From positions 66,088 to 130,087 of the forward strand of contig CAZCUD010000010.1 in the NCBI GenBank assembly GCA_964501785.1: a stretch of DNA of 64,000 bases, written 5' to 3'. Positions 1 through 64,000 of the stretch are shown in pieces. The first letter of the stretch is position 1, and each line of letters starts with the position of its first letter. The notes under the pieces are model-generated. The model saw only the letters and a program-made list of their open reading frames with translations. It was not told where the DNA came from and ran no database searches. This DNA comes from an uncultured Bifidobacteriaceae bacterium (GTDB taxonomy: Bacteria > Actinomycetota > Acidimicrobiia > IMCC26256 > PALSA-555). A program made the translations under genes and the position numbers.

Positions 1-1035
1 GTCTTCCTGATCCCCGACTCGAAGGACCCGCATCCCCAGCGGATCGACCCGATCGGTGCGCTCCTCTCGATCGTCGGTCTCTCGACGCTCCTGTACGCCG
101 TCATCGAGGGCCCGGTCGACGGTTGGACGTCGTCGATGACGCTGCTGTCGTTCGCGATCGGCGGCGTCACCCTCGCCCTGTTCTTCGTGTGGGAGCTGCG
201 CAGCGACCATCCGATGCTCGATCTCTCGTTCTTCAAGAACCCGCGCTTCTCGGTGGCCAGTGGCGCGATCGCACTCACGTTCTTCGCGATGTTCGGGTCG
301 ATCTTCCTGCTGACCCAGTACCTCCAGTTCGTGCTCGGCTACTCGCCGCTCGAGACCGGAGTGCGCCTCCTCGCGTACGCGATCCCGATGATGATCTTCG
401 CCCCGCTGTCGGCGCGCTTCGTCCACCACGTCGGCGCGAAGGTCGTCGTCGGCTCGGGGCTGACGCTCATGGCGGCCGGACTGCTCCTGTCGACGGGGCT
501 CGACGCGTCGTCGTCATATGGCGCGATCGCGTGGCGGATGGTGTTGATGGCAACGGGCATGGCGCTCACGATGGCACCCGCGACCGACTCGATCATGGGC
601 TCGCTCCCGCTGGCGAAGGCCGGCGTCGGCTCCGCGGTCAACGACACGACGCGCCAGATCGGCGGCGCGGTGGGGGTCGCGGTCGTGGGCAGCGTGTTCT
701 CGTCGATTTATAGCGCCCAGGTCGGCGACGCCATCGCCGGCGAGCCCGTGCCGCGCGGCCTGGTCGACGGCATCGAGGACTCGGTCGGCTTCGCGCTGCA
801 GGCCGCCGCGAGCATCGGGGGCGACGCGGGCGCGCAGGTCGCCGATGCGGCCCGTTCGGCGTTCGTCGACGGGCTCCACGCCGGCCTGATCGTCGCCGGC
901 GTCGTCGCCGCGATCGGTGCCGTGTGCGTGTTCCTGTGGCTGCCGGCGCGCGCCCGCCGTCAGGACGTCGATCGCCAGGAGGCGGAGTACAGCGGCCTGC
1001 GCCGGACCGAGATGGCGCCCACGCCGGGCAGCTGA
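1..1035 (+). CDS. MFS efflux transporter (DHA2/EmrB-QacA-like), C-terminal portion; the 5' end lies outside the window
   Basis: Frame 1 is open from base 1 into ORF 136..1035 (stop 1033-1035). It has a run of hydrophobic helices (LLSFAIGGVTLALFFVW, FGSIFLLTQYLQFVLGY, MVLMATGMALTMAPAT, LIVAGVVAAIGAVCVFLWL), as in 14-TM MFS exporters. Confidence 0.8.
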   Translation, partial: VFLIPDSKDPHPQRIDPIGALLSIVGLSTLLYAVIEGPVDGWTSSMTLLSFAIGGVTLALFFVWELRSDHPMLDLSFFKNPRFSVASGAIALTFFAMFGSIFLLTQYLQFVLGYSPLETGVRLLAYAIPMMIFAPLSARFVHHVGAKVVVGSGLTLMAAGLLLSTGLDASSSYGAIAWRMVLMATGMALTMAPATDSIMGSLPLAKAGVGSAVNDTTRQIGGAVGVAVVGSVFSSIYSAQVGDAIAGEPVPRGLVDGIEDSVGFALQAAASIGGDAGAQVADAARSAFVDGLHAGLIVAGVVAAIGAVCVFLWLPARARRQDVDRQEAEYSGLRRTEMAPTPGS

Positions 1036-1039
1036 GGAG

Positions 1040-4000
1040 TCAGCGAGCGGTGATGGCGGCGGCGAGCAGCTCGGCCTGCTCGCGCTCGTGGACCTTGGTG
1101 CTCCCGGTCGCCGGGCTCGCGCTCGCGGCTCGGGCGACGTGGCGCAGGTCGATGCCACGGGCCTTCAGGATGCGCAGCAGCTTGCCGTGGACGAAGTTCC
1201 ACGCGCCCATGTTCCCCGGCTCCTCCTGCACCCACCAGACCTCGGTCGCCTGGGAGTAGCGAGCGAGGACCTGGGTGAGCTCGACCTCGGGCCAGGGGTA
1301 GAGCTGCTCGATGCGCACGATCGCCACCGGGGCGGACTGCGCGTCGCGTGCGTCCATCAGCTCGTGCCCGAGCTTGCCGGCGCAGAGGACGACCCGTCCG
1401 ACGGTCGCGGGATCGAGCGTGTCCGCGGCCCGATCGTCGAGCACGCTGTGGAAGCTGCCGTCGGTGAGCTCGGTGACGGGTGAGCGCGTGTGCTGCATGC
1501 GGAGGTAGCGCTTCGGGGTCAGGCACACGAGCGGGATCCGGCGCGCGGCCTTCACCTGGCGGCGGAGCGTGTGGAAGTACTGGGCGGCCGTCGACGGGTA
1601 GACGACGCGCATGTTGTCCTCGGCGCACAGCGCGAGGAAGCGCTCGAGCCGGGCGCTCGAGTGCTCCGGGCCCTGGCCCTCGAACCCGTGGGGGAGCAGG
1701 AGCGACAGCGACGACTCCTGGCCCCACTTGTCGTCGGCCGAGACCAGGAACTGGTCGACGATGATCTGGGCACCGTTCACGAAGTCGCCGAACTGGGCTT
1801 CCCACGCGACGAACGAGCGCGGGTCGGCGACGGAGTAGCCGTACTCGAACCCGAGGGCGGCGTACTCGGAGAGGACCGAGTCGTAGAGCCGGATCGGTGC
1901 CTGGTCGGCCGAGAGGTGGGCCAGGGGCACGTACTCGGTCTCGGTCACGTGGTCGACGAGCACGCTGTGACGCTGGCTGAACGTGCCGCGCCGCGTGTCC
2001 TGACCCGCCAGCCGGACGGGGGTCCCTTCGAGGAGCATCGTGCCGAACGCGAGCGACTCGGCGAGCGCCCAGTCGACGTGACCCTCCTCGAACACCAGTC
2101 GGTTGGCCTGGAGCACCCGCTCGAGCTTCGGGTGCACCGAGAAGCCCTCCGGCCGCGTCTCGAGCGCGCGCACGACGGTCTCGAGCGCCTCGCGGGGCGC
2201 GGCCGTGGCGACCGGGGCGTCGGGCGGCTGGGGCGACTCTCCCGACTCGTCGAGCGACGGGCCTCGGGCATCGAGGCCGGTGTCGTGGGGCGTGTGGGTC
2301 TCCTCGAAGGCCTGGTCGAGGCGGGACCGGAAGTCGGCCCCGGCGGCCTCGCACTCCTCGGAGGTGAGGTCGCCCTTGGCGACGAGCTGCTGGGTGTAGA
2401 GCTCGCGCACGCCCGTCCGCGCCTCGATCAGGGCGTACATGCCGGGCTGGGTGAAGCCGGGCTCGTCGGTCTCGTTGTGCCCGTACCGGCGGTAGCAGAC
2501 GAGGTCGACGACCACGTCCTTCTGGAACGTTCGACGGAACTCGTACGCGAGCCGCATGACGCGCACCGCGGCTTCGGGATCGTCGCCGTTCACGTGGAAG
2601 ATCGGTGCCTGCACCATCTTGGCGACGTCGGTCGCGTAGACCGACGAGCGCCCCGACTCCGGCGCCGTGGTGAAGCCGAGCTGGTTGTCGACGACGACGT
2701 GCACCGTGCCGCCGACGTCGTAGCCCTCGACCTCGGACAGGTTGAGCGTCTCGGCGACGACCCCCTGGCCCGCGAACGCCGCATCGCCGTGGATCAGCAC
2801 GGGGAGCACCGCCGCCCCGGAGATGTCGCCCCGGCGGTCTCCTCGCGCCCGTGCCATCCCCTCCACCACCGGATCGACGGCTTCGAGGTGGCTCGGGTTC
2901 GCGGCGAGCATGACCTTCACCTTGTTGCCCGCGGGTGATCGGTGCTTGCCCTTGGTGCCGACGTGGTACTTCACGTCGCCCGAGCCCAACGTGCTCGCGG
3001 GATCGAGCTCGCCCTCGAACTCGCGGAAGATCTGTGCGTACGACTTGCCAACGACGTTGGCGAGCACGTTGAGCCGTCCGCGATGCGCCATGCCCATCAC
3101 GATCTCGGACACGCCGTCGTCGGCGGCCGCGGAGCAGACCGCGTCGAGCATCGGGATCAGGGTCTCGGCACCTTCGAGGCTGAACCGCTTCTGGCCGAGG
3201 TACTTGGTGTGCAGAAACCGTTCGAAGGCCTCGGCCGCGACGAGGCGGTCGAGGATGCGACGCTTCTCCTCGTGCGAGGGGTCGGGGGCGGGCGTCTCCA
3301 CCCGTCGCTGGATCCACTCCTTCTGGTCCGGCTCCTGGATGTGCATGTACTCGACGCCGACCGTGCGGGCGTAGGCGTCGCGGAGGCGACCGAGGATCTC
3401 GCGCAGCGGCAGGCGACGGGCGTCGTCGTCGTCTCCTCCCAGGGTTCCGGCGGGGAACTCGCGGTCGAGGTCCCAGATCGACAGCCCGTGGTGGTTGATG
3501 TCGAGCTCGGGATGCGTGGTCGGGTCGCGTCGTCCGAGGGGGTCGAGGTTCGCGAGGAGGTGCCCGCGCACCCGGTACATGTTGATGAGCTGGTGGACCT
3601 GCACGACCTTGTCGTGGGTCGCCTCGGGATCGAGCGCGGCGTGGTCCCGCAGCCAGCGAGCGGGCTCGTAGGGGACGGCCAGGCTGCGGAACACCTCGTC
3701 GTAGAGCTCGTCGCCGAGGAGCAGGTCGTGGATCCGCCGCAGGAACTCGCCGCTCTCGGCGCCCCCGATGATCCGGTGGTCGTAGGTGTTGGTCAGCGTC
3801 GTGACCGTGCTGACCCCGAGCCGGGCGAGTGCCTGCGGGTCGGCGCCTTCGTACTCGGACGGGTGGCCGATCGCGCCGACGCCGAGGATGAACGCCTGCC
3901 CCGGCATCAACCGAGGCACCGAGTGGACGGTGCCGATCATGCCCGGGTTGGTGATCGTCGCCGTGGTGCCGGCGAAGTCGTCGGGCGACATCTTCTGGGC

Positions 4001-4765
4001 CCGCACCTTCTCGATGACCTCTTCGTACGCGGCCCAGAAGCCCGCGAAGTCGAGCGTGTCGGCACGCTTGACGTTGGGGACGAGCAGCGTGCGGGTGCCG
4101 TCGGGGCGCTCGAGGTCGACCGCGAGGCCGAGGTTGACGTGGGGGTGGTGCACGAGCGTCGGCTTGCCGTCGCGCTCCTCGAAGCTCGAGCTGAGGTTGG
4201 GGAAGTCGCGCAACGCCTGCACGACCGCGAACGCGATCAGGTGGGTGAAGCTGACCTTGCCCCGACCGGTGCGCCCGAGGTGGTTGTTGAGGATCTGGCG
4301 GTTGACCTCGAGGAGCTTGGCCGGCACCGTCCGGACCGACGTCGCCGTGGGGACGCCGAGGCTCGCCTCCATGTTCTCGGCGATCCGGGCCTGCACGCCG
4401 CGCAGCGGCTCGCTGGTCTCGACGTCGGGGGCCTCCGGGCCGGCGTCGGGCGCCGCGGGCGGCGCCGCCACCGAGGGAGTCGGCGGCGCCTGCGGCTCCG
4501 GCCGGGTCGAGGGTGGCGCCGGGGGGACCGGGGGTGCGGGCGCGGGTGCGGCCTGCGCTCTGGCCCCGTCGCCGTTGCCGCCGGGGGCCTCGGTCGCGAA
4601 GTACCGACGCCACCGCTCGGGGACGGACGCGGGGTTCTCCCGGTACTGCTCGTAGAGGTCATCGACCAGCCCCTCGTTGGGGCCGGCCTCGTCGAACGCC
4701 ACGAACCCATGCTCGCGCGGGCCAGTCAGCTGCCGAAAAGGCGACGTGGAGACGGGTCGTGTCAA
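1040..4765 (-). CDS. kgd: 2-oxoglutarate dehydrogenase E1 / multifunctional 2-oxoglutarate metabolism enzyme (actinobacterial Kgd type)
   Basis: 1241-aa ORF. The N-terminus has SPF..LVDDLYEQYRENP. An internal acyltransferase-like block is present (HHPHVNLGLAVD, DHRIIGGAESGEFL), as are ThDP E1 blocks (GMAHRGRLNVLANVVGK, HGDAAFAGQGVV, LLPHGFEGQGPEHSS). Confidence 0.9.
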   Translation of the reverse strand: MTRPVSTSPFRQLTGPREHGFVAFDEAGPNEGLVDDLYEQYRENPASVPERWRRYFATEAPGGNGDGARAQAAPAPAPPVPPAPPSTRPEPQAPPTPSVAAPPAAPDAGPEAPDVETSEPLRGVQARIAENMEASLGVPTATSVRTVPAKLLEVNRQILNNHLGRTGRGKVSFTHLIAFAVVQALRDFPNLSSSFEERDGKPTLVHHPHVNLGLAVDLERPDGTRTLLVPNVKRADTLDFAGFWAAYEEVIEKVRAQKMSPDDFAGTTATITNPGMIGTVHSVPRLMPGQAFILGVGAIGHPSEYEGADPQALARLGVSTVTTLTNTYDHRIIGGAESGEFLRRIHDLLLGDELYDEVFRSLAVPYEPARWLRDHAALDPEATHDKVVQVHQLINMYRVRGHLLANLDPLGRRDPTTHPELDINHHGLSIWDLDREFPAGTLGGDDDDARRLPLREILGRLRDAYARTVGVEYMHIQEPDQKEWIQRRVETPAPDPSHEEKRRILDRLVAAEAFERFLHTKYLGQKRFSLEGAETLIPMLDAVCSAAADDGVSEIVMGMAHRGRLNVLANVVGKSYAQIFREFEGELDPASTLGSGDVKYHVGTKGKHRSPAGNKVKVMLAANPSHLEAVDPVVEGMARARGDRRGDISGAAVLPVLIHGDAAFAGQGVVAETLNLSEVEGYDVGGTVHVVVDNQLGFTTAPESGRSSVYATDVAKMVQAPIFHVNGDDPEAAVRVMRLAYEFRRTFQKDVVVDLVCYRRYGHNETDEPGFTQPGMYALIEARTGVRELYTQQLVAKGDLTSEECEAAGADFRSRLDQAFEETHTPHDTGLDARGPSLDESGESPQPPDAPVATAAPREALETVVRALETRPEGFSVHPKLERVLQANRLVFEEGHVDWALAESLAFGTMLLEGTPVRLAGQDTRRGTFSQRHSVLVDHVTETEYVPLAHLSADQAPIRLYDSVLSEYAALGFEYGYSVADPRSFVAWEAQFGDFVNGAQIIVDQFLVSADDKWGQESSLSLLLPHGFEGQGPEHSSARLERFLALCAEDNMRVVYPSTAAQYFHTLRRQVKAARRIPLVCLTPKRYLRMQHTRSPVTELTDGSFHSVLDDRAADTLDPATVGRVVLCAGKLGHELMDARDAQSAPVAIVRIEQLYPWPEVELTQVLARYSQATEVWWVQEEPGNMGAWNFVHGKLLRILKARGIDLRHVARAASASPATGSTKVHEREQAELLAAAITAR

Positions 4766-4976
4766 CCCCGATGCTCGTGGGGGTCAACGAGGTCCGGCGT
4801 AGTACCCGTGAACCCTTGCTGGCGCTGGTCTGAACTCGTCTGCCGCCGCTAGTTTCGAGGGTCCCAGATGCGCCTAGAATCGACAGTCCGCCGCCGCCTC
4901 TTCGCTCGACGCCTGCTTCCTGTCCGCCCTGTTCCGCCTCGCTAAAGTCTCGCAAGTTTTCGGCGCGCCTCTCAGG

Positions 4977-6326
4977 ATGACGACCTTGCAGAACTGGACC
5001 CCTTCTTCCTGGCACGGCTTCGAGATCGACCAGGAGCCGGATTGGTACGACGAGGATGTCCTCCTTGACGTACTGAAGCAGCTCCGAAGTCTGCCGCCGT
5101 TGATCTTCGCTGGCGAAGCGCGTGCGCTGAAGGACGAACTCGCGCTGGCGGCGGCCGGTGAAGCGTTCGTGTTGCAGGCCGGAGACTGTGCTGAGACCTT
5201 CGCTGACCTGTCGGCTGACCATGTGCGCGACGACCTGAAGGTTCTGCTGCAGCTGGCGGTCGTGCTGACCTACTCGGGCGGAGTGCCGGTTGTGAAGATC
5301 GGGCGCATCGCCGGTCAGTTCGCCAAGCCGCGTTCCTCTCCGTTCGAGACGGCCTCCGATGGCACGACCTTGCCGTCGTACCGCGGTGACATGTTGAATC
5401 GTCTTGAGTTCACCGAGGAAGCGCGTCGCCACGATCCAGAGAACATGTTGCGCGCATACAACCAGGCTGCAGCCACGCTCAATCTGCTGCGCGGATTCAC
5501 GAGTGGTGGTTTTGCTGATCTAGCGGATGTCCATTCTTGGAACCGCGCTTTTGTCGCTTCGAGCAATGAGGGGCGCCGTTACGAGGCGCTCGCGTCCGGA
5601 ATCGACGGAGCGCTTCGCTTCATGAAGGCGTGTGGGATCGATTCTCCGGAGATGCACCAAACACGCCTTTACACCAGCCACGAGGCTCTCGTCCTCCACT
5701 ACGAGGAAGCGCTCACTCGGCAGGATTCGACCGACAACGACCGTTGGTACGACTGCTCAGCGCACATGCTGTGGATCGGAACGCGCACGAAGGAAATTCA
5801 GAAGGCACACGTTGAGTTTCTTCGCGGGGTGAACAATCCGATCGGGCTCAAGATCGATCGTAAGAACACTCCATCGCAGTTGTTGGACTGGTGCGAAAAG
5901 CTCAATCCTGACCGCGAGCCGGGCAGGTTGACGTTTGTTAGTCGAATGGGTCGCGAGCACGTTTCGGAGCTGGAGCCCCTTATCGAGGCTGTGAAGGCTA
6001 CTGATCATCCCGTCGTATGGATGTGTGACCCGATGCATGGAAACACGTTCTCCAGCGAGGGGGGCCTTAAGACGCGGCGTTTCGACGACGTATTCGACGA
6101 GTTGTCGCAGTACTTCGCGATTCATCGCAAGTGCGGTACTTGGCCCGGTGGGATCCACCTTGAGTTGACAGGTGACAACGTCACCGAATGCATCGGCGGG
6201 TCCGACGGCCTTCGCGACGAGGAACTGCACCACAGGTACCAGACGGCATGCGATCCCCGCTTGAATGCACGACAGTCGTTGGATCTCGCGTTCCGTGTGG
6301 CCGAACTTCTGGCTGACGCGCGTTAG
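4977..6326 (+). CDS. 3-deoxy-7-phosphoheptulonate (DAHP) synthase, class II
   Basis: 449-aa ORF with class II DAHPS blocks: LPPLIFAGEAR, LQAGDCAETF, KIGRIAGQFAKPRS, PSYRGD, LWIGTRT, DPMHGNT, HLELTGDNVTECIGG. Composition is visibly less GC-rich than the neighbours. Confidence 0.9.
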   Translation: MTTLQNWTPSSWHGFEIDQEPDWYDEDVLLDVLKQLRSLPPLIFAGEARALKDELALAAAGEAFVLQAGDCAETFADLSADHVRDDLKVLLQLAVVLTYSGGVPVVKIGRIAGQFAKPRSSPFETASDGTTLPSYRGDMLNRLEFTEEARRHDPENMLRAYNQAAATLNLLRGFTSGGFADLADVHSWNRAFVASSNEGRRYEALASGIDGALRFMKACGIDSPEMHQTRLYTSHEALVLHYEEALTRQDSTDNDRWYDCSAHMLWIGTRTKEIQKAHVEFLRGVNNPIGLKIDRKNTPSQLLDWCEKLNPDREPGRLTFVSRMGREHVSELEPLIEAVKATDHPVVWMCDPMHGNTFSSEGGLKTRRFDDVFDELSQYFAIHRKCGTWPGGIHLELTGDNVTECIGGSDGLRDEELHHRYQTACDPRLNARQSLDLAFRVAELLADAR

Positions 6327-6389
6327 CGCGGTAATAGGTCACGACGTCGCCCCATTGGTCTCGCTTCAGGGACGATCGACTTAGCCGAC

Positions 6390-6926
6390 CTAGAGATAGC
6401 CGCTCGGCGAGCTCGCGCCTTCGACTCCGGGGCCGGGGCCGGCCGCGCCCTGGGCCGCCTCGAGCGCGCGGCGTCGCCGCATCTCCTCGAGCTGGCCCTG
6501 GGCCATCGTCTGCTGGGTGAAGAGCGTCGCCTGGATGCCGTGGAACAGGCCCTCGAGCCAGCCCACCAGCTGGGCCTGGGCGAGACGCAGCTCCGACTCC
6601 GTCGGCGCCTCGGACGTGAACGGCAGCACGACCTCCTCGAGCTCGGCCTGGAGCTCGGGTGAGAGCACGCTCTCGAGCTCGGTGAGCGACCGCTCGTGGA
6701 TCTCTCGGAGGCGCCGCCGTCCCGCGTCGTCGAGGGGCGCGCGACGCACCTCGTCGAGCATGGTGCGCACCATCGACGCGATCCGGATCAGCTTGGTCGG
6801 GCGCGTGACCTGCTCGTCGGGCTCGGGTGCGCCGTCGGCGCCGGGCGCGCCCTCGGCCGCGGGCGCGGCCGTCGCTTCGAGCACCTCGGGCTTCACCGGC
6901 TGGGCCGTCTCGTCGCTCGCGGTCAT
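6390..6926 (-). CDS. bpa: Bacterial proteasome activator (Bpa/PafE, DUF2587) family protein
   Basis: ATG at 6926 is preceded by GGAGGAG. The 178-aa product has an acidic/Pro-rich N-terminus, a helical core (LIRIASMVRTMLDEVRRAPLD, LRLAQAQLVGWLEGLF) and a C-terminal ...PSGYL resembling the GQYL proteasome-docking tail. The longer 347-aa ORF was rejected. Confidence 0.7.
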   Translation of the reverse strand: MTASDETAQPVKPEVLEATAAPAAEGAPGADGAPEPDEQVTRPTKLIRIASMVRTMLDEVRRAPLDDAGRRRLREIHERSLTELESVLSPELQAELEEVVLPFTSEAPTESELRLAQAQLVGWLEGLFHGIQATLFTQQTMAQGQLEEMRRRRALEAAQGAAGPGPGVEGASSPSGYL

Positions 6927-7077
6927 CGACTCCTCCTGGGGATCTCCACAAGGATAGGGAGTGGACGACGGTGGCCTCGCTTCGATAGCCGAACGAGCGA
7001 TGCGAGGCGACGATTCGAGCCGGGGTGGCGACGAGGCCGACCGGTACGCTCCGTGAGCACTATGGATCGCCGTCTCG

Positions 7078-8742
7078 ATGCGTGAGCAGCTCCTGGTCCA
7101 CCTGCGACGGGCGCTGACGGCGATCGGTCTCCCCGAGCCCGACGACGGGATCGAGCTCGATCCGCCCAAGCAGCCCGAGCACGGCGACTGGACCACCAAC
7201 GTCGCCCTCAAGGTGGCCAAGCCCGCGGGACGCAAGCCTCGCGACGTGGCCGACGAGCTCGCAGCGGCGCTGCGAGCCGACCCGCCCCCGCACCTGGCGG
7301 ACGTGCAGGTCGCGGGCCCGGGCTTCGTCAACCTCCACCTCGCCCCGGCGTGGCTCCACGAGGTCCTGCGGGCGGTCGTCGCCGCGGGTGACCGGTACGG
7401 CCACGGTGACGCACTGGGAGGTGCGCGCATCAACCTGGAGTTCGTCTCGGCGAACCCGACCGGGCCGCTCCATGCCGGCGGCGGTCGCTGGGTCGCCGTC
7501 GGCGACGCGCTCGCGAACCTGCTGGCCGCGCAGGGGGCGGCCGTGCACCGTGAGTACTACCTCAACGACGCCGGCAACCAGCTCGACGCGTTCGGCGCGT
7601 CGCTCTTCGCGCGCTACGAGGGTCGCGAGCCGCCCGAGGACGGCTACCAGGGCGAGTACCTGGTCGAGATGGCGGCTCGGATGCGGGCCGAGATCGGCGA
7701 CGCCGTGACCGAGGAGCAGGCGCGCGAATGGGGCTATCGCGACGTCGTCCGGCAGCTCGAGCACGACGTGGGCCGCATCGGCGTGCACTTCGACACGTGG
7801 TTCTCGGAGCGCACGCTGCACGAGCGTGGCGACGTCGATCGCGTCCTTGCCGACCTCCGGGCGCGCGGGGTCGCGTACGAGGACGACGGCGCATCCTGGT
7901 TGCGGACGTCCGACTTCGGTGACCAGCGCGACCGCGTCCTCGTGAAGTCCGACGGCTCGACGACGTACCTCTGCAACGACCTCGCCTACCACCGCGACAA
8001 GATCGATCGCGGTTGGGAGCACCTCATCGACATCTGGGGCGCCGACCACCACGGCCAGGTGAAGAGCCTCCAGGCCGGGCTCGAGGCCCTGGGCCTCCCG
8101 GCGGGTCAGCCCGAGGTGCTGCTCGGTCAGCTCGTCAGGGTGCAGCGCGGCGGCGAGGTCGTGCGCATGTCGAAGCGGGCCGGCGACATCGTGACGCTCG
8201 CCGACATCCTCGACGAGGTCGATCCCGACGTCGCACGCCTGACGTTCCTGCTCCAGAGCATCGACACCGCGCAGACGTTCGATCTCGACGTCGTCACCGC
8301 GCAGTCGGCGGAGAACCCCGTGTACTACGTGCAGTACGCCCACGCGCGCATCGCATCGATCGGTCGCAAGGCGGCGGTCGAGGGCATCACCCGCCTGCCG
8401 ATCCTCGAGACCGACCTCGCGCCCCTCGTGCACGAGCGGGAGGTCGAGCTGCTCCGCGCGCTCGCGGCGTATCCCGAGGTCGTGGCCGAAGCGGCGGCGA
8501 TGCGGGCACCCCACCGTGTCACGACGTGGGTGCGAGAGTTCGCGGCCAGCTTCCACTCCTTCTACCGAGACTGTCGCGTCATCTCCGAGGACGTGGCGCT
8601 CACGCAAGCGCGGCTCTGGCTCGCGGAGGCGTGTCGCGTCGGGCTCAAGCACGCGCTCGACGTGCTGGGTGTCGGCGCGCCCGACGAGATGCGACGAGAC
8701 GATGGTGAGGTCGACGCGCTGCCCGACCCCTCGCGCGGGTGA
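7078..8742 (+). CDS. argS: Arginine--tRNA ligase
   Basis: 554-aa ORF with HGDWTTNVALK, FVSANPTGPLHAGGGR (HIGH-type), MSKRAGD (KMSK-type), and a C-terminal anticodon-binding region ending ...VGAPDEM. Confidence 0.95.
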   Translation: MREQLLVHLRRALTAIGLPEPDDGIELDPPKQPEHGDWTTNVALKVAKPAGRKPRDVADELAAALRADPPPHLADVQVAGPGFVNLHLAPAWLHEVLRAVVAAGDRYGHGDALGGARINLEFVSANPTGPLHAGGGRWVAVGDALANLLAAQGAAVHREYYLNDAGNQLDAFGASLFARYEGREPPEDGYQGEYLVEMAARMRAEIGDAVTEEQAREWGYRDVVRQLEHDVGRIGVHFDTWFSERTLHERGDVDRVLADLRARGVAYEDDGASWLRTSDFGDQRDRVLVKSDGSTTYLCNDLAYHRDKIDRGWEHLIDIWGADHHGQVKSLQAGLEALGLPAGQPEVLLGQLVRVQRGGEVVRMSKRAGDIVTLADILDEVDPDVARLTFLLQSIDTAQTFDLDVVTAQSAENPVYYVQYAHARIASIGRKAAVEGITRLPILETDLAPLVHEREVELLRALAAYPEVVAEAAAMRAPHRVTTWVREFAASFHSFYRDCRVISEDVALTQARLWLAEACRVGLKHALDVLGVGAPDEMRRDDGEVDALPDPSRG

Positions 8743-10031
8743 CCGTGGCCGCCGACGAACCGTTCGACGCGTCCCTCGTCCCGCCCGGGCTGCTGGCGGC
8801 CGACCTCGACGCGATCGCTCGCGAGTTCGGCACGCCCACGTTCGTCTACGACGAGGACGAGGTGCGCCGGCGCGCGCGCGAGTACGTCGAAGCGTTCGGT
8901 CCCGGGAGGGTCGCGTACGCATCGAAGGCGTTCCTGTGCAGCGCGCTCGTGCGGATCATCGACGAGGAGGGGCTCCACCTCGACTGCGCGACCGGAGGGG
9001 AGCTGCACGTGGCCCTGCACGCGGGCTTCCCGGCCGAGCGCATCGTGCTCCATGGCAACAACAAGTCCGACGACGAGCTCGCGGCCGCGATCGGCGCGGG
9101 CGTGGGGCGGATCGTCATCGACTCGTCCGACGAGATCGCCCGGATCGAACGGCTCGTCGACGCGGGGCGCGACCCGGTGCGCGTGCTCGTGCGAGTGACT
9201 CCGGGCGTCGAGGCGCACACGCACGAGTACATCGAGACCGGCACCGAGGCATCGAAGTTCGGCTTCACCATGACCGACGGCATCGCCGAGCAGGCGGTCG
9301 ATCGGGTGCACGCGAGCCCGGCCATGTCGCTCGCCGGGTTCCACTTCCACATCGGATCGCAGATCTACCGGCTCGACGCGTACACGCGCGCGATCGACCG
9401 GATCGCCGAGCTCGCGTCGTCCGTGCGGCGAGCCGGCGTGACCGTCGACGAGCTGAACGTCGGAGGTGGTCTCGGCGCCCGGTACCTCGCCGATGACCCC
9501 GAGCTGCCCGTCGCCGACCACGCCGCGAACCTGCGGCGCGCCGTCGCGGAGGCCTGGAGCGCAGCCGACCTCGGGCCCGCGCCGCACCTGATGGTCGAGC
9601 CCGGTCGGTCGATCATCGCCCCGTGCGCCGTCACCCTCTACCGCGTCGGCACCATCAAGGAGATCCCGGGGATCGGCACGTACGTCGCCGTCGACGGCGG
9701 GATGAGCGACAACCCGCGTCCGGTGCTCTACGGCGCCGGGTACGAGGCCTACCTGCCGGCCCGCATCGGCGATCGTCGGCCGCGGCGCGGCGCCGTCGTC
9801 GGGAAGCACTGCGAACAGGGCGACGTCCTCGTGGCCGACGCCGCCCTCCCGGAGGTGGTGGCGGTCGGTGACCTGCTCGCGACCCCGACCACCGGTGCGT
9901 ACGGGTACTCCATGGCGTCCAACTACAACGAGGTGCCCCGACCGGCGGTGGTCTTCGTGCGCGGTGGGCAGCCCCGGCTCGTCGTGCGCCGGGAGGTCCT
10001 CGACGACCTGGTGAGATTGGACGTGGAGTGA
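8739..10031 (+). CDS. lysA: Diaminopimelate decarboxylase
   Basis: The GTG start overlaps the argS stop (GTGA). Fold-type III PLP blocks are present: AYASKAFLC, HLDCATGGEL, HGNNKS, GGGLG, EPGRSI, CEQGD. It follows argS as in many actinobacteria. Confidence 0.95.
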   Translation: MTVAADEPFDASLVPPGLLAADLDAIAREFGTPTFVYDEDEVRRRAREYVEAFGPGRVAYASKAFLCSALVRIIDEEGLHLDCATGGELHVALHAGFPAERIVLHGNNKSDDELAAAIGAGVGRIVIDSSDEIARIERLVDAGRDPVRVLVRVTPGVEAHTHEYIETGTEASKFGFTMTDGIAEQAVDRVHASPAMSLAGFHFHIGSQIYRLDAYTRAIDRIAELASSVRRAGVTVDELNVGGGLGARYLADDPELPVADHAANLRRAVAEAWSAADLGPAPHLMVEPGRSIIAPCAVTLYRVGTIKEIPGIGTYVAVDGGMSDNPRPVLYGAGYEAYLPARIGDRRPRRGAVVGKHCEQGDVLVADAALPEVVAVGDLLATPTTGAYGYSMASNYNEVPRPAVVFVRGGQPRLVVRREVLDDLVRLDVE

Positions 10032-10061
10032 TCCGGCACCGGGTGGGAGAATCGTCGCCAC

Positions 10062-11369
10062 ATGGCTGAACCCTCCGAACCCCGCGCGCCGGTGCGCGTC
10101 GGCCTCCTCGGCTGCGGCAACGTCGGCAGCGCCCTCGTCAGGCTCGTCGGTGAGAACGCAGACCTGCTCGCGGCGCGCGCCGGCGTCCCGATCGAGATCG
10201 TCCGCGTGCTCGTGCGCGACGCCGCCAAGCAGCGCGACGTCAAGCTCGCACCCGATGCCTTCACCGAGGACGGTGATGCAGTCGTCGGCGCTCCCGACGT
10301 CGACGTGGTCGTCGAGATGATGGGGGGCACCGAGCCGGCTCGGTCGCTGATCGTCGCCGCGCTCCGGGCGGGCAAGCCGGTCATCACCGCCAACAAGGAG
10401 CTGATCGCCCAGGACGGCCCCGAGCTGTTCGCGATCGCGGCCGACGCCGGCGTCGACCTGCTGTTCGAGGCGAGCGTCGCCGGTGGCATCCCGCTGCTGC
10501 GGCCGCTGCGCGAGTCGCTCGCCGGCGATCGGATCCGCCGCGTGCTCGGCATCGTCAACGGCACGACCAACTACATCCTCACCCGCATGACCGAGGAGGG
10601 CTCGACCTTCGCGGACGCCCTGGCGGAGGCCCAACGGCTCGGCTACGCCGAGCCCGACCCGACCGCCGACGTGGAGGGGCACGACGCGGCGTCGAAGGCC
10701 GCGATCATCGCGTCGATCGCGTTCGGTGCGCTCGTCGGTCCCGGCGACGTCTACTGCGAGGGGATCACCGGAGTCACGTCCGACGACATCGAGTCCGCGG
10801 CCACGCTCGGCTACGTCGTGAAGCTGCTCGCCGTGGCCGAGGAGCGCGAGGGCGAGGTCGCGGTGCGGGTGCACCCGGCGATGGTCCCGGTCCACCATCC
10901 GCTGGCATCGGTGCGCGAGTCGTTCAACGCGGTGTTCATCGAGGGGGAGGCGGTCGGCGAGCTCATGCTCTACGGCCGTGGCGCAGGCGGCGGGCCGACC
11001 GCGTCGGCGTTGCTCGGCGACCTGGTCGACGCCGTGAAGAACCTCGTCGGCGGCGGCAAGGGCGCCACGATCGGCGACCTCGTGGCCCGACCGATCCGCG
11101 CGATCGAGGACACCGAATCGCCCTTCTACCTCCTGCTCGAGGTCGCCGACCGTCCCGGCGTGCTCGCCGCGATCGCCGGCGAGTTCGGCGAGCACGGCGT
11201 CTCGATCAAGTCGATGGAGCAGCGCGGCCTCGGTGACGACGCCCGCTTGATCTTCATCACCCACCGCGCCCGCGAAGCCGACGTGCGCGCCACCCTCGAC
11301 CGGCTCCGCGGCGTGGAGGCCGTCCACCGAGTGGGCTCCGTGCTGCGCGTCGTCGGCGACGACGAGTGA
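10062..11369 (+). CDS. hom: Homoserine dehydrogenase
   Basis: GLLGCGNVGS Rossmann motif, ITANKELIA, NGTTNYILT, and a C-terminal ACT-like segment FYLLLEVADRPGVLAAIAGEFGEHGVSI. Canonical lysA-hom-thrC order. Confidence 0.9.
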   Translation: MAEPSEPRAPVRVGLLGCGNVGSALVRLVGENADLLAARAGVPIEIVRVLVRDAAKQRDVKLAPDAFTEDGDAVVGAPDVDVVVEMMGGTEPARSLIVAALRAGKPVITANKELIAQDGPELFAIAADAGVDLLFEASVAGGIPLLRPLRESLAGDRIRRVLGIVNGTTNYILTRMTEEGSTFADALAEAQRLGYAEPDPTADVEGHDAASKAAIIASIAFGALVGPGDVYCEGITGVTSDDIESAATLGYVVKLLAVAEEREGEVAVRVHPAMVPVHHPLASVRESFNAVFIEGEAVGELMLYGRGAGGGPTASALLGDLVDAVKNLVGGGKGATIGDLVARPIRAIEDTESPFYLLLEVADRPGVLAAIAGEFGEHGVSIKSMEQRGLGDDARLIFITHRAREADVRATLDRLRGVEAVHRVGSVLRVVGDDE

Positions 11370-11405
11370 CCGCGGGTCGATGACCACGCCACCGAAGGGG
11401 TCGCG

Positions 11406-12470
11406 GTGACGACCGCCGCCCGCTGGCCCGGCATCATCGAGGCGTACCGCGAGCACCTGCCCGTCACCGACGCCACTCCCGTCGTGACGCTGCTCGAGGG
11501 CAACACCCCGCTCGTCGACGCGCCCCGGCTCGCAGCCCAGGCGGGTGTCGCGCGCGCGCTGCTCAAGGTCGAGGGTGCGCTGCCCACCGGTTCGTTCAAG
11601 GACCGCGGCATGACGATGGCCGTGTCGAAGGCCGCGGAGAAGGGCGCCAAGGCCGTAATCTGCGCTTCGACCGGCAACACGTCGGCCGCCGCGGCGGCCT
11701 ACGCCGCGCGCGCCGGAATCATCTGCGCGGTGGTCCTGCCGGCCGGGCAGATCGCGCTCGGCAAGCTCGCGCAGGCGCTGATCCACGGCGCGCGGGTCGT
11801 CGCCATCCCCGACAACTTCGACGTGTGCCTCGACATCGTGCGCGAGCTCGGTGAGCGACCGGGTGTCGAGGTCGTGAACTCGGTGAACCCGTTCCGCATC
11901 GAGGGTCAGAAGAGCGCCGCGTTCGAGATCGTCGACGTGCTCGGTGATGCACCGACCGCGCACTGCATCCCGGTCGGGAACGCCGGCAACATCACCGCGT
12001 ACTGGAAGGGCTACTGCGAGTACCGCGAGCTGGGGCGAACCGAACGGGCCCCGCGGATGCTCGGCTGGCAGGCCGCGGGCGCCGCACCCATCGTCTCGGG
12101 GAAGCCGATCCGGCACCCCGAGACGCTGGCGACGGCGATCCAGATCGGGAACCCCGCGTCGTGGAAGCAGGCAGAAGCGGCGCGCGACGAGTCCGGCGGC
12201 CACATCGGCGCGGTGCTCGACGCGGAGATCCTCGAGGCGTACCGCCTGCTCGCGTCGGAAGAGGGCGTGTTCGTCGAGCCGGCGTCGGCCGCCGCCGTGG
12301 CCGGCCTCCTCGCCGCGGGGCGCGACGGCCTGGTCGACGCCGACGACGTCGTCGTGTGCACGGTGACCGGTCACGGCCTCAAGGACCCCCAGCGCGCGAT
12401 CGCCGAGGTCGAGCTCGGCGAGCCGGTCACCCCCGACGCGCGGGCGGTCGCGGAGGCGATCGGCCTCTGA
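11406..12470 (+). CDS. thrC: Threonine synthase
   Basis: PLP lysine motif [42 protein letters not shown]. Follows hom. Confidence 0.9.
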
Positions 12471-12533
12471 GCCCGGCCCGGCCTTCGGCGGGCCGCGGGC
12501 GGATCGAAGGCGACTCGACGTGGGAGGCGAGAG

Positions 12534-13319
12534 ATGGAACGGCCGACAGCTCTGGTGACCGGCGCCTCGGGCGGGATCGGCGCGGCCTTCGCGCGATCGC
12601 TCGCGGACCGGGGTCACGATCTCGTCGTCGTGTCCCGCACCCGGCACACCCTCGACGAGGTCGCCGGGCGGCTCCGAGCCGAGCACGGCGCCGCCGTCGA
12701 GGTGCTGGTCGCCGACCTCGAGACCCGCGACGGCGTCGAGACCGTCGCGACTCGGCTCGGCGAGCCCGATCGCCCGATCGAGCTGCTCGTCAACAACGCG
12801 GGGTTCGGCACGCACGGCCGCTTCCACGAGCTCCCCGTCGACGGAGAGCTCGCGATGCTCCAGCTGAACGTCGTCGCCCTCGTGCAGCTGACCCACGCCG
12901 CGCTCGGCCCCATGGTCGACCGCGGCCATGGTGGGGTGATCAACGTGTCGTCGGTCGGCGCGTACCAACCCACTCCCACGTACGCCACCTACAGCGCGAC
13001 GAAGTCGTTCGTCTCGAGCTTCAGCAACGCGGTGCACGAAGAGCTGCGCGGCACCGGCGTGAAGTGCATGGTCGTCGCCCCCGGCTTCACCCGCACCGAC
13101 TTCCACGAGCGCGCGCGCGTCGACGCGCGCGACCAGATCCCGGACTTCCTGTGGCAGTCGGCGGACGAGGTGGCCGAGACCTCCATGAAGGCCTACGAAC
13201 GGGGTCGAGCGGTGTGCATCCCGGGGCCGATGAACGGTGTGGCGGCTGCGTTCTCGACGGTGATGCCCGCGTCGGTGTCGCGGCGTGTGGCCGGGATCGT
13301 GTCGCACCGCACGCGCTGA
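12534..13319 (+). CDS. SDR family oxidoreductase
   Basis: TGASGGIGAAFA cofactor motif, NNAG, catalytic YSATKSF. 261 aa. Confidence 0.85.
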   Translation: MERPTALVTGASGGIGAAFARSLADRGHDLVVVSRTRHTLDEVAGRLRAEHGAAVEVLVADLETRDGVETVATRLGEPDRPIELLVNNAGFGTHGRFHELPVDGELAMLQLNVVALVQLTHAALGPMVDRGHGGVINVSSVGAYQPTPTYATYSATKSFVSSFSNAVHEELRGTGVKCMVVAPGFTRTDFHERARVDARDQIPDFLWQSADEVAETSMKAYERGRAVCIPGPMNGVAAAFSTVMPASVSRRVAGIVSHRTR

Positions 13320-13334
13320 CGAGCGCGCGGTCGG

Positions 13335-14288
13335 TCAGTCGAGGCTGCGGGCCGTGGCGCGTGCTGCGGCCTCGATGGGCGAGGCCCCCGCCGCGATGCC
13401 GTGACGGTGGTCGTGGCCGCTCGCGTCGACGAGGGCGACGGCGACCACGAACCGGCCGTCGGCGGTCGTCTCGACGGTGCGGGCCCACGCGGGGGCGAAG
13501 CGCAGCCCGGGCGCGACCTGCTCGATGCCGAGCAGCACCGCTTCGACCGCGCCGGCCAGACCGTGGGCGAGTGGCGCTCGTCCCACGGCGCGTGCACCGG
13601 CGACCGCGACGTGGGTCTCGATCTCACCGTCCTCGGGGACGCTCCGCACGGCCAGCAGCTCGATGCCGGGGTGCGTGGCCGGCAGCGCCGGATCGGCGTC
13701 CGGACCGTTCGCCCGGAGCGGCGGGGCCGAACCGACGGCGTGCTCGCCTCGCACGACCTCGACGACGAGCGGCGTGCCGGGCTCCGACGCGAGCTCGCGT
13801 GCTGCGAGGCGTCCGAGGTCGTCGGGGGCGTCATCGGCGGCGTGGACGCGCACGAGGGTCAGGTCGTGGTCGCGCTCGACCGCCACCGCGTACACGCCCG
13901 GGAGCCGGCGGAGTGCGAGCTCGCCGGTCGGGTGAGCGCTGTCGCGCAGCACGTCGACCCGCAGGCTCGCCGCGCAGAGCGCGACGAGCAGGTCGTCGTC
14001 GAGCACGTCCGGGGCGAGGGCCGGCTCGGCGAGGACGCCGGGTCCGGAGGCGGTGAGCCCCGTCGGGATCGTGCCGGCACCGGCGCGGAAGGCTTGTCGA
14101 CCGAGGTCGGGATCGTCGACCACCACGGTGAGCGCTCGCAGGTCGTGGCGAGCGACGAGCCGCTCGAGGTGCGAGCGCAGCCCGTTGAGCCCCACCTCGG
14201 CGGGGGCGTCGGACGCGGTCCAGCCCGGCATCGGGTCCGACGGGTCGTGCGTCGTCTCTGAGTGGCGCGAGGGGTGATCGGCGGTCAC
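13335..14288 (-). CDS. Hypothetical protein (no family recognised)
   Basis: Long ORF with protein-like composition, whereas the opposite-strand ORF 13401..14261 looks like a GC shadow. The start is ambiguous: GTG 14288 lies 1 nt after the stop of the upstream SDR, and ATG 14231 is the alternative. Confidence 0.5.
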   Translation of the reverse strand: MTADHPSRHSETTHDPSDPMPGWTASDAPAEVGLNGLRSHLERLVARHDLRALTVVVDDPDLGRQAFRAGAGTIPTGLTASGPGVLAEPALAPDVLDDDLLVALCAASLRVDVLRDSAHPTGELALRRLPGVYAVAVERDHDLTLVRVHAADDAPDDLGRLAARELASEPGTPLVVEVVRGEHAVGSAPPLRANGPDADPALPATHPGIELLAVRSVPEDGEIETHVAVAGARAVGRAPLAHGLAGAVEAVLLGIEQVAPGLRFAPAWARTVETTADGRFVVAVALVDASGHDHRHGIAAGASPIEAAARATARSLD

Positions 14289-14289
14289 G

Positions 14290-15093
14290 TCAGCTCGTGC
14301 TCCAGGTGATGTCGTCGCGCAGGCCCGGCGGGGTGCGACCCCGGGCGGCCTCGGTGCGCGGACCGGGCACGTTGCGGAACTCGTACGGCACGGCTTCCCG
14401 GCCGGGCTGACAGACGAAGCACTGTCCGGTGGCTCCCGAGGTGATGGCTTCGATGACTGCATCGGCGACCTGGCGCGGCGGCATGAGCGGGAAGTCCATG
14501 TCGGCGAAGGTCGCCTTCGCCTCGTCGCTGAGGATGTTGGTGTCGGTCATCCCCGGGTTCACGCAGTTCGCGGTGATGTCCAGCGGCGCCAGCGTGGGTG
14601 CGACGGAGCGCACGAGCCCGACGACGGCGTGCTTCGAGGCGTCGTAGATCGGGTCGGGCGGGAAGGGGACGATGCCGGCGAGCGAGGCGGTCGCGACGAC
14701 GGCGCCCCCGCCGCGCGCCTGCATCGCTCGGATCGAGGCGCGCAGCCCGTACACGACGCCGTCGACGTTGACCCGCATGATCCGGCGGTAGGTCGCGCCG
14801 TCGAGCTGGGTGAGATCGGCCACGCCGATCGCGATCCCGGCGTTGAGGAAGGCGATGTCGACGCCGCCCAGCTCGCGCGTGCACCGATCGAAGGCGGCAT
14901 CGACCTGGTCGGGATCCCCGACGTCGGCCGCGTGCGCCAGGCCCTCGAACGCGCCGGCGGCCGCGTGGGCGCCGGTCTCGTCGAGATCGACGACGAACAC
15001 CTTCGCGCCCTCCTCGTGCAGGCGCTCCACCGTCGCCAGCCCGATCCCCGACGCGCCGCCGGTCACCAGTGCGACCTTGCCCCGTACCTCCAT
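14290..15093 (-). CDS. SDR family oxidoreductase
   Basis: GKVALVTGGASGIGLA, NAGI, catalytic YDASKHAVVG. 267 aa. Confidence 0.85.
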   Translation of the reverse strand: MEVRGKVALVTGGASGIGLATVERLHEEGAKVFVVDLDETGAHAAAGAFEGLAHAADVGDPDQVDAAFDRCTRELGGVDIAFLNAGIAIGVADLTQLDGATYRRIMRVNVDGVVYGLRASIRAMQARGGGAVVATASLAGIVPFPPDPIYDASKHAVVGLVRSVAPTLAPLDITANCVNPGMTDTNILSDEAKATFADMDFPLMPPRQVADAVIEAITSGATGQCFVCQPGREAVPYEFRNVPGPRTEAARGRTPPGLRDDITWSTS

Positions 15094-15114
15094 CGCCCCG
15101 CCCGCTCCTCCGAC

Positions 15115-16554
15115 CTAGAGCTGCACGACGACGAGTCGTGGCTCGGTCATCTCCTCGACGGCGTACTTGGGACCCTCCCGCGTGTTCCCGGAGTCGCGCA
15201 GGCCGCCATAGGGCATCTGATCGGTGCGGAACGTCGGGACCTCGTTGACGAGCACGCCCCCGAAGTCGAGCTGTTGCACCGCCTGGAGCGCCTTCGAGAG
15301 GTCGGCGGTGAAGATCGCGGCCTGGAGCCCGTAGCGGGTGTCGTTCGCGAGCGCGATGGCCTCGTCGAGGCGACGGTAGCGCTGCACACCGACGACGGGG
15401 CCGAACACCTCGAGCGAGCAGATCTTCATGTCGGACGCGACGTCGGTGAGGACCGTCGGCTCGAGGACGCCGTCGCGGACCGTGCCGCCGGTCGCGACCT
15501 TGGCGCCGGCGGCGGTCGCTTCCTCGATCCATCCGGCGACTCGGTCGCGCTCGGCCTGCGAGATCAGGGCCGAGACGTCGGTCTCGGGATCGAGCGGATC
15601 GCCGACCACGAGCGACTCCACGCGGGGCACGAGCTCGGCGAGGAACGCGTCGCCGAGGTCCTCGTGCACGTAGACCCGCTGGGTCGAGATGCACGACTGG
15701 CCCGCGTGGCTGAACCCCGCCACCGCGATCTTCGTGGCCGCGGTGACGACGTCGGCGTCGGGCTCGATGATGACGGGCGCGTTGTTGCCGAGCTCGAGGC
15801 CGACCTTCTTGCGGGGCGCCTTCGCCTTGATGTCCCACCCGACCTCCGGGGAGCCGGTGAAGGTGATCATGGCGATGCCCTCGTGCTCGACGATCGCACT
15901 GCCGACCGAGCCGCCGCTCCCGGTGACGAGGTTGAGGTGCCCTGGCGGGAGCCCGCACTCGTCGAGCAGCAGCTCCGCCAGCGCGATGGCCGAGATCGGC
16001 GTCTGCGAGGCCGGCTTGAGCACGACCGGGCAGCCCGCGGCGATCGCGGGTGCGACCTTGTGGGCCACGAGGTTCAGCGGGAAGTTGAACGGGCTGATCG
16101 CGCCGACCACCCCGATCGGGCGGCGGAGGGTGAACCCGAGCTTCCCGGCGCCCGCGTCGCTGGCCTCCATCGGCACGATCTCGCCGGCGAGGTCACGGGC
16201 GGCGAGCGCGGAGAAGGTGAAGGTCGAGACTGCCCGCGACGCCTCGACCGTCGCGGTCTTGATCGGCTTCGCGGCCTCCTCGGCGATGATGCGGGCGAAC
16301 TCGTCGACGCGCTCGCGGAGCGCGTGCGCGGCGGTGTCGAGGATCTCGGCCCGCTTCCAGGCGGGGAGCGGGTCGTCGTGCAGTGCGGCCGTCGCCGCGG
16401 CGACCGCGCGATCGACCTCGGTCGGCCCGCATGCCGGCACCCGGGCGATCTCGTGACCGTCGTACGGGGAGCGCACGGTGATCGTCTCGCCCGACCCGGA
16501 GGCCGCGATGCGATCCGCGCCGATCGGGAGTGCCCGGACGTCACCTGCGGCCAT
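15115..16554 (-). CDS. NAD(P)-dependent aldehyde dehydrogenase
   Basis: ALDH blocks FTGSPEVGW, ELGNNAP, GQSCISTQR (catalytic Cys), EVFGPV. 479 aa. Confidence 0.9.
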   Translation of the reverse strand: MAAGDVRALPIGADRIAASGSGETITVRSPYDGHEIARVPACGPTEVDRAVAAATAALHDDPLPAWKRAEILDTAAHALRERVDEFARIIAEEAAKPIKTATVEASRAVSTFTFSALAARDLAGEIVPMEASDAGAGKLGFTLRRPIGVVGAISPFNFPLNLVAHKVAPAIAAGCPVVLKPASQTPISAIALAELLLDECGLPPGHLNLVTGSGGSVGSAIVEHEGIAMITFTGSPEVGWDIKAKAPRKKVGLELGNNAPVIIEPDADVVTAATKIAVAGFSHAGQSCISTQRVYVHEDLGDAFLAELVPRVESLVVGDPLDPETDVSALISQAERDRVAGWIEEATAAGAKVATGGTVRDGVLEPTVLTDVASDMKICSLEVFGPVVGVQRYRRLDEAIALANDTRYGLQAAIFTADLSKALQAVQQLDFGGVLVNEVPTFRTDQMPYGGLRDSGNTREGPKYAVEEMTEPRLVVVQL

Positions 16555-16645
16555 GCGGCCAGGCTAGCGATGCGCCGTGCTCGCCGGTTCGAGAGCGCGA
16601 CACAATGGGTAGGAGCCACCTCGACCGTCGAGATCGAGAGGACCT

Positions 16646-17263
16646 GTGATGAGCGACGTCTACACGCTGCCCGAGCTCGGCTACGACTACGGCGCGCTGG
16701 AGCCGCACCTGTCCGCGACGCTGCTCGAGCTGCATCACGGCAAGCACCACGCGGCGTACGTCAAGGGTGCGAACACGACGCTCGAGAAGCTCGCGAACGC
16801 GCGCCGGGAGGACAGCTTCGACACGATCAACCAGCTGCAGAAGAACCTGGCCTTCCACGTCTCGGGTCACATCCTGCACTCGGTGTTCTGGACCAACATG
16901 AGCCCCGACGGCGGCGGCAAGCCCGAGGGCGACCTCGCGGCCGCGATCGACGAGAGCCTCGGATCGTTCGAGGGCTTCAAGCAGCAGCTCAGCGAGGCGG
17001 CGGTCAACGTGCAGGGCTCGGGGTGGGGCACGTTGGCGTGGGAGCCGATGGCCCAGCGGCTCGTCGTGGAGCAGGTGTACGACCATCAGGGCAACATCGG
17101 CAACGGCACGGTGCCGCTGATGGTGCTCGACATGTGGGAGCACGCCTACTACCTCGACTACAAGAACGTGAAGGGCGACTGGGTCGAGGCGTTCTGGCAG
17201 ATCGTCGCCTGGCCCGACGTCGCGGCGCGCTTCGAGCGCGTGCGCGACCTGCAGCTCGTCTGA
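16646..17263 (+). CDS. sodA: Fe/Mn superoxide dismutase
   Basis: [42 protein letters not shown]. The start is GTG 16646 or the adjacent ATG 16649. Confidence 0.95.
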
Positions 17264-17267
17264 CCGC

Positions 17268-17300
17268 CGTCAGGAGGCGCCGCTCCGCAGCCTTCTGACG
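17268..17300 (+). terminator. Possible stem-loop terminator after sodA
   Basis: CGTCAGGAGG (17268-17277) pairs with CCTTCTGACG (17291-17300), including one G-U pair, around a 13-nt loop. It starts 5 nt after the stop. There is no U tract. Confidence 0.3.
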
Positions 17301-17332
17301 CCTGCGCGTGGCTGCCCGGTAGCCTCACGGAC

Positions 17333-17830
17333 ATGCCGGATGCGACGCCGACCGACCAGCACGTCGAGCAGGTGTGGGAGACGCCCCCGCGCGACGAGAT
17401 CCCCAAGCTCAGCGAAGCGCACGTCCAGGCCATGGAGTCGATGGACGACGAGTCCATGGTCTGGGAGCAGGCGGGGATGCAGCACGTCCTGTTGCGGACC
17501 GTCGGCCGGAAGTCGGGCAACGAGCACAAGGTGGCCCTTCCCACCTGGAACGATCCGGAGGGGCGGCGCGTCGTCGTCGCGTCCTTCGCCGGCTCGCCGG
17601 GCCATCCGGCGTGGTACCTGAACCTGTCGGACCGCACGGCGAACCCCGAGGTGCTCTGCACGGTGCGCGGCGGGCGACGGTTCTGGTCGGAGCACGAGAT
17701 CCTCGAAGGCGACGAGTACGACCGGATCTGGGGCCTCCTCACGACCGACCGGGCCTGGTACACGACCTACCAGTCGAAGACGGAGCGGCGCATCCCGCTC
17801 GTTCGCCTGCCGGAGACGCGCGAGGCCTGA
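17333..17830 (+). CDS. Deazaflavin (F420H2)-dependent nitroreductase/quinone reductase family protein
   Basis: LLRTVGRKSGNEHKVALP ... VVVASFAGSPGHPAWYLNLSDRTANPEV matches the Ddn-like (DUF385) core. Confidence 0.75.
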   Translation: MPDATPTDQHVEQVWETPPRDEIPKLSEAHVQAMESMDDESMVWEQAGMQHVLLRTVGRKSGNEHKVALPTWNDPEGRRVVVASFAGSPGHPAWYLNLSDRTANPEVLCTVRGGRRFWSEHEILEGDEYDRIWGLLTTDRAWYTTYQSKTERRIPLVRLPETREA

Positions 17831-17834
17831 ATCG

Positions 17835-19073
17835 GTGAGGAGCCGACCGTCGCGGTTGCGGGGGATCATCGGGACGCTCCGCTCGGTGATGCGGTTCGAG
17901 CCGATCGAGCTCGATGCCGTCACGCGTCGCCTGCGCCGGGCTGCGTCGATCGCCGACCTGCGGCACCTCGCGAAGCGTCGGCTCCCGCGCGGGGTCTTCG
18001 ACTACATCGACGGCGGTGCCGAGGACGAGCGCACGCTCGCCGAGAACGTGCGCGGGTTCGCTCGCGTCACGTTCCGGCCACGTGTCCTGCGCGACGTGGC
18101 GGTGATCGATCCCAGCACGTCGATCCTCGGTCGTGAGGTCCCGATCCCGCTCGCGCTCTCCCCGACCGGGTTCAACCGCATCGCTGACCCTGCAGGTGAG
18201 CTCGCCGTGGCGCGTGCCGCGCAGCGGGCCGGGCTGCCGTACGCGCTCTCGACGCTCGGGACGCGCTCGATCGAAGAGGTCGCGGCGGTGGGCTCCGGCC
18301 GTCGGTGGTTCCAGGTGTACGTGTGGAACGACCGAGGCCTGGTGAAGGAGATGATCGGTCGCGCCGAGGATGCGGGCTACGAGGCGCTCATCCTGACGGT
18401 CGACACCGCGGTGCAGGGTCGACGCGAGCGCGACGTGCGCCACGGCTTCGTGCTCCCGCCGAAGCTCGGGCTCGACACCTTGCTCGACGGCATCCTCCAT
18501 GCGAGCTGGACCTGGGACTTCGTGCGCGCCGACCCGATCCGATTCGCGAACGTCGTCGGGCGCGGCGTCGCGGACGGGACCGAGGCCGTGGCGCTCGCCG
18601 ACGTGATGAACGACCAGTTCGACTCGTCGGTCGGCTGGGACGACGTCGACTGGCTGCGGTCGGTCTGGGACGGTCCCGTGATCGTGAAGGGGATCCAGAC
18701 CGTCGACGACGCGCGGATCGCCGCCGATCGGGGGATCGACGCCATCGCCCTGTCGAACCACGGTGGCCGACAGCTCGACGGTGCACCGGCCCCCATCGAC
18801 CTCGTCGTCCCCGTCACGGATGCCGTCGGGGGCTCGATCGAGGTGTGGTGCGACGGGGGCGTCCGCCGGGGGAGCGACATCGTCAAAGCGGTCGCGCTCG
18901 GCGCGACCGCGTGCACGATCGGGCGGGCCTACCTGTACGGGCTGGAAGCGGCGGGCGAGCGCGGCGTCGACCATGCGCTCGGTCTGCTGGCCGACGGCGT
19001 GCGGCGCACGATGGCCCTCCTGGGCGTCACGACGATCCGCGACCTCTCGCGCGAGCACGTCTCCGTTCCCTGA
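17835..19073 (+). CDS. FMN-dependent alpha-hydroxy-acid dehydrogenase/oxidase (LldD-like)
   Basis: FDYIDGGAEDERT, SPTGFNRIA, TVDTAVQGRRERD, SNHGGRQLDG, GGVRRGSDIVKAVALGA. Confidence 0.85.
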   Translation: MRSRPSRLRGIIGTLRSVMRFEPIELDAVTRRLRRAASIADLRHLAKRRLPRGVFDYIDGGAEDERTLAENVRGFARVTFRPRVLRDVAVIDPSTSILGREVPIPLALSPTGFNRIADPAGELAVARAAQRAGLPYALSTLGTRSIEEVAAVGSGRRWFQVYVWNDRGLVKEMIGRAEDAGYEALILTVDTAVQGRRERDVRHGFVLPPKLGLDTLLDGILHASWTWDFVRADPIRFANVVGRGVADGTEAVALADVMNDQFDSSVGWDDVDWLRSVWDGPVIVKGIQTVDDARIAADRGIDAIALSNHGGRQLDGAPAPIDLVVPVTDAVGGSIEVWCDGGVRRGSDIVKAVALGATACTIGRAYLYGLEAAGERGVDHALGLLADGVRRTMALLGVTTIRDLSREHVSVP

Positions 19074-19092
19074 CGCATCAGGGGAACGTCGG

Positions 19093-19980
19093 CTACTCGG
19101 GCTCGAAGGGTCCCTTGCCCATCTGCTCGCGCACCGTGACGACCGGTGGGTTGGTGAGCGTCCGACGCTGCCAGTTGGCACCGTCGACGACGAGGGTGTG
19201 ACCCGAGATGAACCGCGCGTACGGCGAGGCGAGGAAGGTCGCGGCCCATCCGAGCTCCTGGCGCTGACCGACGCGCAGCGCAGGCTGGCACGAGTCCTTG
19301 TCGTGGGTGCGCTGGAGGTTGCCCTGGATGTCGGCCGTCATGTCCTCGTGCGGGAAGAGCCCCGGCACGAGCCCGTTCACCTGGATCCCGTACGGCCCCC
19401 ACTCCACCGCGAGGGTCTCGGTGAGGTTCTTCACGCCGGCCTTGGCGGCCGCGGAGTGGGCGAAGCCCGGCCCGCCCGTCCATGCGTAGGACGCGCCGAC
19501 GTTCACGATCGAACCGGGCGTGCCCGCGCTCAGGTGACGTCGACCGAACTCGCGCGAGCACAGGTAGGTGCCGGTCAGCGTGATGTCGACGACGGTGCGC
19601 CAGGCGTTGGGCGACATGTCCTCCGCCGGCACGGGGAAGTTCGCGGCGGCGTTGTTGACCAGGACGCCCGGCAGCGAGAACCGCTCTTGCGCCGCGTCGA
19701 ACATGGCGGCGATCGAGTCGGCCTCGCGGATGTCGCACGAGACCGCGAGCACGGGCGCGCCGATCTCCTCGATCGCAGCCTGGCCGGCCTCGAGGTGCTC
19801 GGCCTTCCGGCTCCCGATGACGATCGACGCTCCGAGGCGAGCGAACTCGGAGGCGATGGCCTTGCCGAGGCCGGTGCCCGCCCCGGTGACCACGACGCAG
19901 GTGCCGTCGAAGTCGCCCGGCTTGAGTGCCGTTTCGCCGACCGGTGGTGGCGCCGGCAGTCCGATGGTGTCCACAGTCAT
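19093..19980 (-). CDS. SDR family oxidoreductase (2,4-dienoyl-CoA reductase-like)
   Basis: The internal ATG at 19980 overlaps the stop of the upstream crotonase (ATGA). VVVTGAGTGLGKAIA, NNAA, SAAAKAGVKN. The 463-aa extension was rejected. Confidence 0.85.
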   Translation of the reverse strand: MTVDTIGLPAPPPVGETALKPGDFDGTCVVVTGAGTGLGKAIASEFARLGASIVIGSRKAEHLEAGQAAIEEIGAPVLAVSCDIREADSIAAMFDAAQERFSLPGVLVNNAAANFPVPAEDMSPNAWRTVVDITLTGTYLCSREFGRRHLSAGTPGSIVNVGASYAWTGGPGFAHSAAAKAGVKNLTETLAVEWGPYGIQVNGLVPGLFPHEDMTADIQGNLQRTHDKDSCQPALRVGQRQELGWAATFLASPYARFISGHTLVVDGANWQRRTLTNPPVVTVREQMGKGPFEPE

Positions 19981-20765
19981 CAGCTCCCCGTGTAGCGCGC
20001 GTCGCGCTCTTCCGCGCGGGCGGCGCGCATCTCGGCCATGTCGTCGCTGCGGCTGATGAAGGTCTGGTAGATCATCTCGTCGTTCATCGACGATCGGATC
20101 TGCGGTTGCGCGAGGTGACGGATCACCTCGCGTGCCATCTTCACCGTCACGGCCGGGGACGACGCGATCTGGTCGGCGATCTCCCGCACCGTCGCGTCGA
20201 GCTCGTCGGCGGGCACGACGCGACTCACGACTCCGTGGGCGAGCGCCTCCTCGGCCGAGAGGATCCTCCCCGTCAGCACCATGTCGCTCACGAGGCCGTG
20301 ACCGCACATCTCGTAGAGCACCGCGACGCCGCCGGTGTCGGGGATGACCCCATAGGTGACCTCGGGCAGACGGAAGCGCGTGCCCTCCGCGGCGACCCGG
20401 ATGTCGCAGAGCAGCGCGCGCTGGAACGAGCCGCCCATCACCCACCCTTTGCACGCCACGATGATCGGCGCGTCGATGTCCCACACCTGCTGGATCCCGC
20501 GGTGACCGCGCCGCATGAGCTCGTGGTGCGAGAGCTCGACCTTCAGGTTGCCGATCGAGCCGACGTCTCGTCCCGACGAGAACGACTTCCCCTCGCCACG
20601 CCAGATGACCGCGCGGACCTCGGGGTGGGCCTTGATCTCGGCGAGCACGCCGAAGAGCTCGGCGTCCATCTCGTCGTCGAACGCGTTGTGCTTGTCGGGG
20701 TTGTCGTTGGTGATCGTCGCGATCTTGCCGTCGATCTCGAGCTGCACTCGCTTGCTGTCAGGCAT
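19980..20765 (-). CDS. Enoyl-CoA hydratase/isomerase (crotonase) family protein
   Basis: AVIWRGEGKSFSSGRD and ACKGWVMGGSFQRALLCDIRVAAEG crotonase blocks. Confidence 0.85.
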   Translation of the reverse strand: MPDSKRVQLEIDGKIATITNDNPDKHNAFDDEMDAELFGVLAEIKAHPEVRAVIWRGEGKSFSSGRDVGSIGNLKVELSHHELMRRGHRGIQQVWDIDAPIIVACKGWVMGGSFQRALLCDIRVAAEGTRFRLPEVTYGVIPDTGGVAVLYEMCGHGLVSDMVLTGRILSAEEALAHGVVSRVVPADELDATVREIADQIASSPAVTVKMAREVIRHLAQPQIRSSMNDEMIYQTFISRSDDMAEMRAARAEERDARYTGS

Positions 20766-20843
20766 GGAGGCGTGAGTCTACGGAGGGGGTGATCGGCGCG
20801 GGGGACGACGCGGGGAGGGCGGTCCGCGGCGGGCGCCCGGACT

Positions 20844-21956
20844 GTGCCACGATCCCCGCTCGTGGCGGCCACGGTGCGAGCGGGCGTGTTCCCCGGTGAC
20901 GGGACCTTCGAGGTGCGCGAGCTCCCCGCTCCCGACCCTCCGCCGGGAGGTGGCGTGCTCGCCGTCGAGGCGGTCGGGCTCTGCGGCAGCGACCTCGCGC
21001 AGCTCGACGGAGTGAAGGACGTGCCGGGTCAGCAGTACCCGGTCGTGCCCGGCCACGAGATCGTCGGCCGCATCCTGAAGCTGACGCCGGAGGCGGCGCG
21101 CGAGTGGCGCCTGGAGGAGGGCGACCGCGTCTGCGTCGACGAGATCGTCAAGTGCGGCGGGTGTGCAGGATGTCGGTCGGGGTCGTTCTGCTGGAACATG
21201 CAGCTCTACGGCTACACCATGAGCATCCACGACGGATCCGGGCTCTGGGGTGGATACGGCGAGCAGATGGCACTGCTCCCGGGCACCAACCTGCACAAGG
21301 TGCCCGCGGACATCCCTGCGACCGAGCTCACGATGTTCGAACCGCTCGCGAGCGCGGTGAACTGGACGCAGCGCGTCGGCGTGCAGCTCGGGGACACGGT
21401 GGTCGTGCAGGGTCCCGGGCACCAGGGGCTCGCCTGCGTGATGGCCGCGCGCGCGGCCGGCGCGACCCGGGTCATCGTCACCGGCACGTCGTCGGACGGG
21501 CTGCGATTCGAGGCGGCGCGCGCCCTGGGCGCCGACGAGGTCATCGACGTCGACGCCGAGAGCCCGGTGCAACGGGTCCGCGAGATCACGGGCGGTCAGA
21601 TGGCCGACGTCGTGATGGACGTCGCCGCGGTGACGACCGCGACCGTCCCGCTCGCAGTCGACCTCGCGGCGATGAACGGACGCGTGCTCCTCGCGGGCCT
21701 CAAGCTGCACAAGCCGGTCGAGGGGCTCGTGAGCGACCAGATCGTGCTGAAGTCCTTGACCGTCGTCGGCGGTGCCGGCTTCACGCCGTCATCGATGCGG
21801 GTCGCGGTCGAGCTGCTGGTGACGGGTCGCGTCGACCGTTCGGTGCTCGTCGGCGACGTCGTCACCCTCGACACCCTCGGTGAGGGCCTCGACCTGCTCG
21901 CGCGCCGCATCGAGGGCCGCGACTCGGTGCACGTGAGCCTCGCGCTCACGGCCTGA
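20844..21956 (+). CDS. Zinc-dependent alcohol dehydrogenase (MDR) family protein
   Basis: GLCGSDL, VPGHEIVG, structural-zinc Cys cluster KCGGCAGCRSG, GPGHQGL Rossmann motif. Confidence 0.8.
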   Translation: MPRSPLVAATVRAGVFPGDGTFEVRELPAPDPPPGGGVLAVEAVGLCGSDLAQLDGVKDVPGQQYPVVPGHEIVGRILKLTPEAAREWRLEEGDRVCVDEIVKCGGCAGCRSGSFCWNMQLYGYTMSIHDGSGLWGGYGEQMALLPGTNLHKVPADIPATELTMFEPLASAVNWTQRVGVQLGDTVVVQGPGHQGLACVMAARAAGATRVIVTGTSSDGLRFEAARALGADEVIDVDAESPVQRVREITGGQMADVVMDVAAVTTATVPLAVDLAAMNGRVLLAGLKLHKPVEGLVSDQIVLKSLTVVGGAGFTPSSMRVAVELLVTGRVDRSVLVGDVVTLDTLGEGLDLLARRIEGRDSVHVSLALTA

Positions 21957-21967
21957 CGGAGGATCAG

Positions 21968-22957
21968 ATGAGCTTCTTCGGCCTGCGGTTCGACTTCCGC
22001 AACCCCGACTTCGCCGAGACGTCGATGACCGACCGGTACCGAGCCGCCCTCGACATGTGCGAGTGGGCCGACCGGCTCGGCTTCGTCATCGCCGTGGTCT
22101 CGGAGCATCACGGGTCACCCGACGGGTACCTGCCGAGCCCGCTCCCCATGGCGGCCGCGATCGCGGCTCGCACGGAGAGCATGCGGATCCAGATCGCCGC
22201 CTTGATCGCGCCGTTCCACGACCCGCTCCGGCTCGCGGAGGACGCGGCGGTCGTCGATCGCATCAGTGGGGGGCGGCTCGACCTCATCGTCGCCAACGGC
22301 TACGTGCCGGCGGAGTTCGAGATGTTCGGCGTGGAGCTGAAGGACCGCGCCGGACGCACGACGGAGACGATCGAGGTCCTGCGCCGGGCCTGGACCGGAG
22401 AGGCGTTCGAGCACCGGGGGCGCCGCGCGCGCATCACTCCGTCGCCGCACCAGGAAGGCGGGCCGAAGCTCGTCCTCGGCGGCAGCAGCGAGCCCGCCGC
22501 GCGGCGAGCGGCGCGCATCGCCGACGGGTTCCTCCCCTCGACCCCGGACGTCTGGGACCACTACGTCGACGAGTGCGCGAAGCTCGGCAAGCCCGACCCC
22601 GGCCCGCACATGGGTGGCGACACGTCGACGTTCTTCCTCGCCGAGGACGTCGAAGAGGGCTGGCGAGAGTTCGGACCCTACGCGCTGCACGAGATGAACG
22701 CGTACGGGCAGTGGATGGAGGAGTCGGGCGTCGGTGCGGCGGGGGGCTACGAGCCGACCGCCGACGTCGACGCGCTGCGCGCGACCGGGCAGTACCGCGT
22801 GCTCACGCCCGACGACATGGTGGCCGAGCTCGAGGCCCAAGGGCCGTTCGGCTTCGCGATGCTGCACCCGATGGTCGGCGGTGTGCCTCCGGATCTCGCC
22901 TGGAAGATGCTGAAGCTGTTCGAGGCCGAGGTGCTGCCGCGGGCGCCGAGCGCGTGA
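21968..22957 (+). CDS. LLM-class (luciferase-like) flavin-dependent oxidoreductase
   Basis: ADRLGFVIAVVSEHHGSPDGY, RLAEDAAVVDRISGGRLDLIV, typical of LLM proteins. Confidence 0.8.
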   Translation: MSFFGLRFDFRNPDFAETSMTDRYRAALDMCEWADRLGFVIAVVSEHHGSPDGYLPSPLPMAAAIAARTESMRIQIAALIAPFHDPLRLAEDAAVVDRISGGRLDLIVANGYVPAEFEMFGVELKDRAGRTTETIEVLRRAWTGEAFEHRGRRARITPSPHQEGGPKLVLGGSSEPAARRAARIADGFLPSTPDVWDHYVDECAKLGKPDPGPHMGGDTSTFFLAEDVEEGWREFGPYALHEMNAYGQWMEESGVGAAGGYEPTADVDALRATGQYRVLTPDDMVAELEAQGPFGFAMLHPMVGGVPPDLAWKMLKLFEAEVLPRAPSA

Positions 22958-23409
22958 GCCCCGACCCGCTCGCCGTGCTGGAGGCGATCGAGGCGATCAG
23001 GGCGCTGAAGGCGCGGTACTTCCGGGCCATGGACACCAAGGACTGGGACGCGTTCGCGGCAGTGTTCGCCCCCGACGCGGTCATGGACATGCGCAGCGAG
23101 GTGCCGCCGTCGCCGGACGATCCCGACGCCGGCCTCGTGCGCGGCGACCGCGCGATCGCCGACTTCGTGCGTCGCAACGTCGATCCGGTGGTCACCGTGC
23201 ACCATGGGCACATGCCCGAGATCGACGTCACCTCGGCGACCACGGCGACGGGGATCTGGGCGATGGAGGACCACCTCTGGTGGCCCGAGGGCGCGCCGCT
23301 CTCGACGATGCACGGCTACGGCCACTACCACGAGACGTACGAGCTGGTGGACGGCGAGTGGAAGATCAAGACCCTGACCCTCACGCGCCTCAGGATCGAC
23401 GTCCGCTGA
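22954..23409 (+). CDS. SnoaL-like / NTF2-fold protein
   Basis: The GTG at 22954 overlaps the LLM stop (GTGA). ALKARYFRAMDTKDWDAFAAVFAPDAV and GYGHYHETYELVDGEWKI fit the SnoaL_4 pattern. Confidence 0.7.
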   Translation: MSPDPLAVLEAIEAIRALKARYFRAMDTKDWDAFAAVFAPDAVMDMRSEVPPSPDDPDAGLVRGDRAIADFVRRNVDPVVTVHHGHMPEIDVTSATTATGIWAMEDHLWWPEGAPLSTMHGYGHYHETYELVDGEWKIKTLTLTRLRIDVR

Positions 23410-23418
23410 GACCGTTCT

Positions 23419-23457
23419 GGCGTCAGGAGACCCGCGAGAGGCGGGTCTGCTGACGCC
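23419..23457. terminator. Bidirectional stem-loop between convergent genes
   Basis: GGCGTCAGGAGACCCGC (23419-23435) and GCGGGTCTGCTGACGCC (23441-23457) pair at 16 of 17 positions around a 5-nt loop. The hairpin sits between stops at 23409 (+) and 23470 (-). Confidence 0.55.
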
Positions 23458-23469
23458 GAAACGATGGGT

Positions 23470-24696
23470 TCAGGCGGTGATGCCGAAGCGCTCGAGGCCG
23501 TACGCGGTGACCGCGTTGCCTCGGATGACCGCGTGGCACTCGTGGGCGTTCATCCCGGCAGCGTGGAACAGCTCGCGGGCGACCTTGCGCGAGTGCGGGA
23601 ACGTGCCGTCGGAGTGCGGGAAGTCGGTCTCGAAGAGGATCTGCTCGAGGCCGACGTCGTCACGGCACTTCAGGCCCACCAGGTCGTCGAACACGCAGCC
23701 GTACACCCGGCCCCGGGCCTGCTCGCTCGGTGCGGTGGGAAGGTCCACGCCGCCGACGCCGTCGCGCCACACGCTGTCCATGCGCTCGAGCTGGAACGGC
23801 ATCCAGCCGACCTGGCTCTCGGCGTAGGTGATCTTGATCTCGTGGAAGCGCGCCAGCGTGCCGGAGAACACCCAGTCGCACAACGAGCCCTGCGCGTTCT
23901 GCGCGTACAGCGACATCGACGTGGCCAGCGGCGCGTCGGGCGCGGTGCTCGGCATCTTCGACGACGAGCCGATGTGCATCGACACCGTGGTGTCGGTCTC
24001 CTCGCACGCCGTCCACAGCGGGTCCCAGGCGCCGGAGTAGAGCGACGGCAGCCCGAGCGCCGCCGGGTTCTCCGTGAACGCGATCGCATAGCTGCCCTTG
24101 GCGGCGCAGCGCCGGACCTCGTCAGCGGCCAGCTGCGGGTCCCAGAGCGGCACGAGCGTGAGCGGGACGAGTCGCCCGCGGCCGGCCCCCGCCGACCACT
24201 CGTCGATCATCCAGTCGTTGTAGATGCGCAAGCAGGCGAGTGAGAGCTCCTTGTCGTCGCGCTCGAGGAACCCCTGGCCGGCGAACCGCGGGAAGATGTT
24301 GGGGAAGTTGATCGCGGCCTCGACGTGGTTCGTGTCCATGTCGGCGAGGCGCGCCGCCTGGTCGTACGCGCCTGGCCGGAAGTCCTCGTAGACCGCGGGG
24401 ACGTTGCGCTGCTCGCTGCGAGGGGTGCCGGCGGGAGCGTGCAGGAAGCCGGTGGGCACGACCAGGTCGTCGAAGAGCCAGAGGTCGCACCAGTCGCCGT
24501 CCTCGGCGCCGCGCTCGAACCCGTAGTGACCGCCCTCGAAGACGAGCTTCACCTTCTCGCGCGACGTGCGCGGCCCCCGGTCCCGCACGCTCTCGGGCAG
24601 CTCGCGCTGCCAGAGGTCCTTCGGCTCGAGGACGTGGTCGTCGACCGAGATGATGAGGGGGAGGTCTGCTTCGGCGGGAGTGACGTCTGCTGCCAT
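23470..24696 (-). CDS. Amidohydrolase_2 family protein (metal-dependent hydrolase/decarboxylase fold)
   Basis: ISVDDHVLEP N-terminal metal motif and C-terminal ETDFPHSDG. 408 aa. Confidence 0.85.
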   Translation of the reverse strand: MAADVTPAEADLPLIISVDDHVLEPKDLWQRELPESVRDRGPRTSREKVKLVFEGGHYGFERGAEDGDWCDLWLFDDLVVPTGFLHAPAGTPRSEQRNVPAVYEDFRPGAYDQAARLADMDTNHVEAAINFPNIFPRFAGQGFLERDDKELSLACLRIYNDWMIDEWSAGAGRGRLVPLTLVPLWDPQLAADEVRRCAAKGSYAIAFTENPAALGLPSLYSGAWDPLWTACEETDTTVSMHIGSSSKMPSTAPDAPLATSMSLYAQNAQGSLCDWVFSGTLARFHEIKITYAESQVGWMPFQLERMDSVWRDGVGGVDLPTAPSEQARGRVYGCVFDDLVGLKCRDDVGLEQILFETDFPHSDGTFPHSRKVARELFHAAGMNAHECHAVIRGNAVTAYGLERFGITA

Positions 24697-24706
24697 GTCC
24701 TCAATC

Positions 24707-25510
24707 CTACGAACCCTGCTTCGAGCCCGTCGTACGGTCCCGATACGCGGCCATGTGCTCGATCACGTCGGGTGCCCGGCTGGCGAGCGTCTGGTTGCGG
24801 TTCTCGAGCGCGATGGCCGCGGCCATGCTCGGGTTGTCGACGTTGTGCCAGAGCACCTCCTTGGTGTTGAGGAGCCCGGTGCGCGTGTAGCCGGCCATGG
24901 TGCGGGCCGTGCCCAGTGCCGTCTCGAGGAGCTCGTCGTCCGCGACGACCCGCGAGACGATGCCCAACGAGAGGGCCTCGTCGGCGTCGACCTCCCGCCC
25001 CGTGAAGATCAGGTCCGCGGCACGGGATGCGCCGATGAGGCGGGGCAGCAGGTAGGTGATGCCGATGTCGGTGCCCGTGAGCCCGGTGCGGATGAACGCG
25101 GAGCAGAAGCGGGCCGACCGGGCGGCGAACCGGAGGTCGCTGGCGCACGCCAGCGCGAAGCCGCCCCCGAACGCCGGCCCGTTGACGGCTGCGATCACGA
25201 CCTGTGGCGTCTGGCGCAGGTGCACGGTCAGGTTCGAGATGAACGCCTGGCCGTCGACGTTCGCGTGGACGTGCGGGTGCTCGCCCGCCGCGGGCGGCGT
25301 TCCCCAGTCCTTCAGGTCGAGGCCGGCGCAGAAGCCGCGGCCGGCACCGGTGAGCACCACGACCCGGCACTCCGGATCGCCGCCGATCTCGTCGAGGGCG
25401 TCGTGGAGCTCGGCGACGAGCCCGAAGCTCATCGCGTTGAGCCGATCGGGTCGGTCGAGGGTGAGCACGGCGATGCCGTGCTCGATCCGCTCCAGGCTGA
25501 CGTCAGGCAT
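24707..25510 (-). CDS. Enoyl-CoA hydratase/isomerase family protein
   Basis: VVVLTGAGRGFCAGLDL and AAVNGPAFGGGFALACASDLRFAA. Confidence 0.85.
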   Translation of the reverse strand: MPDVSLERIEHGIAVLTLDRPDRLNAMSFGLVAELHDALDEIGGDPECRVVVLTGAGRGFCAGLDLKDWGTPPAAGEHPHVHANVDGQAFISNLTVHLRQTPQVVIAAVNGPAFGGGFALACASDLRFAARSARFCSAFIRTGLTGTDIGITYLLPRLIGASRAADLIFTGREVDADEALSLGIVSRVVADDELLETALGTARTMAGYTRTGLLNTKEVLWHNVDNPSMAAAIALENRNQTLASRAPDVIEHMAAYRDRTTGSKQGS

Positions 25511-25522
25511 CGGGTCTCCCGC

Positions 25523-26293
25523 TCAGTGGGGGACGAGACCGCCGTCGGCGATCAGCACCTGCCCCGTCACGAAGCTCGCGGCGTCGGACGCCAGGAACAG
25601 GGCGGGGCCGATCATCTCGTCGGGATGGGCCGTCCGGTTCATGTGCGAGGCCTGCGCCATGCGCGCCTGCGCCTCCTCGCTGTTGGCCCGCATCATGTCC
25701 GTGTCGATGGAGCCCGGTGCGAGCGCGTTCACCCGGATGCCCTTCGGCGCGAGGTCGGCGGCCCACGCGCGCGTGTACGACATCAGTGCCGCCTTCGCCG
25801 CGGCATAGGTCGCGGTGAAGGACGAGTAGAGGAACGCACCTGCGGAGATGACGTTGACGATCGACGCGGCAGGGCTCGCCTCGAGGTGGGGGATCGATGC
25901 CTCGACCAGGAACACCGGACCGCGCAGGTTGACGTCCATCGACTTCGTGTACGCCTCGGGCGTGAACGCGCCGATGTCCTCGCGCAGCGCGGTCGCGGCG
26001 TTGTTGACGACGATGTCGAGCCGGCCGAACCGGTCGAGCGTCGTGTCGACCAGCGCGCGGATCGCGTCGAGGTCGCCCATGTGGGTGGGGACGCCGATCG
26101 CCTCGCCACCCGCGGCGCGCAGCGCTGCCTCGGCGTCGGCGCACGAGTCGGCCTTGCGGCTCGCGACCGCCACCTTGGCGCCCGCGGCCACGAAGCCTTC
26201 GGCGATCGAGCGGCCGATGCCTCGCGTGCCACCGGTGACGATCGCCACGCGGTCCGTGAGGTCGAACAGCTGCTCCAGCCCGGCTCGGTCCAC
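25523..26293 (-). CDS. SDR family oxidoreductase
   Basis: VAIVTGGTRGIG, NNAA, YAAAKAALMS. The GTG start at 26293 is only 20 bp from the divergent TetR ATG. Confidence 0.85.
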   Translation of the reverse strand: MDRAGLEQLFDLTDRVAIVTGGTRGIGRSIAEGFVAAGAKVAVASRKADSCADAEAALRAAGGEAIGVPTHMGDLDAIRALVDTTLDRFGRLDIVVNNAATALREDIGAFTPEAYTKSMDVNLRGPVFLVEASIPHLEASPAASIVNVISAGAFLYSSFTATYAAAKAALMSYTRAWAADLAPKGIRVNALAPGSIDTDMMRANSEEAQARMAQASHMNRTAHPDEMIGPALFLASDAASFVTGQVLIADGGLVPH

Positions 26294-26300
26294 GGCGGTA

Positions 26301-26317
26301 CCATAACAACGTTATGG
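26301..26317. promoter_or_regulatory. Candidate TetR operator, copy 1 (CCATAACAACGTTATGG)
   Basis: 7-bp inverted arms CCATAAC/GTTATGG. The site overlaps the TetR ATG (26314). Its exact reverse complement recurs at 29481-29497. Confidence 0.55.
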
Positions 26318-26853
26318 AGACGCGTGACCAGCTCCTCGAGCTGGCGACCGATCGCTTCGTCCGCGACGGCTACGCCCGCACGTCGGTGCGGGAGCTGGCG
26401 CGCGAGACCGACCGCACGACCGGCTCGCTCTACGGGCACTTCCGCAACAAGGCCGACCTCCTGGCCGAGGTGATCGCGGCGCGCATCGCCGACCTGGAGA
26501 GCTCGTTCCCGTCCGGCGTCTCGCTCGTCGACGGCCTGGCCGAGCAGTGGCAGCGTCATCCCGATCGCCACGCGCTGCGAGCGCTGCTCCTCGAGGGAGC
26601 GGTCGCCGCCCGTCACGACGGTGAGATCCGCGACCGTCTCGGCCCACCGCAGGCGGCCACGATCGTCGAGTGGGCCGACCGCGTCCGTGACCACGCGGCC
26701 GAGATCGACCTCGACCCCGACCTCGACCTCGAGGTGCTGTTCACGCTGTTCTGGGCACTGGAGCTGGGCCTCGGCGTCCTCGAGGCCTACGGCGTCGAGC
26801 TGCCCGACCCCGAGGTGTCGGCGCCGATGATCGCTCGGCTCGCGTCGTCGTAG
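26314..26853 (+). CDS. TetR/AcrR family transcriptional regulator
   Basis: N-terminal HTH TSVRELARETDRTTGSLYGHFRNKADLL. 179 aa. Divergent from the SDR/crotonase/amidohydrolase genes. Confidence 0.85.
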   Translation: METRDQLLELATDRFVRDGYARTSVRELARETDRTTGSLYGHFRNKADLLAEVIAARIADLESSFPSGVSLVDGLAEQWQRHPDRHALRALLLEGAVAARHDGEIRDRLGPPQAATIVEWADRVRDHAAEIDLDPDLDLEVLFTLFWALELGLGVLEAYGVELPDPEVSAPMIARLASS

Positions 26854-26865
26854 CCCGCCGCGCGC

Positions 26866-28158
26866 TCAGGCGATCGGCACCTCGACGGCCTCCACCCCCG
26901 TGATCCAGGGCCGGCCGGCCCGCCGCACGTCGGCCCACTTGTCGAGACGACCGTCGCCGTCCTGGCCCGCCTGCCCCAGCTCCTCGGGCGTCGGACCGAT
27001 GCGGGCCGCCACGGGAGCCAGGGCCTCGGCGTCGAAGCCGTAGACCGCGGCGGCGTTCGTGCCGAGGATGGCCTGCGTCTCGTCGACGGGGATGTCGTGG
27101 AACGCGCCGCGCAGCCACTCCTTGGTGTGCGGCCACGTCCCCTCGGGGTGCGGGAAGTCGTTGCCCCACATGATGTTGCCCACGCCGATCTCGTAGCGCC
27201 GGGCGAGCTCACGTCGTCGGGTGTTCGACGCGCCGATCGAGCAGTTGCGGTCGAAGTACTCGCTCGGCCGCATGCTCAGGTGCGCCGTCAGCTCCTTGCC
27301 GAGCTTCTTCGCGGCGTGCTCGCGGTCGTAGACGAGGTCCGAGGTCCACAGGAGGTCGGGAGCCCAGAACGCGCCGCACTCGGTGACGACGAACTTCAGG
27401 CGCGGGAACTGCTCGAACTTGCCGGACCACAGCAGGAACCACAGCGGTCGCGTCGACCACCAGCGGACCTCGCTGACGTACATGCCGACGAACTCGCCGT
27501 ACGACTCCTTGTCGGCCGCACCCGAGTGCACGTGCACCGGGAGCCCGAGGTCCTGGCAGGCGGCCCACACGGGGTCGTAGCGAGGATCGTGGTACGGCGC
27601 GTAGGGCTGCCACATCGAAGGGATGAGGATGCCGCCCCGCAGGCCCGCGTCCGCGGCCCACTGGATCTCGGCGACGGCGGCGTCGACGTCGTGCAGGATC
27701 GGCATGATGGCGACGCCGGCCCTCCGCGCCGGGCTCTCGGCGCAGAGCTCGGCGAGCCAGCGGTTGTGGGCACGCGCGCCGGCCAGCAGGAGCTCGGGGT
27801 CCCGGTCACCACCCTGGCCCAACCCGGCACCGAACGGCGCCGAGGCTCCCGAGGTGACGGCGTCCGCGTCGGGGAAGATCACCTCGCCGGCGACGCCGTC
27901 CGCGTCGAGCTCCTTGTCGCGCCGCGCGGCATCCCACCCGCCGCGCAGCCCTTCCTCGTTCTCGCGCTCCCACTCCTCCGCGAACTCCTCGTTGCGCAGG
28001 CCGCGGCTGCGCAGCTCCTGCTCGATCGCGGCGCGCGCCACCTGCTCCTCGTCGAACGCGGCGTGGTACTTCGAGTCGAGCCAGTCGCGGTACTGGAGGT
28101 TCGGCAGACCGGCATGGCAGTCCGACGAGATGATCAGGTAGCGCTCCAGGTCGCTCAT
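26866..28158 (-). CDS. Amidohydrolase_2 family protein
   Basis: IISSDCHAG N-terminal motif and WGNDFPHPEGTWP C-terminal motif. 430 aa. Confidence 0.85.
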   Translation of the reverse strand: MSDLERYLIISSDCHAGLPNLQYRDWLDSKYHAAFDEEQVARAAIEQELRSRGLRNEEFAEEWERENEEGLRGGWDAARRDKELDADGVAGEVIFPDADAVTSGASAPFGAGLGQGGDRDPELLLAGARAHNRWLAELCAESPARRAGVAIMPILHDVDAAVAEIQWAADAGLRGGILIPSMWQPYAPYHDPRYDPVWAACQDLGLPVHVHSGAADKESYGEFVGMYVSEVRWWSTRPLWFLLWSGKFEQFPRLKFVVTECGAFWAPDLLWTSDLVYDREHAAKKLGKELTAHLSMRPSEYFDRNCSIGASNTRRRELARRYEIGVGNIMWGNDFPHPEGTWPHTKEWLRGAFHDIPVDETQAILGTNAAAVYGFDAEALAPVAARIGPTPEELGQAGQDGDGRLDKWADVRRAGRPWITGVEAVEVPIA

Positions 28159-28189
28159 CCGGCGATGCTCCTCGTCGTCCGTCGGTCGG

Positions 28190-29440
28190 TCAGTTCGTGT
28201 TGGAGATCCCCGCGAACGCGGGGCACTTGCGCGCTTCGTCCGGGATGTCCTCGGCAGCGATGGGGTCGGCGATGTCGGCGACCCTGGGGCCGACGCGCGC
28301 GGCGATCGGTGCCAGGGCCTCGAGGTCGAAGCCGTAGAGCTCGGCCGCGTTGGCGCCGATCATCTGCTGCACCTCGGACTCCGGCACGCCGGCGAACGAG
28401 AGGCGGAGCGCTTCCAGCGAGTACGGGTAGCTCGACTCCTTGTGCGGGTAGTCGCTGCCCCACATGATCTTGTCGAGGCCGACGACGTCGCGCAGCGGGA
28501 CCTCCGCGGGGCGGATGAAGCTCGCACCCACGTGGCACTGCCGCGCCCAGTACTCGCTGGGCTTCAGCGAGAGGTCCGCGACGACGCTCCCACCCCATTC
28601 GACCTCCTGCGAGCCCGTCGCCGAGCGCATCCGCTCGGCGAAGTAGTCGAGCCGCAGCAGCTCCTCGGGGATCCACGCGGTGCCCTGCTCCGTCAGGACG
28701 AGCTGCATCTCGGGGTGGCGCTCGAGCACACCACCGAACACGAGGTGCGAGAACGCGCGATGGGCCCACCACGTCACCTCGAGCAGGAACACCACCTTGT
28801 CGACGGCGGTGTCGTCCATCGGCGGGACCGCGCTGCCCGAGTGGTGGTTGACGGGCATGCCGAGCTCTTCGCACACCTGCCAGATCGGTTCGTAGGCGGG
28901 CGAGTACAGCGGCGGGAGCCCCGTCCCGGGAGGCGCGCCGGGGAGCAGCACCCCACCCGTGAGGCCTGCGTCGCGCGCCCAGCGGATCTCGGCGACCGCG
29001 GCGTCGACGTCGGCGAGGAGGATCTGCGCGACGCCGGCCCGGCGTCCCGGGGTCGCGGCGCAGAAGTCGGCCAGCCAGCGGTTGTGGGCCCGCAGCCCCG
29101 CCCAGCGCAGCTCCAGCTCTCGCGCGTCCTCGGTCGGGGGGTGCGCGGTCAGAGACGTCTTGGGGTAGAAGGGCGGGATCGTGTTCGGGAACAGCACCTC
29201 GGCGACGATCCCGTCGTCCTCCATCTCGGCGAGCCGACGGTCGCTGTCCCAGTTGCGGCTGGCCCCCGGTCCCTCGAGGTCGGGGTACGGGCAGACGTAG
29301 CCCTCGAGCCACCGGTCGAAGTCGTCGAGGTGCCGGGCCTCGAGGTAGTCGCGGTAGGCGTGGATCTCGTTGCCGGCGTGGCCGTCGGCCGAGACGACGA
29401 CGTAGCGGTCGCCGGCCGCCGCGTGCTCGATCGTGCTCAC
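28190..29440 (-). CDS. Amidohydrolase_2 family protein
   Basis: VVSADGHAG and WGSDYPHKESSYP. Paralogous to 26866..28158. GTG start. Confidence 0.85.
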   Translation of the reverse strand: MSTIEHAAAGDRYVVVSADGHAGNEIHAYRDYLEARHLDDFDRWLEGYVCPYPDLEGPGASRNWDSDRRLAEMEDDGIVAEVLFPNTIPPFYPKTSLTAHPPTEDARELELRWAGLRAHNRWLADFCAATPGRRAGVAQILLADVDAAVAEIRWARDAGLTGGVLLPGAPPGTGLPPLYSPAYEPIWQVCEELGMPVNHHSGSAVPPMDDTAVDKVVFLLEVTWWAHRAFSHLVFGGVLERHPEMQLVLTEQGTAWIPEELLRLDYFAERMRSATGSQEVEWGGSVVADLSLKPSEYWARQCHVGASFIRPAEVPLRDVVGLDKIMWGSDYPHKESSYPYSLEALRLSFAGVPESEVQQMIGANAAELYGFDLEALAPIAARVGPRVADIADPIAAEDIPDEARKCPAFAGISNTN

Positions 29441-29480
29441 CGTGGTCCCCCCGGCGCCGCTCCGACCGTCAAGGCCTGGT

Positions 29481-29497
29481 CCATAACGTTGTTATGG
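29481..29497. promoter_or_regulatory. Candidate TetR operator, copy 2 (CCATAACGTTGTTATGG)
   Basis: Reverse complement of the 26301-26317 site (18 nt identical when one flanking base is included). It lies 41 nt upstream of the 28190..29440 start. Confidence 0.55.
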
Positions 29498-29526
29498 CGT
29501 CAGGCTCGCGCGCGGCTCCGCCCGGG

Positions 29527-30768
29527 TCAACCCGGGGCCGGCCCGGCGAGGAAGCGCTCGGATGTCGCCGCGATGTGGTCGACGTCGGCGTCGTCCATGC
29601 CGTGGTTGCAGGGGAGGATCAGGCCGGTCTCCATCACGCGGTCGGCGTTGGCGAGGCCACCCGGCGCGACGCGGTGCGGGACCGCCTGGAAGGCCGGCTG
29701 GCGGGTCGCGTTGCCGGTCCAGACCATGCGGGTGTCGATGCCCGAGCGCTCCATGAACTGCTGGTACTCGGTGCGCGACACGCCCGACTCGGGGCGGATC
29801 ATGATCGGGAACATGTGCCAGCCCGTGTCGATCTCGGGGGTCGTGCGGGGGAGCACGAAGACGTCCTCGCGGCCCGAGAAGGCCTCGTGCAGTCGCGCGA
29901 AGTTGCGCTTGCGCCGTTCGAGGAACGCCGGGAGCTTCTGCATCTGCACGACCCCGAACGCAGCGGAGAGCTCCGACGGCTCGAAGTTCCATCCGACCTC
30001 GTCGAAGATGAAGAGGTCGTCGTACTCGAGGCCGTCGATGTCGGAGAAGAACCGCCGCCCGCCGCGCTCACCGCGACGCGATCCGTAGATCGCGACCTCG
30101 CTGCGGCGTCCCCACCGACGGAGGAGGAGGCCACGGTCGACGAGGTCGGGGTCGTCGAGGCACACCATCCCGCCGGTGCCGGCCGCGGTGATGATGTGGG
30201 AGAGGGCGAAGCTCGTGAGGGAGATGTCGCTGCGCGTGCCCGTGGGCGTCCCGCGCAGCGTCGCGCCGAGGCAGTCGCAGGAGTCCTCGACGACCTGGAG
30301 CTCGTGCGCGTCCGCGATGGCGCGGATCCGGTCCCAGTCGGGGCAGTTGCCGATGAGGTTGGGCGCGAGGATCGCTCGCGTGCGGGGCCCGATCGCGGCC
30401 TCGATGGCGTCGACGTCGATCTGGTACGTGTCGACCTCGACGTCGACGAAGACGGGGACGAGTCGCGACCGAACCATCGGCGCGATGTCGGTCGAGAACG
30501 TGACCGCGGACGTGATGATCTCGTCACCGGGATCGAGTGCCAGCAGCTCCACGGCGAGGTAGAGCGCCGACGATCCGGAGTTGACCATGATCCCGCGCTG
30601 CTTGCCGAACGCGGCGGCGACGAGGGCCTCCATCTCGCGGACCCGGGGTCCGATGCGAAGCGCGGTCGGCCCGCCGCGGAGGACTGCGAGGACGGCTTCG
30701 ATCTCGGCGTCGTCGTGGACGCTGCCCGCGTAGTCGATGCGTCGGTCCGTGGCAGGCTCGGGGGGCAT
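29527..30768 (-). CDS. DegT/DnrJ/EryC1 fold enzyme, RfbH/ColD-like (putative PMP-dependent dehydratase)
   Basis: DYAGSVHDDAEIEAV, VNSGSSALYLAV, EDSCDCLGA. The usual PLP-lysine position reads SFALSHIITAAGTGG, with His where aminotransferases have Lys, as in E1/ColD dehydratases. Confidence 0.75.
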   Translation of the reverse strand: MPPEPATDRRIDYAGSVHDDAEIEAVLAVLRGGPTALRIGPRVREMEALVAAAFGKQRGIMVNSGSSALYLAVELLALDPGDEIITSAVTFSTDIAPMVRSRLVPVFVDVEVDTYQIDVDAIEAAIGPRTRAILAPNLIGNCPDWDRIRAIADAHELQVVEDSCDCLGATLRGTPTGTRSDISLTSFALSHIITAAGTGGMVCLDDPDLVDRGLLLRRWGRRSEVAIYGSRRGERGGRRFFSDIDGLEYDDLFIFDEVGWNFEPSELSAAFGVVQMQKLPAFLERRKRNFARLHEAFSGREDVFVLPRTTPEIDTGWHMFPIMIRPESGVSRTEYQQFMERSGIDTRMVWTGNATRQPAFQAVPHRVAPGGLANADRVMETGLILPCNHGMDDADVDHIAATSERFLAGPAPG

Positions 30769-32176
30769 GGCGCCGGAATCTACCGAGGTCGAGGCCTACG
30801 ACGTCGTCGTCGTCGGCGGGGGGCCGGCGGGTGAGAACGTCGTCGAGCGCTGCACCGCCGATGGTCTGACCGTCGCCGTGGTGGAGCGGGAGCTCCTCGG
30901 TGGCGAGTGCTCGTACTGGGCGTGCATCCCGAGCAAGGTGCTGCTGCGACCGGGTGAGGTGCTCGCGGCAGCCCGGCGCGTCCCCGGCGCACGCGAAGCG
31001 ATCAGCGGTCCGATCGACGTTGCCGCCACGCTGGCCCGCCGCGACGAGATCGTCGGCGACTGGGACGACGCGGGCCAGGCGAAGTGGCTCGGCGGCGCGG
31101 GTGGGACGCTCGTCCGCGGCCACGGTCGCCTCGTCGGTCCGCGCCGGGTCGACGTCGAGACCGACGACGGACGGACGGTCGCGCTGGCCGCGCGGCGCGC
31201 GGTCGTGCTCGCGACCGGCATCGTCGCGGCGATGCCGCCGATCCCCGGCCTCGACGCCGCGCGGCCATGGGACAGCCGCCGCGCGACATCGGCGCGATCG
31301 GTGCCCGAGCGCCTCGCCGTGCTCGGTGGCGGCGTCGTCGGGGTGGAGATGGGACAGGCCTTCCATCGCCTCGGCGCCCGGGTCACGATCCTCGAAGCCG
31401 GGTCACGCCTCCTGTCCGCGCTCGAACCGATCGCCGGGGAGGAGCTCCGACGGGCCTTCGGCGACGAGGGCATCGACGTGCGCACGGATGCCGCGGTCGT
31501 GGCCGTCGAGCGGTCGAGCGACGGGGCACCGGTCACGGTCACCCTCGACGGCGGTGACCGGGTCGAGGCCGACGAGCTGCTGGTCGCGGTCGGTCGACGT
31601 CCCTCGACCGGCGACCTGGGGCTCGAGTCGGTCGGGCTCGAGCCCGGGAGGTACGTCGAGGTCGACGACCGGCTCCGGGCGACCGGAATCGAGGGCGACT
31701 GGCTCTTCGCGGTCGGGGACGTCAACGGACGGGCACTCCTCACCCACATGGGCAAGTACCAGGCCCGGGTCGCCGCCGACGTGATCCGCGGCCGCGACAT
31801 CTCCGCGTGGGCCGACGGGCACGTCGTCCCCAGCGTCGTGTTCACCGATCCCCAGGTCGGATCGGTCGGGCGCACCGCGGCGCGAGCACGAGACGAGGGC
31901 ATCGACGTCCGCGCGGTCGAGTACCCGCTGGGCGACGTCTCCGCGGCGAGCACGCACGGCGTGGGCATCACCGGCGTCGCCGCGCTCGTCGTCGACGAGC
32001 GACGTCGCGTGGTCGTCGGGGCGACGTTCGTCGGCCCCGACGTCGCCGAGCTCGTGCACTCGGCGACGGTCGCGATCGCGGGAGAGGTGACGCTCGACGC
32101 GCTCTGGCACGCGGTCCCCTCGTTCCCGACGCTGTCCGAGGTCTGGCTCCGCCTGCTCGAGACCTACGGGCTCTGA
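30767..32176 (+). CDS. Class I pyridine nucleotide-disulfide (FAD) oxidoreductase, dihydrolipoyl dehydrogenase/mycothione reductase-like
   Basis: DVVVVGGGPAGE, redox disulfide GGECSYWACIPSK, LAVLGGGVVGVEMG. The ATG at 30767 overlaps the divergent ATG at 30768 (CATG); the alternative ATG is at 30737. Confidence 0.8.
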   Translation: MAPESTEVEAYDVVVVGGGPAGENVVERCTADGLTVAVVERELLGGECSYWACIPSKVLLRPGEVLAAARRVPGAREAISGPIDVAATLARRDEIVGDWDDAGQAKWLGGAGGTLVRGHGRLVGPRRVDVETDDGRTVALAARRAVVLATGIVAAMPPIPGLDAARPWDSRRATSARSVPERLAVLGGGVVGVEMGQAFHRLGARVTILEAGSRLLSALEPIAGEELRRAFGDEGIDVRTDAAVVAVERSSDGAPVTVTLDGGDRVEADELLVAVGRRPSTGDLGLESVGLEPGRYVEVDDRLRATGIEGDWLFAVGDVNGRALLTHMGKYQARVAADVIRGRDISAWADGHVVPSVVFTDPQVGSVGRTAARARDEGIDVRAVEYPLGDVSAASTHGVGITGVAALVVDERRRVVVGATFVGPDVAELVHSATVAIAGEVTLDALWHAVPSFPTLSEVWLRLLETYGL

Positions 32177-32228
32177 CGCCCCGCTCGAAGCGCACCGGGA
32201 TCCCGCACCCACCGGATCCGGACACGCA

Positions 32229-33791
32229 TCACGAGTGGGGGTTGGCGTGCTCCTCGGCGAGCCGCCCGAGCGCGACCCGATCGAGCTTGCCGGTGGCGTT
32301 GAGCGGCACCCGATCGATGAACACCACCTCCTCGGGCGCCTTGTAGCCGACGCGCTCGCGCGCGAAGTCGATCAGCTCCTGGCTCGTCGGCCGGGCCGTG
32401 TCACCCTTCACCTCGACGTACGCGCGCACGTTCTCGCCGTGCAGCGGATCGTGGATGCCCACGACGCCCGCGACCGCCACCGACGGGTGCTCGTCGAGCG
32501 CGCCTTCCACCTCGAGCGGGCTGATGTTCGAGCCGTCGTGCACGATGATCTGCTTCTTGCGCCCGAAGAACCACAGGTAGCCGTCCTCGTCGGCGCGCGC
32601 CAGGTCACCCGAGTCGAGCCAGCCGTCGCGGACGATCTCCGCCGTGGCGTCGGGGTTGTCCCAGTAGCCGAGGGTGCGCCCCGGCGTGTCGATCCAGACG
32701 CGACCCACCGCGTCGACCTCGACCTCGGCGTCGCCGCCGTCCTCGGCGCGGACGGAGAGCGCGACGCCCGGGGCGGGTCGCCCGATCGAGCCCTCCTTGA
32801 TGACGCCCGGGACGGGGTTCGACGCGACGATGCCGACCTCCGTCATCCCGTACCCCTCGTCGATCGTCAGGCCGGCGAGCGCGTCGAACTCCTGATCGAG
32901 CTCCGCGGAGACGTGGTCGGCGCCCGAACGGCACAGTCGAAGGGAGCGGAAGTCGTCCGGCGTCACGTCGTGATCGCGGATCAAGGCCATCAAGGCAGCG
33001 GGGATCATCGACAGGATCGTCGGTCGGCGCACGCGGAGCAGCCCGAGCACCTCCTGCGCGTCGAAGGTCCGCGCCACGACCGCCTGCGCGCCCACGTACA
33101 GCGCCGAGAACGTCCACACGAAGCCGCCGATGTGCGAGATCGACGACGCGGGCAGGAACGAGTCGTCAGCCGTCGTCGCGAGCGCCGCAGCCGCGATCGC
33201 CGCGTGCCAGGTGAGCGTCTCGAGCGAGTGCGTCACGCCCTTCGCGGGGCCCGTGCTGCCCGAGGTGAAGAAGATCGCCGCAGGTGCGGACGGATCGGGG
33301 GGACCGAAGTTCTGCTCGTGCGCCGGTCGCGCCATGAGGTGCTCGAGCGAGCGGTCTCCGCCGTCACCTTCGCAGGTGACGAGACCGCAGGGGAGCGACG
33401 GGCCGAGTCGGGTGGCGGCGACGTCGTCGGCACGCTCCGCGTGCACGAGGATCGCCGTCGCCGCGCTCACCTCGAGCGCATGATCGATCTCCGACGGCGT
33501 GTACCGGTAGTTGAGGGGCGTGAGCACGATCCCCGACTTGAAGCACGCGAGGTAGTGGACGACGAGTGCGCTGCGATTGGGCATGAGCGAGGCAAGCCGG
33601 TCACCCGGCCCGATGCCCAGGTCGCGGTAGGCGGCGGCGAGTCGGCTGCTCGCGTCGTCGAGCGCACGCCAGGTGAGCTCGTCCTGCGCCGAGGCGAGGG
33701 CCACGGAGTCGGGCGCCGAGGTCAGGCCGGCTCGCAGCACCTCGTCGAGATGACGCGGTGGCGGGGCGATCGGCCCACCCTCGATCGGCAT
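32229..33791 (-). CDS. AMP-dependent synthetase/ligase (acyl-CoA synthetase family)
   Basis: ATG at 33791 preceded by GGGAGGAG. IFFTSGSTGPAKGV, EGYGMTE, GWLDSGDLA, PLNATGKLDR. Confidence 0.85.
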   Translation of the reverse strand: MPIEGGPIAPPPRHLDEVLRAGLTSAPDSVALASAQDELTWRALDDASSRLAAAYRDLGIGPGDRLASLMPNRSALVVHYLACFKSGIVLTPLNYRYTPSEIDHALEVSAATAILVHAERADDVAATRLGPSLPCGLVTCEGDGGDRSLEHLMARPAHEQNFGPPDPSAPAAIFFTSGSTGPAKGVTHSLETLTWHAAIAAAALATTADDSFLPASSISHIGGFVWTFSALYVGAQAVVARTFDAQEVLGLLRVRRPTILSMIPAALMALIRDHDVTPDDFRSLRLCRSGADHVSAELDQEFDALAGLTIDEGYGMTEVGIVASNPVPGVIKEGSIGRPAPGVALSVRAEDGGDAEVEVDAVGRVWIDTPGRTLGYWDNPDATAEIVRDGWLDSGDLARADEDGYLWFFGRKKQIIVHDGSNISPLEVEGALDEHPSVAVAGVVGIHDPLHGENVRAYVEVKGDTARPTSQELIDFARERVGYKAPEEVVFIDRVPLNATGKLDRVALGRLAEEHANPHS

Positions 33792-33936
33792 GATGCTCCT
33801 CCCGATGTGGCGTGGCGCCCGACAGAGCGCGTGCTCCGGCGAGGCTAGGTGGCCCGCCGCCGGTGGCCGACGGCACGCGGCGCCGCGGATCGGGCATCCT
33901 GTGGTCGACGAGGTCGCACCAGCAGGGGGGAAGCCG

Positions 33937-35562
33937 ATGGGTCGCTCACTTCGGTCCGTGTGTGCGGTGGTGGTCGCCGGCACGGTCGCGTCCGCCGCGG
34001 CAGCGCTCGCGGGATCCGGCGCCGCGGGGGCGGCCCGCGCCCGTGGCGGGGGCGGCGAGGGCGACACGATCACCTTCGGCGTCGAGGCGGAGACGACGAA
34101 CTACTGCCTCAGCCGCGCCCAGCTCGCGATCTCCGGGATCCAGGTCGTCGCGGCGATCTACGACACCCTCACGGTGCCCGACGCGGACGGCGAGGGCGTC
34201 CCCTACCTCGCGGAGTCGGTCGAGCCCAACGCCGACCTCACCGAGTGGACCATCAAGCTGCGTGAGGGCGTGACCTTCCACGACGGCACCCCGCTCGACG
34301 CCGCGGCGCTCAAGGCGAACATGGACTCCTGGCGCGGCGCTCCCGGTGCCCCCAACGTCGGGCCGCTGCTCCCGATCGTCTACAAGCAGATGACCGACGT
34401 GCAGATCGTCGATCCGTTGACGGTCAAGGCCGTGTTCGCGGTGCCGGTCGCCGACTTCAACAACGGCCTGTTCGGCGTCGGGCGCTTCGGGATCATGGCG
34501 CCCGCGCAGCTGAACGCCGGTGAAGAGTGCGCGACGAACATGATCGGCACCGGTCCGTTCAAGCTCGAGAGCTACGAGCAGAACGAGGCGACGACCGTCG
34601 TCAAGAACGAGGACTACTGGCAGAAGGGCTTCCCCAAGGTCGACCGCATCCGGTTCGTCCCCGTCGTCGACGGCGCGGCCCGCGTCACGCAGCTCCAGGG
34701 CGGTGAGCTCGACGTGATGCACACGTCCGCCGCGCTCCAGATCGACACCCTGAAGGGCCTCGGCGACCAGGTCGAGCTCCTCGAGCAGAAGCCCGGCTTC
34801 CGTGAGATCCGCTACTACGACCTGCTCTCCGACACCCCGCCGTTCGACAACCCGGACGCCCGCAAGGCGTTCGCCATGGCGCTCGACCGGCAGAAGGTCA
34901 ACCAGATCCGCAACAAGGGCACCTTCGACGTGGCCAACGGGCTCATGGACGTGAACGCGCCCGGGTACGTCAAGAACGCCGGCTACCCGAAGTACGACCT
35001 CGAAGCCGCGCGGGAGCTCGTCGAGAAGGTGAAGGCCGACACCGGGTCGTTCGACGTGGTCCTCGGCACCACCAGCGACCCCGACAACAGCGCCGAGGCG
35101 CAGCTCGTGAAGGAGGAGCTCGAGAAGGCGGGGATCAACGCCGACATCGCGCTCTTCGACCAGGCCACGCTCATCAACAAGGCGCTCGCCCGGGACATCG
35201 ACGTGCTCTTCTGGCGCAACCTCCACGGCGGGTTCCGCAACCACAACAACGCCGACACCTACACGTGGTTCGCCAACAAGGACACCGGCAACATCTTGAA
35301 CTTCAGCGGGTTCGACGACGAGACGACCCAGTCGCTGCTCGAGCAGGGACGGGGCGAGACCGAGCCGAGTGCCGTGGAGAAGACCTACCAGGACTTCAAC
35401 CGGGCGATGGCGGACGGCCTGTACTCCTTGCCGATGTGGTACGTCGACTGGACCATCGCGCACCAGCCGGACGTCAAGCTGACGCTCCCGCGGCTGCCCG
35501 ACGGGGGGAAGCCGCTGTTCGTGTACGGCCGGATCCCGGTCCACGGGCTCTCCAAGACGTGA
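33937..35562 (+). CDS. ABC transporter substrate-binding protein, family 5 (peptide/nickel type)
   Basis: ATG at 33937 follows AGGGGGGAAG. Signal peptide MGRSLRSVCAVVVAGTVASAAAALAGSGA. Family-5 SBP-like length and blocks. No permease or ATPase gene is adjacent. Confidence 0.8.
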   Translation: MGRSLRSVCAVVVAGTVASAAAALAGSGAAGAARARGGGGEGDTITFGVEAETTNYCLSRAQLAISGIQVVAAIYDTLTVPDADGEGVPYLAESVEPNADLTEWTIKLREGVTFHDGTPLDAAALKANMDSWRGAPGAPNVGPLLPIVYKQMTDVQIVDPLTVKAVFAVPVADFNNGLFGVGRFGIMAPAQLNAGEECATNMIGTGPFKLESYEQNEATTVVKNEDYWQKGFPKVDRIRFVPVVDGAARVTQLQGGELDVMHTSAALQIDTLKGLGDQVELLEQKPGFREIRYYDLLSDTPPFDNPDARKAFAMALDRQKVNQIRNKGTFDVANGLMDVNAPGYVKNAGYPKYDLEAARELVEKVKADTGSFDVVLGTTSDPDNSAEAQLVKEELEKAGINADIALFDQATLINKALARDIDVLFWRNLHGGFRNHNNADTYTWFANKDTGNILNFSGFDDETTQSLLEQGRGETEPSAVEKTYQDFNRAMADGLYSLPMWYVDWTIAHQPDVKLTLPRLPDGGKPLFVYGRIPVHGLSKT

Positions 35563-35685
35563 CCTGACCCGCACGCCGGACGAGGCGAGAACGCGCGATC
35601 CGTTCCGCACACCTGATCCGAAACCGGGATGAAGAGGGGGGAAGGCCCCCGCATCGATCCCGGACCTCGGAGAAGGAGCGTGGAC

Positions 35686-36510
35686 ATGCGGTCGTTCGCC
35701 AAGCGCGTCGCGACGGTCGTCGCGTCGGTCGGACTGCTGGGAGGTGTGGGCATCGCCGCGGCGCCGGTCGCGGGTGCAGGCACCTTCGAGCTGCACTGGA
35801 ACGTCAACGCGACGACTCACATCGCACGATCGGGCTCCGACGTCAACGTGTCGGGCGGCCGCTTCGACGGACAGATCGACACCGACACGGGGGCGCTCAG
35901 CGGCCGCATGTCGCTGCCGCCCACGACGCTCACGATGAGCCTCCTCGGTGAGGTGCCCGCGGCCGATGTCACCGTCAAGATCGCGCCCGTCGGCCCGACG
36001 ACGGGACACGTCGACTTCGCCACGATGCAGGTGACGACCAAGTCGACGTTCAACATCCGCGTCACGAAGGTCACGCCCCACGGCAGCGACACCAACCTGG
36101 TCGGCGACGAGTGCAAGACCGAGAAGCCGATCACGGTGCGCCTCGGAGGAGTCGCCGACCTCGAGAACCCGTCGACGTTCAGTGGCGTGTTCACGATCCC
36201 CGAGTTCGAGGACTGTCGCCTGTTCGAGCTGGCGATCAACCAGCTGATCCCCGGGCCCGGCAACACCTTCAGCGCGACGTTCGCGCCGGAGGGCCAGACG
36301 CCTCCGCCGCCTCCGCCGGCCGAGCCAGCTCCTGCCCCGGCGCCACCTCCGGCCGCAACGGTGCGCGGCGGTCTGAACATCACCGCCGGCGACCAGGTCA
36401 TCGAGACCCCGCCGCTCGACGTCCAGCTCCCGCCGTTGCCGAACGTGACCGGCCCGGGCGGCGCGACCAGCGGCGGCAACGGGCTCCCACCGTTGTTCAC
36501 CGTCGACTGA
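35686..36510 (+). CDS. Secreted hypothetical protein with a proline-rich C-terminal region
   Basis: ATG at 35686 follows GGAGAAGGAG. Signal peptide MRSFAKRVATVVASVGLLGGVGIAAAPVAGAG. C-terminal PPPPPPAEPAPAPAPPPA tract. Confidence 0.6.
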   Translation: MRSFAKRVATVVASVGLLGGVGIAAAPVAGAGTFELHWNVNATTHIARSGSDVNVSGGRFDGQIDTDTGALSGRMSLPPTTLTMSLLGEVPAADVTVKIAPVGPTTGHVDFATMQVTTKSTFNIRVTKVTPHGSDTNLVGDECKTEKPITVRLGGVADLENPSTFSGVFTIPEFEDCRLFELAINQLIPGPGNTFSATFAPEGQTPPPPPPAEPAPAPAPPPAATVRGGLNITAGDQVIETPPLDVQLPPLPNVTGPGGATSGGNGLPPLFTVD

Positions 36511-36589
36511 CGATGCGCGACCGCACCGTCGTTCGATCGCCCTGGTCGACGACCAGGACCGAGACCCCCGATCCCAGGAGGTAGGACCA

Positions 36590-37279
36590 GTGACTCCCCG
36601 TGCACGCAAGATCATCGTTGCCATCGGCGCAGCCGGTGCGGCGGTGGGGCTCGTGGCCGGACCGGCCGCGGCCCAGACCGAACCTTCCGGCAGCGCGACC
36701 GGGCTCGAGGGCCTGCTCGAGACGCCGATCACCGACGTCACGCTGCCGCCGACGCCGTTCGTCGAGCTCCCTCCCGGGGGTGAGGACGACATCCCCGGCA
36801 TCGACGTGCCCGGGCTGGCGAGCGCCGACCTGCTCCAGGTCGAGTCGAACCAGACCGGCCCCAACGGCTCCGAGAGCTCCGCACAGGTCGCCGGCCTGTC
36901 GGCGCTCCCCGGCGTGGCCGACGTGACGGGCGACCTCATCGCCAGCGCCTGCTCCGCCGACCCCTCGGGCAACGAGGCGACGTCGACGATCCTCGGCGGG
37001 AGCGCCGCGGGCACGCCCCTCGGCGTCAGCCCCGACCCGAACACGACCGTCGCCGTCCCCGGCGTCGGCTCGGTGACCCTGAACGAGCAGACGACGAACG
37101 GGTCGGAGACCACCGTGCGGGCGATCCGCGTGCTCGTCGACACGCCCCTCGGCGTCGGTGCCGACCTCTCGGTGTCCACCTCGGTGTGCGACTCGGGCCT
37201 CGGCGGCGGCGGCGTCCCGGACCTGCCGCTCGAGCCGCCGGCGACCGCAACGCCGTCGACCCCGACCCTCGCGGGCTGA
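36590..37279 (+). CDS. Secreted hypothetical protein (possibly choice-of-anchor-like beta-sandwich)
   Basis: GTG at 36590 lies 8 nt after AGGAGG. Signal peptide IIVAIGAAGAAVGLVAGPAAAQ. The segment PGVGSVTLNEQTTNGSETTVRAIRVLV resembles choice-of-anchor families from memory only. Confidence 0.5.
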   Translation: MTPRARKIIVAIGAAGAAVGLVAGPAAAQTEPSGSATGLEGLLETPITDVTLPPTPFVELPPGGEDDIPGIDVPGLASADLLQVESNQTGPNGSESSAQVAGLSALPGVADVTGDLIASACSADPSGNEATSTILGGSAAGTPLGVSPDPNTTVAVPGVGSVTLNEQTTNGSETTVRAIRVLVDTPLGVGADLSVSTSVCDSGLGGGGVPDLPLEPPATATPSTPTLAG

Positions 37280-37286
37280 CCCGACG

Positions 37287-38039
37287 ATGCTGCGCTCGAT
37301 CCGTTGCGCGGTGAGTCGCACCGTCGTGTCGACGGTGGCCGCGATCGCGCTGGCGTCCCTCGTGGGCGTCGGCGCGATCGCGGGGCCGGCGTCCGCGCGC
37401 GGCGACCGCGGCGATGCGAAGCCCGCCGCGACGCCGCGTGCGCCGAGCGTCGTCGCCAAGGCGATCACGAGCAGCGTGGCCGTGTACGACGAGCCCGGTG
37501 CCGCGGCGCCGAGCCGCGTGCTCGCGAACCCGACCGTCACCGACGGCGAGCTCGTCTTCCTCGTCGACCAGGTGTCGGAGGGCTGGCTCCAGGTGCTGCT
37601 GCCCGTGAAGCCGAACGGGTCGACCGGGTGGGTGCGGGCCGAGGACGTGGCCCTGTCGTCGAACCCGTACCGGATCGTCGTCGACCTCGACCGGCACCGC
37701 CTCACCGTGTTCGACGGTGACCGGCGGGTGCTGCGCAAGCCGGTCGGCATCGGGCGCGAGCAGACCCCGACGCCGCGCGGCCGGTACTACGTCACGCAGC
37801 TCTTCCAGCCGCCGGACCCGGGCGGGCCGTACGGCCCGTACGCCTACGCGCTGTCGGGGTTCTCGGAGGTGCTCGAGACGTTCCAGGGCGGCGACGCCAT
37901 CATCGGCATCCACGGCACCAACCGCCCCGACCTGGTCGGCCAGGACGTCTCCCACGGCTGCATCCGCCTCCGCAACCCGGCGGTGACGAAGCTCGCCGAG
38001 ATCCTCCCGGTGGGCACCCCGGTGGCGATCAAGCGGTGA
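37287..38039 (+). CDS. L,D-transpeptidase (YkuD) family protein
   Basis: Signal/anchor VVSTVAAIALASLVGVGAIAGPASA. Catalytic block HGTNRPDLVGQDVSHGCIRLRN. Confidence 0.85.
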   Translation: MLRSIRCAVSRTVVSTVAAIALASLVGVGAIAGPASARGDRGDAKPAATPRAPSVVAKAITSSVAVYDEPGAAAPSRVLANPTVTDGELVFLVDQVSEGWLQVLLPVKPNGSTGWVRAEDVALSSNPYRIVVDLDRHRLTVFDGDRRVLRKPVGIGREQTPTPRGRYYVTQLFQPPDPGGPYGPYAYALSGFSEVLETFQGGDAIIGIHGTNRPDLVGQDVSHGCIRLRNPAVTKLAEILPVGTPVAIKR

Positions 38040-38096
38040 GCGCGCGGTCGGATCCGAGACCGAAATCGGTCGCTCCGCGCCACGTTGCACCGCGCG

Positions 38097-38666
38097 ATGG
38101 AAGGCGACCAGGCCCTCGTCGACGCGATCGGCGACGGATCGACCGAGGCACTGCGTGAGGTGTACGACCGGTACGGACGCGGCGTCTTCGAGACCGCGCG
38201 CGGCCTGCTCGGTCAGCGGGCGCTCGCCGAGGAGGTCGTGCAGGACGTGTTCGTGAAGCTCTGGGACCGCCCCGAGCGATTCGACGCCTCACGAGCCACG
38301 CTCAAGCGCTACCTCAACACCCTGGCCTACGGCCGGGCGGTCGACGTGGCTCGATCAGAGGGCGCTCGCCGCCGTCGCGAAGAGCGCGAAGCGCGCCTGA
38401 CCGGTCGCGACTTTACGACCGCGGGTGTCGAGCACGAGGCGATCCTGAACGATCAGCTCCGCGACGCCCTGGCGACCCTCCGCACGACCGAGCGTGAAGC
38501 GATCACCATGGCGTACTTCCTCGGCTACTCGTACCGCGATGTCGCCGCACACCTCGGGGTGCCGGAGGGGACGGTCAAGAACCGCATCCGCACCGGGCTC
38601 CAGCGACTGCGCGAGCACCTCACGTCGGACGCCGACCTCCTCGCACCGTTGGCGGTGAGCGCATGA
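38097..38666 (+). CDS. ECF-type RNA polymerase sigma-70 family factor
   Basis: Region 2 VQDVFVKLWDRPERFD. Region 4 REAITMAYFLGYSYRDVAAHLGVPEGTVKNRIRTGLQRLR. The alternative TTG start is at 38085. Confidence 0.85.
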   Translation: MEGDQALVDAIGDGSTEALREVYDRYGRGVFETARGLLGQRALAEEVVQDVFVKLWDRPERFDASRATLKRYLNTLAYGRAVDVARSEGARRRREEREARLTGRDFTTAGVEHEAILNDQLRDALATLRTTEREAITMAYFLGYSYRDVAAHLGVPEGTVKNRIRTGLQRLREHLTSDADLLAPLAVSA

Positions 38667-39544
38667 CCGTCCGCCCGATCGACGGCCGCGACACGTCGCC
38701 ACGCGATGACCCGCTGCGCACCGAGCTCGTCGAGCTCCTGGAAGCGGCGGGGGCGCATCACGACGAGCAAGGTCCGCGCGCGCACGTCTGGGAGCAGATC
38801 GAAGCGGCGATCTCCGAGCGCCCCCGGCCGAGCGCGACGCCGACCCCGATCGCGACCGCCCGCCGGCGCCGGGCCCGACGCACCATCGTGCGCATCGCGG
38901 CGATCGCGGCGGCCGTCTCGTCCGTGGGCGGACTCGCGTACGCCGGGCTCGCCTCGTCGGGGGACGAGGGCGCGGCGCCGGTCCCCGCAGCCGCACCCGG
39001 CGCGGACGCGGTCGAGCGCGCGGCCCGTGACGCGTCGGAGCAGGCCGACGCGCTCCTCGTCACGCTGACCGGTGGCGATGGCGCCGCGGTGGTGGATGTC
39101 GTCGCGCTGCCCGACGGCACCGCGTACGTGCTCGAGAGCCGCCTGCCCGACGCCGATGGTCGTTACCTGCTGTACGCGCTGGTCGGGGAGGCTCGAGTGC
39201 TGCTCGGCACGCTCCGCGATGCCGGATCGCTGCGCCTCGACCGGATCCCCGCCGGCGCCGCGCTGCTGGCGCTGGTGGACGACGTCGGCGAGATCGTCGC
39301 CGGCGCCTCGCTCGTGAGCGACGCGCCGCCGGTCACCCCGCCCGCGCTCCCGGGGACCGGCGACCCCGGCCGAACGGCGAACCGCCGGTCGGTGCCCGAC
39401 CCCGAGACGGACCCACCACCGCCGCCGACGGGTCTGCCGGCGCTGCCCGAGGCCCCCGCGGTGCCACCGCCGCCGCCCGACGATCCAGCGCCACTCGTCG
39501 AGATCGACCTGCCTGCGCTGCTGCGCGACCTGATCCCGGGCTGA
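38663..39544 (+). CDS. Single-pass membrane protein translationally coupled to the ECF sigma (putative anti-sigma factor)
   Basis: ATGA overlap with the sigma stop. One TM helix (IVRIAAIAAAVSSVGGLAYAGL) and a Pro-rich C-terminus. No zinc-finger anti-sigma motif was seen. Confidence 0.5.
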   Translation: MTVRPIDGRDTSPRDDPLRTELVELLEAAGAHHDEQGPRAHVWEQIEAAISERPRPSATPTPIATARRRRARRTIVRIAAIAAAVSSVGGLAYAGLASSGDEGAAPVPAAAPGADAVERAARDASEQADALLVTLTGGDGAAVVDVVALPDGTAYVLESRLPDADGRYLLYALVGEARVLLGTLRDAGSLRLDRIPAGAALLALVDDVGEIVAGASLVSDAPPVTPPALPGTGDPGRTANRRSVPDPETDPPPPPTGLPALPEAPAVPPPPPDDPAPLVEIDLPALLRDLIPG

Positions 39545-39568
39545 CGCGGAGACCGGCGCGTCCCGGGG

Positions 39569-40228
39569 CTAGGAGACCTCGGCGTGACGCACCAGCCCCT
39601 CGCGGCGGGCGGTCGCGACGGCACCGAGCCGGGAGTGCGCGCCGAGCTTGGCGATGAGTCGCTGCACGTGGTTGCGCGCGGTGTTGTTGCTGATGAAGAG
39701 CGACTCGGCGATCTCTCGCGTGGTCAGGCCCTCGGCGAGGAGCGCGAGCACCTCCTGCTCGCGCGCGGTGAGGTCGAAGCGATCGCGACGCGCCCGAGCC
39801 TTCGCAGGGCTCGCGAGCCGAGCGGTCGCCTCGGGATCGATCGCGCTCCGCCCGTCGCGAACTGATCGCACCGCGGCGACCAGCTCGTCGACCGCCTTGT
39901 CCTTGGTGACGAAGCCGGCGCATCCTGCCAGCACCGCGGCACGGAGCACCTCGTCGTTCGAGAGACCGGTGAGCATGATGACCTCGACCGCAGGCGCCAC
40001 TCGGCGGATCTCGCGCGCCACCGCGACCCCGTCACCACCGGGCAGCGCGTAGTCGAGGACCACGACGTCCGGCGCGTCGTTCGCGATCGCGACGAGGGCC
40101 TCGTCGCCGTTCGACGCGACGCCGCACACCGAGATGTCGTCGTGGCGCGCGAGGACGTTGGCGACCAGCTCGGCGAACATCCGGTGGTCGTCGACGATCA
40201 GGACCCGAGTCGATGTCGTGCTGCTCAC
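39569..40228 (-). CDS. LuxR/NarL-family response regulator
   Basis: GTG at 40228. Receiver VLIVDDH...DVVVLDYALPGGDG. C-terminal HTH LTAREQEVLALLAEGLTTREIAESLFISNNTARNHVQRL. The 578-aa ORF extension was rejected. Confidence 0.85.
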   Translation of the reverse strand: MSSTTSTRVLIVDDHRMFAELVANVLARHDDISVCGVASNGDEALVAIANDAPDVVVLDYALPGGDGVAVAREIRRVAPAVEVIMLTGLSNDEVLRAAVLAGCAGFVTKDKAVDELVAAVRSVRDGRSAIDPEATARLASPAKARARRDRFDLTAREQEVLALLAEGLTTREIAESLFISNNTARNHVQRLIAKLGAHSRLGAVATARREGLVRHAEVS

Positions 40229-40459
40229 GAGGCGGCGCTCCACGTGGCCGGCGGGCTCCGTGCCGGGATCAGGGTTGGACCAGGTGCTCGGAAAGGCTAC
40301 GGAGGCGAGCACCCAGAGTGGTGGTCTTCCCGGCTTCGACCGCGGCGATGACGCGTCCGCGTCATGCATCACGATCGCGCAGGCGCGCCTCCAGCCCCCC
40401 ACGAGGCCGGACGAATCCCTGTCTCGACACGTGAACGTTCGGGAGCTGGGAGACATCGG

Positions 40460-40918
40460 ATGTCGTGGAAGCGCAAGTCGTTGCTGGCCGTCGCCGCACT
40501 CGCGGTCACTCTGGGTGGTCTTGCCGCCGCGCTCTGGAGCGCGTCGGGGAGCGGGTCGGGTCGCGCCCGGGCCGCGGTCGCGCAGTCGGTGACCGTGAGC
40601 GCGTCGACGGGCACTGCCGACCTCTATCCGGGGTTCACCGGTGGCGACCTCTCGTTCACGCTGACCAACCCGAACTCGTACCCGGTGACCTTCACGGCGA
40701 TGACCGCGGGCGCGGTCACCTCGTCCGACCCCTCGGGATGCCCGGCGTCGAACGTGACCGTCGCGAACGCGACCGGCCTCACGCTGCCGGTTGCCGGGGG
40801 AGCCACGACCGGCGCGCTGTCGATCGCCGACGTCGTGTCGATGGGCGCCGCCGCGCCCGACGGGTGTCAGGGCGTGACGTTCGACGTCGCGGTCACCCTG
40901 ACCGGCTCGCAGACCTGA
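40460..40918 (+). CDS. Small exported protein with an alternate/SipW-type signal-peptide-like N-terminus
   Basis: ATG at 40460. MSWKRKSLLAVAALAVTLGGLAAALWSAS followed by a roughly 120-aa Thr/Ala-rich domain with 2 Cys. Confidence 0.6.
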   Translation: MSWKRKSLLAVAALAVTLGGLAAALWSASGSGSGRARAAVAQSVTVSASTGTADLYPGFTGGDLSFTLTNPNSYPVTFTAMTAGAVTSSDPSGCPASNVTVANATGLTLPVAGGATTGALSIADVVSMGAAAPDGCQGVTFDVAVTLTGSQT

Positions 40919-40961
40919 CCCCGGGATCCGTTCCGAGACGCGTCCGGACCGGGCCGGTGCC

Positions 40962-42569
40962 ATGAAGCGCGCGACGGGATCGCTCGTGCTCGTCATCGGG
41001 ACGCTCCTGTCGCTCGCGCTCATGGGTGGTGTGTACGCGCTGTGGAGCGCGACGACGGCGACGGGAGGGACTGCCGGCGTGCGCGCCGCCGCGCTCGGTG
41101 CCGGCAACCAGCCCGACGTCGGGGTCCTCGGGACCGCGGTCGAGGTCTCGTGGGCCCCGACCGAGCTGCCGGACGGCGAGCCCGTCGCCGCGTACGAGGT
41201 GAGCGCGCACGACGCGACCAGCGGCGCGGCGCGTGCCGTCGCGGGGACCTGTGCCGGCCTGATCTCGACGACGTCGTGCACCGACCTCGCAGTGCCATCG
41301 GGCACGTGGCGCTACCGCGTGGTGCCGCGCGAAGCGTCGTGGACGGGCATCCCGAGCCCGCTGAGCGGCACTGCGACAGTCGACTCGACGCCGCCCGACG
41401 TCGCTATGAGCTTCCCGATCGAGGGAGGCGCGTACACGAACACCCTCTGGAACGCGGGCTGTGCCGGTGTCGGTGGCGCCGGCGTGTGCGGCACCGCGAG
41501 CGATGCCCTGACGGGACTGGCCACGGTGCGGGTCAGCGTGCGGCGCGCATCAACCGGCCTGTACTGGAACGGGTCGTCGTACTCGAGCGCCACGGAGGTG
41601 CTGCTCACCCCGATCGGCACCTCGTCGTGGCGGCTCGCGCTCTCGGGCTCGAGCTTCCCGGGGGAGGGGACCTACGTCGCGCGGGTCGTGGCCACCGACA
41701 CGAGCGGCAACTCGGCATCGACGAGCACGACCTTCGCGATCGACCGCAGCGCACCCACGATCTCGATCGTCGACCCCCCGGCGTCGACGACGTTCGGCCG
41801 TGGCGAGTGGGACGCCGCGTGCGGCGTCTGCGGCTCGGCCAGCGACGCGATCAGCGCGGTGGCCAACGTGCGCGTCAGCATCCGACAGGGCTCGAGCACC
41901 TACTGGGACGGTTCCGCGTTCGCGTCGCCGACCGAGGTGCCCTTCACCGCGAACGGGACGACGGCGTGGTCGTTGCCCTTCGCGTCTTCCGCGTTCCCCG
42001 CCAACGGCACGTACACGGTGCGCGCGGTCGCAGCCGACATGACCGGCGCGACCGCGCAGCAGACGCGCAGCTTCACCATGGACGTCACCGGGCCGACTCC
42101 GAGCGCGCTCGCGCTCGTCAACGGAGGCGGGACCGCAGGCCTCGGTCGGATCAACCCCGGGAGCGACTCGTTGCGGATCACCTTCGGCGAGCGGCTCGCG
42201 GTGAGCTCGATCTGCTCGTCCTGGAGCGGTGACACGGCGAACCAGTCGGCGACGGCGGTCGTCACCGTCACCGATGTCGGCGCGAACGACGAGCTCTCGG
42301 TCGCTGCGCCCGGATGCCCCCTGCACGTCGGGACGGTCTCGCTGGGTGGCGACTACGTGAGTGCGACCGCGACGTTCGGCGGCACCGTGACCTGGACCGT
42401 GAGCAGCCGGCGCATCACGATCACCATCGGGTCGCAGACCGGCGGCACGCTCGCCACCGTCGCCGCCACCGCGGGGACTGCGGTCTACGCGCCCGACGGA
42501 GCGATCACCGACGTCGAGGGGAACCCGGTGAGCACGGCCGCGTTCGCGGCGACGGGTCAGCGACTCTGA
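40962..42569 (+). CDS. Large exported protein: same signal motif, FN3-like segment, two tandem Ig-like repeats
   Basis: MKRATGSLVLVIGTLLSLALMGGVYALWSAT. Residues about 141-260 and 261-378 are clear paralogous repeats (CGTASDALTGLATVRVSVR.. versus CGSASDAISAVANVRVSIR..). Confidence 0.65.
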   Translation: MKRATGSLVLVIGTLLSLALMGGVYALWSATTATGGTAGVRAAALGAGNQPDVGVLGTAVEVSWAPTELPDGEPVAAYEVSAHDATSGAARAVAGTCAGLISTTSCTDLAVPSGTWRYRVVPREASWTGIPSPLSGTATVDSTPPDVAMSFPIEGGAYTNTLWNAGCAGVGGAGVCGTASDALTGLATVRVSVRRASTGLYWNGSSYSSATEVLLTPIGTSSWRLALSGSSFPGEGTYVARVVATDTSGNSASTSTTFAIDRSAPTISIVDPPASTTFGRGEWDAACGVCGSASDAISAVANVRVSIRQGSSTYWDGSAFASPTEVPFTANGTTAWSLPFASSAFPANGTYTVRAVAADMTGATAQQTRSFTMDVTGPTPSALALVNGGGTAGLGRINPGSDSLRITFGERLAVSSICSSWSGDTANQSATAVVTVTDVGANDELSVAAPGCPLHVGTVSLGGDYVSATATFGGTVTWTVSSRRITITIGSQTGGTLATVAATAGTAVYAPDGAITDVEGNPVSTAAFAATGQRL

Positions 42570-42578
42570 CCCGCACGC

Positions 42579-44096
42579 TCACCTCCTCCGGGCAGCCCGA
42601 TCGGCCGACGACGCGTCGAAGGCCCGGGGGAGCGTGAACCGGAACCGGCTCCCGCCGCCGGGCGCGTCCTCGACCCAGATCCGGCCGCCGTGGCGCTCGA
42701 CGATGCGTCGGCAGATGGTCAGGCCGAGGCCGTGCCCGGGAGCCGTCGCTCCCGAGCTCCCACGGGAGAACGGCGCGAACACCCGTGACCGCTCTGCCTC
42801 TGGGACGCCGACGCCGTCGTCGGTCACGCTGACGATCCAAATCGCGTCGGCAGCCTCGGCGTCGACGCGCACGACCGGGGATCGATCGGGTCGGCGATAC
42901 ACGAGCGCGTTCGCGAGCAGGTTCTGCAGCACCTGCGCGAGTCGGGTCTCGTCGCCGATCACCGGCGGCAGCTCGTCGATGTCCACGGTGGCGCCGACGT
43001 CCTCGATCTGGGGCGCGAGCGCGGCGCGCGCTCGGCGAGCGACCGCACCGAGGTCCACCTCGGCGGCCGGGCTCGACGGCGCTCCCGCGCTCGCGTACGT
43101 CAGGAGCTCCTCGATGAAGGACCGCATCCGGTCCGCTTCGTCGAGCACATGACCGATCCACTCGCGAGCCTCGTCCGGGAGCTGCTCTCCGTAGCGCTCG
43201 CGGAGCAGGTCTGCGAACCCGGACACGGTGCGCAGCGGTGCTGCGAGGTCGTGGGCGGCCACGGCCGCGAACTCCGTCAGCGCCTCGTTCGCCGCCTCCA
43301 GGCTCGCGAGCGCACGCGCGAGGCGCGCATCCTGCGCCCGGCGCTCGCTCACGTCGGTGAACGCGGTGACCGCGTACTGGCGGGTCCCGTCGACGCTCGT
43401 GACCGGTGCGGCGTACGACTCCACGGGTGTCGAGCCGTCGGGACGCGCGATCACGACGTCGTCGGCGCGGGTGGTCTCGCCCTTGAAGAGAGCGCGCGCG
43501 ATGGGGAGCTCGTCGAACGGATACGGCTCGCCGGTGCTCTCCCGGCGCATGTGGAAGTGCCTGATGATCTCGGTGCCCTCGAGGGAGACGAGATCGCCGG
43601 TTCCGAGGATCTCCCGCCCGACACGGTTGATGAAGACCATCCGTCCCGGCTCGACGATCGCCACCCCGACCGGGAGTGCCTCGAGGAAGCGCTGCGCCTG
43701 CTCGTCGGCGGTCGAGCGCGGCGCGGGTTCGCCGCGCGCCTCGATCGCCCGCACGAGCGCATCCAGCAGCTCGTGTGTCGGAGCCGTCTTGGCGACGAAG
43801 GCGCGCGCGCCCATGCTCAACGTGGTCGAGCGCTCGCCGACGAGCTCCGAGTGCACGACGATCGCCAGCTCGGGATGGGCTGCCGCGATGGCGGCGATGG
43901 CCGCGAGCCCGTCGGTGCCCGGCATCGAGAGGTCGAGCACGACCGCGTCGGGCCGCAGCTTCGCGACGACCGCGGCGGCGTCGTCACCGTCCGCCGCCTC
44001 TCCGACGACCCGGAGCCGCTCGTCCGCCTCGATCGCGGCGCGCACGAGCGCCCGGACGGACTCGTGGTCGTCGACGACGACGACGTCCCAGGTCAT
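42579..44096 (-). CDS. Soluble hybrid sensor histidine kinase (REC-PAS-HisKA-HATPase_c)
   Basis: ATG at 44096. Receiver VVVVDDH..AVVLDLSMPGTDG, PAS-like FLEALPVGVAIVEP, H-box AAVAAHDLAAPLRTV, ATPase GHGLGLTICRRIVERHGGRIWVE. No TM helix. Confidence 0.85.
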   Translation of the reverse strand: MTWDVVVVDDHESVRALVRAAIEADERLRVVGEAADGDDAAAVVAKLRPDAVVLDLSMPGTDGLAAIAAIAAAHPELAIVVHSELVGERSTTLSMGARAFVAKTAPTHELLDALVRAIEARGEPAPRSTADEQAQRFLEALPVGVAIVEPGRMVFINRVGREILGTGDLVSLEGTEIIRHFHMRRESTGEPYPFDELPIARALFKGETTRADDVVIARPDGSTPVESYAAPVTSVDGTRQYAVTAFTDVSERRAQDARLARALASLEAANEALTEFAAVAAHDLAAPLRTVSGFADLLRERYGEQLPDEAREWIGHVLDEADRMRSFIEELLTYASAGAPSSPAAEVDLGAVARRARAALAPQIEDVGATVDIDELPPVIGDETRLAQVLQNLLANALVYRRPDRSPVVRVDAEAADAIWIVSVTDDGVGVPEAERSRVFAPFSRGSSGATAPGHGLGLTICRRIVERHGGRIWVEDAPGGGSRFRFTLPRAFDASSADRAARRR

Positions 44097-44141
44097 CGCC
44101 GGACTCGAGCTCGCGGTGCCCGCGGCTCCCGCGGCTCCCGG

Positions 44142-44180
44142 GGCGCCCTCGGCAGGACTCGAACCTGCGCACACGGCTCC
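44142..44180 (-). repeat. tRNA 3'-end-like fragment, copy A (39 nt)
   Basis: The minus strand reads GGAGCCGUGUGC GCAGG UUCGAGU CCUGC CGAGGGC G CC, that is a T arm plus a 3' acceptor strand. It is identical to 44247-44285. No D arm or 5' acceptor follows. Confidence 0.7.
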
Positions 44181-44246
44181 CGGGTGGGGTCGGTGACCGA
44201 TGAGCATCGGACTCCGGAGCCGTGGTCGAGCGCCCTCGGCAGCCGC

Positions 44247-44285
44247 GGCGCCCTCGGCAGGACTCGAACCTGCGCACACGGCTCC
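44247..44285 (-). repeat. tRNA 3'-end-like fragment, copy B (39 nt)
   Basis: Identical to copy A. A 12-nt partial copy (CGCCCTCGGCAG) also sits at 44231-44242. The flank does not fold into a tRNA by hand. Confidence 0.7.
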
Positions 44286-44714
44286 GGAGGCCCTTCCGGA
44301 CTGTCCAAGCAGTCCAACGAGTGTGCCTCCGTTGCCCTGACCTGCAGCTTCGCGTCCGTTGTGTCCAGGGCGCCTATCCCGTCACTCCGAGTTGATTGAC
44401 AACCGGATTGACAGTCCCGTGGCGAGAATACCGAGAGTCGGCCCGCCGTCAACGACCAATCGCGGTGGGGATCGAGGGGGGACGACGAGCGCGTGTGGCG
44501 AGTCCGCTCTCAGCTCTCGGCCTTCCTGAACGCCATGACGAGCGCGAACGCAACGGCCCTAGTCGAGAAGAGCCGCCCAGGTGCTTCCATCGAGTCGCCC
44601 ATTCGGTAGAGGTTCGGGGTACAGGTCGACCCAGACAGGATGTCCATCTGGCTGCTCCACATCGGACACACGACTCGACGCTCACGTCGGCTCATACTTC
44701 TAGACGGGAACCGC

Positions 44715-45401
44715 CTAGAAGTGTGCGAAGAGGATGTCAACGGTTACGAATGGTTCGCCGAACTTGCGCTGGTACAAGACCGACCAGGTTGGGCCATCGC
44801 GGATGACGCTGCCGAAGACGCGGCCTTCCTTTCGACATCTCATCGTCGGCTCGACTTCCTCGAGCGTTGAACCGAAGGGTCCGGCGTCGACACAGCGATC
44901 GCCGTTGGCCAGTTCGACTGCCCACGGCTCCGCGCTGAACGGATCGCCGCCAGGAGTTGGGGTTGAGACCTCAAGAGTCCCACGGAACCACCTGCCGTTG
45001 CCGGAGAGTCCATCGGGGCACCAAAAGTCCACCTCCTCCAGCCCGCTCGAAACGCCGAAGATGGTGTTCTCAAAGCAGGGATCGAGGACTCCATGTTCCC
45101 TTGTTGCGCACATCCGCACGTCATCGCGTCGACTGGCCTCTGATGGGGCACGACAGTCCGCGACGTCTGTAGGTCGAAAGCTCGTAGTGCGACTTGGGAC
45201 TCGATCCAGTATCAACCGCGTGGTCGGTCGGGGTGCTGCTTGTTGAATCAATCGTTGCGTCCGTCGGTCGGTAGCTTGTGATTGCCGACTCGCTGACTCG
45301 CTTGCTCGCCAGGCGACGAAGGCCACAAGCAGCGTCAAGGAAGCCGCGATCAACGCACCCCACGCAACCACTCGGGACTCGTGGTGACCCCAGGCGGACA
45401 T
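44715..45401 (-). CDS. Hypothetical membrane-anchored protein with a Cys-containing extracytoplasmic domain
   Basis: N-terminal TM VVAWGALIAASLTLLVAFVAW followed by about 170 aa with 6 Cys. No family recognised. The stop codon lies inside a CTTCTAG..CTAGAAG inverted repeat. Confidence 0.5.
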   Translation of the reverse strand: MSAWGHHESRVVAWGALIAASLTLLVAFVAWRASESASRQSQATDRRTQRLIQQAAPRPTTRLILDRVPSRTTSFRPTDVADCRAPSEASRRDDVRMCATREHGVLDPCFENTIFGVSSGLEEVDFWCPDGLSGNGRWFRGTLEVSTPTPGGDPFSAEPWAVELANGDRCVDAGPFGSTLEEVEPTMRCRKEGRVFGSVIRDGPTWSVLYQRKFGEPFVTVDILFAHF

Positions 45402-45749
45402 CGATCGACTCTAACCAGGCGTTCGCATGACAACTGGTGGCAATTCGGATCAACGAAGTCGTCAGCGATCCGCGGGACTGTGCAGAGCCGCTGGCGACGC
45501 CATGTACAAGTTCGAAAACGCTGCTGCCCACGGCTCACCGCCGTCAGGGACCTCTGTGGGTGCAGTGAAGATCGCAGAGACGAGGGGCATAGCCTCCTTG
45601 TTCCAGGCGGGCCGGAATCTCGTCCGACCCTTCGGTGTCGAGGACTTGTGCTGTCGAACCCTGCTGAGATTGTGGAGCGCTACTCGCTGACCGTCGACGG
45701 TCCATTGCTGGGTGCCCTGCCGATCATCGATTGATGTAGCCGGGCAGAC

Positions 45750-46733
45750 CTACACCCACGGCGGTGTGGGTGGCGCCTGCTTGTCCGCCTTGTAGTGACG
45801 CACGTTTGGATAGGCGACGGTAGCCATCGTGTTTTGCGCCGCGAGTCGCCAGGACGCATTCCGACCGGGGACGGGTTCGATTGGTCGTCCAGCGGCCTCG
45901 ATGAAGATCCAGTCGGTCACGCCGCCGCCGAAGTAGTCGAAGACCGTGACTGAGAAGAAGAGACGTCCCTTAGGGTTCGGAGGATTCGGCTGTTCGTACG
46001 CCTCGGACCACTCTTTCAAGGTGTGCCCGCTCGCCCACTCGAGGACGGCCTCTTGTCCGGGTCGCAGGACGTACTCGGCAGAGAGTCCGCTCTTAGGTAC
46101 ATAGGTACCGACTTGCGCCGGGAGCCTGGGCGGACGAGTGCTCCGTGATGCCGCAATCGCGGTTGGCCGCTGCTCAAAAGGTGAGTTCTCTTCGATGAAC
46201 TGCGCTTCGCCATCCAGTCGCACTCGCGCGCTGCTCCTTCCTTCGTTGACGAGTAACCCTCGCATTCGGAACCACAAGAAGGCACCGGCGTCTTGGTCGA
46301 AGACGAACTCCTCGGACTCCTGCACCTGACGGGAGCGCTGAATAGAGAGTGTGTCCAGAAGGCGAAGATCGTTGGCTTGGGGCATCCGTTGACGGTTGAT
46401 GTCCAGTAGCGGCGGCCAAGCGATCGGCTCTAGGAACGCGACCACACTTGGTGCTTGAGTGTCGCTCCGCGCGCGCGCAGCCTCCTTGACTGACTCTTGT
46501 GCTGCCTCCGCTGACGTCGCAGCCGCGGTCGTTCCGTGCTCGGCTGCCGCTACTGCCCGTTCCGTCAGGAGGGTCTGTCGCCTCGCCTCGTCGACGGCCA
46601 GCTGAGTGAGGTCGGCTTGTTCCTGGGCTGCCAGGACACTCTGCCTGGTCTTTCGTCCGAGGTATACCGTGACAGCCGCAAGAGCGAAGGTTCCGACCGC
46701 AACCGCAACGTTCGTCCACTCCTGCGTGTTCAC
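45750..46733 (-). CDS. Hypothetical membrane-anchored protein (TM, Ala/Glu-rich helical segment, globular C-terminal domain)
   Basis: N-terminal TM WTNVAVAVGTFALAAVTVYLG, then a coiled-coil-like AQEQADLTQLAVDEARRQ..AAQESVKEAARAR. No family recognised. Confidence 0.55.
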   Translation of the reverse strand: MNTQEWTNVAVAVGTFALAAVTVYLGRKTRQSVLAAQEQADLTQLAVDEARRQTLLTERAVAAAEHGTTAAATSAEAAQESVKEAARARSDTQAPSVVAFLEPIAWPPLLDINRQRMPQANDLRLLDTLSIQRSRQVQESEEFVFDQDAGAFLWFRMRGLLVNEGRSSARVRLDGEAQFIEENSPFEQRPTAIAASRSTRPPRLPAQVGTYVPKSGLSAEYVLRPGQEAVLEWASGHTLKEWSEAYEQPNPPNPKGRLFFSVTVFDYFGGGVTDWIFIEAAGRPIEPVPGRNASWRLAAQNTMATVAYPNVRHYKADKQAPPTPPWV

Positions 46734-46815
46734 GTCGGTCTGCCCCTCGTTACGACGGTCGCCGGCTGCTTGCGACAGCCTGCGCCCCTGTCACGACACC
46801 CTTGAGCATCGGCGG

Positions 46816-46986
46816 GGCGCCCCCGGCAGGATTCGAACCTGCGACGCACGGTTTAGGAAGACACTCCGAGTCGTCCAGCCAGACCACTCACGTCCAGCGG
46901 GTGTTGTTCTGGCAGGACTCTACGTGCATTGCGTCCAGCCAGTGTCACGGCGTGTGCTGGAGTAGTAGGGCTGGCGGTAGGGACGA
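46816..46986 (-). repeat. 171-nt direct repeat, copy 1: tRNA-Arg(CCU)-like 3' half plus arm-like region
   Basis: The first 52 nt are identical to 59441-59492. The minus strand reads UUCCUAA ACCGU GCGUC GCAGG UUCGAAU CCUGC CGGGGGC G. The tail carries CGTCCAGCCAG x2, one GTAGGG (46965-46970) and one GTAGGGA (46977-46983). Confidence 0.75.
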
Positions 46987-47036
46987 CCCGCGATTCCCTT
47001 CATCGCGAGCGGCTCAGGCGCTGAGCAGGACGCTGG

Positions 47037-47726
47037 TCACGACGCTGTGGCCGGTTCTATCGGTTCGGCCGACGCGACCGGGTAGCCGGCGCGTCGCCAC
47101 TCGGGGTATCCGTCCTCGAGCCGGCGCGCCGTGCGACCGCGCTGTTGGAGCTGTCGCACGGCGTCATCGGCGTACACGCAGTAGGGGCCGCGGCAGTACG
47201 CGACGACTTCGATGTCTTCCGAGAGCGTGGCGAGCTCGTCGGCGAGGCGATCGAGTGGGATCGAGCGAGCGCCGAGCACATGGCCGGCCCGGTACTCGGC
47301 TTCGGGGCGGACGTCGACGACCACGATGTTGCCTTCGTCGAGGCGGCGCGCGAGCTCGTCGCGGGTGATGGCTTCGAGCGCGTCGCGTGCGCCGAGGTAG
47401 TCGACCGCGAGCTTCTCGATCCCGGCGATCTGGGCCGCCGCCACGTCGCGCAAGGCCGTCCAGAGCGCTTCGATGTCCTCCGAGGCGAGTCGGTAGTAGA
47501 TGCGGGTTCCGTCTCGGCGAGTGGTGAGGAGCCCGGCGCGGGCGAGCACTCGTAGGTGGTGGGAGGTGTTGGCGGTGCTCTGTCCGATCTCGGTGGCGAG
47601 GTCGTCGACCGAGCGCTCGCCTTGCGCGAGGACGTCGACGATCTCGGCGCGCCGGCCGTTCGAAAGAGCCCGCGCCACGTCGGCGAAGGCATCGAAGAGC
47701 GCGTCCTTGGCTGCCCGATCGGCCAT
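47037..47726 (-). CDS. ArsR/SmtB-family regulator fused to a C-terminal rhodanese domain
   Basis: wHTH AEIVDVLAQGERSVDDLATEIGQSTANTSHHLRVLARAGLL. Rhodanese part VVVDVRPEAEYRAGHVLGARSIP with active loop AYCRGPYCVYA. Confidence 0.85.
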   Translation of the reverse strand: MADRAAKDALFDAFADVARALSNGRRAEIVDVLAQGERSVDDLATEIGQSTANTSHHLRVLARAGLLTTRRDGTRIYYRLASEDIEALWTALRDVAAAQIAGIEKLAVDYLGARDALEAITRDELARRLDEGNIVVVDVRPEAEYRAGHVLGARSIPLDRLADELATLSEDIEVVAYCRGPYCVYADDAVRQLQQRGRTARRLEDGYPEWRRAGYPVASAEPIEPATAS

Positions 47727-47754
47727 CTGGTGAGTCTGCGGCGATCTGGCGCTA

Positions 47755-47784
47755 TTGTCAAGTAATCAAATGACTACTTGACAA
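47755..47784. promoter_or_regulatory. Perfect 10-10-10 palindrome, candidate ArsR operator spanning two divergent -35 boxes
   Basis: TTGTCAAGTA (47755-47764), a 10-nt spacer, then TACTTGACAA (47775-47784). Each arm contains TTGACA pointing toward one of the divergent genes. It is AT-rich in GC-rich DNA. Confidence 0.55.
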
Positions 47785-47836
47785 GCCCGTCCGGGCCGGC
47801 GTAGGAAGGGTGATGTCGTCTCAGTGAGGGGGAGTC

Positions 47837-48610
47837 ATGACTCGAATCGACGTCGAGGAGCTTCGGGGCAAGGTCCAGGCGATGTACAAGGCAGTCGCCG
47901 AAGACCCGCACGGTGAGTTCCACTTCGAGATGGGACGCGCGCTCGCGGAGCGGCTCGGCTACCCCGCGTCAGCGCTCGACCGTGTCCCGACCGAGGCGAT
48001 CGAGTCGTTCGCCGGCGTGGGCTACCACCTCGACCTCGCGCGGCTCGCGCCCGGCGAGCGAGTCGTCGACTTCGGGAGCGGCTCGGGGATGGACGCCTTC
48101 CTCGCGGCGCGACAGGTCGAGCCCGACGGTGCGGTCGTGGGAGTCGACATGACCGACGAGCAGATCGCGAAGGCGCGTCGGCTCGCGAAGCGAGACGGCT
48201 TCCTGTGGACGACTTTCGAGCGCGGCTACCTCGAGGACGCACCGGTCGAGGACGCATCGGCCGATGTCGTGCTGAGCAATGGCGTCATCAACCTCTGCGA
48301 CGACAAGCAGGCGGTCTTCTCCGAGATCGTTCGCATCCTCCGTCCGGAGGGCAGGATGGCCATCTCCGACATCGTCACGGAGCGTCCGCTCACCGAGGCG
48401 ATCGTGTGCGACGTGAACCTCTGGGCGTCGTGCATCGGCGGTGCGATGCAGGTCGACGACTACACCGCGGCGATCGAGGCGGCGGGCCTGCGAGTCTCGG
48501 AGGTGCGGGAGAACCCGCAGTACCTCTTCCTTTCGGAGTCGGCCCAAGGGGCGACCGAGACGTTCGGTGTGAAGAGCGTCTCGGTGCTCGCGGTCAAGCC
48601 GTCGTCGTGA
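47837..48610 (+). CDS. ArsM-like class I SAM-dependent methyltransferase lacking two of the three As(III)-binding cysteines
   Basis: VVDFGSGSGMDAFLAA SAM motif. ArsM-type blocks read SFAGVGYH (canonical LGCGNP), LSNGVINL (canonical SNCVINL) and ASCIGGA (Cys kept). Confidence 0.75.
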   Translation: MTRIDVEELRGKVQAMYKAVAEDPHGEFHFEMGRALAERLGYPASALDRVPTEAIESFAGVGYHLDLARLAPGERVVDFGSGSGMDAFLAARQVEPDGAVVGVDMTDEQIAKARRLAKRDGFLWTTFERGYLEDAPVEDASADVVLSNGVINLCDDKQAVFSEIVRILRPEGRMAISDIVTERPLTEAIVCDVNLWASCIGGAMQVDDYTAAIEAAGLRVSEVRENPQYLFLSESAQGATETFGVKSVSVLAVKPSS

Positions 48611-49983
48611 GCGCGCCTGGATCGACCGCGACGGATCGCGTGCACGAGTTGCGCGACGACGCGTTGGCGAACACGTCCTTTCTCGTCGACGTCGGAGGCG
48701 GTGAAGCCGTCGTCGTCGATCCGCCGCGCGACGTCGACCGTCACCTCCGCTTGGCGGACGAGCTGGGGGTGCAGATCGTCGCGACGTTCGAGACGCACGT
48801 GCACGCGGACTACGTGAGTGGAGCCACCGAGCTCGCCGCGCTCGGCGCCCAGGCGGTCGTGCCGGAGGGCGCGCGGCCAGCGTGGGCGCATCGGTCGATC
48901 AGTGACGACGAGGTGTACGAGGCCGGGCGGGCACGTCTGCGCGCGATGGCGACGCCTGGGCACACGCCCGAGCACATGGCGTACGTGCTCGAGGTCGACG
49001 GTGTCGCGGTCGGGGTCTTCGCGGGCGGCTCGCTGATCCAGGGTGGTGCCGCGCGCACCGATCTCCTCGGCCCGGAGCACACCGAGGAGCTGGCCCGGGC
49101 CCAGCACGCGAGTCTGCGGCGCCTGGCGCGCCTTCCGGACGCGACTGCCCTGTATGCCACCCACGGTGCAGGATCGTTCTGCCATGCGAGCTCGGTGACA
49201 GTCGAGCACCCGACGATCGGTTCCGAACGCGCGACGAACGCGCTTCTGTCGATCGAGGACGAGGACGGGTTCGTCGCCGCGCTCACCGCCGGGTTCGGGT
49301 CCTATCCCCGCTACTACGCGCACCTCCCGGCGCTCAACGAGGCAGGACCCACGCCGATCGCCAGCCTCCCGGAACCTGGCCGTCTCGCCGCTCGAGAGGT
49401 CGCACGCCGGCTCGACGCGGGCGATGCCTGGCTCATCGACGCACGCGACATCGCTGACTGGGCGCGCGGGCATCCCCGGGGCGCGATCTCGAACGCGCTT
49501 CGACCTGCTTTCGCGTCGTGGCTCGGATGGGTCGTGCCCTTCGGCGCTCCGGTGATCGCGCTCGTCGATCCCGACGGCGAGGAGGAGCTCGTTCGCTTGG
49601 CCCGCCGCATCGGCTACGACGACGTTGCGTTCCTCGACGGCGGCATCGACGCGTGGCGCGCGGCGGACCTCCCCATGGACGCCGTCGCCGAAGTCGACGC
49701 CGAACGAGCGCGTCAGCTGCACCACGACGGGGCGACACTGCTCGACGTCCGCCAGACCTCCGAGCTCGACGTGCTTCGGATCCCGGACGCGATCCACGTG
49801 GAGCTCGGCGACATCATCAGTGGCGCCTTCCCCGACGGTCAGAGTCCGCACATCGTCTTCTGTGGCCACGGCGAGCGCTCGGCGACTGCGGCGAGCCTGC
49901 TGGAACGTCGCGGGCTCGAGGTCGTCAACCTCGTCGGCGGCACCAGCGCATGGGTCGAGGCGGGGCTTCCGGTCGAGCCCTGA
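48607..49983 (+). CDS. MBL-fold hydrolase (persulfide dioxygenase-like) fused to two rhodanese domains
   Basis: The GTG start overlaps the upstream stop (GTGA). THVHADYVSG metal motif, TPGHTPEH. The second rhodanese has active loop VFCGHGERS. CstB/Blh-like architecture. Confidence 0.8.
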   Translation: MSAPGSTATDRVHELRDDALANTSFLVDVGGGEAVVVDPPRDVDRHLRLADELGVQIVATFETHVHADYVSGATELAALGAQAVVPEGARPAWAHRSISDDEVYEAGRARLRAMATPGHTPEHMAYVLEVDGVAVGVFAGGSLIQGGAARTDLLGPEHTEELARAQHASLRRLARLPDATALYATHGAGSFCHASSVTVEHPTIGSERATNALLSIEDEDGFVAALTAGFGSYPRYYAHLPALNEAGPTPIASLPEPGRLAAREVARRLDAGDAWLIDARDIADWARGHPRGAISNALRPAFASWLGWVVPFGAPVIALVDPDGEEELVRLARRIGYDDVAFLDGGIDAWRAADLPMDAVAEVDAERARQLHHDGATLLDVRQTSELDVLRIPDAIHVELGDIISGAFPDGQSPHIVFCGHGERSATAASLLERRGLEVVNLVGGTSAWVEAGLPVEP

Positions 49984-51284
49984 TGCTCCGCCAGACGCCG
50001 ATCGCCATGGCCGACGATGCACCGGCGCGACCGCGCCTGGGCCTGCGCGAGAACTGGCGACAGTTCACGCTGCTCGTCGTCGTCAACGCGTTCGTCGGCG
50101 CGATGGTCGGCATCGAGCGCACGGTGCTCCCGCTGCTCGCCGACGAGGAGTTCGGGGTCGCCTCCGCGTCGGCGGCGCTGGCGTTCCTCGTCGCGTTCGG
50201 GATCACCAAGGCCTTCGCCAACCTCGCGGCCGGACACCTCGCCGACCGGTTCGGCCGCAAACGAGTGCTCGTCGCCGGCTGGATCGCGGCGTTGCCCGTC
50301 GCGCCGATGATCATCCTCGCCCCGTCATGGGGCTGGGTGGTCGCGGCCAACGTCTTCCTCGGCGTCAACCAGGGATTGGCATGGTCGACGACCGTCAACA
50401 TGAAGATCGACCTCGCCGGGCCTCGCCGACGCGGCTTGGCGTTGGGCCTCAACGAGGCCGCGGGCTACGGCGCGGTCGCGCTTGCCGCGGCGGTGACCGG
50501 TCTGATCGCCGCCTCGTACGGCCCGACGCCGTGGCCATGGGTGATGGGCATCGGAATCTCGCTGGTGGGCCTCGTGCTGTCGATCGCGTTCGTGCGCGAG
50601 ACCCACGGACACGCCCGAGAAGAGGCGCGCCTGCACCATCGAAGCGAAGGCGACGAAGCGCCCCGATTCCGAGAGACGTTCGCGACCACGACGTGGCGCG
50701 ATCCGTCCCTGTCGGCAGTCAGTCAGGCCGGCCTGGTCAACAACCTCAACGACGCGCTCGTCTGGGGACTCGTCCCGCTCTACCTCGCCACGCAGGGACT
50801 GTCGGTCGGGCGCATCGGAGCCGTGGCAGCGACGTATCCCGCCGCCTGGGGGATCGCGCAGCTCGGGACCGGCGCATGGTCCGATCGCGTCGGACGCAAA
50901 CCACTGATCGTCGCCGGACTCGCGCTCCAAGCCGTCGGCATCGCCGGCCTTGCCGCAGCCGACGGATTCGTCGGCTGGCTGATCTGCGCACTCGTGATGG
51001 GACTCGGCACCGCGATGGTGTATCCGACGTTGATCGCGGCGATCGGCGACCGCGCGCACCCAGCATGGCGCGCATCGGCGGTGGGCGTGTACCGCCTCTG
51101 GCGCGACCTCGGCTACGCGGTGGGTGGACTCGTCGTCGGCATTGTCGCCGACGCAGTCGATGACCGTTTCGCGATCGTCACCGTGGCCGCGCTCACCGCG
51201 CTGTCCGCGTTCGTCGTGCTACTTCGGATGCGAGAGACGCTGGCGCCACGATCGGCGAGCGCCGAGGACGCGCCGGTCGACTGA
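49983..51284 (+). CDS. MFS transporter
   Basis: The ATG at 49983 overlaps the upstream TGA. 12-TM-like pattern. MFS motif A-like LADRFGRKRVL and WSDRVGRKPL. Confidence 0.8.
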   Translation: MLRQTPIAMADDAPARPRLGLRENWRQFTLLVVVNAFVGAMVGIERTVLPLLADEEFGVASASAALAFLVAFGITKAFANLAAGHLADRFGRKRVLVAGWIAALPVAPMIILAPSWGWVVAANVFLGVNQGLAWSTTVNMKIDLAGPRRRGLALGLNEAAGYGAVALAAAVTGLIAASYGPTPWPWVMGIGISLVGLVLSIAFVRETHGHAREEARLHHRSEGDEAPRFRETFATTTWRDPSLSAVSQAGLVNNLNDALVWGLVPLYLATQGLSVGRIGAVAATYPAAWGIAQLGTGAWSDRVGRKPLIVAGLALQAVGIAGLAAADGFVGWLICALVMGLGTAMVYPTLIAAIGDRAHPAWRASAVGVYRLWRDLGYAVGGLVVGIVADAVDDRFAIVTVAALTALSAFVVLLRMRETLAPRSASAEDAPVD

Positions 51285-51290
51285 GCGAGC

Positions 51291-51659
51291 TCAGCAGGCG
51301 TCGCCCGCGGCGTCGCACACGCAGAACTCGTTGCCCTCGGGATCCTGCATGAGGATCCAGTTGCTGCCGTGCTCCGCAAGCGCGTCCGCACGCACGCGCT
51401 GCGCACCGAGTCCGGCCAGGCGCGAGGCCTCGGCCTCGATGTCCGGGGTGTGGATGTCGAGATGCATCCGCAGCTTCGTCGCCTTCGCCTCGGGCACCCG
51501 CTGCAACAGCAGCTGAGGACCCGACTCGCCTCCTGCGGGGAGGAGGAGGCGATAGCTGCCGGCCGCACCGACGTCCACGTAGCCCAACGCCGGCGCCCAG
51601 AACTGGGCCAACCGATCAGGATCCGCGCAGTCGAGCACCAGACCGATCTTCGCCGTCAC
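51291..51659 (-). CDS. VOC (glyoxalase/bleomycin resistance/dioxygenase) family protein
   Basis: 122 aa. LVLDCADPDRLAQFWAPALGY ... HLDIHTPD ... MQDPEGNEFCV fits the small VOC fold. Confidence 0.75.
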   Translation of the reverse strand: MTAKIGLVLDCADPDRLAQFWAPALGYVDVGAAGSYRLLLPAGGESGPQLLLQRVPEAKATKLRMHLDIHTPDIEAEASRLAGLGAQRVRADALAEHGSNWILMQDPEGNEFCVCDAAGDAC

Positions 51660-51721
51660 GCCGCCATCGTCCCACGCGGGAAGCGGCTACCGACGCGGAC
51701 GCGCACGCCAAAAATACAGTA

Positions 51722-51750
51722 TTGACCGTTACGGTAATAACCGTCACAAT
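51722..51750 (+). promoter_or_regulatory. Sigma-70-like promoter implying a leaderless MerR transcript
   Basis: TTGACC (51722-51727), a 17-nt spacer, CACAAT (51745-51750), and the GTG start at 51757. The spacer carries ACCGT-T-ACGGT plus a third ACCGT. Confidence 0.45.
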
Positions 51751-51756
51751 AGGGCC

Positions 51757-52518
51757 GTGGTCATGGAGGCGAACACCGCCCACGCCGACGGCGAGGCCGT
51801 CGAGGTGCTGACCGTCGACGAGCTGGCAGCCCGGGTCGGCCTCCCGGTGCGCACGATCCGCGAGTACCAGACGATGGGCCTGCTCCCGCCGCCCGCACGG
51901 CGAGGACGGGTCGGCATCTACGGGCCCGGTCACGTCGCTCGCCTCGAGCTGATCGGTCGACTCCAAGCGCGCGGCTACTCCCTCGCGGGCATCCGCGATC
52001 TCCTCCACGCGTGGCGCGAGGGCGCCGACCTCAGCGAGGTTCTCGGCCTGCGCGCCGACGAGCTTGTGCACGTCGAGGAACCCGGGGCACCTGTGACGGC
52101 CGGCCAGCTCGCCCGCGCGCTCCCGGGGCTCATCCCTGAGCACCGCGACGAGCTCCTCGCCACGGGCGTCGTCGAAGTGGGGAGCGGCGACACCTACTGC
52201 GTGCCGAGCCCGTCACTGCTCCAGCTCGGCGCCGACGCGCTGCACCTCGGCTACGCCCCCGAAGCCGTGCTGGGCCTCTTGCGTGCGCTGCGCCGAGCTG
52301 CCGACACCGTCGCCGATGCCGCGCTCGAAGCGATCGGCGAATTCCCTCCGCAGGCCGATGCCGGCGAGCTCCTCGCCTTCGCTACGCGTGCACGAGGGTT
52401 GCTCGCGCACGGCACCGGCCGACTCGCGATCCACACCCTCGGTGCCCGGCTCGGCATCACCGACGAAGAGCAGGTCACCGACGGACTCCGTCGGCTCCTG
52501 GAAGGAAGCCACCCATGA
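51757..52518 (+). CDS. MerR family transcriptional regulator
   Basis: N-terminal HTH LTVDELAARVGLPVRTIREYQTMGLLPPP and the RLELIGRLQARGYSLAGIRDLL dimerisation helix. Confidence 0.8.
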   Translation: MVMEANTAHADGEAVEVLTVDELAARVGLPVRTIREYQTMGLLPPPARRGRVGIYGPGHVARLELIGRLQARGYSLAGIRDLLHAWREGADLSEVLGLRADELVHVEEPGAPVTAGQLARALPGLIPEHRDELLATGVVEVGSGDTYCVPSPSLLQLGADALHLGYAPEAVLGLLRALRRAADTVADAALEAIGEFPPQADAGELLAFATRARGLLAHGTGRLAIHTLGARLGITDEEQVTDGLRRLLEGSHP

Positions 52519-53414
52519 CCGACGTGGTCCGCGAACCCGGCTCGGTCGTGCACGGTGACGAGCTGTGCATCCGCGATCCCGCCGGCGCCGACCGCGCCGC
52601 CATCCCGACCACCGATGCCGACCACTCGCCACCCGAGGATCCCGACGGCGCCGACCGCATGCTCGCCCCCGTCGGCGACACTCTCCTCGCGGCCGCGGCG
52701 CTCGAGACCGGCGAGCACGTCCTCGACATCGGATGCGGCGCCGGCGCCACCGCACTGCTCGCCGCCGAGGCAGTCGGATCGCACGGAAGCGTGCACGCGG
52801 TCGACGTCACCCCCGAGATGCTCGACATCGCGCGTGCACGCGCCTCATCGGCGGGTCTCGACGGTGTCACCTTCGTCGAAGCCGATGCTCAGACCGACGA
52901 GCTACCCGGCCCGGCCGACGTCGCCATCAGCCGCTTCGGCACCATGTTCTTCGACGACCCGGTCGCCGCCTTCACCAACCTCCGACGCGCGCTCGCGCCG
53001 GGCGGCCGCCTCTGCATCGCGACCTGGCAGCCACTCGAGACCAACGCGTGGCTCGTCATCCCCGGCGCCGCCCTGCTCCACTGGATCGAGCTCCCCGCGA
53101 CCGACGGCCCAGGACCAGGCATGTTCTCCCAGTCCGACCCCACTGTCGTCGAGAGCACGCTCAGCGACGCCGGGTACCGCGACATCACTGTGCAACCGGT
53201 GAAGCTCGCGCTCACCCTCGGCCACGACCCCGACGCCGCGCTCGCACGACTCCTCGACACCGGCGTCGGCCGCGCCGCCATCGCGGCGGTCCCCGACGGG
53301 GCACGCCCCGAAGCCCTCGATGCCGTGCGCGCGGCGCTCGCCGACCACAGCGGGCCAGGGGGAGTCCAGGTCGGAGCGGCGATCCTTCTCTCCACCGCCA
53401 CTCGCGAGTCCTGA
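52515..53414 (+). CDS. Class I SAM-dependent methyltransferase
   Basis: ATGA overlap with the merR stop. VLDIGCGAGATAL motif I and GGRLCIATW. Confidence 0.8.
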   Translation: MTDVVREPGSVVHGDELCIRDPAGADRAAIPTTDADHSPPEDPDGADRMLAPVGDTLLAAAALETGEHVLDIGCGAGATALLAAEAVGSHGSVHAVDVTPEMLDIARARASSAGLDGVTFVEADAQTDELPGPADVAISRFGTMFFDDPVAAFTNLRRALAPGGRLCIATWQPLETNAWLVIPGAALLHWIELPATDGPGPGMFSQSDPTVVESTLSDAGYRDITVQPVKLALTLGHDPDAALARLLDTGVGRAAIAAVPDGARPEALDAVRAALADHSGPGGVQVGAAILLSTATRES

Positions 53415-53521
53415 GCCGAGCCCGGTGCCTTGAGTCGGCGCCCCCACGTTGGCGCATCGGCCCCACTTGCCGGTCCAGCCCCTCGAGCACTCGGCGAGCC
53501 ATGTCCTAGAGTGCGCTTACT

Positions 53522-53536
53522 ACTACGATACGTAGT
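53522..53536. promoter_or_regulatory. Perfect palindrome ACTACG-ATA-CGTAGT upstream of the NlpC/P60 gene
   Basis: It lies 22 nt upstream of ATG 53558. It shares the ACTACG half-site with the 58368, 62845 and 62947 motifs, but the arms are 6 bp closer. Confidence 0.4.
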
Positions 53537-53557
53537 CGTCCCCCCTGAGGAGCACCG

Positions 53558-54601
53558 ATGGCGCTTCGTGGCCTCACACGTCCTCTTGTCGCTGGCGCGC
53601 TCGTGCTCGGCGCGGCCGTGAGCGGCGCATCGTCATCCATCGGCGGCGTCGCAGTGGCCGCGCCGATCGACGACCTCCGAGCACAGGCCCAAGCGCTCGA
53701 AGCGAAGATCGCGTCGAACGGAACGGAGATCGCGGCACTCGGGGAGCAGCTCAACGCCGCGCAGCTCCAGCTCGACGAAGCGCAATCGAAGGTCGACGAC
53801 GCCGAGGTGAGGATCGAGCAGACGAGACGAGAAGTCGTCCGTCTGGAGGACCTCGTCGATCGCCGCGCCGTCTCGATCTATCAGTCGGCCGGACTCGCCA
53901 ACCCCCTCGTGATCTTCGAGGTCGAGAACGCGACGGAAGCAAGCACGCGGCTCAAGTACGGCGAGATCGCGACTCGTCGCGACAACCAGCTGCTGCGCGA
54001 CCTCGCCGCGGCACGCAAGGACCTCGACGTGCAGCGAGCCGAAGCGACGACCGAGCAGCGTCATGCGGCCGCTGAGCGCGACCGACTCACCCAAGCGAAG
54101 GCAGACGCCGACGCTGCAGCCGCGGAGCAGCGAGCGCTCCTCGATCAGGTCGAGGGACGCCTCGGCGAGCTCGTTCGCGAGGAACAGCAACGGCGTGCCG
54201 CGACCACGACGCCGGCCGCCGGCAAGAGCACCTGGTCGGGTCCAGTGCCGAACCCGAGCGGTGGCGCAGCTGCAGCGGTCGCGTTCGCACAAGCGCAGCT
54301 CGGCAAGCCGTACGAGTACGCCGCCTCCGGTCCCGACACGTATGACTGCTCGGGGCTCACGATGCGCGCCTGGCAGGCCGGTGGTCTGTCCTTGCCGCAC
54401 TACTCGGGTGCCCAGGCCGCGATGTTCCCGAGAGTCCCGCTCGACCAGCTTGCACCCGGCGATCTGATCACGACGAGCAGCTGGCCGGCTCACATCGGGA
54501 TCTGGGTCGGCGGGGGCTTCATCCACGCCACGCACACGGGCGATGTCATCCGCTACGTGAGCGGCAGCGCCTCCGTCGTCGACGCCGTGCGGCCGGGGTG
54601 A
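53558..54601 (+). CDS. Secreted coiled-coil NlpC/P60 peptidoglycan endopeptidase (RipA-like)
   Basis: Signal peptide, a long coiled coil (LRAQAQALEAKIA...), and a C-terminal catalytic block YEYAASGPDTYDCSGLTMRAW ... HIGIWVGGGFIHA. Confidence 0.85.
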   Translation: MALRGLTRPLVAGALVLGAAVSGASSSIGGVAVAAPIDDLRAQAQALEAKIASNGTEIAALGEQLNAAQLQLDEAQSKVDDAEVRIEQTRREVVRLEDLVDRRAVSIYQSAGLANPLVIFEVENATEASTRLKYGEIATRRDNQLLRDLAAARKDLDVQRAEATTEQRHAAAERDRLTQAKADADAAAAEQRALLDQVEGRLGELVREEQQRRAATTTPAAGKSTWSGPVPNPSGGAAAAVAFAQAQLGKPYEYAASGPDTYDCSGLTMRAWQAGGLSLPHYSGAQAAMFPRVPLDQLAPGDLITTSSWPAHIGIWVGGGFIHATHTGDVIRYVSGSASVVDAVRPG

Positions 54602-54693
54602 CTCCTACGACGGATCGCGTGTGTCGCTGGTCGACCGTCGACCCGCGCGATGGGTGAGGCAGCTGGAGTGGGTCGTGGTGCACGGGTTCGCAG

Positions 54694-55260
54694 TCACGTG
54701 ACGTCACGAATGGCACCCAGTACGAGCGATACGAGGCGGTCAGCGGCTCGCTGCGTCCTGACGTGCGCTGCGCCATCGAGAGCGTGGACGCAGAAGTTCG
54801 CGAGCTCCTTCGGAGACACGTCGGTACGGATGCCGGCTGTCGTGGCGGAGTCGGCGATCATCGCGGCGACGAATCCGAGCAACCTGCGTCGTGCGTGGGC
54901 GACGTGGGCACCGCTGTGGAGCTCTGCAGCCAGCTCCGTTCCGTGGTGGGCACGGCGGATGCGCGCGTAGGCGGTCAGCACCGCCTCGACCTGCAACGTG
55001 GGATCGGTGGTGTCGCGGATCTCCTCGAGCATCGCCAAGTGGTGTGAGATCTGACGCTCGTGCCATGCGATGAGGATCTCGTATGCCGTCTTCTGCTTGA
55101 AAAAAAAAGTAGCCCGGCCGATGCCGGTCTCGTCGGCGATGCGGGACATCGTCGCGGCGCCCCGGCCGTATTCGGCAACGAGCGCAGCGGTTGCGACGAG
55201 AGTGGCGTCTCGGACGGCGCGTCGGTGCTCGTCGATCGTCTCCGTCCAGAGCCGCGGCAT
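54694..55260 (-). CDS. TetR family regulator whose HTH region is corrupted by adapter sequence
   Basis: ATG at 55260. ATMSRIADETGIGRAT then the artefactual FFFKQKTAYEI, then LIAWHERQ. The rest is TetR-like. The ORF remains open. Confidence 0.7.
   Translation of the reverse strand: MPRLWTETIDEHRRAVRDATLVATAALVAEYGRGAATMSRIADETGIGRATFFFKQKTAYEILIAWHERQISHHLAMLEEIRDTTDPTLQVEAVLTAYARIRRAHHGTELAAELHSGAHVAHARRRLLGFVAAMIADSATTAGIRTDVSPKELANFCVHALDGAAHVRTQRAADRLVSLVLGAIRDVT
55076..55108 (+). other. Illumina P7 adapter 24-mer plus A9 (assembly artefact)
   Basis: ATCTCGTATGCCGTCTTCTGCTTG (55076-55099) is the reverse complement of CAAGCAGAAGACGGCATACGAGAT. It is followed by nine A (55100-55108). Confidence 0.9.
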
Positions 55261-55300
55261 GCCGTCAGCGTACGGATCGTCGTGATACGAGACAAGCGTC

Positions 55301-55329
55301 TTGACATAGACAGACTGTCTCGTAAAAAT
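55301..55329 (+). promoter_or_regulatory. Sigma-70-like promoter with a palindromic operator in the spacer
   Basis: TTGACA (55301-55306), palindrome AGACAG-A-CTGTCT (55308-55320), and an AT-rich -10 TAAAAAT (55323-55329). It lies between the divergent TetR gene and the small membrane-protein genes. Confidence 0.55.
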
Positions 55330-55363
55330 GCCGGCACGCCGTTCGGGTTCGAGAGGACATGCG

Positions 55364-55513
55364 ATGGCACGAGAAGCGCAGGCCGCCACGCCACCGAGAG
55401 GTGCGATGCCCCGCTGGGTGAAGGTGCTCGGAGTCGTCGCGCTCGTCGTGATCGTCATCGTCGTCGTGATGCTGCTCGTCGGCGGCGATCACGGGCCCGG
55501 ACGGCACACGTGA
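55364..55513 (+). CDS. Small membrane protein (one TM helix, C-terminal GDHGPGRH)
   Basis: In-frame ATG at 55364 after GAGAGGA. VKVLGVVALVVIVIVVVMLLVGG. Its stop overlaps the next gene's possible GTG. Confidence 0.45.
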   Translation: MAREAQAATPPRGAMPRWVKVLGVVALVVIVIVVVMLLVGGDHGPGRHT

Positions 55514-55515
55514 CG

Positions 55516-56025
55516 ATGAGCCCCGGTGTTCGGAAGGCGGCCCTCTGCGTGCACGTGATGACGAGCGTCGGGTGGATGGGCGCAGTGGGGGTCTTCTTGT
55601 CCTTGGCGATTGCAGGACTGGGGAGCGACGATCACGCGACGGTTCGGAGCTCGTACGTAGCGATGGACACGGCGACGAGGTACGTCATCGTCCCCCTCGC
55701 GATCGCCGCTGTGGTGACCGGAGTCGTGCAATCCCTCGGGACGACCTGGGGGTTGGTCCGCCACTATTGGGTGGTCCTGAAGCTCGTCATCAGCGTCCTC
55801 GCGGCGGTCGTGTTGTTGCTCCAGGTCTCGACGATCAGCCGGCTCGCGGATTCGGCCCGCGGGCGACTCGGTGCGGAGCAGCTACAGGGCGACCGGGCAT
55901 CGATGGTGCTGCACGCGGGGGTCGGCCTCGTCGTGCTCACGGTGCCGATGGCACTGTCGATCTTCAAGCCCCGAGGAGTGACGCCGCTCGGGCGCAAGAA
56001 GGAGCCGGTCGCAGCAGCGGTCTGA
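55516..56025 (+). CDS. Integral membrane protein (about 4 TM helices)
   Basis: ATG at 55516 (or GTG 55510 overlapping the upstream stop). Helices VGWMGAVGVFLSLAIAGL, YVIVPLAIAAVVTGVV, VVLKLVISVLAAVVLLL, LHAGVGLVVLTVPMALSIF. Confidence 0.6.
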   Translation: MSPGVRKAALCVHVMTSVGWMGAVGVFLSLAIAGLGSDDHATVRSSYVAMDTATRYVIVPLAIAAVVTGVVQSLGTTWGLVRHYWVVLKLVISVLAAVVLLLQVSTISRLADSARGRLGAEQLQGDRASMVLHAGVGLVVLTVPMALSIFKPRGVTPLGRKKEPVAAAV

Positions 56026-56076
56026 GCGTCGCGCGGGCCTGACCTGCAGTTCTGACGTGCCCAGTCGGCGCCGGTC

Positions 56077-56910
56077 TCAGCTTCTCGTCCAGCGTCTGGG
56101 GTCTGCGTCGTACTTCTCGACGCAGATCTGTGAGCAGAAGTAGAGCGTGCGGCCCGCGTCGTCTCGCGTTGCAGAGGCCCGGTCCTTGATGATCTCCATC
56201 CCACAGACCGGGTCGATCGCCGTGGCGAACGCGGAGGGGCGATCGCGCAGCTCGCCATCGGCAAGCCAGAGGAGACGGTCCGCCGCATCGGTGATGCGGT
56301 GATCGTGCGTGACGACGATCGCAGTCTTCGCGGTCTGTTCGACGATGTTCTGCAGGAGGTGCAGGACCTGGTAGCCGGATGCGGCGTCCAGGTTCGCGGT
56401 CGGCTCGTCCGCCAGGATCAGCTCCGGATCGTTCATGAGCGCGCGGGCGATGGCGACCCGCTGCTTCTCTCCTCCGGAGAGCTGGTCGGGTCGGTGATGC
56501 GCCCGCGAGCTGAGCGCGAACTGCTCGAGGAGCTCGTGTGCGCGGCGCCGCCGATCGTGGCGGTCGATGCCGGCAAGTGTCGCGGGGGCGGCAACGTTGT
56601 CGAGCGCGTCGAGCGCCCCGAGGAGGTTGAAGCTCTGGAAGATGAAGCCGATGTGGTGGAGCCGGAGCTGGGCGAGCTGCGTGCGAGTGTGGTTCGCGAG
56701 GTTGCGGCCGGAGACGCTGATCGTCCCGCTGGTCGGCGTGAGCAATGCCCCGATGAGCTGGAGGAGGGTGGTCTTCCCGGATCCCGAGGGACCCATGATG
56801 ATTACCAGCTCGCCGCGAGCGACCTCGAGGTTGACCGCATCGACCGCGGTGACGGTCGACCCGCCAGCGTGAAACTCCTTGGTCACGTCGACGAGACCGA
56901 GGACGCTCAC
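56077..56910 (-). CDS. ABC transporter ATP-binding protein (MacB/LolD-like) with a C-terminal YHS/TRASH-type metal-binding domain
   Basis: The GTG at 56910 overlaps the permease stop (GTGA). Walker [10 protein letters not shown], signature LSGGEKQR, Walker B LILADEP. Tail [12 protein letters not shown]...[11 protein letters not shown]. Confidence 0.85.
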
Positions 56911-58013
56911 GCTGCGAACACCTCGCCGGGATCGATGCGAGTGATCCGCAACAGTGGCAAGAGCGCGGCGACGAGCGCCATCACCGCGGTGAGCGCAGCG
57001 ACGAGCGCGAGGTCTGCGATCCGGATCTCGGTGATGAACTGCGGAACCCACCGCTGCGAGACGGCGCGCCATGCGAGCGCGAGCACGAGCCCGACGATGA
57101 ATCCGGCTGCCGCGGCGAGCAGCGCCTGGGTGGCGATCACCACGACGAGCTGCCGCGCTCTTGCTCCGAGCGCCTTCAGCATGCCGTACTCACGCCGTCG
57201 TTCGACGACGCTCGAGTAGATGACCAGGCCCACGACCGCGACGCCGACCACGAACGCGAGGACGAGGAGCACTCGCACGACCGGCAGGAACCCGGCGTTG
57301 ATCGGTCGCTGGTTGACCTCGATGAGCTCGCCGGGATCCCGCACCTGCACGCGCGCATCGGCGCCGAGGGCCGCGCGGACCCCACGAGGATCGGCCCCGG
57401 GCTCGAGACGAACGAGCGCTGCGTTGTCGAAGTCCTTCAGGCCGAGCACCGCACGCGCGGTCGCCTCGGTCGCGAAGGCGTACTGGAACATCACCAGGTC
57501 TCCGCCACGCGCGATCCCTTCCACGCTGAGATCCTGCATCCCGACCGTCATGTGGTCGCCGATGGAGAGGTCGTGCTCGCGGGCGAAGACCTCGTCGATG
57601 ATCAGGCCGCGCGGGCCGACCTCGGCGGTTCCTTCGACGACTTCGCTCGGTCCGACGACCGGATCCTCCGGATCGAATCCGACCAGGTACACGACCGCGT
57701 CGGTGTCGTCGACCTGGGCCACGACCAGACGAGCGACGTAGGGCCGAACCGAGGCGACTCCGGGTGCTCGCTCCAGTTCCGAGCGCACCTCGAAGGGCAG
57801 GAGCGAGAAGGAGTGGAAGAAGTCAGCGGTGCCCGACTCGAGCACCCAGAGATCCGCCCGAATCGACCCGAAGAAGTCCGAGACGCGGGTCTGATATGCG
57901 ACGAACAGACCACGGATGAGGATGATCATCGCGACCGCGAACGCCACTCCACCCACGGAGATCGCGAGGCGGACCCGCTCTCGAAGGAGGTTGCGCAACG
58001 CGAGACTGACCAC
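56907..58013 (-). CDS. ABC transporter permease, FtsX/MacB-like
   Basis: N-terminal TM, a large extracytoplasmic loop, and a C-terminal 3-TM FtsX-like block (LKALGARARQLVVVIATQALL...). Confidence 0.8.
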   Translation of the reverse strand: MVSLALRNLLRERVRLAISVGGVAFAVAMIILIRGLFVAYQTRVSDFFGSIRADLWVLESGTADFFHSFSLLPFEVRSELERAPGVASVRPYVARLVVAQVDDTDAVVYLVGFDPEDPVVGPSEVVEGTAEVGPRGLIIDEVFAREHDLSIGDHMTVGMQDLSVEGIARGGDLVMFQYAFATEATARAVLGLKDFDNAALVRLEPGADPRGVRAALGADARVQVRDPGELIEVNQRPINAGFLPVVRVLLVLAFVVGVAVVGLVIYSSVVERRREYGMLKALGARARQLVVVIATQALLAAAAGFIVGLVLALAWRAVSQRWVPQFITEIRIADLALVAALTAVMALVAALLPLLRITRIDPGEVFAA

Positions 58014-58109
58014 GCGACTCCCCTGTCCCGACGTCTCGGCAGTCTACGACGTCTTGTAGTGCAACCGGCGCTGCTCATGCACGAACGTCTGTGCAAGGAG
58101 GCGCCCCCG

Positions 58110-58271
58110 GTGGCTCACTCGCGGCTCGCTCGACTCGCGATGTACGTTCCGCTGCTCGTCGCGGGACTCACGGTGACGCTGCTCGTCGCGGGGTGGTTCA
58201 GTGATGCGCATCACGCGTTCGCACTCGGGGGACCGTGTGCGCACTTGCGCCGGCTCGGAATCGGGTCATGA
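58110..58271 (+). CDS. Possible small membrane peptide with a His/Cys tail
   Basis: AAGGAGG (58095-58101) lies 8 nt before GTG 58110. 53 aa. TM MYVPLLVAGLTVTLLVAGWF, then SDAHHAFALGGPCAH. Unsupported by homology. Confidence 0.3.
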   Translation: MAHSRLARLAMYVPLLVAGLTVTLLVAGWFSDAHHAFALGGPCAHLRRLGIGS

Positions 58272-58367
58272 GAGCAGGTTGCGGGCACCGCTGCTCGACG
58301 ACCGACAGACCTGACCCCATCGCGAGGTGCCCCTTGTGAATTCGGCGTCGACAACGGAAAGGACCTA

Positions 58368-58389
58368 ACTACGACAGGTTTGTCGTGGT
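58368..58389. promoter_or_regulatory. Palindromic motif ACTACGACA-GGTT-TGTCGTGGT
   Basis: Upstream of the DUF305 gene. Same half-site as 62845-62865 and 62947-62967. Confidence 0.5.
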
Positions 58390-58560
58390 CCAGGGTCGAA
58401 GTTCCGTCTCCGGGCAACCATGTGACCCACGTAGCCACGCCTTCCGGCTAGGCGTTTCCGTCGTTGCCACCCGGGTATTCGTCTTCGATACGAGGCGACG
58501 CTCTTGGATCCCGCGCTTAGCACGTCGCCCGTGTTGCGAAGCAGAAGGAAGGTCACCCAA

Positions 58561-59073
58561 GTGAACGGCTCATACCTGAGATTCGGGGCCATGGTCACCA
58601 CGTCGACCGTCGTGATGTTCGGGCTGACGTACACCAACGTCTTCGCGATCGATCACGTGTGGTGGAGCGAGGAGCGCTTCTACATGGCTCTCGTCATGGG
58701 CGGAGCCATGGCGATCGTCATGATCGCCTTCATGTGGCACATGTACGCCAATGTCTGGATCAATGCCGTAGTCATCGCATTGGGTCTCGTTTTCCTCGGG
58801 GCCGGGCTCGGGCTATCGCGTTCACAGGTCTTTGTCGGTGACGCCGACTACATGAAGGGGATGATCCCGCATCACTCGATTGCGATCCTGACGAGTGAGC
58901 GCGCGGACATCGACGACGTGCGGGTACGCACGCTGGCTGATGAGATCATTCGCGCGCAACGACGCGAGATCGCCGAGATGGAGTGGTTGGTCGACGACAT
59001 CGCGCGCAACGGCGAGGCCACAACTCGTGAGGCCGCCGAGCGACGCCCCGTCCCCGACGATCTCGGGCCTTAG
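58561..59073 (+). CDS. DUF305 family membrane protein (metal/copper-stress associated family)
   Basis: GTG at 58561 lies 8 nt after GAAGGAAGG. Three TM helices, then MIPHHSIAILTSE...ADEIIRAQRREIAEMEW (DUF305 HH motif). Confidence 0.75.
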   Translation: MNGSYLRFGAMVTTSTVVMFGLTYTNVFAIDHVWWSEERFYMALVMGGAMAIVMIAFMWHMYANVWINAVVIALGLVFLGAGLGLSRSQVFVGDADYMKGMIPHHSIAILTSERADIDDVRVRTLADEIIRAQRREIAEMEWLVDDIARNGEATTREAAERRPVPDDLGP

Positions 59074-59440
59074 ATCGCGATGCGGCTCACTCGCACTGGC
59101 TCCGATGCCAACTACAAGAGCTCGAGCCCGGGTGGCGAGCCACGTGCCTTGACGCCCGCCGCAGAAGGCGTGCGTCGGAGCACCGACGCCGCAGTTGAGC
59201 GTCTACGTGACGGGCACGGCGGATGTGTCGTAAGCGCCGGTCGCCAGCGGGTGCGAGCGGCGCCGTCGCGATCAAGGCCGACGTGGGTTGCCGTGACCGA
59301 CGTGACGCGTCGGGGTGGACTTCGGGCGTCGGTTTCGCGCGTCCCTACCGCCGTCCCTACTACTGGACGACACCAGATGGACGAGCGACACGCCAGCGCG
59401 TCGTGTGACGACCGTCTTACCTGCGCAAACGTGCTGACTC

Positions 59441-59611
59441 GGCGCCCCCGGCAGGATTCGAACCTGCGACGCACGGTTTAGGAAGACACTCCCGACCGTC
59501 CAGCCAGACTACTCACGTCCAGCGGGTGTTGTGCTGTAAGGACTCTACGTCCATCGCGTCCAGCCAGTGACACGGCGTGCGCTGGAGAAGTAGGGATGGC
59601 AGTAGGGACGA
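59441..59611 (-). repeat. 171-nt direct repeat, copy 2
   Basis: 52 nt are identical and there are 15 mismatches in the remaining 119 nt versus 46816-46986 (hand alignment). GTAGGGA occurs at 59590, 59602 and 59615. Confidence 0.75.
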
Positions 59612-59879
59612 TCGGTAGGGACGCGACCGGACTTGGGCGCCATGAATGGCGTCCGATTCGACATGCGACGAAGAACACTGCGGCGGCAACCTCCTGCGCA
59701 GCCGTAGCCGCCGTAGTTGCCTGTCTTGCCAGGATCATCGCCGACTCAGAACATCCTCCTTGGGAGTCGAGGCGACGGAACGTCTCGAGGTCGAAGTCCC
59801 TGAGATGTTCACGGCAACATTTCGGCGTCGACAACCCCCAGTGGCGACGCGCGCCGACGGGCGATCGCTCGCGATGTCG

Positions 59880-60650
59880 CTACCTCGCGATCGCCCCTCG
59901 GGGCCGTTGCAGGGAGCGACTGAGGATGCTGACGACTGCGACGCTCACGATTGCCGCCCAGGCGAGGGCGCCGAGCAGCTCGATGACAGGAACAGGGTTG
60001 TGGTGCGCGAAGGAGGCCGCGATCACCACGCGCATGCCCGGGTAGCCCGGAAGCGTGACCGCCCAATCAGGCGGGCGGCCGCTTCCGAACATCGGGTTCT
60101 GGACGACGCCCAGGTCGATCATCGCGAGGAACAGGACCAAGTATGTGGCGCCTACCCGCCCGAGGAGCGAACCGGCGAGCGCTCCTATACCGGCATAGGT
60201 GATTCCGATCAGTGCGGTTGCGATGGCGAATCCGACGAAGCTTCGCGGAGTGAAGTCGCGTGCTGTCACGAGCAGCGACAGGGCAGTGATGACGCCGGTC
60301 GCCGTCAGAAGGACGACAAGGCGCGAAGTCACGGCTTCGAGACCACGGTATCCAGCGAGCACGAGGCGACGGTCGGCTTGCTTCGCCGATTGCATGATGA
60401 AGACCCCGACGAGCCCGCTGAGGAACGCAACGGTGATCGCCGCCATGGTCGCGCCATGGACCTCCCGCATCGTGCTCAGTGCGATGCCTCCCCCGGGCAG
60501 ACCGACAGCGCGCGGGATAGGTCGAGTGGCGGCGATGGCACGCGTGATGAAGAAGATGGGGGTGACGACCAGCAGGATCACGAGCAGTGGCCGACGTCGA
60601 AGGTCACGCAGCCACAGTCGGGTCGCCGCCCAGGTGCGGTCGAGTCTCAC
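59880..60650 (-). CDS. ABC-2 type transporter permease-like membrane protein
   Basis: The GTG at 60650 overlaps the upstream stop (GTGA). Six hydrophobic helices. Last gene of the ATPase-permease-permease operon. Confidence 0.6.
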   Translation of the reverse strand: MRLDRTWAATRLWLRDLRRRPLLVILLVVTPIFFITRAIAATRPIPRAVGLPGGGIALSTMREVHGATMAAITVAFLSGLVGVFIMQSAKQADRRLVLAGYRGLEAVTSRLVVLLTATGVITALSLLVTARDFTPRSFVGFAIATALIGITYAGIGALAGSLLGRVGATYLVLFLAMIDLGVVQNPMFGSGRPPDWAVTLPGYPGMRVVIAASFAHHNPVPVIELLGALAWAAIVSVAVVSILSRSLQRPRGAIAR

Positions 60651-61366
60651 CTTCGGGTCCTCGCCGCGTACCAGAACGCGCCCAAAGCGACGCCGAGTGC
60701 GACGACGACGCTGATCGCCGCGCCCGTCCACGTTCGATCTGCGGAAGCCATCCCGCCGCCGGCCGCAAGGAGAAGCTCACCGGCCTTCTGACTCGGTGAC
60801 AAGAGCGTCGCGACGCCAGTCGTCCCCTTCGACATGCCGGGTCCGGAGAACACGTCGAGGAGAAGGATGAACACCACTAGGAGTGACCCGGCGAGCGCGT
60901 CGCGGACCACGGAACCGACAGCGGTGCCAATGGCCAGGTAGATGCAGGCATAGGCGAGCATGGCCAGCACCGTGTGGGCGACATGCGGTACCGGCTGCTG
61001 GAGGCGTAGCGCGAGGAACGCGGCTGCTGTCACTGTTCCAGCCAGCCCCAATGCACTCATGAGGCGCGCGACCGCAATGCGGCCCGGTCCGAGACCAGCG
61101 AGCGCGAGCCGCTGGTCAGCCTCGTGCGACGACATCGTGACGAAGTACCCGAGGGCACCGGCCAGGAATGCGACTGACCATCCTGCGGCGAGGGCTGTCG
61201 CTGGGCCGCCGGTTGCGGAACCTCCTAGCGCGCGCGAGAAGTCGCTGAGCACCGAGGATGCCGTAACGACGAACAGCAGCGGCAGTACGACGAGAAGGGT
61301 GAGTAGCAAGGGTGAACGCATCTGTTCGCGCAGGAAGTACCAGCCGGTCGTCACGACACCTCTCAT
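60647..61366 (-). CDS. ABC-2 type transporter permease-like membrane protein
   Basis: The ATG at 61366 overlaps the ATPase stop (ATGA); the alternative ATG is at 61378. Multiple TM helices. Confidence 0.6.
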   Translation of the reverse strand: MRGVVTTGWYFLREQMRSPLLLTLLVVLPLLFVVTASSVLSDFSRALGGSATGGPATALAAGWSVAFLAGALGYFVTMSSHEADQRLALAGLGPGRIAVARLMSALGLAGTVTAAAFLALRLQQPVPHVAHTVLAMLAYACIYLAIGTAVGSVVRDALAGSLLVVFILLLDVFSGPGMSKGTTGVATLLSPSQKAGELLLAAGGGMASADRTWTGAAISVVVALGVALGAFWYAARTRR

Positions 61367-62037
61367 GAAGGAACGCATCGGCCATCAACCAGCGAGTAGC
61401 TGCGCGTCAGACGTTCCCGCTCGCCGATCAGGTGCGACACGATCAGGATGGCCATGCCGGCCGCGCGGCGATGTTCGGCCATTCCCCAGAAGCTGAGGTA
61501 CGTCTCCCAATCGAACCCGGTATAGGGCTCGTCGAGGAGCAGGAGATCCGGCTCGTGCAGGAGCGCCAAGGCGAGGTTGAGCTTCTGACGCGTCCCTCCC
61601 GAGAGTGCCTCGACGCGAAAGTCGAGATAGCGCGCGAAGGCGAGCTCGTCGAGCAGTCGAGCGGTGCTGGCGGCCGCGCGGTCCGGATCCATCCCATACG
61701 CGCGTGCGAAGAGGCCGATGTGCTCCGCGACGGTCAACTTCTCCCAGAGCTGTGGCATCTGCGGGCAATAGCCGAGCGTGCCGCGCAGCTCGACGGTCCC
61801 ACTCGTGGGAGCAAGCATTCCGACGATGATCTGCATCAAGGTGCTCTTCCCCGACCCGTTCTCACCGACGAGTCCGACAAGCTCCCCGCGTGCCAGCTCC
61901 AGACTCGCGCCCTTCAAGACCGATGCGACAGCACCGAACGGCCAGGTGCCGATGTGAAACGACTTCGTCACCTCGGTCACAGACAGCACGAAATCTCGGT
62001 CAATCGACGCTGCTTCAACCACGCCGAGCCCCGGCAC
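61363..62037 (-). CDS. ABC transporter ATP-binding protein
   Basis: Walker A GENGSGKST, signature LSGGTRQK, Walker B LLLLDEP. Confidence 0.85.
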   Translation of the reverse strand: MPGLGVVEAASIDRDFVLSVTEVTKSFHIGTWPFGAVASVLKGASLELARGELVGLVGENGSGKSTLMQIIVGMLAPTSGTVELRGTLGYCPQMPQLWEKLTVAEHIGLFARAYGMDPDRAAASTARLLDELAFARYLDFRVEALSGGTRQKLNLALALLHEPDLLLLDEPYTGFDWETYLSFWGMAEHRRAAGMAILIVSHLIGERERLTRSYSLVDGRCVPS

Positions 62038-62419
62038 AGCCCGACTCGCCGACCACGATCGTCCACTCGGTCACATCGACTCGCGATCATCGACCGTGAG
62101 TGGGTCAGCAGAGACGTCGTCACGTCCTCGACCACCGTTCATGAGCATCATGCTCAGGCAGCGCGCCATCATTCCGACGAAGAACGGTGCGTGCGTCAGT
62201 CGGGATGCGATCAGAAGCAGCGCCGCGATGATGGCGATGGATGCACCGACGTGGAATCTGAGCATGTTGCGTGCGTTCACTGCACCGCCCTCTCACGTGT
62301 CGGAGTCAGTGATTCGGCGCCGATGGCGCGGAGCGGAGGCGAGAACTTCGACACCGAATTCCTTGCCGCGAAGTCGCGACGGTGGAGAGGACTCGGGACG
62401 GCCCTTGCGACGTGTGGGC

Positions 62420-62797
62420 CTAACCGCCGTCGTGGCCGCCCGGCCCTTGGTGGCCACCGCCGGACTGGTGCATCCCGGGCATCTCGCTCATCGACGCACC
62501 ATGCTCGTCCATGAGCTTCTGCAACTTGCCGCTCTCCATGAGCTGCCACATCGCGTCGGAATCCATTTGCTGTCGCATCTCCGGAGTCATCGACTCCCGA
62601 AGCTGGGTCATCATCGAGGTGAAGTCGTTCATCATCTCGGGCATGGAACCGTCGGCCATCATCACCGCCATGCGGTCACTGCCCAGGCCGTGCTGATCGT
62701 CAGCCCCGTGGCCGTCATCACCAACGGCATATCCCACGCCGAAGACGGCGGCGGCCACCACGACCGCACCGAGGATCAGCATCCAGCGACGTTTCAT
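62420..62797 (-). CDS. Secreted Met/His-rich protein (candidate Cu(I)-binding)
   Basis: ATG at 62797 after GAAGGAG. Signal MKRRWMLILGAVVVAAAVFG. The mature part is full of M-x2-3-M motifs and ends HQSGGGHQGPGGHDGG. Confidence 0.6.
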   Translation of the reverse strand: MKRRWMLILGAVVVAAAVFGVGYAVGDDGHGADDQHGLGSDRMAVMMADGSMPEMMNDFTSMMTQLRESMTPEMRQQMDSDAMWQLMESGKLQKLMDEHGASMSEMPGMHQSGGGHQGPGGHDGG

Positions 62798-62844
62798 CGA
62801 GAACTCCTTCAATCGGGCCCGCTACGGGGCGCCCGAAGAACATA

Positions 62845-62865
62845 ACTACGACATGCTGTCGTTGG
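62845..62865. promoter_or_regulatory. Palindromic motif ACTACGACA-TGC-TGTCGTTGG
   Basis: 48 nt upstream of the Met/His-rich gene start, in the divergent intergenic region. Confidence 0.5.
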
Positions 62866-62946
62866 CAGGGGCGAAGGTCCTTGCCCGTGCGAATGCGTGT
62901 AGCGGCGAGCCCAGCCTCTGGCAGGGCGGAAGTTGGGCCTATAGGC

Positions 62947-62967
62947 ACTACGACAGCAAGTCGTAGT
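62947..62967. promoter_or_regulatory. Palindromic motif ACTACGACA-GCA-AGTCGTAGT
   Basis: 17 nt upstream of the USP ATG. 8-bp perfect arms ACTACGAC/GTCGTAGT. Confidence 0.5.
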
Positions 62968-62983
62968 TACGGCATGATGCTGA

Positions 62984-63517
62984 ATGAGTGGTTCTCACGC
63001 CTGGAGCGAACCTATGGACGCACCGCGCAAGAGCCAAGAGATCGTCGTGGGGGTCGACGGCTCCGCAAACGGCCGGGCGGCGCTGCGTTGGTCGGTCTCC
63101 CATGCGCAAGGCGGCGACACGATTCACCTGATCCATGCCTGGTCGGTGTCGCCAGCTGTCGTCGAGGCCGGCCTCGCGAGCGCCGATGATGACTCTAAAG
63201 CGCTCGCGTTCCTTCGTCATGAGGCCGCCCGAGCGCACGAGCTTGGTCTGGCACCCGATGTGCAGATCACGACGAAGGCGGTCCTGGGAGACCCACGAGT
63301 CGCACTCATTGACGCCGCTCGTGGAGCAGACCTCCTCGTGATCGGCGCACGCGGGCGCAGCGGGATTGCTGGCCTGCTCATGGGGTCCGCGAGCACGTAC
63401 TTGACTCGTCATGCTCCCTGCCCGACTGTCGTCGTCCCGTGGCCAGGTGTCGACCATCCGGACGCTGACGAATCGGGCCAGGTGGACTTCGATCGGACCG
63501 AGGTGCCCGACCTGTGA
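62984..63517 (+). CDS. Universal stress protein (UspA family)
   Basis: IVVGVDGSANGRAALRW ... LLVIGARGRSGIAGLLMGSASTYLTRHAPCPTVVVP. Confidence 0.85.
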   Translation: MSGSHAWSEPMDAPRKSQEIVVGVDGSANGRAALRWSVSHAQGGDTIHLIHAWSVSPAVVEAGLASADDDSKALAFLRHEAARAHELGLAPDVQITTKAVLGDPRVALIDAARGADLLVIGARGRSGIAGLLMGSASTYLTRHAPCPTVVVPWPGVDHPDADESGQVDFDRTEVPDL

Positions 63518-63787
63518 CGGCGTCGACTAGGAGCGCGAACGGCTAGTTCGTCCCGCGCCGGCAGCGGGAGGAGAAGGATCGGCTGCACTTCGAGTGCCCT
63601 TGCTCTGGTGTCGCGCGCTTGCCTCCTGTCCAGGTCCGTCCTGTGAGTGTGTTCGGCTGGGTCTGCGGTCGACGCGGTTACGATTGTGCCCGTGAGCGGC
63701 GCGTCGCGCAGGCGGGGATCGTCACCTCGGTCAGCTCTGGCTGTCGCAACTGGTAGTCGGATTCGGGCGATCGTGGCTGCGCTGCTC

Positions 63788-64000
63788 ATGCTCGTCGGTC
63801 TGTATGGGCTCCACTGCTCATCGCTCACTTCGGTGGTGCGCACGCTTGAGCACGCCGAACACTCGGTTCCGACCGGTGACGCGTCTGATCACTCGCACCC
63901 GCTGCATCCGACGGACGCTGAGTGGTCGCTGCACGCGCTCGCCCTTGGTGCAGCGCTGTTTGCAGTGGGGGTGGCGGTGCTACGCGGGCGTCGCCGTGTC
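63788..64000 (+). CDS. Possible small His-rich membrane protein, 3' end outside the window
   Basis: The frame is open from the stop at 63644-46 to the window end, with an ATG at 63788. MLVGLYGLHCSS..EHAEHS..DHSHPLHP then a second TM. It resembles DUF6153-type peptides from memory only. Confidence 0.3.
   Translation, partial: MLVGLYGLHCSSLTSVVRTLEHAEHSVPTGDASDHSHPLHPTDAEWSLHALALGAALFAVGVAVLRGRRRV

Follow-up and report, generated by a model that had tools for sequence, protein, structure and literature searches.

Known systems related to the locus

The closest described regulators, BigR, SqrR, HlyU and YgaV, are ArsR-family winged-helix repressors, and their sulfur-handling genes (an MBL-fold enzyme, a rhodanese and a membrane transporter) are divergent or co-transcribed. 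Blh is the partner of BigR; in the ygaV-ygaP pair of E. coli, YgaP supplies the rhodanese as a protein of its own, located in the membrane. A locus of similar make-up is present in the window, a stretch of 64,000 nucleotides from an uncultured Bifidobacteriaceae bacterium, and thiol sensing by two cysteines would be expected of its regulator as well. In sensors of the BigR/SqrR type the two cysteines lie on helices alpha2 and alpha5, within the DNA-binding domain, and form a tetrasulfide bridge (PMC10054925). In contrast, the DNA-binding domain of the regulator described here is free of cysteines, and the pair is located in the active-site loop of a fused rhodanese domain.

A second related system is CstR/CstB of Staphylococcus aureus, together with ETHE1, a persulfide dioxygenase of humans. 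The MBL-rhodanese protein of the locus has the domain order of CstB, with an MBL domain followed by an inactive and then an active rhodanese domain. It retains the HxHxD motif, the histidine of the second motif, the cysteine of GAGSxC and the cysteine of the C-terminal rhodanese domain. The regulators differ, as CstR is CsoR-like whereas the regulator of this locus is an ArsR-rhodanese fusion.

The DNA-binding half of the regulator is closest to a mycobacterial fragment annotated as 'possible ArsR-family' (2kko/3gw2, the closest PDB match of the protein, E 2.5e-20), which we take to be Mb0332, the homolog of Mycobacterium tuberculosis Rv0324. The genes Rv0324 to Rv0326 are co-expressed, and overexpression of Rv0324 shifts their level; Rv0324 itself has been placed in networks of hypoxia and drug tolerance, with no explicit link to sulfide (PMC4916473). 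Rv0325/Rv0326 represent an interrupted gene which is intact in M. bovis as Mb0333 (PMC2277376). Unlike the locus in the window, the Rv0324 module is not reported to have an MBL or MFS partner.

S-methylation of H2S and methanethiol by MddA, MddH and MddM1/2 has been described as a detoxification (PMC11445057, PMC12904073); both H2S and oxidative stress induce this SAM-dependent methylation, whose protective role is a proposal (PMC12904073). The original prediction regarded a methylation step coupled to persulfide oxidation and export as an undescribed pathway. Detoxification by S-methylation is now on record, although with methyltransferases of other families. A SAM-dependent methylation is likewise proposed for the locus in the window. 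By their descriptions, however, MddM1 and MddM2 (204-210 aa) are of the UbiG-/UbiE-type, MddH belongs to the UbiE family and MddA is an integral membrane protein, whereas the methyltransferase of this locus is ArsM-like and has 257 aa. For none of the Mdd enzymes does the description mention a likeness to ArsM, a link to a rhodanese regulator or membership of a CstB-like operon.

Organization of the locus

The locus comprises four genes, and the coordinates originally given for them were all borne out. The gene for the regulator (47037-47726, minus strand) encodes a protein of 229 aa, consisting of an ArsR/SmtB winged-helix repressor and a C-terminal rhodanese domain. Beyond a divergent gap of 110 bp, three genes follow on the plus strand. 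They encode a SAM methyltransferase with the ArsM fold, belonging to a 'VG' type (47837-48610), a CstB-like protein of 458 aa with an MBL and two rhodanese domains (48607-49983), and an MFS transporter of 433 aa (49983-51284). The transporter scored 161.8 bits against Pfam MFS_1, and no NCBIfam model reached its cut-off with this protein. The ATG of the methyltransferase gene is preceded at 4 nt by a Shine-Dalgarno-like GGGGGAG. The GTGA overlap between the stop codon of the methyltransferase gene and the GTG start of the MBL-rhodanese gene is real (48607-48610). The ATGA that had been read at the next junction is actually TGATG, with the stop codon at 49981-49983, the ATG at 49983-49985 and an overlap of one base. 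The entire four-gene unit is carried on a segment of 12.6 kb bracketed by repeats.

Regulator and operator

Pfam located an HTH_5 domain at residues 25-68 of the regulator and a rhodanese domain (PF00581, 60.7 bits) at residues 121-212. The protein scored 81.6 bits against the NCBIfam ArsR/SmtB model NF033788 (cut-off 55), and 46.6 bits against the BigR model, which is below the cut-off of 155. The CRGPYC loop noticed previously in the rhodanese domain is present. It contains the sole cysteines of the protein, C178 and C183, and residues 1-177 are without cysteine. C178 occupies the catalytic position at the start of the rhodanese active-site loop and was conserved in 27 of 27 homologs, C183 in 26 of 27. 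CRGPYC is atypical for a sulfurtransferase loop, as the second cysteine takes the last position, which is Arg, Ser or Thr in the usual loops.

The divergent gap contains a putative operator (47755-47784, not assigned to a strand), which is a perfect 10-10-10 inverted repeat of the form TTGTCAAGTA-N10-TACTTGACAA. Each arm holds a TTGACA hexamer, and each hexamer faces one of the two genes. In the 3.8-Mb genome this was the single site when up to 3 mismatches were allowed, and a reversed control pattern gave zero sites. In Actinomycetota and Proteobacteria, the genes of many homologous regulators are preceded by related palindromes, including TCAAGT-N12-ACTTGA, TATTCAA-N8-TTGAATA and, at locus L006, TATTCAACTA-N10-TAGTTGAATA.

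ArsM-like methyltransferase

Comparison of the methyltransferase with CmArsM by phmmer gave an E value of 4e-26. The top PDB matches found by Foldseek for its AlphaFold2 model (pLDDT 93) were the ArsM structures 4fr0 and 6cx6 (TM 0.73-0.74, with about 31% identity to CmArsM). The protein thus shares the fold of ArsM/AS3MT, and also the SAM-binding motif and the equivalent of Cys224, as Cys224 of CmArsM (GECLGG) aligns with C199 (ASCIGG). Cys72 (FYGCGS) and Cys174 (SNCVCNL), however, align with V61 (FAGVGY) and G149 (SNGVINL), in agreement with the original observation that two of the three As(III)-binding cysteines are missing. V61, G149 and C199 were invariant in 80 of 80 orthologs and C191 was present in 76 of 80. 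Judged from these alignments, the absence of the Cys72 and Cys174 equivalents is a fixed trait of the family. The score against the NCBIfam ArsM model NF008823 was 213 bits, below the cut-off of 263, and no ars gene was found among the neighbour families common to at least 5 of the 80 loci. With both cysteines lost in all orthologs and a score below the ArsM cut-off, a role as a classical arsenite methyltransferase appears unlikely, as had been suspected. Within a library of representatives, ArsM clusters with all three cysteines (C/C/C) scored lower than V/G clusters. Many database sources label the orthologs 'arsenite methyltransferase'.

The column of C199 holds an in-frame TGA in all 22 actinobacterial paralogs that were read, the motif being TGA-I-A-G there and C199-I-G-G here. 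Hairpins were located after the TGA codons of the paralogs. SelB scored above the cut-off in 4 of 4 tested genomes with TGA paralogs; a profile search of the genome of the methyltransferase itself gave no SelB above the cut-off. Its sequence places the methyltransferase, as a Cys form, in the known 'UxxG' family of methyltransferases with Sec or Cys. Its CxxG lies in the column that holds Sec in relatives, which the original prediction had missed. This family of selenoproteins named 'arsenite methyltransferase' is on record in the GOS selenoproteome (PMC2398784) and in a review (PMC13188914), where it is listed by homology only. Neither the missing As(III) cysteines nor the linkage to an ArsR-rhodanese regulator is mentioned in the family literature that was found.

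MBL-rhodanese protein

The MBL-rhodanese protein matched the PDB entries 3tp9 at 1.2e-65 and 3r2u at 1e-36. According to Pfam and the alignment, two rhodanese domains follow the MBL domain; the middle one of the protein is free of cysteine, and the C-terminal one has C419. The metal-site residues H64, H66, D68, H119 and H186 are kept in the MBL domain. H64, H66, D68 and H119 were invariant wherever homologs align at these positions (117-119 of 119), and C419 and C192 (GAGSFC) were invariant among the 119 homologs. The aspartate iron ligand, which lies in F-S-G-D of 3tp9 and 3r2u and is Asp154 in ETHE1, is replaced by Gly141 (FAGG). All 119 close homologs had glycine at this position, as did all 20 regulator-linked actinobacterial copies. 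A 2-His-1-Asp iron site is the defining feature of persulfide dioxygenases. The protein had been matched to the architecture of these enzymes, and the CstB-like domain order agrees with that; the label itself is unsafe, since the Asp of the iron site is missing. Another contig of the same genome carries a canonical CstR-CstB-TauE-rhodanese operon, whose MBL paralog keeps the Asp (TGD).

Conservation of the gene set

The fused regulator was present in 28 of the 80 loci with a methyltransferase ortholog, and 11 of the 80 contained all four genes. As these loci span Actinomycetota, Alpha-, Beta- and Gammaproteobacteria and Myxococcota, the arrangement is conserved and not due to chance; a survey of its conservation had been proposed with the original prediction. 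The recurring gene set is a candidate route for the sensing and removal of a reactive sulfur- or selenium-like compound. Full-length homologs of the regulator occurred in 82 of 401 Actinomycetota genomes sampled. Among the 38 Actinomycetota genomes with a strong full-length match to the methyltransferase, 27 had the regulator as well, compared with 81 of 400 in the whole set, and in 13 of them both genes were located within about 4 kb.

In 52 of the 80 loci the methyltransferase occurred without the regulator, and it should therefore have a function of its own. Elsewhere, the genes that recurred beside it included an ECF sigma factor paired with a zinc-finger anti-sigma factor; a truncated globin and a cysteine desulfurase were others. 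In the survey centred on the regulator the usual neighbours were the MFS and the MBL-rhodanese genes. No other gene accompanied the fused regulator elsewhere as constantly as this MFS, which adjoined ArsR-rhodanese genes in most actinobacterial loci examined and was the sole partner at some of them (L130-L133).

Proposed function

The best explanation of the unit is a stress operon that is complete in itself and served by one operator; together with the following mechanism this is given about an even chance. A dimer of the ArsR-rhodanese protein would bind the 10-10-10 palindrome and mask both TTGACA hexamers, so that both divergent promoters are off. The signal would be a persulfide or polysulfide as donor of sulfane sulfur, or else a soft chalcogen species of similar chemistry. 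It would load onto C178, and C183, five residues further on, would resolve the adduct to a di- or trisulfide within the loop. The change in the loop may then be transmitted to the cysteine-free DNA-binding domain, with release of the DNA. Of the enzymes produced, the methyltransferase probably holds a small sulfur or selenium nucleophile or a persulfide at Cys199 for SAM-dependent methylation, and the MBL-rhodanese-rhodanese protein would handle persulfide sulfur on C192 and C419. Owing to the remodelled metal site its chemistry may not be canonical dioxygenation. The MFS transporter would export the product or the offending compound.

Sensing and detoxification of reactive sulfur by this operon is plausible but unproven. 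Control by the putative operator agrees with the divergent, translationally coupled layout, with the uniqueness of the palindrome in the genome, with the related palindromes at homologous regulators and with the conserved loop pair as the sole cysteines of the regulator, and the linkage of regulator and methyltransferase recurs in several phyla. In favour of sulfur are the CstB-like architecture with both cysteines of CstB, the rhodanese domains in two of the four proteins and the recurrent neighbours of the methyltransferase elsewhere, among which ars genes were not found; S-methylation of H2S and methanethiol provides a precedent. The invariance of Cys199, together with TGA in 22 of 22 paralogs and SelB in the 4 of 4 genomes tested, suggests that this is a key residue. 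On the other hand, the canonical CstR-CstB operon is already present in the genome, and a second sulfur system would thus need a distinct role. The missing Asp ligand of the MBL domain, the atypical CRGPYC loop, the occurrence of the methyltransferase without the regulator in 52 of 80 loci and the mycobacterial data on hypoxia and drug tolerance (PMC4916473) also count against it. Of the original reading, the divergent unit, the loop cysteines, the Cys-deficient methyltransferase and the conserved gene set stand, while the persulfide dioxygenase label is unsafe; the sequence does not decide among sulfur, selenium and arsenic as the signal.

A C-x4-C dithiol would react also with selenite, tellurite, arsenite and general oxidants, and selenium and tellurium are serious rivals of sulfur. 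Selenite or tellurite would form a selenotrisulfide with the two loop cysteines and release the repressor, the methyltransferase would methylate selenide or a perselenide on Cys/Sec199 to volatile methylselenides, and seleno-thiol adducts would be processed and exported by the MBL-rhodanese and MFS proteins. The reaction of dithiols with selenite is fast. The rhodanese domain of the regulator gave sub-threshold matches to NCBIfam models of rhodanese-related selenoproteins (TsoB, LYCAU type), and the best full-length NCBIfam alignments of the methyltransferase after ArsM were to ArsM-like selenoprotein families. Residue 199 is Sec in relatives, and the recurring neighbours of the orthologs include a class-V aminotransferase of the cysteine desulfurase / selenocysteine lyase type. 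The use of Sec by an enzyme, however, tells nothing about its substrate. The genome has the Cys form with no SelB above the cut-off, the unit is without a selenium-specific gene, and CstB-like proteins and rhodanese domains are classically sulfur enzymes; detoxification of selenium or tellurium is considered possible but doubtful. It is rated as improbable that peroxide, diamide, quinones or redox changes in hypoxia simply oxidise the loop dithiol to a disulfide, as in a general sensor of thiol oxidants or electrophiles. The operon would then export or modify a thiol-reactive xenobiotic, and the methyltransferase would cap a reactive thiol compound. In about 24 of the 80 loci the methyltransferase adjoins an ECF sigma factor, in some with a zinc-finger (RsrA-like) anti-sigma factor, a pairing typical of thiol-oxidative stress regulons. 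A general sensor of this kind would also agree with the MFS as the most constant partner of the regulator and with the response of the mycobacterial module to hypoxia (PMC4916473). A catalytic rhodanese fold as the input and a CstB-like partner nevertheless favour sulfane sulfur over plain oxidation, and persulfide sensors of the ArsR family are not known to respond to peroxide (in agreement with PMC10054925).

A divergent unit for arsenic or antimony is very improbable. Its regulator would sense As(III) or methylarsenite, C191 and C199 would form a two-cysteine methylarsenite site, and the MFS would be an ArsK-like efflux pump. The regulator is of the ArsR family, ArsM is the closest solved fold, orthologs are often named accordingly, and in some ArsR and ArsM proteins a site of two cysteines is enough for methylarsenite. 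However, the equivalent of Cys174, which to our knowledge every characterised ArsM needs, is Gly in 80 of 80 orthologs, and C191 is replaced by Arg in the four Sec-type relatives with full sequence read. Moreover, the methyltransferase remained below the ArsM cut-off, the 80 loci had no recurrent ars neighbours, and Acr3 was not found in this genome. In the regulator, the positions of the known As(III) sites of ArsR proteins are all without cysteine.

In a bolder reading, the ArsR-rhodanese protein might represent a new class of one-component sensor with a catalytically competent rhodanese domain as input, partnered by a new enzyme activity, a sulfane-sulfur or perselenide methyltransferase; this reading is rather unlikely. 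If it were true, Cys/Sec199 would carry a persulfide, SAM would methylate the terminal atom, and methanethiol (or methylselenol) would be released, by a route distinct from persulfide dioxygenation and from the Mdd enzymes. In that case the CstB-like protein, which lacks the Asp, would not be a classical dioxygenase but would relay sulfur or act as another kind of oxidase with a 3-His site.

Organization and conservation of the divergent unit

The source genome is GC-rich, 3.8 Mb in size, assembled into 23 contigs and 98.8% complete, and its nearest database relatives are Acidimicrobiales and Microthrixaceae. In the region 47037-51284, a minus-strand gene for a 229-aa fusion of an ArsR-type winged-helix domain with a rhodanese domain faces three plus-strand genes, which encode a methyltransferase of 257 aa, a protein of 458 aa with an MBL and two rhodanese domains, and an MFS transporter of 433 aa. 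The original prediction had proposed translational coupling at both operon junctions. The GTGA between the methyltransferase and MBL-rhodanese genes was confirmed at 48607-48610, but the supposed ATGA between the MBL-rhodanese and MFS genes was actually TGATG, with the stop codon at 49981-49983 and the ATG at 49983-49985 overlapping by one base.

The 110-bp divergent gap contains a candidate operator, the perfect palindrome TTGTCAAGTA-N10-TACTTGACAA at 47755-47784, either arm of which includes a TTGACA hexamer directed at one of the genes. A search allowing up to three mismatches showed that the palindrome is unique genome-wide, and no further operator site was found in the 3.8 Mb; the regulon would therefore consist of the window unit alone. 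Related palindromes occur upstream of many regulator homologs (TCAAGT-N12-ACTTGA, TATTCAA-N8-TTGAATA), and the same 10-10-10 layout is present in L006, a locus from outside the window. The relation of regulator, operator and operon is well supported. A scan for consensus promoters and terminators gave no match in the divergent gap or 3' of the MFS gene, as can be expected of an actinobacterium with high GC content.

Conservation of the four-gene arrangement was surveyed using 80 methyltransferase orthologs from reference genomes (59-73% identity), which were from Actinomycetota, Proteobacteria, Nitrospira, Gemmatimonadota and archaea. The arrangement is conserved across phyla: the fused regulator was present in 28 of the 80 loci and all four genes in 11, from Microthrixaceae, Alpha-, Beta- and Gammaproteobacteria and Polyangia, while Gemmatimonadaceae loci combined regulator, MFS and methyltransferase genes. 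The MFS gene was the most constant neighbour of the regulator in Actinomycetota, at times the sole one. MBL-rhodanese genes adjoined it in about two thirds of the actinobacterial loci and a methyltransferase of this family, mostly of the selenocysteine (Sec) type, in a minority; as the genomes sampled were partly fragmented, these adjacency counts are lower bounds. Of 38 genomes in which the methyltransferase search gave a strong full-length match, 27 had the regulator, versus 81 of 400 overall, a tendency rather than a test since related genomes are not independent, and in 13 of the 27 both genes lay within about 4 kb. The methyltransferase as a recurrent member of the regulon is a new finding.

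Other recurrent neighbours of the methyltransferase were genes for an ECF sigma factor, a cupin, a truncated globin and a cysteine desulfurase-like enzyme. The ECF sigma factor adjoined it in L008, L044, L064, L080 and about 20 other loci, many of them proteobacterial. Some of these loci also contained a small anti-sigma factor of the zinc-finger type and another methyltransferase paralog, 40-45% identical, with V/G/C at the three ArsM cysteine columns and a conserved Cys near residue 37.

The methyltransferase and its Sec/Cys residue

Alignment by phmmer with solved structures, using CmArsM as ArsM reference, placed V61 (FAGVGY) at Cys72 (FYGCGS) and G149 (SNGVINL) at Cys174 (SNCVCNL), while Cys224 (GECLGG) was retained as C199 (ASCIGG). 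The earlier reading that two ArsM cysteines are missing was thus borne out. V61, G149 and C199 were invariant in the 80 orthologs, so the losses are not a local mutation; C191 was present in 76 of them. The protein scored 213 bits on the NCBIfam arsenite methyltransferase model (cut-off, 263), and its AlphaFold2 model (pLDDT 93) matched ArsM structures best, with a TM score of 0.73-0.74. Among 1.8 billion representative proteins, 763 clusters matched below 1e-30. The nearest were almost all of the type with Val and Gly at the first two columns (V/G type), and true C/C/x/C ArsM clusters scored lower at 36-45% identity, which places the methyltransferase in a large sister clade of ArsM. A classical ArsM was rejected on the grounds of the two missing cysteines, the score below threshold and the lack of ars genes among the recurrent neighbours. 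Several sources nevertheless name members of the V/G-type clade 'arsenite methyltransferase', and surveys of the potential for arsenic methylation may be inflated where they include such genes.

When 400 Actinomycetota genomes were searched, many full-length matches of 40-49% identity contained one in-frame TGA. Of 24 such paralogs read, 22 had a parsable motif (LW-T-G-TGA-I-A-G), and in all 22 the TGA lay exactly in the C199 column, the columns of Cys72 and Cys174 being occupied by a non-cysteine residue and Gly, respectively. Folding of four of the sequences predicted hairpins 3' of the TGA each time, and SelB scored above the curated cut-off in all four tested genomes with such paralogs; the SelB profile score in the window's genome was not above it. 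The TGA-bearing paralogs (L137 1130-1882, L107 667-1419, L109 801-1445, L134 5882-6484 and L138-L156) are probably selenoproteins, which gene calling with table 11 would shorten. Many of them adjoin ArsR-rhodanese genes.

A UxxG-containing selenoprotein named 'arsenite methyltransferase' has been reported (PMC2398784, PMC13188914). At the same column the window protein has CxxG, which together with the position of the TGA identifies it as the Cys form of a known Sec/Cys family. C199 would thus be the key catalytic residue, and this Sec/Cys residue is likewise new for the unit. In four Sec-type paralogs with full sequences the C191 column was Arg, so a metalloid site built from two cysteines is not a general feature of this family.

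Detoxification by methylating sulfide and methanethiol has been described for MddA, MddH and MddM1/2 (PMC11445057, PMC12904073), but these belong to other families and have no link to such an operon. Equivalence of the methyltransferase with MddH or MddM was set aside; by published description these enzymes are of the UbiE and UbiG families, and MddM1/M2 measure 204-210 aa as against 257 aa here. A literature search for ArsM homologs acting on sulfur gave nothing useful. The Sec/Cys residue offers a defined catalytic site for probing methylation of sulfur or selenium, a matter relevant to how volatile compounds of the two elements are produced.

The MBL-rhodanese protein and a canonical cst-like operon

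The best solved relatives of the MBL-rhodanese protein were the CstB-type proteins 3tp9 (1e-65) and 3r2u (1e-36). Domain order and two cysteines, C192 in GAGSxC and C419 in the C-terminal rhodanese domain, are common to these proteins and the window protein, whose middle rhodanese domain is without cysteine. CstB, BpPRF and ETHE1 have [ST]-G-D where the window protein has A-G-G; in published structures the missing Asp provides the carboxylate ligand in the 2-His-1-Asp iron site. The Gly at this position, Gly141, was found in 119 of 119 close homologs and in all 20 regulator-linked actinobacterial copies examined, and in proteobacterial clusters the short MBL protein had TGD (6) or TGH (4). As H64, H66, D68, H119 and H186 remain invariant, the metal site has more likely been remodelled, perhaps into a 3-His site, than lost to decay. 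Judged by these residues, the protein does not qualify as a canonical persulfide dioxygenase, and the missing Asp cautions against giving that name to every MBL-rhodanese fusion.

A canonical persulfide-stress operon was present in the same genome on a different contig, on the minus strand of C1 at about 100.7-103.6 kb (L095 4719-7604). It encodes a repressor of the CsoR/CstR family (PF02583), an MBL-rhodanese-rhodanese protein resembling CstB in which TGD is intact, the sulfite exporter TauE and a single rhodanese. The window unit as a simple second cst copy was rejected, since the canonical copy keeps the Asp and has a CsoR-type regulator. Ordinary persulfide detoxification is probably covered by that operon, and the window unit should have a distinct role. 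Both the loss of the Asp from the MBL domain and the canonical operon in the same genome are new observations.

The regulator and its signal

Among 401 Actinomycetota genomes sampled, 82, from 63 of 249 genera, had a full-length homolog of the regulator, and the fusion also occurs in Proteobacteria, Myxococcota and Gemmatimonadota. In L036 (2117-2774), from an alphaproteobacterial genome, a homolog is split over two frames by a frameshift or an assembly error. The best solved relative was a mycobacterial ArsR-like fragment (2kko/3gw2), which we take to be Mb0332, a homolog of Rv0324. M. tuberculosis Rv0324, a hub of the hypoxia and drug-tolerance network, seems to be a member of this family. 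It is reported to be co-expressed with the adjacent Rv0325-Rv0326 in a module linked to hypoxia (PMC4916473); those two represent one interrupted gene, of which M. bovis has an intact copy (PMC2277376). ArsR-rhodanese fusions were not found in the literature searched; an ArsR similarity-network paper reported rhodaneses only as neighbouring genes of the persulfide-sensor cluster, with no fusion.

The only cysteines of the regulator, C178 and C183, lie in the rhodanese loop CRGPYC and were kept in 27 and 26 of 27 homologs, respectively. Sulfane sulfur could well be the signal, a reading favoured by a rhodanese as input domain, by the partner resembling CstB and by the genes that adjoin members of the unit in other genomes. 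Selenite or tellurite, either of which the C-x4-C dithiol would capture, is a rather unlikely signal, although a Sec/Cys methyltransferase fits chalcogen chemistry; general thiol oxidants are unlikely. Arsenic is the least likely candidate and quite improbable: the DNA-binding half is without the cysteines that define As(III)-binding ArsR proteins, and Acr3 was not found in the window's genome. The cysteines of BigR/SqrR-type persulfide sensors are also absent from this half, and the BigR model score was far under the cut-off. If sulfane sulfur or another signal is sensed by the rhodanese loop, this would carry over to the whole regulator family.

Genomic surroundings

Two 171-nt direct repeats (46816-46986 and 59441-59611), 91% identical and 12,625 bp apart, bracket 12.6 kb, and the unit begins 50 bp inward of the left copy, at the ArsR-rhodanese gene. 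The bracketed segment is probably a genomic island carrying the unit; this layout is consistent with horizontal acquisition and with the unusually high identity that the methyltransferase shows between phyla.

Beyond a Glyoxalase_6 gene (51291-51659, minus strand), a separate pair in 51757-53414, just downstream of the unit, encodes a 253-aa MerR-family regulator that has a long extension at its C terminus and a second class-I SAM methyltransferase (299 aa), the two genes overlapping by ATGA at 52515-52518. On the other side, the segment 44715-46733 has a lower GC content (61-63% versus about 71%) and two minus-strand ORFs (228 and 327 aa) for which Pfam gave no match. A tRNA-Arg(CCG) gene lies at 44247-44324 on the minus strand, within 44125-44324, where 56 nt of its 3' part are directly repeated, at 44125-44180 and 44230-44285.

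Follow-up and report, generated by a model that had tools for sequence, protein, structure and literature searches.

The 64-kb stretch of DNA analysed here (the window) carries copies of one palindromic motif ahead of genes with a metal-stress flavour, while no cognate regulator gene is in view; the question is which protein, if any, reads this motif. The sequence-only reading had placed three palindromes, all of which were re-found exactly and proved to be intergenic: site 1 (ACTACGACAggttTGTCGTGGT, 58368-58389, 4-nt spacer) in the divergent region between an FtsX gene on the minus strand and a DUF305 gene on the plus strand, site 2 (ACTACGACAtgcTGTCGTTGG, 62845-62865, 3-nt spacer, CCAACGACAgcaTGTCGTAGT when read on the gene strand) and site 3 (ACTACGACAgcaAGTCGTAGT, 62947-62967, 3-nt spacer, one mismatch versus the perfect palindrome), none of them being assigned a strand. 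With up to three mismatches to the ideal palindrome allowed, these were the sole matches in 64 kb, whereas dinucleotide shuffles put the chance expectation at 0.00 (3-nt spacer) and 0.01 (4-nt spacer). Three strong sites where none is expected show that the shared palindrome is real and non-random in the window. The 21-bp consensus ACTAC(G/T)ACA-N3-TGT(C/A)GTAGT is almost certainly an operator of the actinobacterial BlaI (Rv1846c) type; sites 2 and 3 were annotated accordingly, and site 1 as a BlaI-like palindrome with an atypical spacer.

Scoring of the window with a matrix ranked site 3 first (29.1 bits) and site 2 second (26.7 bits), while site 1 would reach 27-29 bits if it were one spacer base shorter. 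Four 3-nt-spacer positions scored at least 18 bits versus 0.045 expected, all of them intergenic and upstream of genes. Besides sites 2 and 3 these are two candidate weaker BlaI boxes, again without strand: ACTACTACGataCGTAGTCGT at 53519-53539 (21.2 bits, rank 3), which precedes the NlpC/P60 start codon (ATG 53558) by 18 nt, and TCTACGACGtctTGTAGTGCA at 58043-58063 (18.8 bits, rank 4), which precedes the FtsX start codon (GTG 58013) by 29 nt. Part of the latter had been described as a degenerate half-site at 58044; it is indeed motif-like, but belongs to a weak full box with the fourth matrix score. All three strong sites contain CGACA...(T/A)GTCG, an inverted repeat with (T/G)ACA / TGT(A/C)-core half-sites.

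The gene identities proposed earlier (DUF305, USP, FtsX and an ABC ATPase with YHS domain) were upheld. Site 2 lies 47 nt ahead of the ATG (62797) of a gene for a secreted Met/His-rich protein (62420-62797, minus strand), at which an AGGAG ribosome-binding site is found. This is the first gene of the operon behind the site; it is probably co-transcribed with the genes for a small TM protein, an ABC ATPase and two ABC-2 permeases (59880-62280, minus strand), and the order Met/His, ABC ATPase, two permeases recurs in loci L152/L153. For the Met/His-rich protein 33 homologues were found, including a fusion with a YHS domain and an entry named from an Acidimicrobiia MAG. Site 3 precedes a universal stress protein (USP) gene (62984-63517, plus strand; PF00582, E = 5.6e-26), with a distance of 46 nt to the likely start at ATG 63014, which has a GGAG ribosome-binding site, and of 16 nt to ATG 62984. 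To the right of site 1 a membrane DUF305 protein (P0001, 58504-59073, plus strand) is called from TTG 58504, its first start, at a distance of 114 nt; to the left of both site 1 and the 58043 box lie the genes for an FtsX permease and an ABC ATPase with C-terminal YHS domain (56077-58013, minus strand). The box at 53519 is followed by a gene for an NlpC/P60 peptidoglycan hydrolase (53558-54601, plus strand; PF00877). No sigma-70-like promoter could be placed at the sites, and the operators are assumed to overlap promoters.

A companion element, CAGGGTCGAAGTT, adjoins site 1 (58391-58403, plus strand) and occurs again at 62866-62878 and 62922-62934, which gives three copies versus 0.5 expected. 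Read on the gene strand (GGACCTTCGnCCCT), it is kept beside the box in orthologous Met/His promoters. Around sites 1 and 2, 47 nt of flank are alike (79% identity, E = 1e-5), and the module at site 1 is oriented like the one in the Met/His promoter. The earlier assignment of site 1 to DUF305 thus became uncertain, as its spacer is atypical and the flanking module points leftwards, to the FtsX/ABC-YHS operon.

The identity of the reader was sought by scanning the perfect palindrome across public genomes and metagenomes. A blaI/blaR (M56-protease) pair was present on the fetched stretch in 20 of the 39 high-GC loci with a 3-nt spacer (a median of 5.5 kb of DNA per locus) versus none of the 103 other hits (Fisher p = 6e-14), and in 14 of these 20 the distance to the box was at most 350 nt. 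In the GTDB species genomes the perfect palindrome occurred 22 times, in six cases at a blaI gene or blaI-blaR operon of an Acidimicrobiia MAG. In seven relatives the promoter of blaI itself has the box, 25-170 nt ahead of the gene, and blaI was paired with a membrane metalloprotease gene of the M56/M48 type in 16 loci. The box-linked regulator matched PF03965 (Penicillinase_R, E = 6.7e-23) and its partner is an M48/M56-type peptidase; the RefSeq names of the plasmid homologues are 'BlaI/MecI/CopY family transcriptional regulator' and 'M56 family metallopeptidase'. Further imperfect boxes at these loci had a spacer of 3 nt in 37 cases, 2 nt in one and 4 nt in three; the 4-nt spacer of site 1 is essentially absent from regulator-linked boxes elsewhere. 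Low-GC gut contigs gave many 4-nt-spacer hits, which are unrelated hairpins.

Directly behind perfect boxes were found, besides blaI, genes for multicopper oxidase, TlpA-like thioredoxin with CcdA/DsbD, Lgt, CopC/CopD, DUF305, FTR1, LysM and DUF3105. The genes behind such boxes make up a predicted copper/envelope regulon. Three of the islands with boxes also contain csoR genes, and a Rhodococcus erythropolis plasmid showed the same gene neighbourhood.

The closest characterized relative is the BlaI (Rv1846c) / BlaR (Rv1845c) pair of Mycobacterium tuberculosis. Its BlaI structure 2G9W was the best PDB match of the box-linked regulator (E = 4e-13), and the recognition helix LAYTTVMT(I/V)L is common to both. 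Upstream of blaI, GATACGACAgcgAGTAGTAAG is found in the M. tuberculosis blaI-M56 locus and AGTACGACTggaTGTAGTACG in M. immunogenum; read directly, the M. tuberculosis promoter has the core TACGACA-N3-aGTAGTA, with the same core and 3-nt spacing as the boxes described here. The two systems share the repressor family PF03965 and a sensor-domain-less M56/M48 protease as partner (for M. tuberculosis, PMC13492132). They differ in sequence (identity of about 35-45%), in the outer ACTA/TAGT positions, which are better conserved in the present boxes, and in that no regulator gene adjoins the box targets in the window. Moreover, the mycobacterial BlaI regulon has been reported with blaC, ATP synthase and cell-division genes (PMC12565901; PMC13492132), whereas boxes here and in other Acidimicrobiia stand ahead of genes for multicopper oxidase, CopCD, DUF305, Met/His-rich protein and YHS-ABC. 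Since the full box adjoins actinobacterial blaI genes, including that of M. tuberculosis, the class of regulator is identifiable and known. The motif remains an orphan within the window, but its novelty is below what had been implied: the palindrome is almost certainly a further instance of an already known type of switch.

Taken together, the palindromes would be operators, and the repressor that reads them a dimeric winged-helix protein of the BlaI/MecI/CopY family (PF03965), specifically of the actinobacterial BlaI (Rv1846c) type, encoded outside the window and acting in trans; we give this reading, which rests on sequence comparison, a probability of roughly 85%. The earlier proposal of a shared transcription-factor operator ahead of metal-stress genes thereby holds.

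Of the alternatives, the one that survives best is a CopY-like member of the same family which senses copper directly via a C-terminal Cys motif and has no protease partner. The protein family and the kind of operator would be the same, and the targets look copper-related. The refined cop box, i.e. the CopY/BlaI/MecI consensus RNYKACANNYGTMRNY, has the half-site YKACA, the strict form being TACAnnTGTA; promoter regions commonly hold two such operators (PMC7253601). The sequence-only reading had seen no match to the CopY operator, which is correct for the strict cop box, but the half-site CGACA does fit YKACA. Like the present boxes, the cop box of Firmicute CopY/CopR is an inverted repeat with half-sites ending in KACA and stands ahead of copper-resistance genes, and the repressor family would be the same. 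However, its spacer is 2 nt, compared with 3 nt in sites 2 and 3 and 4 nt in site 1, and the half-site here is longer (ACTACGACA). With a 3-nt spacer as the rule at box-linked blaI genes, the boxes are not the Firmicute cop box. In addition, no C-terminal CxC copper site was present in any of the five box-linked regulators examined (L005, L007, L009, L017, L154), an M56/M48-type protease gene comes next after the regulator wherever the contig suffices, and CopY-type sensors have been reported only from Firmicutes (PMC11672702). Direct copper sensing of this kind is therefore improbable.

Two other known systems can be compared with the predicted BlaI-type control. In Staphylococcus aureus, BlaI/MecI dimers bind TACA/TGTA-type dyads, repression is relieved by a membrane M56 protease and the repressor gene is autoregulated. 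The dyad-type operator, the M56 protease partner and the control of the repressor's own gene would be alike in both. In contrast to BlaR1/MecR1, however, the BlaR-like partners found here are of only about 285-320 aa and do not include a penicillin-binding sensor domain; moreover, beta-lactamases are not among the targets, and the match to MecI is weak (E = 5e-5). CsoR/RicR of Actinobacteria also act as repressors over several dispersed copper-stress genes. Their protein fold is unrelated, however, and the CsoR operator, which is GC-rich and pseudo-palindromic, bears no resemblance to the present boxes.

A regulator from within the window is less probable still. Genes for a TetR (54694-55458), a MerR (51757-52518) and an ArsR-rhodanese protein (47037-47726) are located 3-11 kb from site 1 within the same repeat-bounded segment, and TetR and MerR proteins bind palindromes. 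No box adjoins any of these genes, and it is blaI that accompanies the box in other genomes, not TetR, MerR or ArsR. The repeat at 59441 noted earlier is real, a 171-nt direct repeat (46816-46986 / 59441-59611), and the motif does lie on both sides of this boundary, sites 2 and 3 being outside the segment that holds the three candidates. The absence of a cognate regulator from view was confirmed, as tblastn of the 64-kb window with BlaI and BlaR homologues gave no match.

The similar flanks of sites 1 and 2 and the companion element at all three sites could also suggest that the three copies are relics of one duplicated promoter module, not selected as a regulon. This is quite unlikely, because site 3 has no extended flank in common with site 1 or site 2, the same box stands ahead of unrelated genes in many genomes, and it is kept in orthologous promoters of diverged genomes.

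Comparison of orthologous promoters, which the sequence-only reading had called for, was carried out with Met/His-rich orthologues (74-78% identity) from three contigs of Acidimicrobiia (L152, a MAG, L154 and L156), and in all three the box CAACGACA-N3-TGTCGTAGG is located 56-64 nt upstream and forms the most conserved block of the promoter. L154, of the relatives with genomic context the closest, also carries blaI and an M56-like gene 8 kb from the Met/His-rich orthologue, with a box ahead of blaI, and in L156 an FtsX-FtsX-ABC(YHS) operon lies directly 3' of the Met/His gene. Boxes are found upstream of the NlpC/P60 genes in L152 and L154 too, and in L094 the ATG of a DUF305 orthologue is preceded at 24 nt by a box with a 3-nt spacer. 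DUF305 homologues of Micrococcales (about 72% identity) carry no box, which argues for a lineage-specific regulon. A USP gene behind a box was seen in no other locus, leaving site 3 without orthologous support.

A role of the palindromes as RNA hairpins, be it as terminators, attenuators or processing sites, is highly improbable: site 1 (-13.7 kcal/mol, z = -3.2) and site 3 (-11.3 kcal/mol, z = -4.2) are predicted to fold and site 2 looked terminator-like on the minus strand in a simple scan, but the fold of site 2 is no better than that of shuffles (-5.8 kcal/mol, z = -0.7), a search of the whole window against Rfam gave no match at the gathering threshold, the sites are located in divergent promoters ahead of genes, the link of box and blaI is tight, and related boxes keep the half-site sequence with variable spacer and non-compensated mismatches, as expected for a protein site.

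For BlaI-type control we infer from relatives that a PF03965 regulator is present in this organism. Such a repressor is normally encoded together with a BlaR-like membrane M56/M48 metalloprotease that has no penicillin-binding sensor domain; its gene would lie elsewhere in the genome and act in trans on the boxes of the window. A BlaI dimer on the 21-bp box, 15-65 nt ahead of the start codons, would repress the Met/His-rich/ABC-2 operon via site 2 and the USP gene via site 3; its effect on the NlpC/P60 gene and the FtsX/ABC-YHS operon would be weaker, and DUF305 may be repressed via site 1. Upon an envelope signal the protease would cleave and inactivate BlaI, and the regulon would be derepressed. 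The content of the regulon in relatives suggests copper stress as this signal. Binding, repression, proteolytic relay and the identity of the signal are all put forward here as predictions.

With five predicted BlaI boxes ahead of copper/envelope-stress genes on both sides of an island boundary, the orphan motif of the window becomes a testable regulon, in which acquired genes seem to have come under a regulator of the host or the island that acts in trans. At present, copper sensing in Actinobacteria is ascribed to CsoR/RicR, and control of the CopY type is thought to be confined to Firmicutes (PMC11672702 for CopY). A broader proposal, more tentative and held at somewhat less than even odds, is that in Acidimicrobiia and on Rhodococcus copper-resistance plasmids a protease-coupled BlaI/BlaR pair with no penicillin-binding sensor domain may act as master switch for copper-stress genes of extracytoplasmic function, the M56 protease sensing copper or copper-damaged envelope proteins and not beta-lactams. 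Members of this regulon would be multicopper oxidase, CopCD, DUF305, Met/His-rich proteins, YHS-ABC transporters, Lgt and TlpA/CcdA. Of the annotated BlaR proteins, over 90% are without a sensor domain for beta-lactams and have no known signal (PMC13492132). The consistent copper content of the regulon in uncultured Acidimicrobiia, together with the same neighbourhood on the R. erythropolis plasmid, suggests a concrete signal that is testable in a cultivable host; if true, this would provide a natural signal for a large class of 'sensor-less' BlaR proteins.

All three palindromes of the sequence-only reading were found in the window with the positions and sequences it had given, namely site 1 (58368-58389), site 2 (62845-62865) and site 3 (62947-62967). 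A search for ACTACGACA-N3/4-TGTCGTAGT with up to three mismatches returned these three sites and no others in the window, which has a G+C content of 70%; dinucleotide-shuffled sequences gave 0.00 matches with a 3-nt spacer and 0.01 with a 4-nt spacer. The assignment of the genes beside the palindromes agreed with Pfam. Site 2 is located 47 nt upstream of the ATG of the Met/His-rich gene (62797), which is preceded by AGGAG and was confirmed as the start because the collection contains exactly its 125-aa product (P0265). An ABC ATPase and two ABC-2 permeases are encoded nearby (59880-62037, minus strand). Site 3 lies 46 nt upstream of the ATG (63014, with a GGAG ribosome-binding site) of the universal stress protein (USP) gene, which extends to 63517 on the plus strand, and site 1 lies 114 nt upstream of the first DUF305 start (58504-59073, plus strand).

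A matrix was built solely from 38 secondary, imperfect copies of the box, a predicted 21-bp BlaI-type operator-like palindrome, in other loci. In the window it ranked site 3 first (29.1 bits) and site 2 second (26.7 bits), followed by two candidate boxes at 53519-53539 (21.2 bits), 18 nt upstream of an NlpC/P60 gene (53558-54601, plus strand), and at 58043-58063 (18.8 bits), 29 nt upstream of an FtsX permease gene (56907-58013, minus strand), beside which an ABC ATPase with a YHS domain is encoded (56077-57072, minus strand). The best independent score after these four was 10.9, and simulated sequences predict 0.045 sites of at least 18 bits per window. The degenerate half-site noted earlier at 58044-58050 is present, as part of the fuller weak box at 58043-58063. 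The scan of the window placed zero boxes within coding sequence. No Rfam match was obtained in the whole window.

The identity of the regulator class is indicated by other genomes. A first scan for the perfect palindrome, covering one genome per GTDB species, yielded 22 loci, including several from MAGs of Acidimicrobiia and other Actinomycetota, and in six of them (L005, L007, L009, L015, L017 and L020) the palindrome is situated at a BlaI-like gene or within its operon. In L007 (Iamiaceae) the box is followed after 133 nt by blaI (PF03965 Penicillinase_R, E = 6.7e-23), a blaR-like gene whose product matches M48/M56-type peptidases and carries an HExxH motif, DUF305, further genes, a cupredoxin gene and lgt, with csoR and a YHS-containing cyclase gene on the upstream side. 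A second scan, of metagenome contigs, gave at least 120 loci, with 121 sites among the matches listed. When the listed matches of both scans were pooled, blaI and/or blaR was found on 20 of the 39 high-GC loci with a 3-nt spacer (median fetched stretch 5.5 kb) and on 0 of the 103 other loci (Fisher p = 6e-14). These 20 loci represent about 14 distinct genomic contexts, and among the matches listed the box lies within 350 nt of the blaI/blaR pair in 14 loci. Two positions recur, one 5' of blaI and the other just after blaR, before the next gene. The blaI-linked loci carry further imperfect boxes, 37 with a 3-nt, one with a 2-nt and three with a 4-nt spacer, including the palindromic variant ACTACTACA-N3-TGTAGTAGT, from which the consensus ACTAC(G/T)ACA-N3-TGT(C/A)GTAGT was derived. 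The mismatches in the boxes are uncompensated, which fits recognition by a protein better than pairing in an RNA stem.

Palindromes with a 4-nt spacer were rejected as BlaI boxes, as none of those among the matches listed was BlaI-linked or near copper genes. They account for 78 of the 121 listed metagenome sites, 75 of these 78 in low-GC contigs, many of them labelled human gut, and 81 of the 87 listed loci with such a match alone are low-GC. In high-GC DNA, the listed metagenome sites comprise 32 with a 3-nt spacer versus three with a 4-nt spacer.

The box-linked regulator has its best PDB match in M. tuberculosis BlaI (2G9W, E = 4e-13), and its matches to staphylococcal and bacillar MecI and BlaI are weak. 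As at the box-linked loci, blaI of M. tuberculosis is followed by an M56/M48 protease gene. Direct reading of the promoters revealed GATACGACAgcgAGTAGTAAG about 45 nt upstream of blaI in M. tuberculosis and AGTACGACTggaTGTAGTACG about 25 nt upstream of blaI in Mycobacteroides immunogenum, both with the core and spacing of the box. The recognition helix LAYTTVMT(I/V)L is common to mycobacterial BlaI and most of the Acidimicrobiia proteins examined. For M. tuberculosis BlaI, Sala et al. (2009) reportedly described a TAC(G/T)AC...GT(A/C)GTA motif. BlaI paralogues on plasmids of Streptomyces and M. abscessus combine other recognition helices with other dyads, and the operator therefore varies among BlaI subfamilies; three copies of CTACAnnnTGTAG lie 5' of the Streptomyces paralogue (L029, 7800-7900) and two copies of CTTAC-N5-GTAAG 5' of that of M. 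abscessus (L027, 5880-5920). The operator of the BlaI/MecI/CopY family is TACA/TGTA, refined for CopY to RNYKACANNYGTMRNY (PMC7253601); the half-site in the window fits the YKACA of this refinement, with a spacer of 3 nt here. CopY-type control has been described for Firmicutes only (PMC11672702). Sensor-less BlaR proteins form the majority, and those of mycobacteria lack a clear connection to beta-lactams (PMC13492132).

Directly behind perfect boxes in relatives, the genes found are blaI itself, multicopper oxidase (L015, where the placement was read from ORF lists, L049, L071, L078, L122 and L125), Lgt (L045, L088, L109 and L144), CopC/CopD and also DUF305 (both L141), FTR1 (L078), a LysM protein (L062), DUF3105 (L073) and small membrane proteins (L007 and L020). 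A TlpA-like thioredoxin gene divergent from CcdA/DsbD is also found behind perfect boxes (L013, L081, L083, L098, L099, L108, L111, L113 and L126). Judged by its content, this gene set is a predicted copper/envelope regulon. CsoR, CopC, DUF305, BlaI, M56, Lgt and multicopper oxidase are likewise encoded around the blaI-M56 pair of a Rhodococcus erythropolis plasmid, on which no clear box was seen. In a Streptosporangiaceae MAG (L001, 426-446), a perfect box follows the csoR stop and precedes a copZ-like HMA gene by 8 nt, on a 5.5-kb contig from which blaI is absent. This suggests that the same box also serves copper operons outside Acidimicrobiia.

For the Met/His-rich protein, 33 homologues were found, one named from an Acidimicrobiia MAG and one fused to YHS. 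An orthologue of 78% identity is first in the same operon, with an ABC ATPase and two permeases, in L152 and L153, where a phage-type integrase follows the operon in L152. In L156 and L157 the orthologue precedes FtsX-FtsX-ABC(YHS). The L154 orthologue belongs to an island that also encodes copper P-type ATPases, NlpC/P60 and, at a distance of 8 kb, a blaI-M56 pair. Conservation in orthologous promoters, by which the palindrome was to be checked, is seen in L152, L154 and L156, where (T/A)C(A/G)ACGACA-N3-TGTCGTAGG is kept 56-64 nt upstream of the Met/His-rich ATG; site 2 reads CCAACGACAgcaTGTCGTAGT on the gene strand. Aligning the four promoters revealed the box as the most conserved block, with the distal half-site departing from CTAC at one common position (CAAC in the window, L152 and L154; CGAC in L156). 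Boxes also lie upstream of the NlpC/P60 genes of L152 and L154, and in L094 the gene for an orthologue (60% identity) of the membrane DUF305 protein of the window is preceded by a box with a 3-nt spacer, 24 nt from the ATG. No box occurs within 10 kb of the Micrococcales DUF305 homologues (about 72% identity; Salinibacterium, Arthrobacter and Marisediminicola); the regulon or motif is therefore lineage-specific, and these homologues do not refute the box. The USP box (site 3) is without orthologous support.

The 4-nt spacer of site 1 may mean that the site is weak or decayed, or may stem from an indel in the assembly. A 47-nt module flanking the site duplicates the Met/His promoter module and points leftwards, towards FtsX/ABC-YHS; the interval from site 1 to FtsX contains no remnant of a Met/His gene. 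A companion element, CAGGGNCGAAGKT (GGACCTTCGnCCCT on the gene strand), occurs on the plus strand at 58391-58403, 62866-62878 and 62922-62934 (three copies versus 0.5 expected). Each copy lies 1-12 nt from one strong box, all three strong boxes have one, and the element is kept on the gene strand in the orthologous Met/His promoters; in other loci it showed no association with the box. The element may belong to a promoter, or a second factor may bind there. A scan with the sigma-70 consensus placed no promoters, and an ECF-type reading of the element was discarded, as the usual spacings do not fit.

Several features of the window concern its history and assembly. The direct repeat (46816-46986 and 59441-59611) is real; its 171-nt copies share 91% identity, bracket 12.6 kb and resemble the ends of an integrated element. 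The bounded segment encodes ArsR-rhodanese, methyltransferase, MBL-rhodanese, MFS, MerR, NlpC/P60, TetR, ABC-YHS and DUF305 proteins. Within it (47037-49983), the gene of an ArsR-rhodanese fusion regulator is transcribed divergently from those of a methyltransferase and an MBL-fold/double-rhodanese protein, an arrangement resembling a BigR/CstR-like sulfide/persulfide detoxification cluster. Near a tRNA-Arg(CCG) gene (44247-44324, minus strand), its 3' portion is partially repeated over 56 nt (44125-44180), a typical integration-site scar. Third-codon G+C is 0.91-0.98 in housekeeping genes of positions 1-42000 (sucA-like, argS, lysA, hom, thrC and sodA) and falls to about 0.80-0.89 beyond 44 kb, which suggests that the entire right-hand 20 kb was acquired, beyond the repeat-bounded segment alone. 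The TetR ORF (54694-55458, minus strand) contains, in frame at 55076-55109, 24 nt identical to the Illumina P7 adapter (CAAGCAGAAGACGGCATACGAGAT, minus strand) and then an A9 run, a stretch that translates as 'FFFKQKTAYEI'. This stretch is an assembly artefact and possibly marks a misjoin within the repeat-bounded segment. The 91-nt 'tRNA-???' called by ARAGORN at 30030-30120 (minus strand, undetermined anticodon), in or beside a predicted coding sequence, is probably a false call.

In the staphylococcal system, BlaI is cleaved in a relay by a BlaR-type protease. Here, a BlaI dimer whose gene lies in another part of the genome would bind the boxes and repress the flanking units, and we infer that a BlaR-like M56 protease would lift this repression by cleaving BlaI. 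The sequence-only reading, which described an orphan palindrome upstream of the DUF305, Met/His-rich and USP genes, was essentially right, except that the regulator class can be identified and is already known, being of the BlaI type. The content of the predicted regulon suggests that the inducing signal is copper or an envelope stress caused by it. The literature search found nothing tying BlaI/M56 pairs to copper control, and copper sensing by a BlaI-type switch would be a plausible and testable twist.
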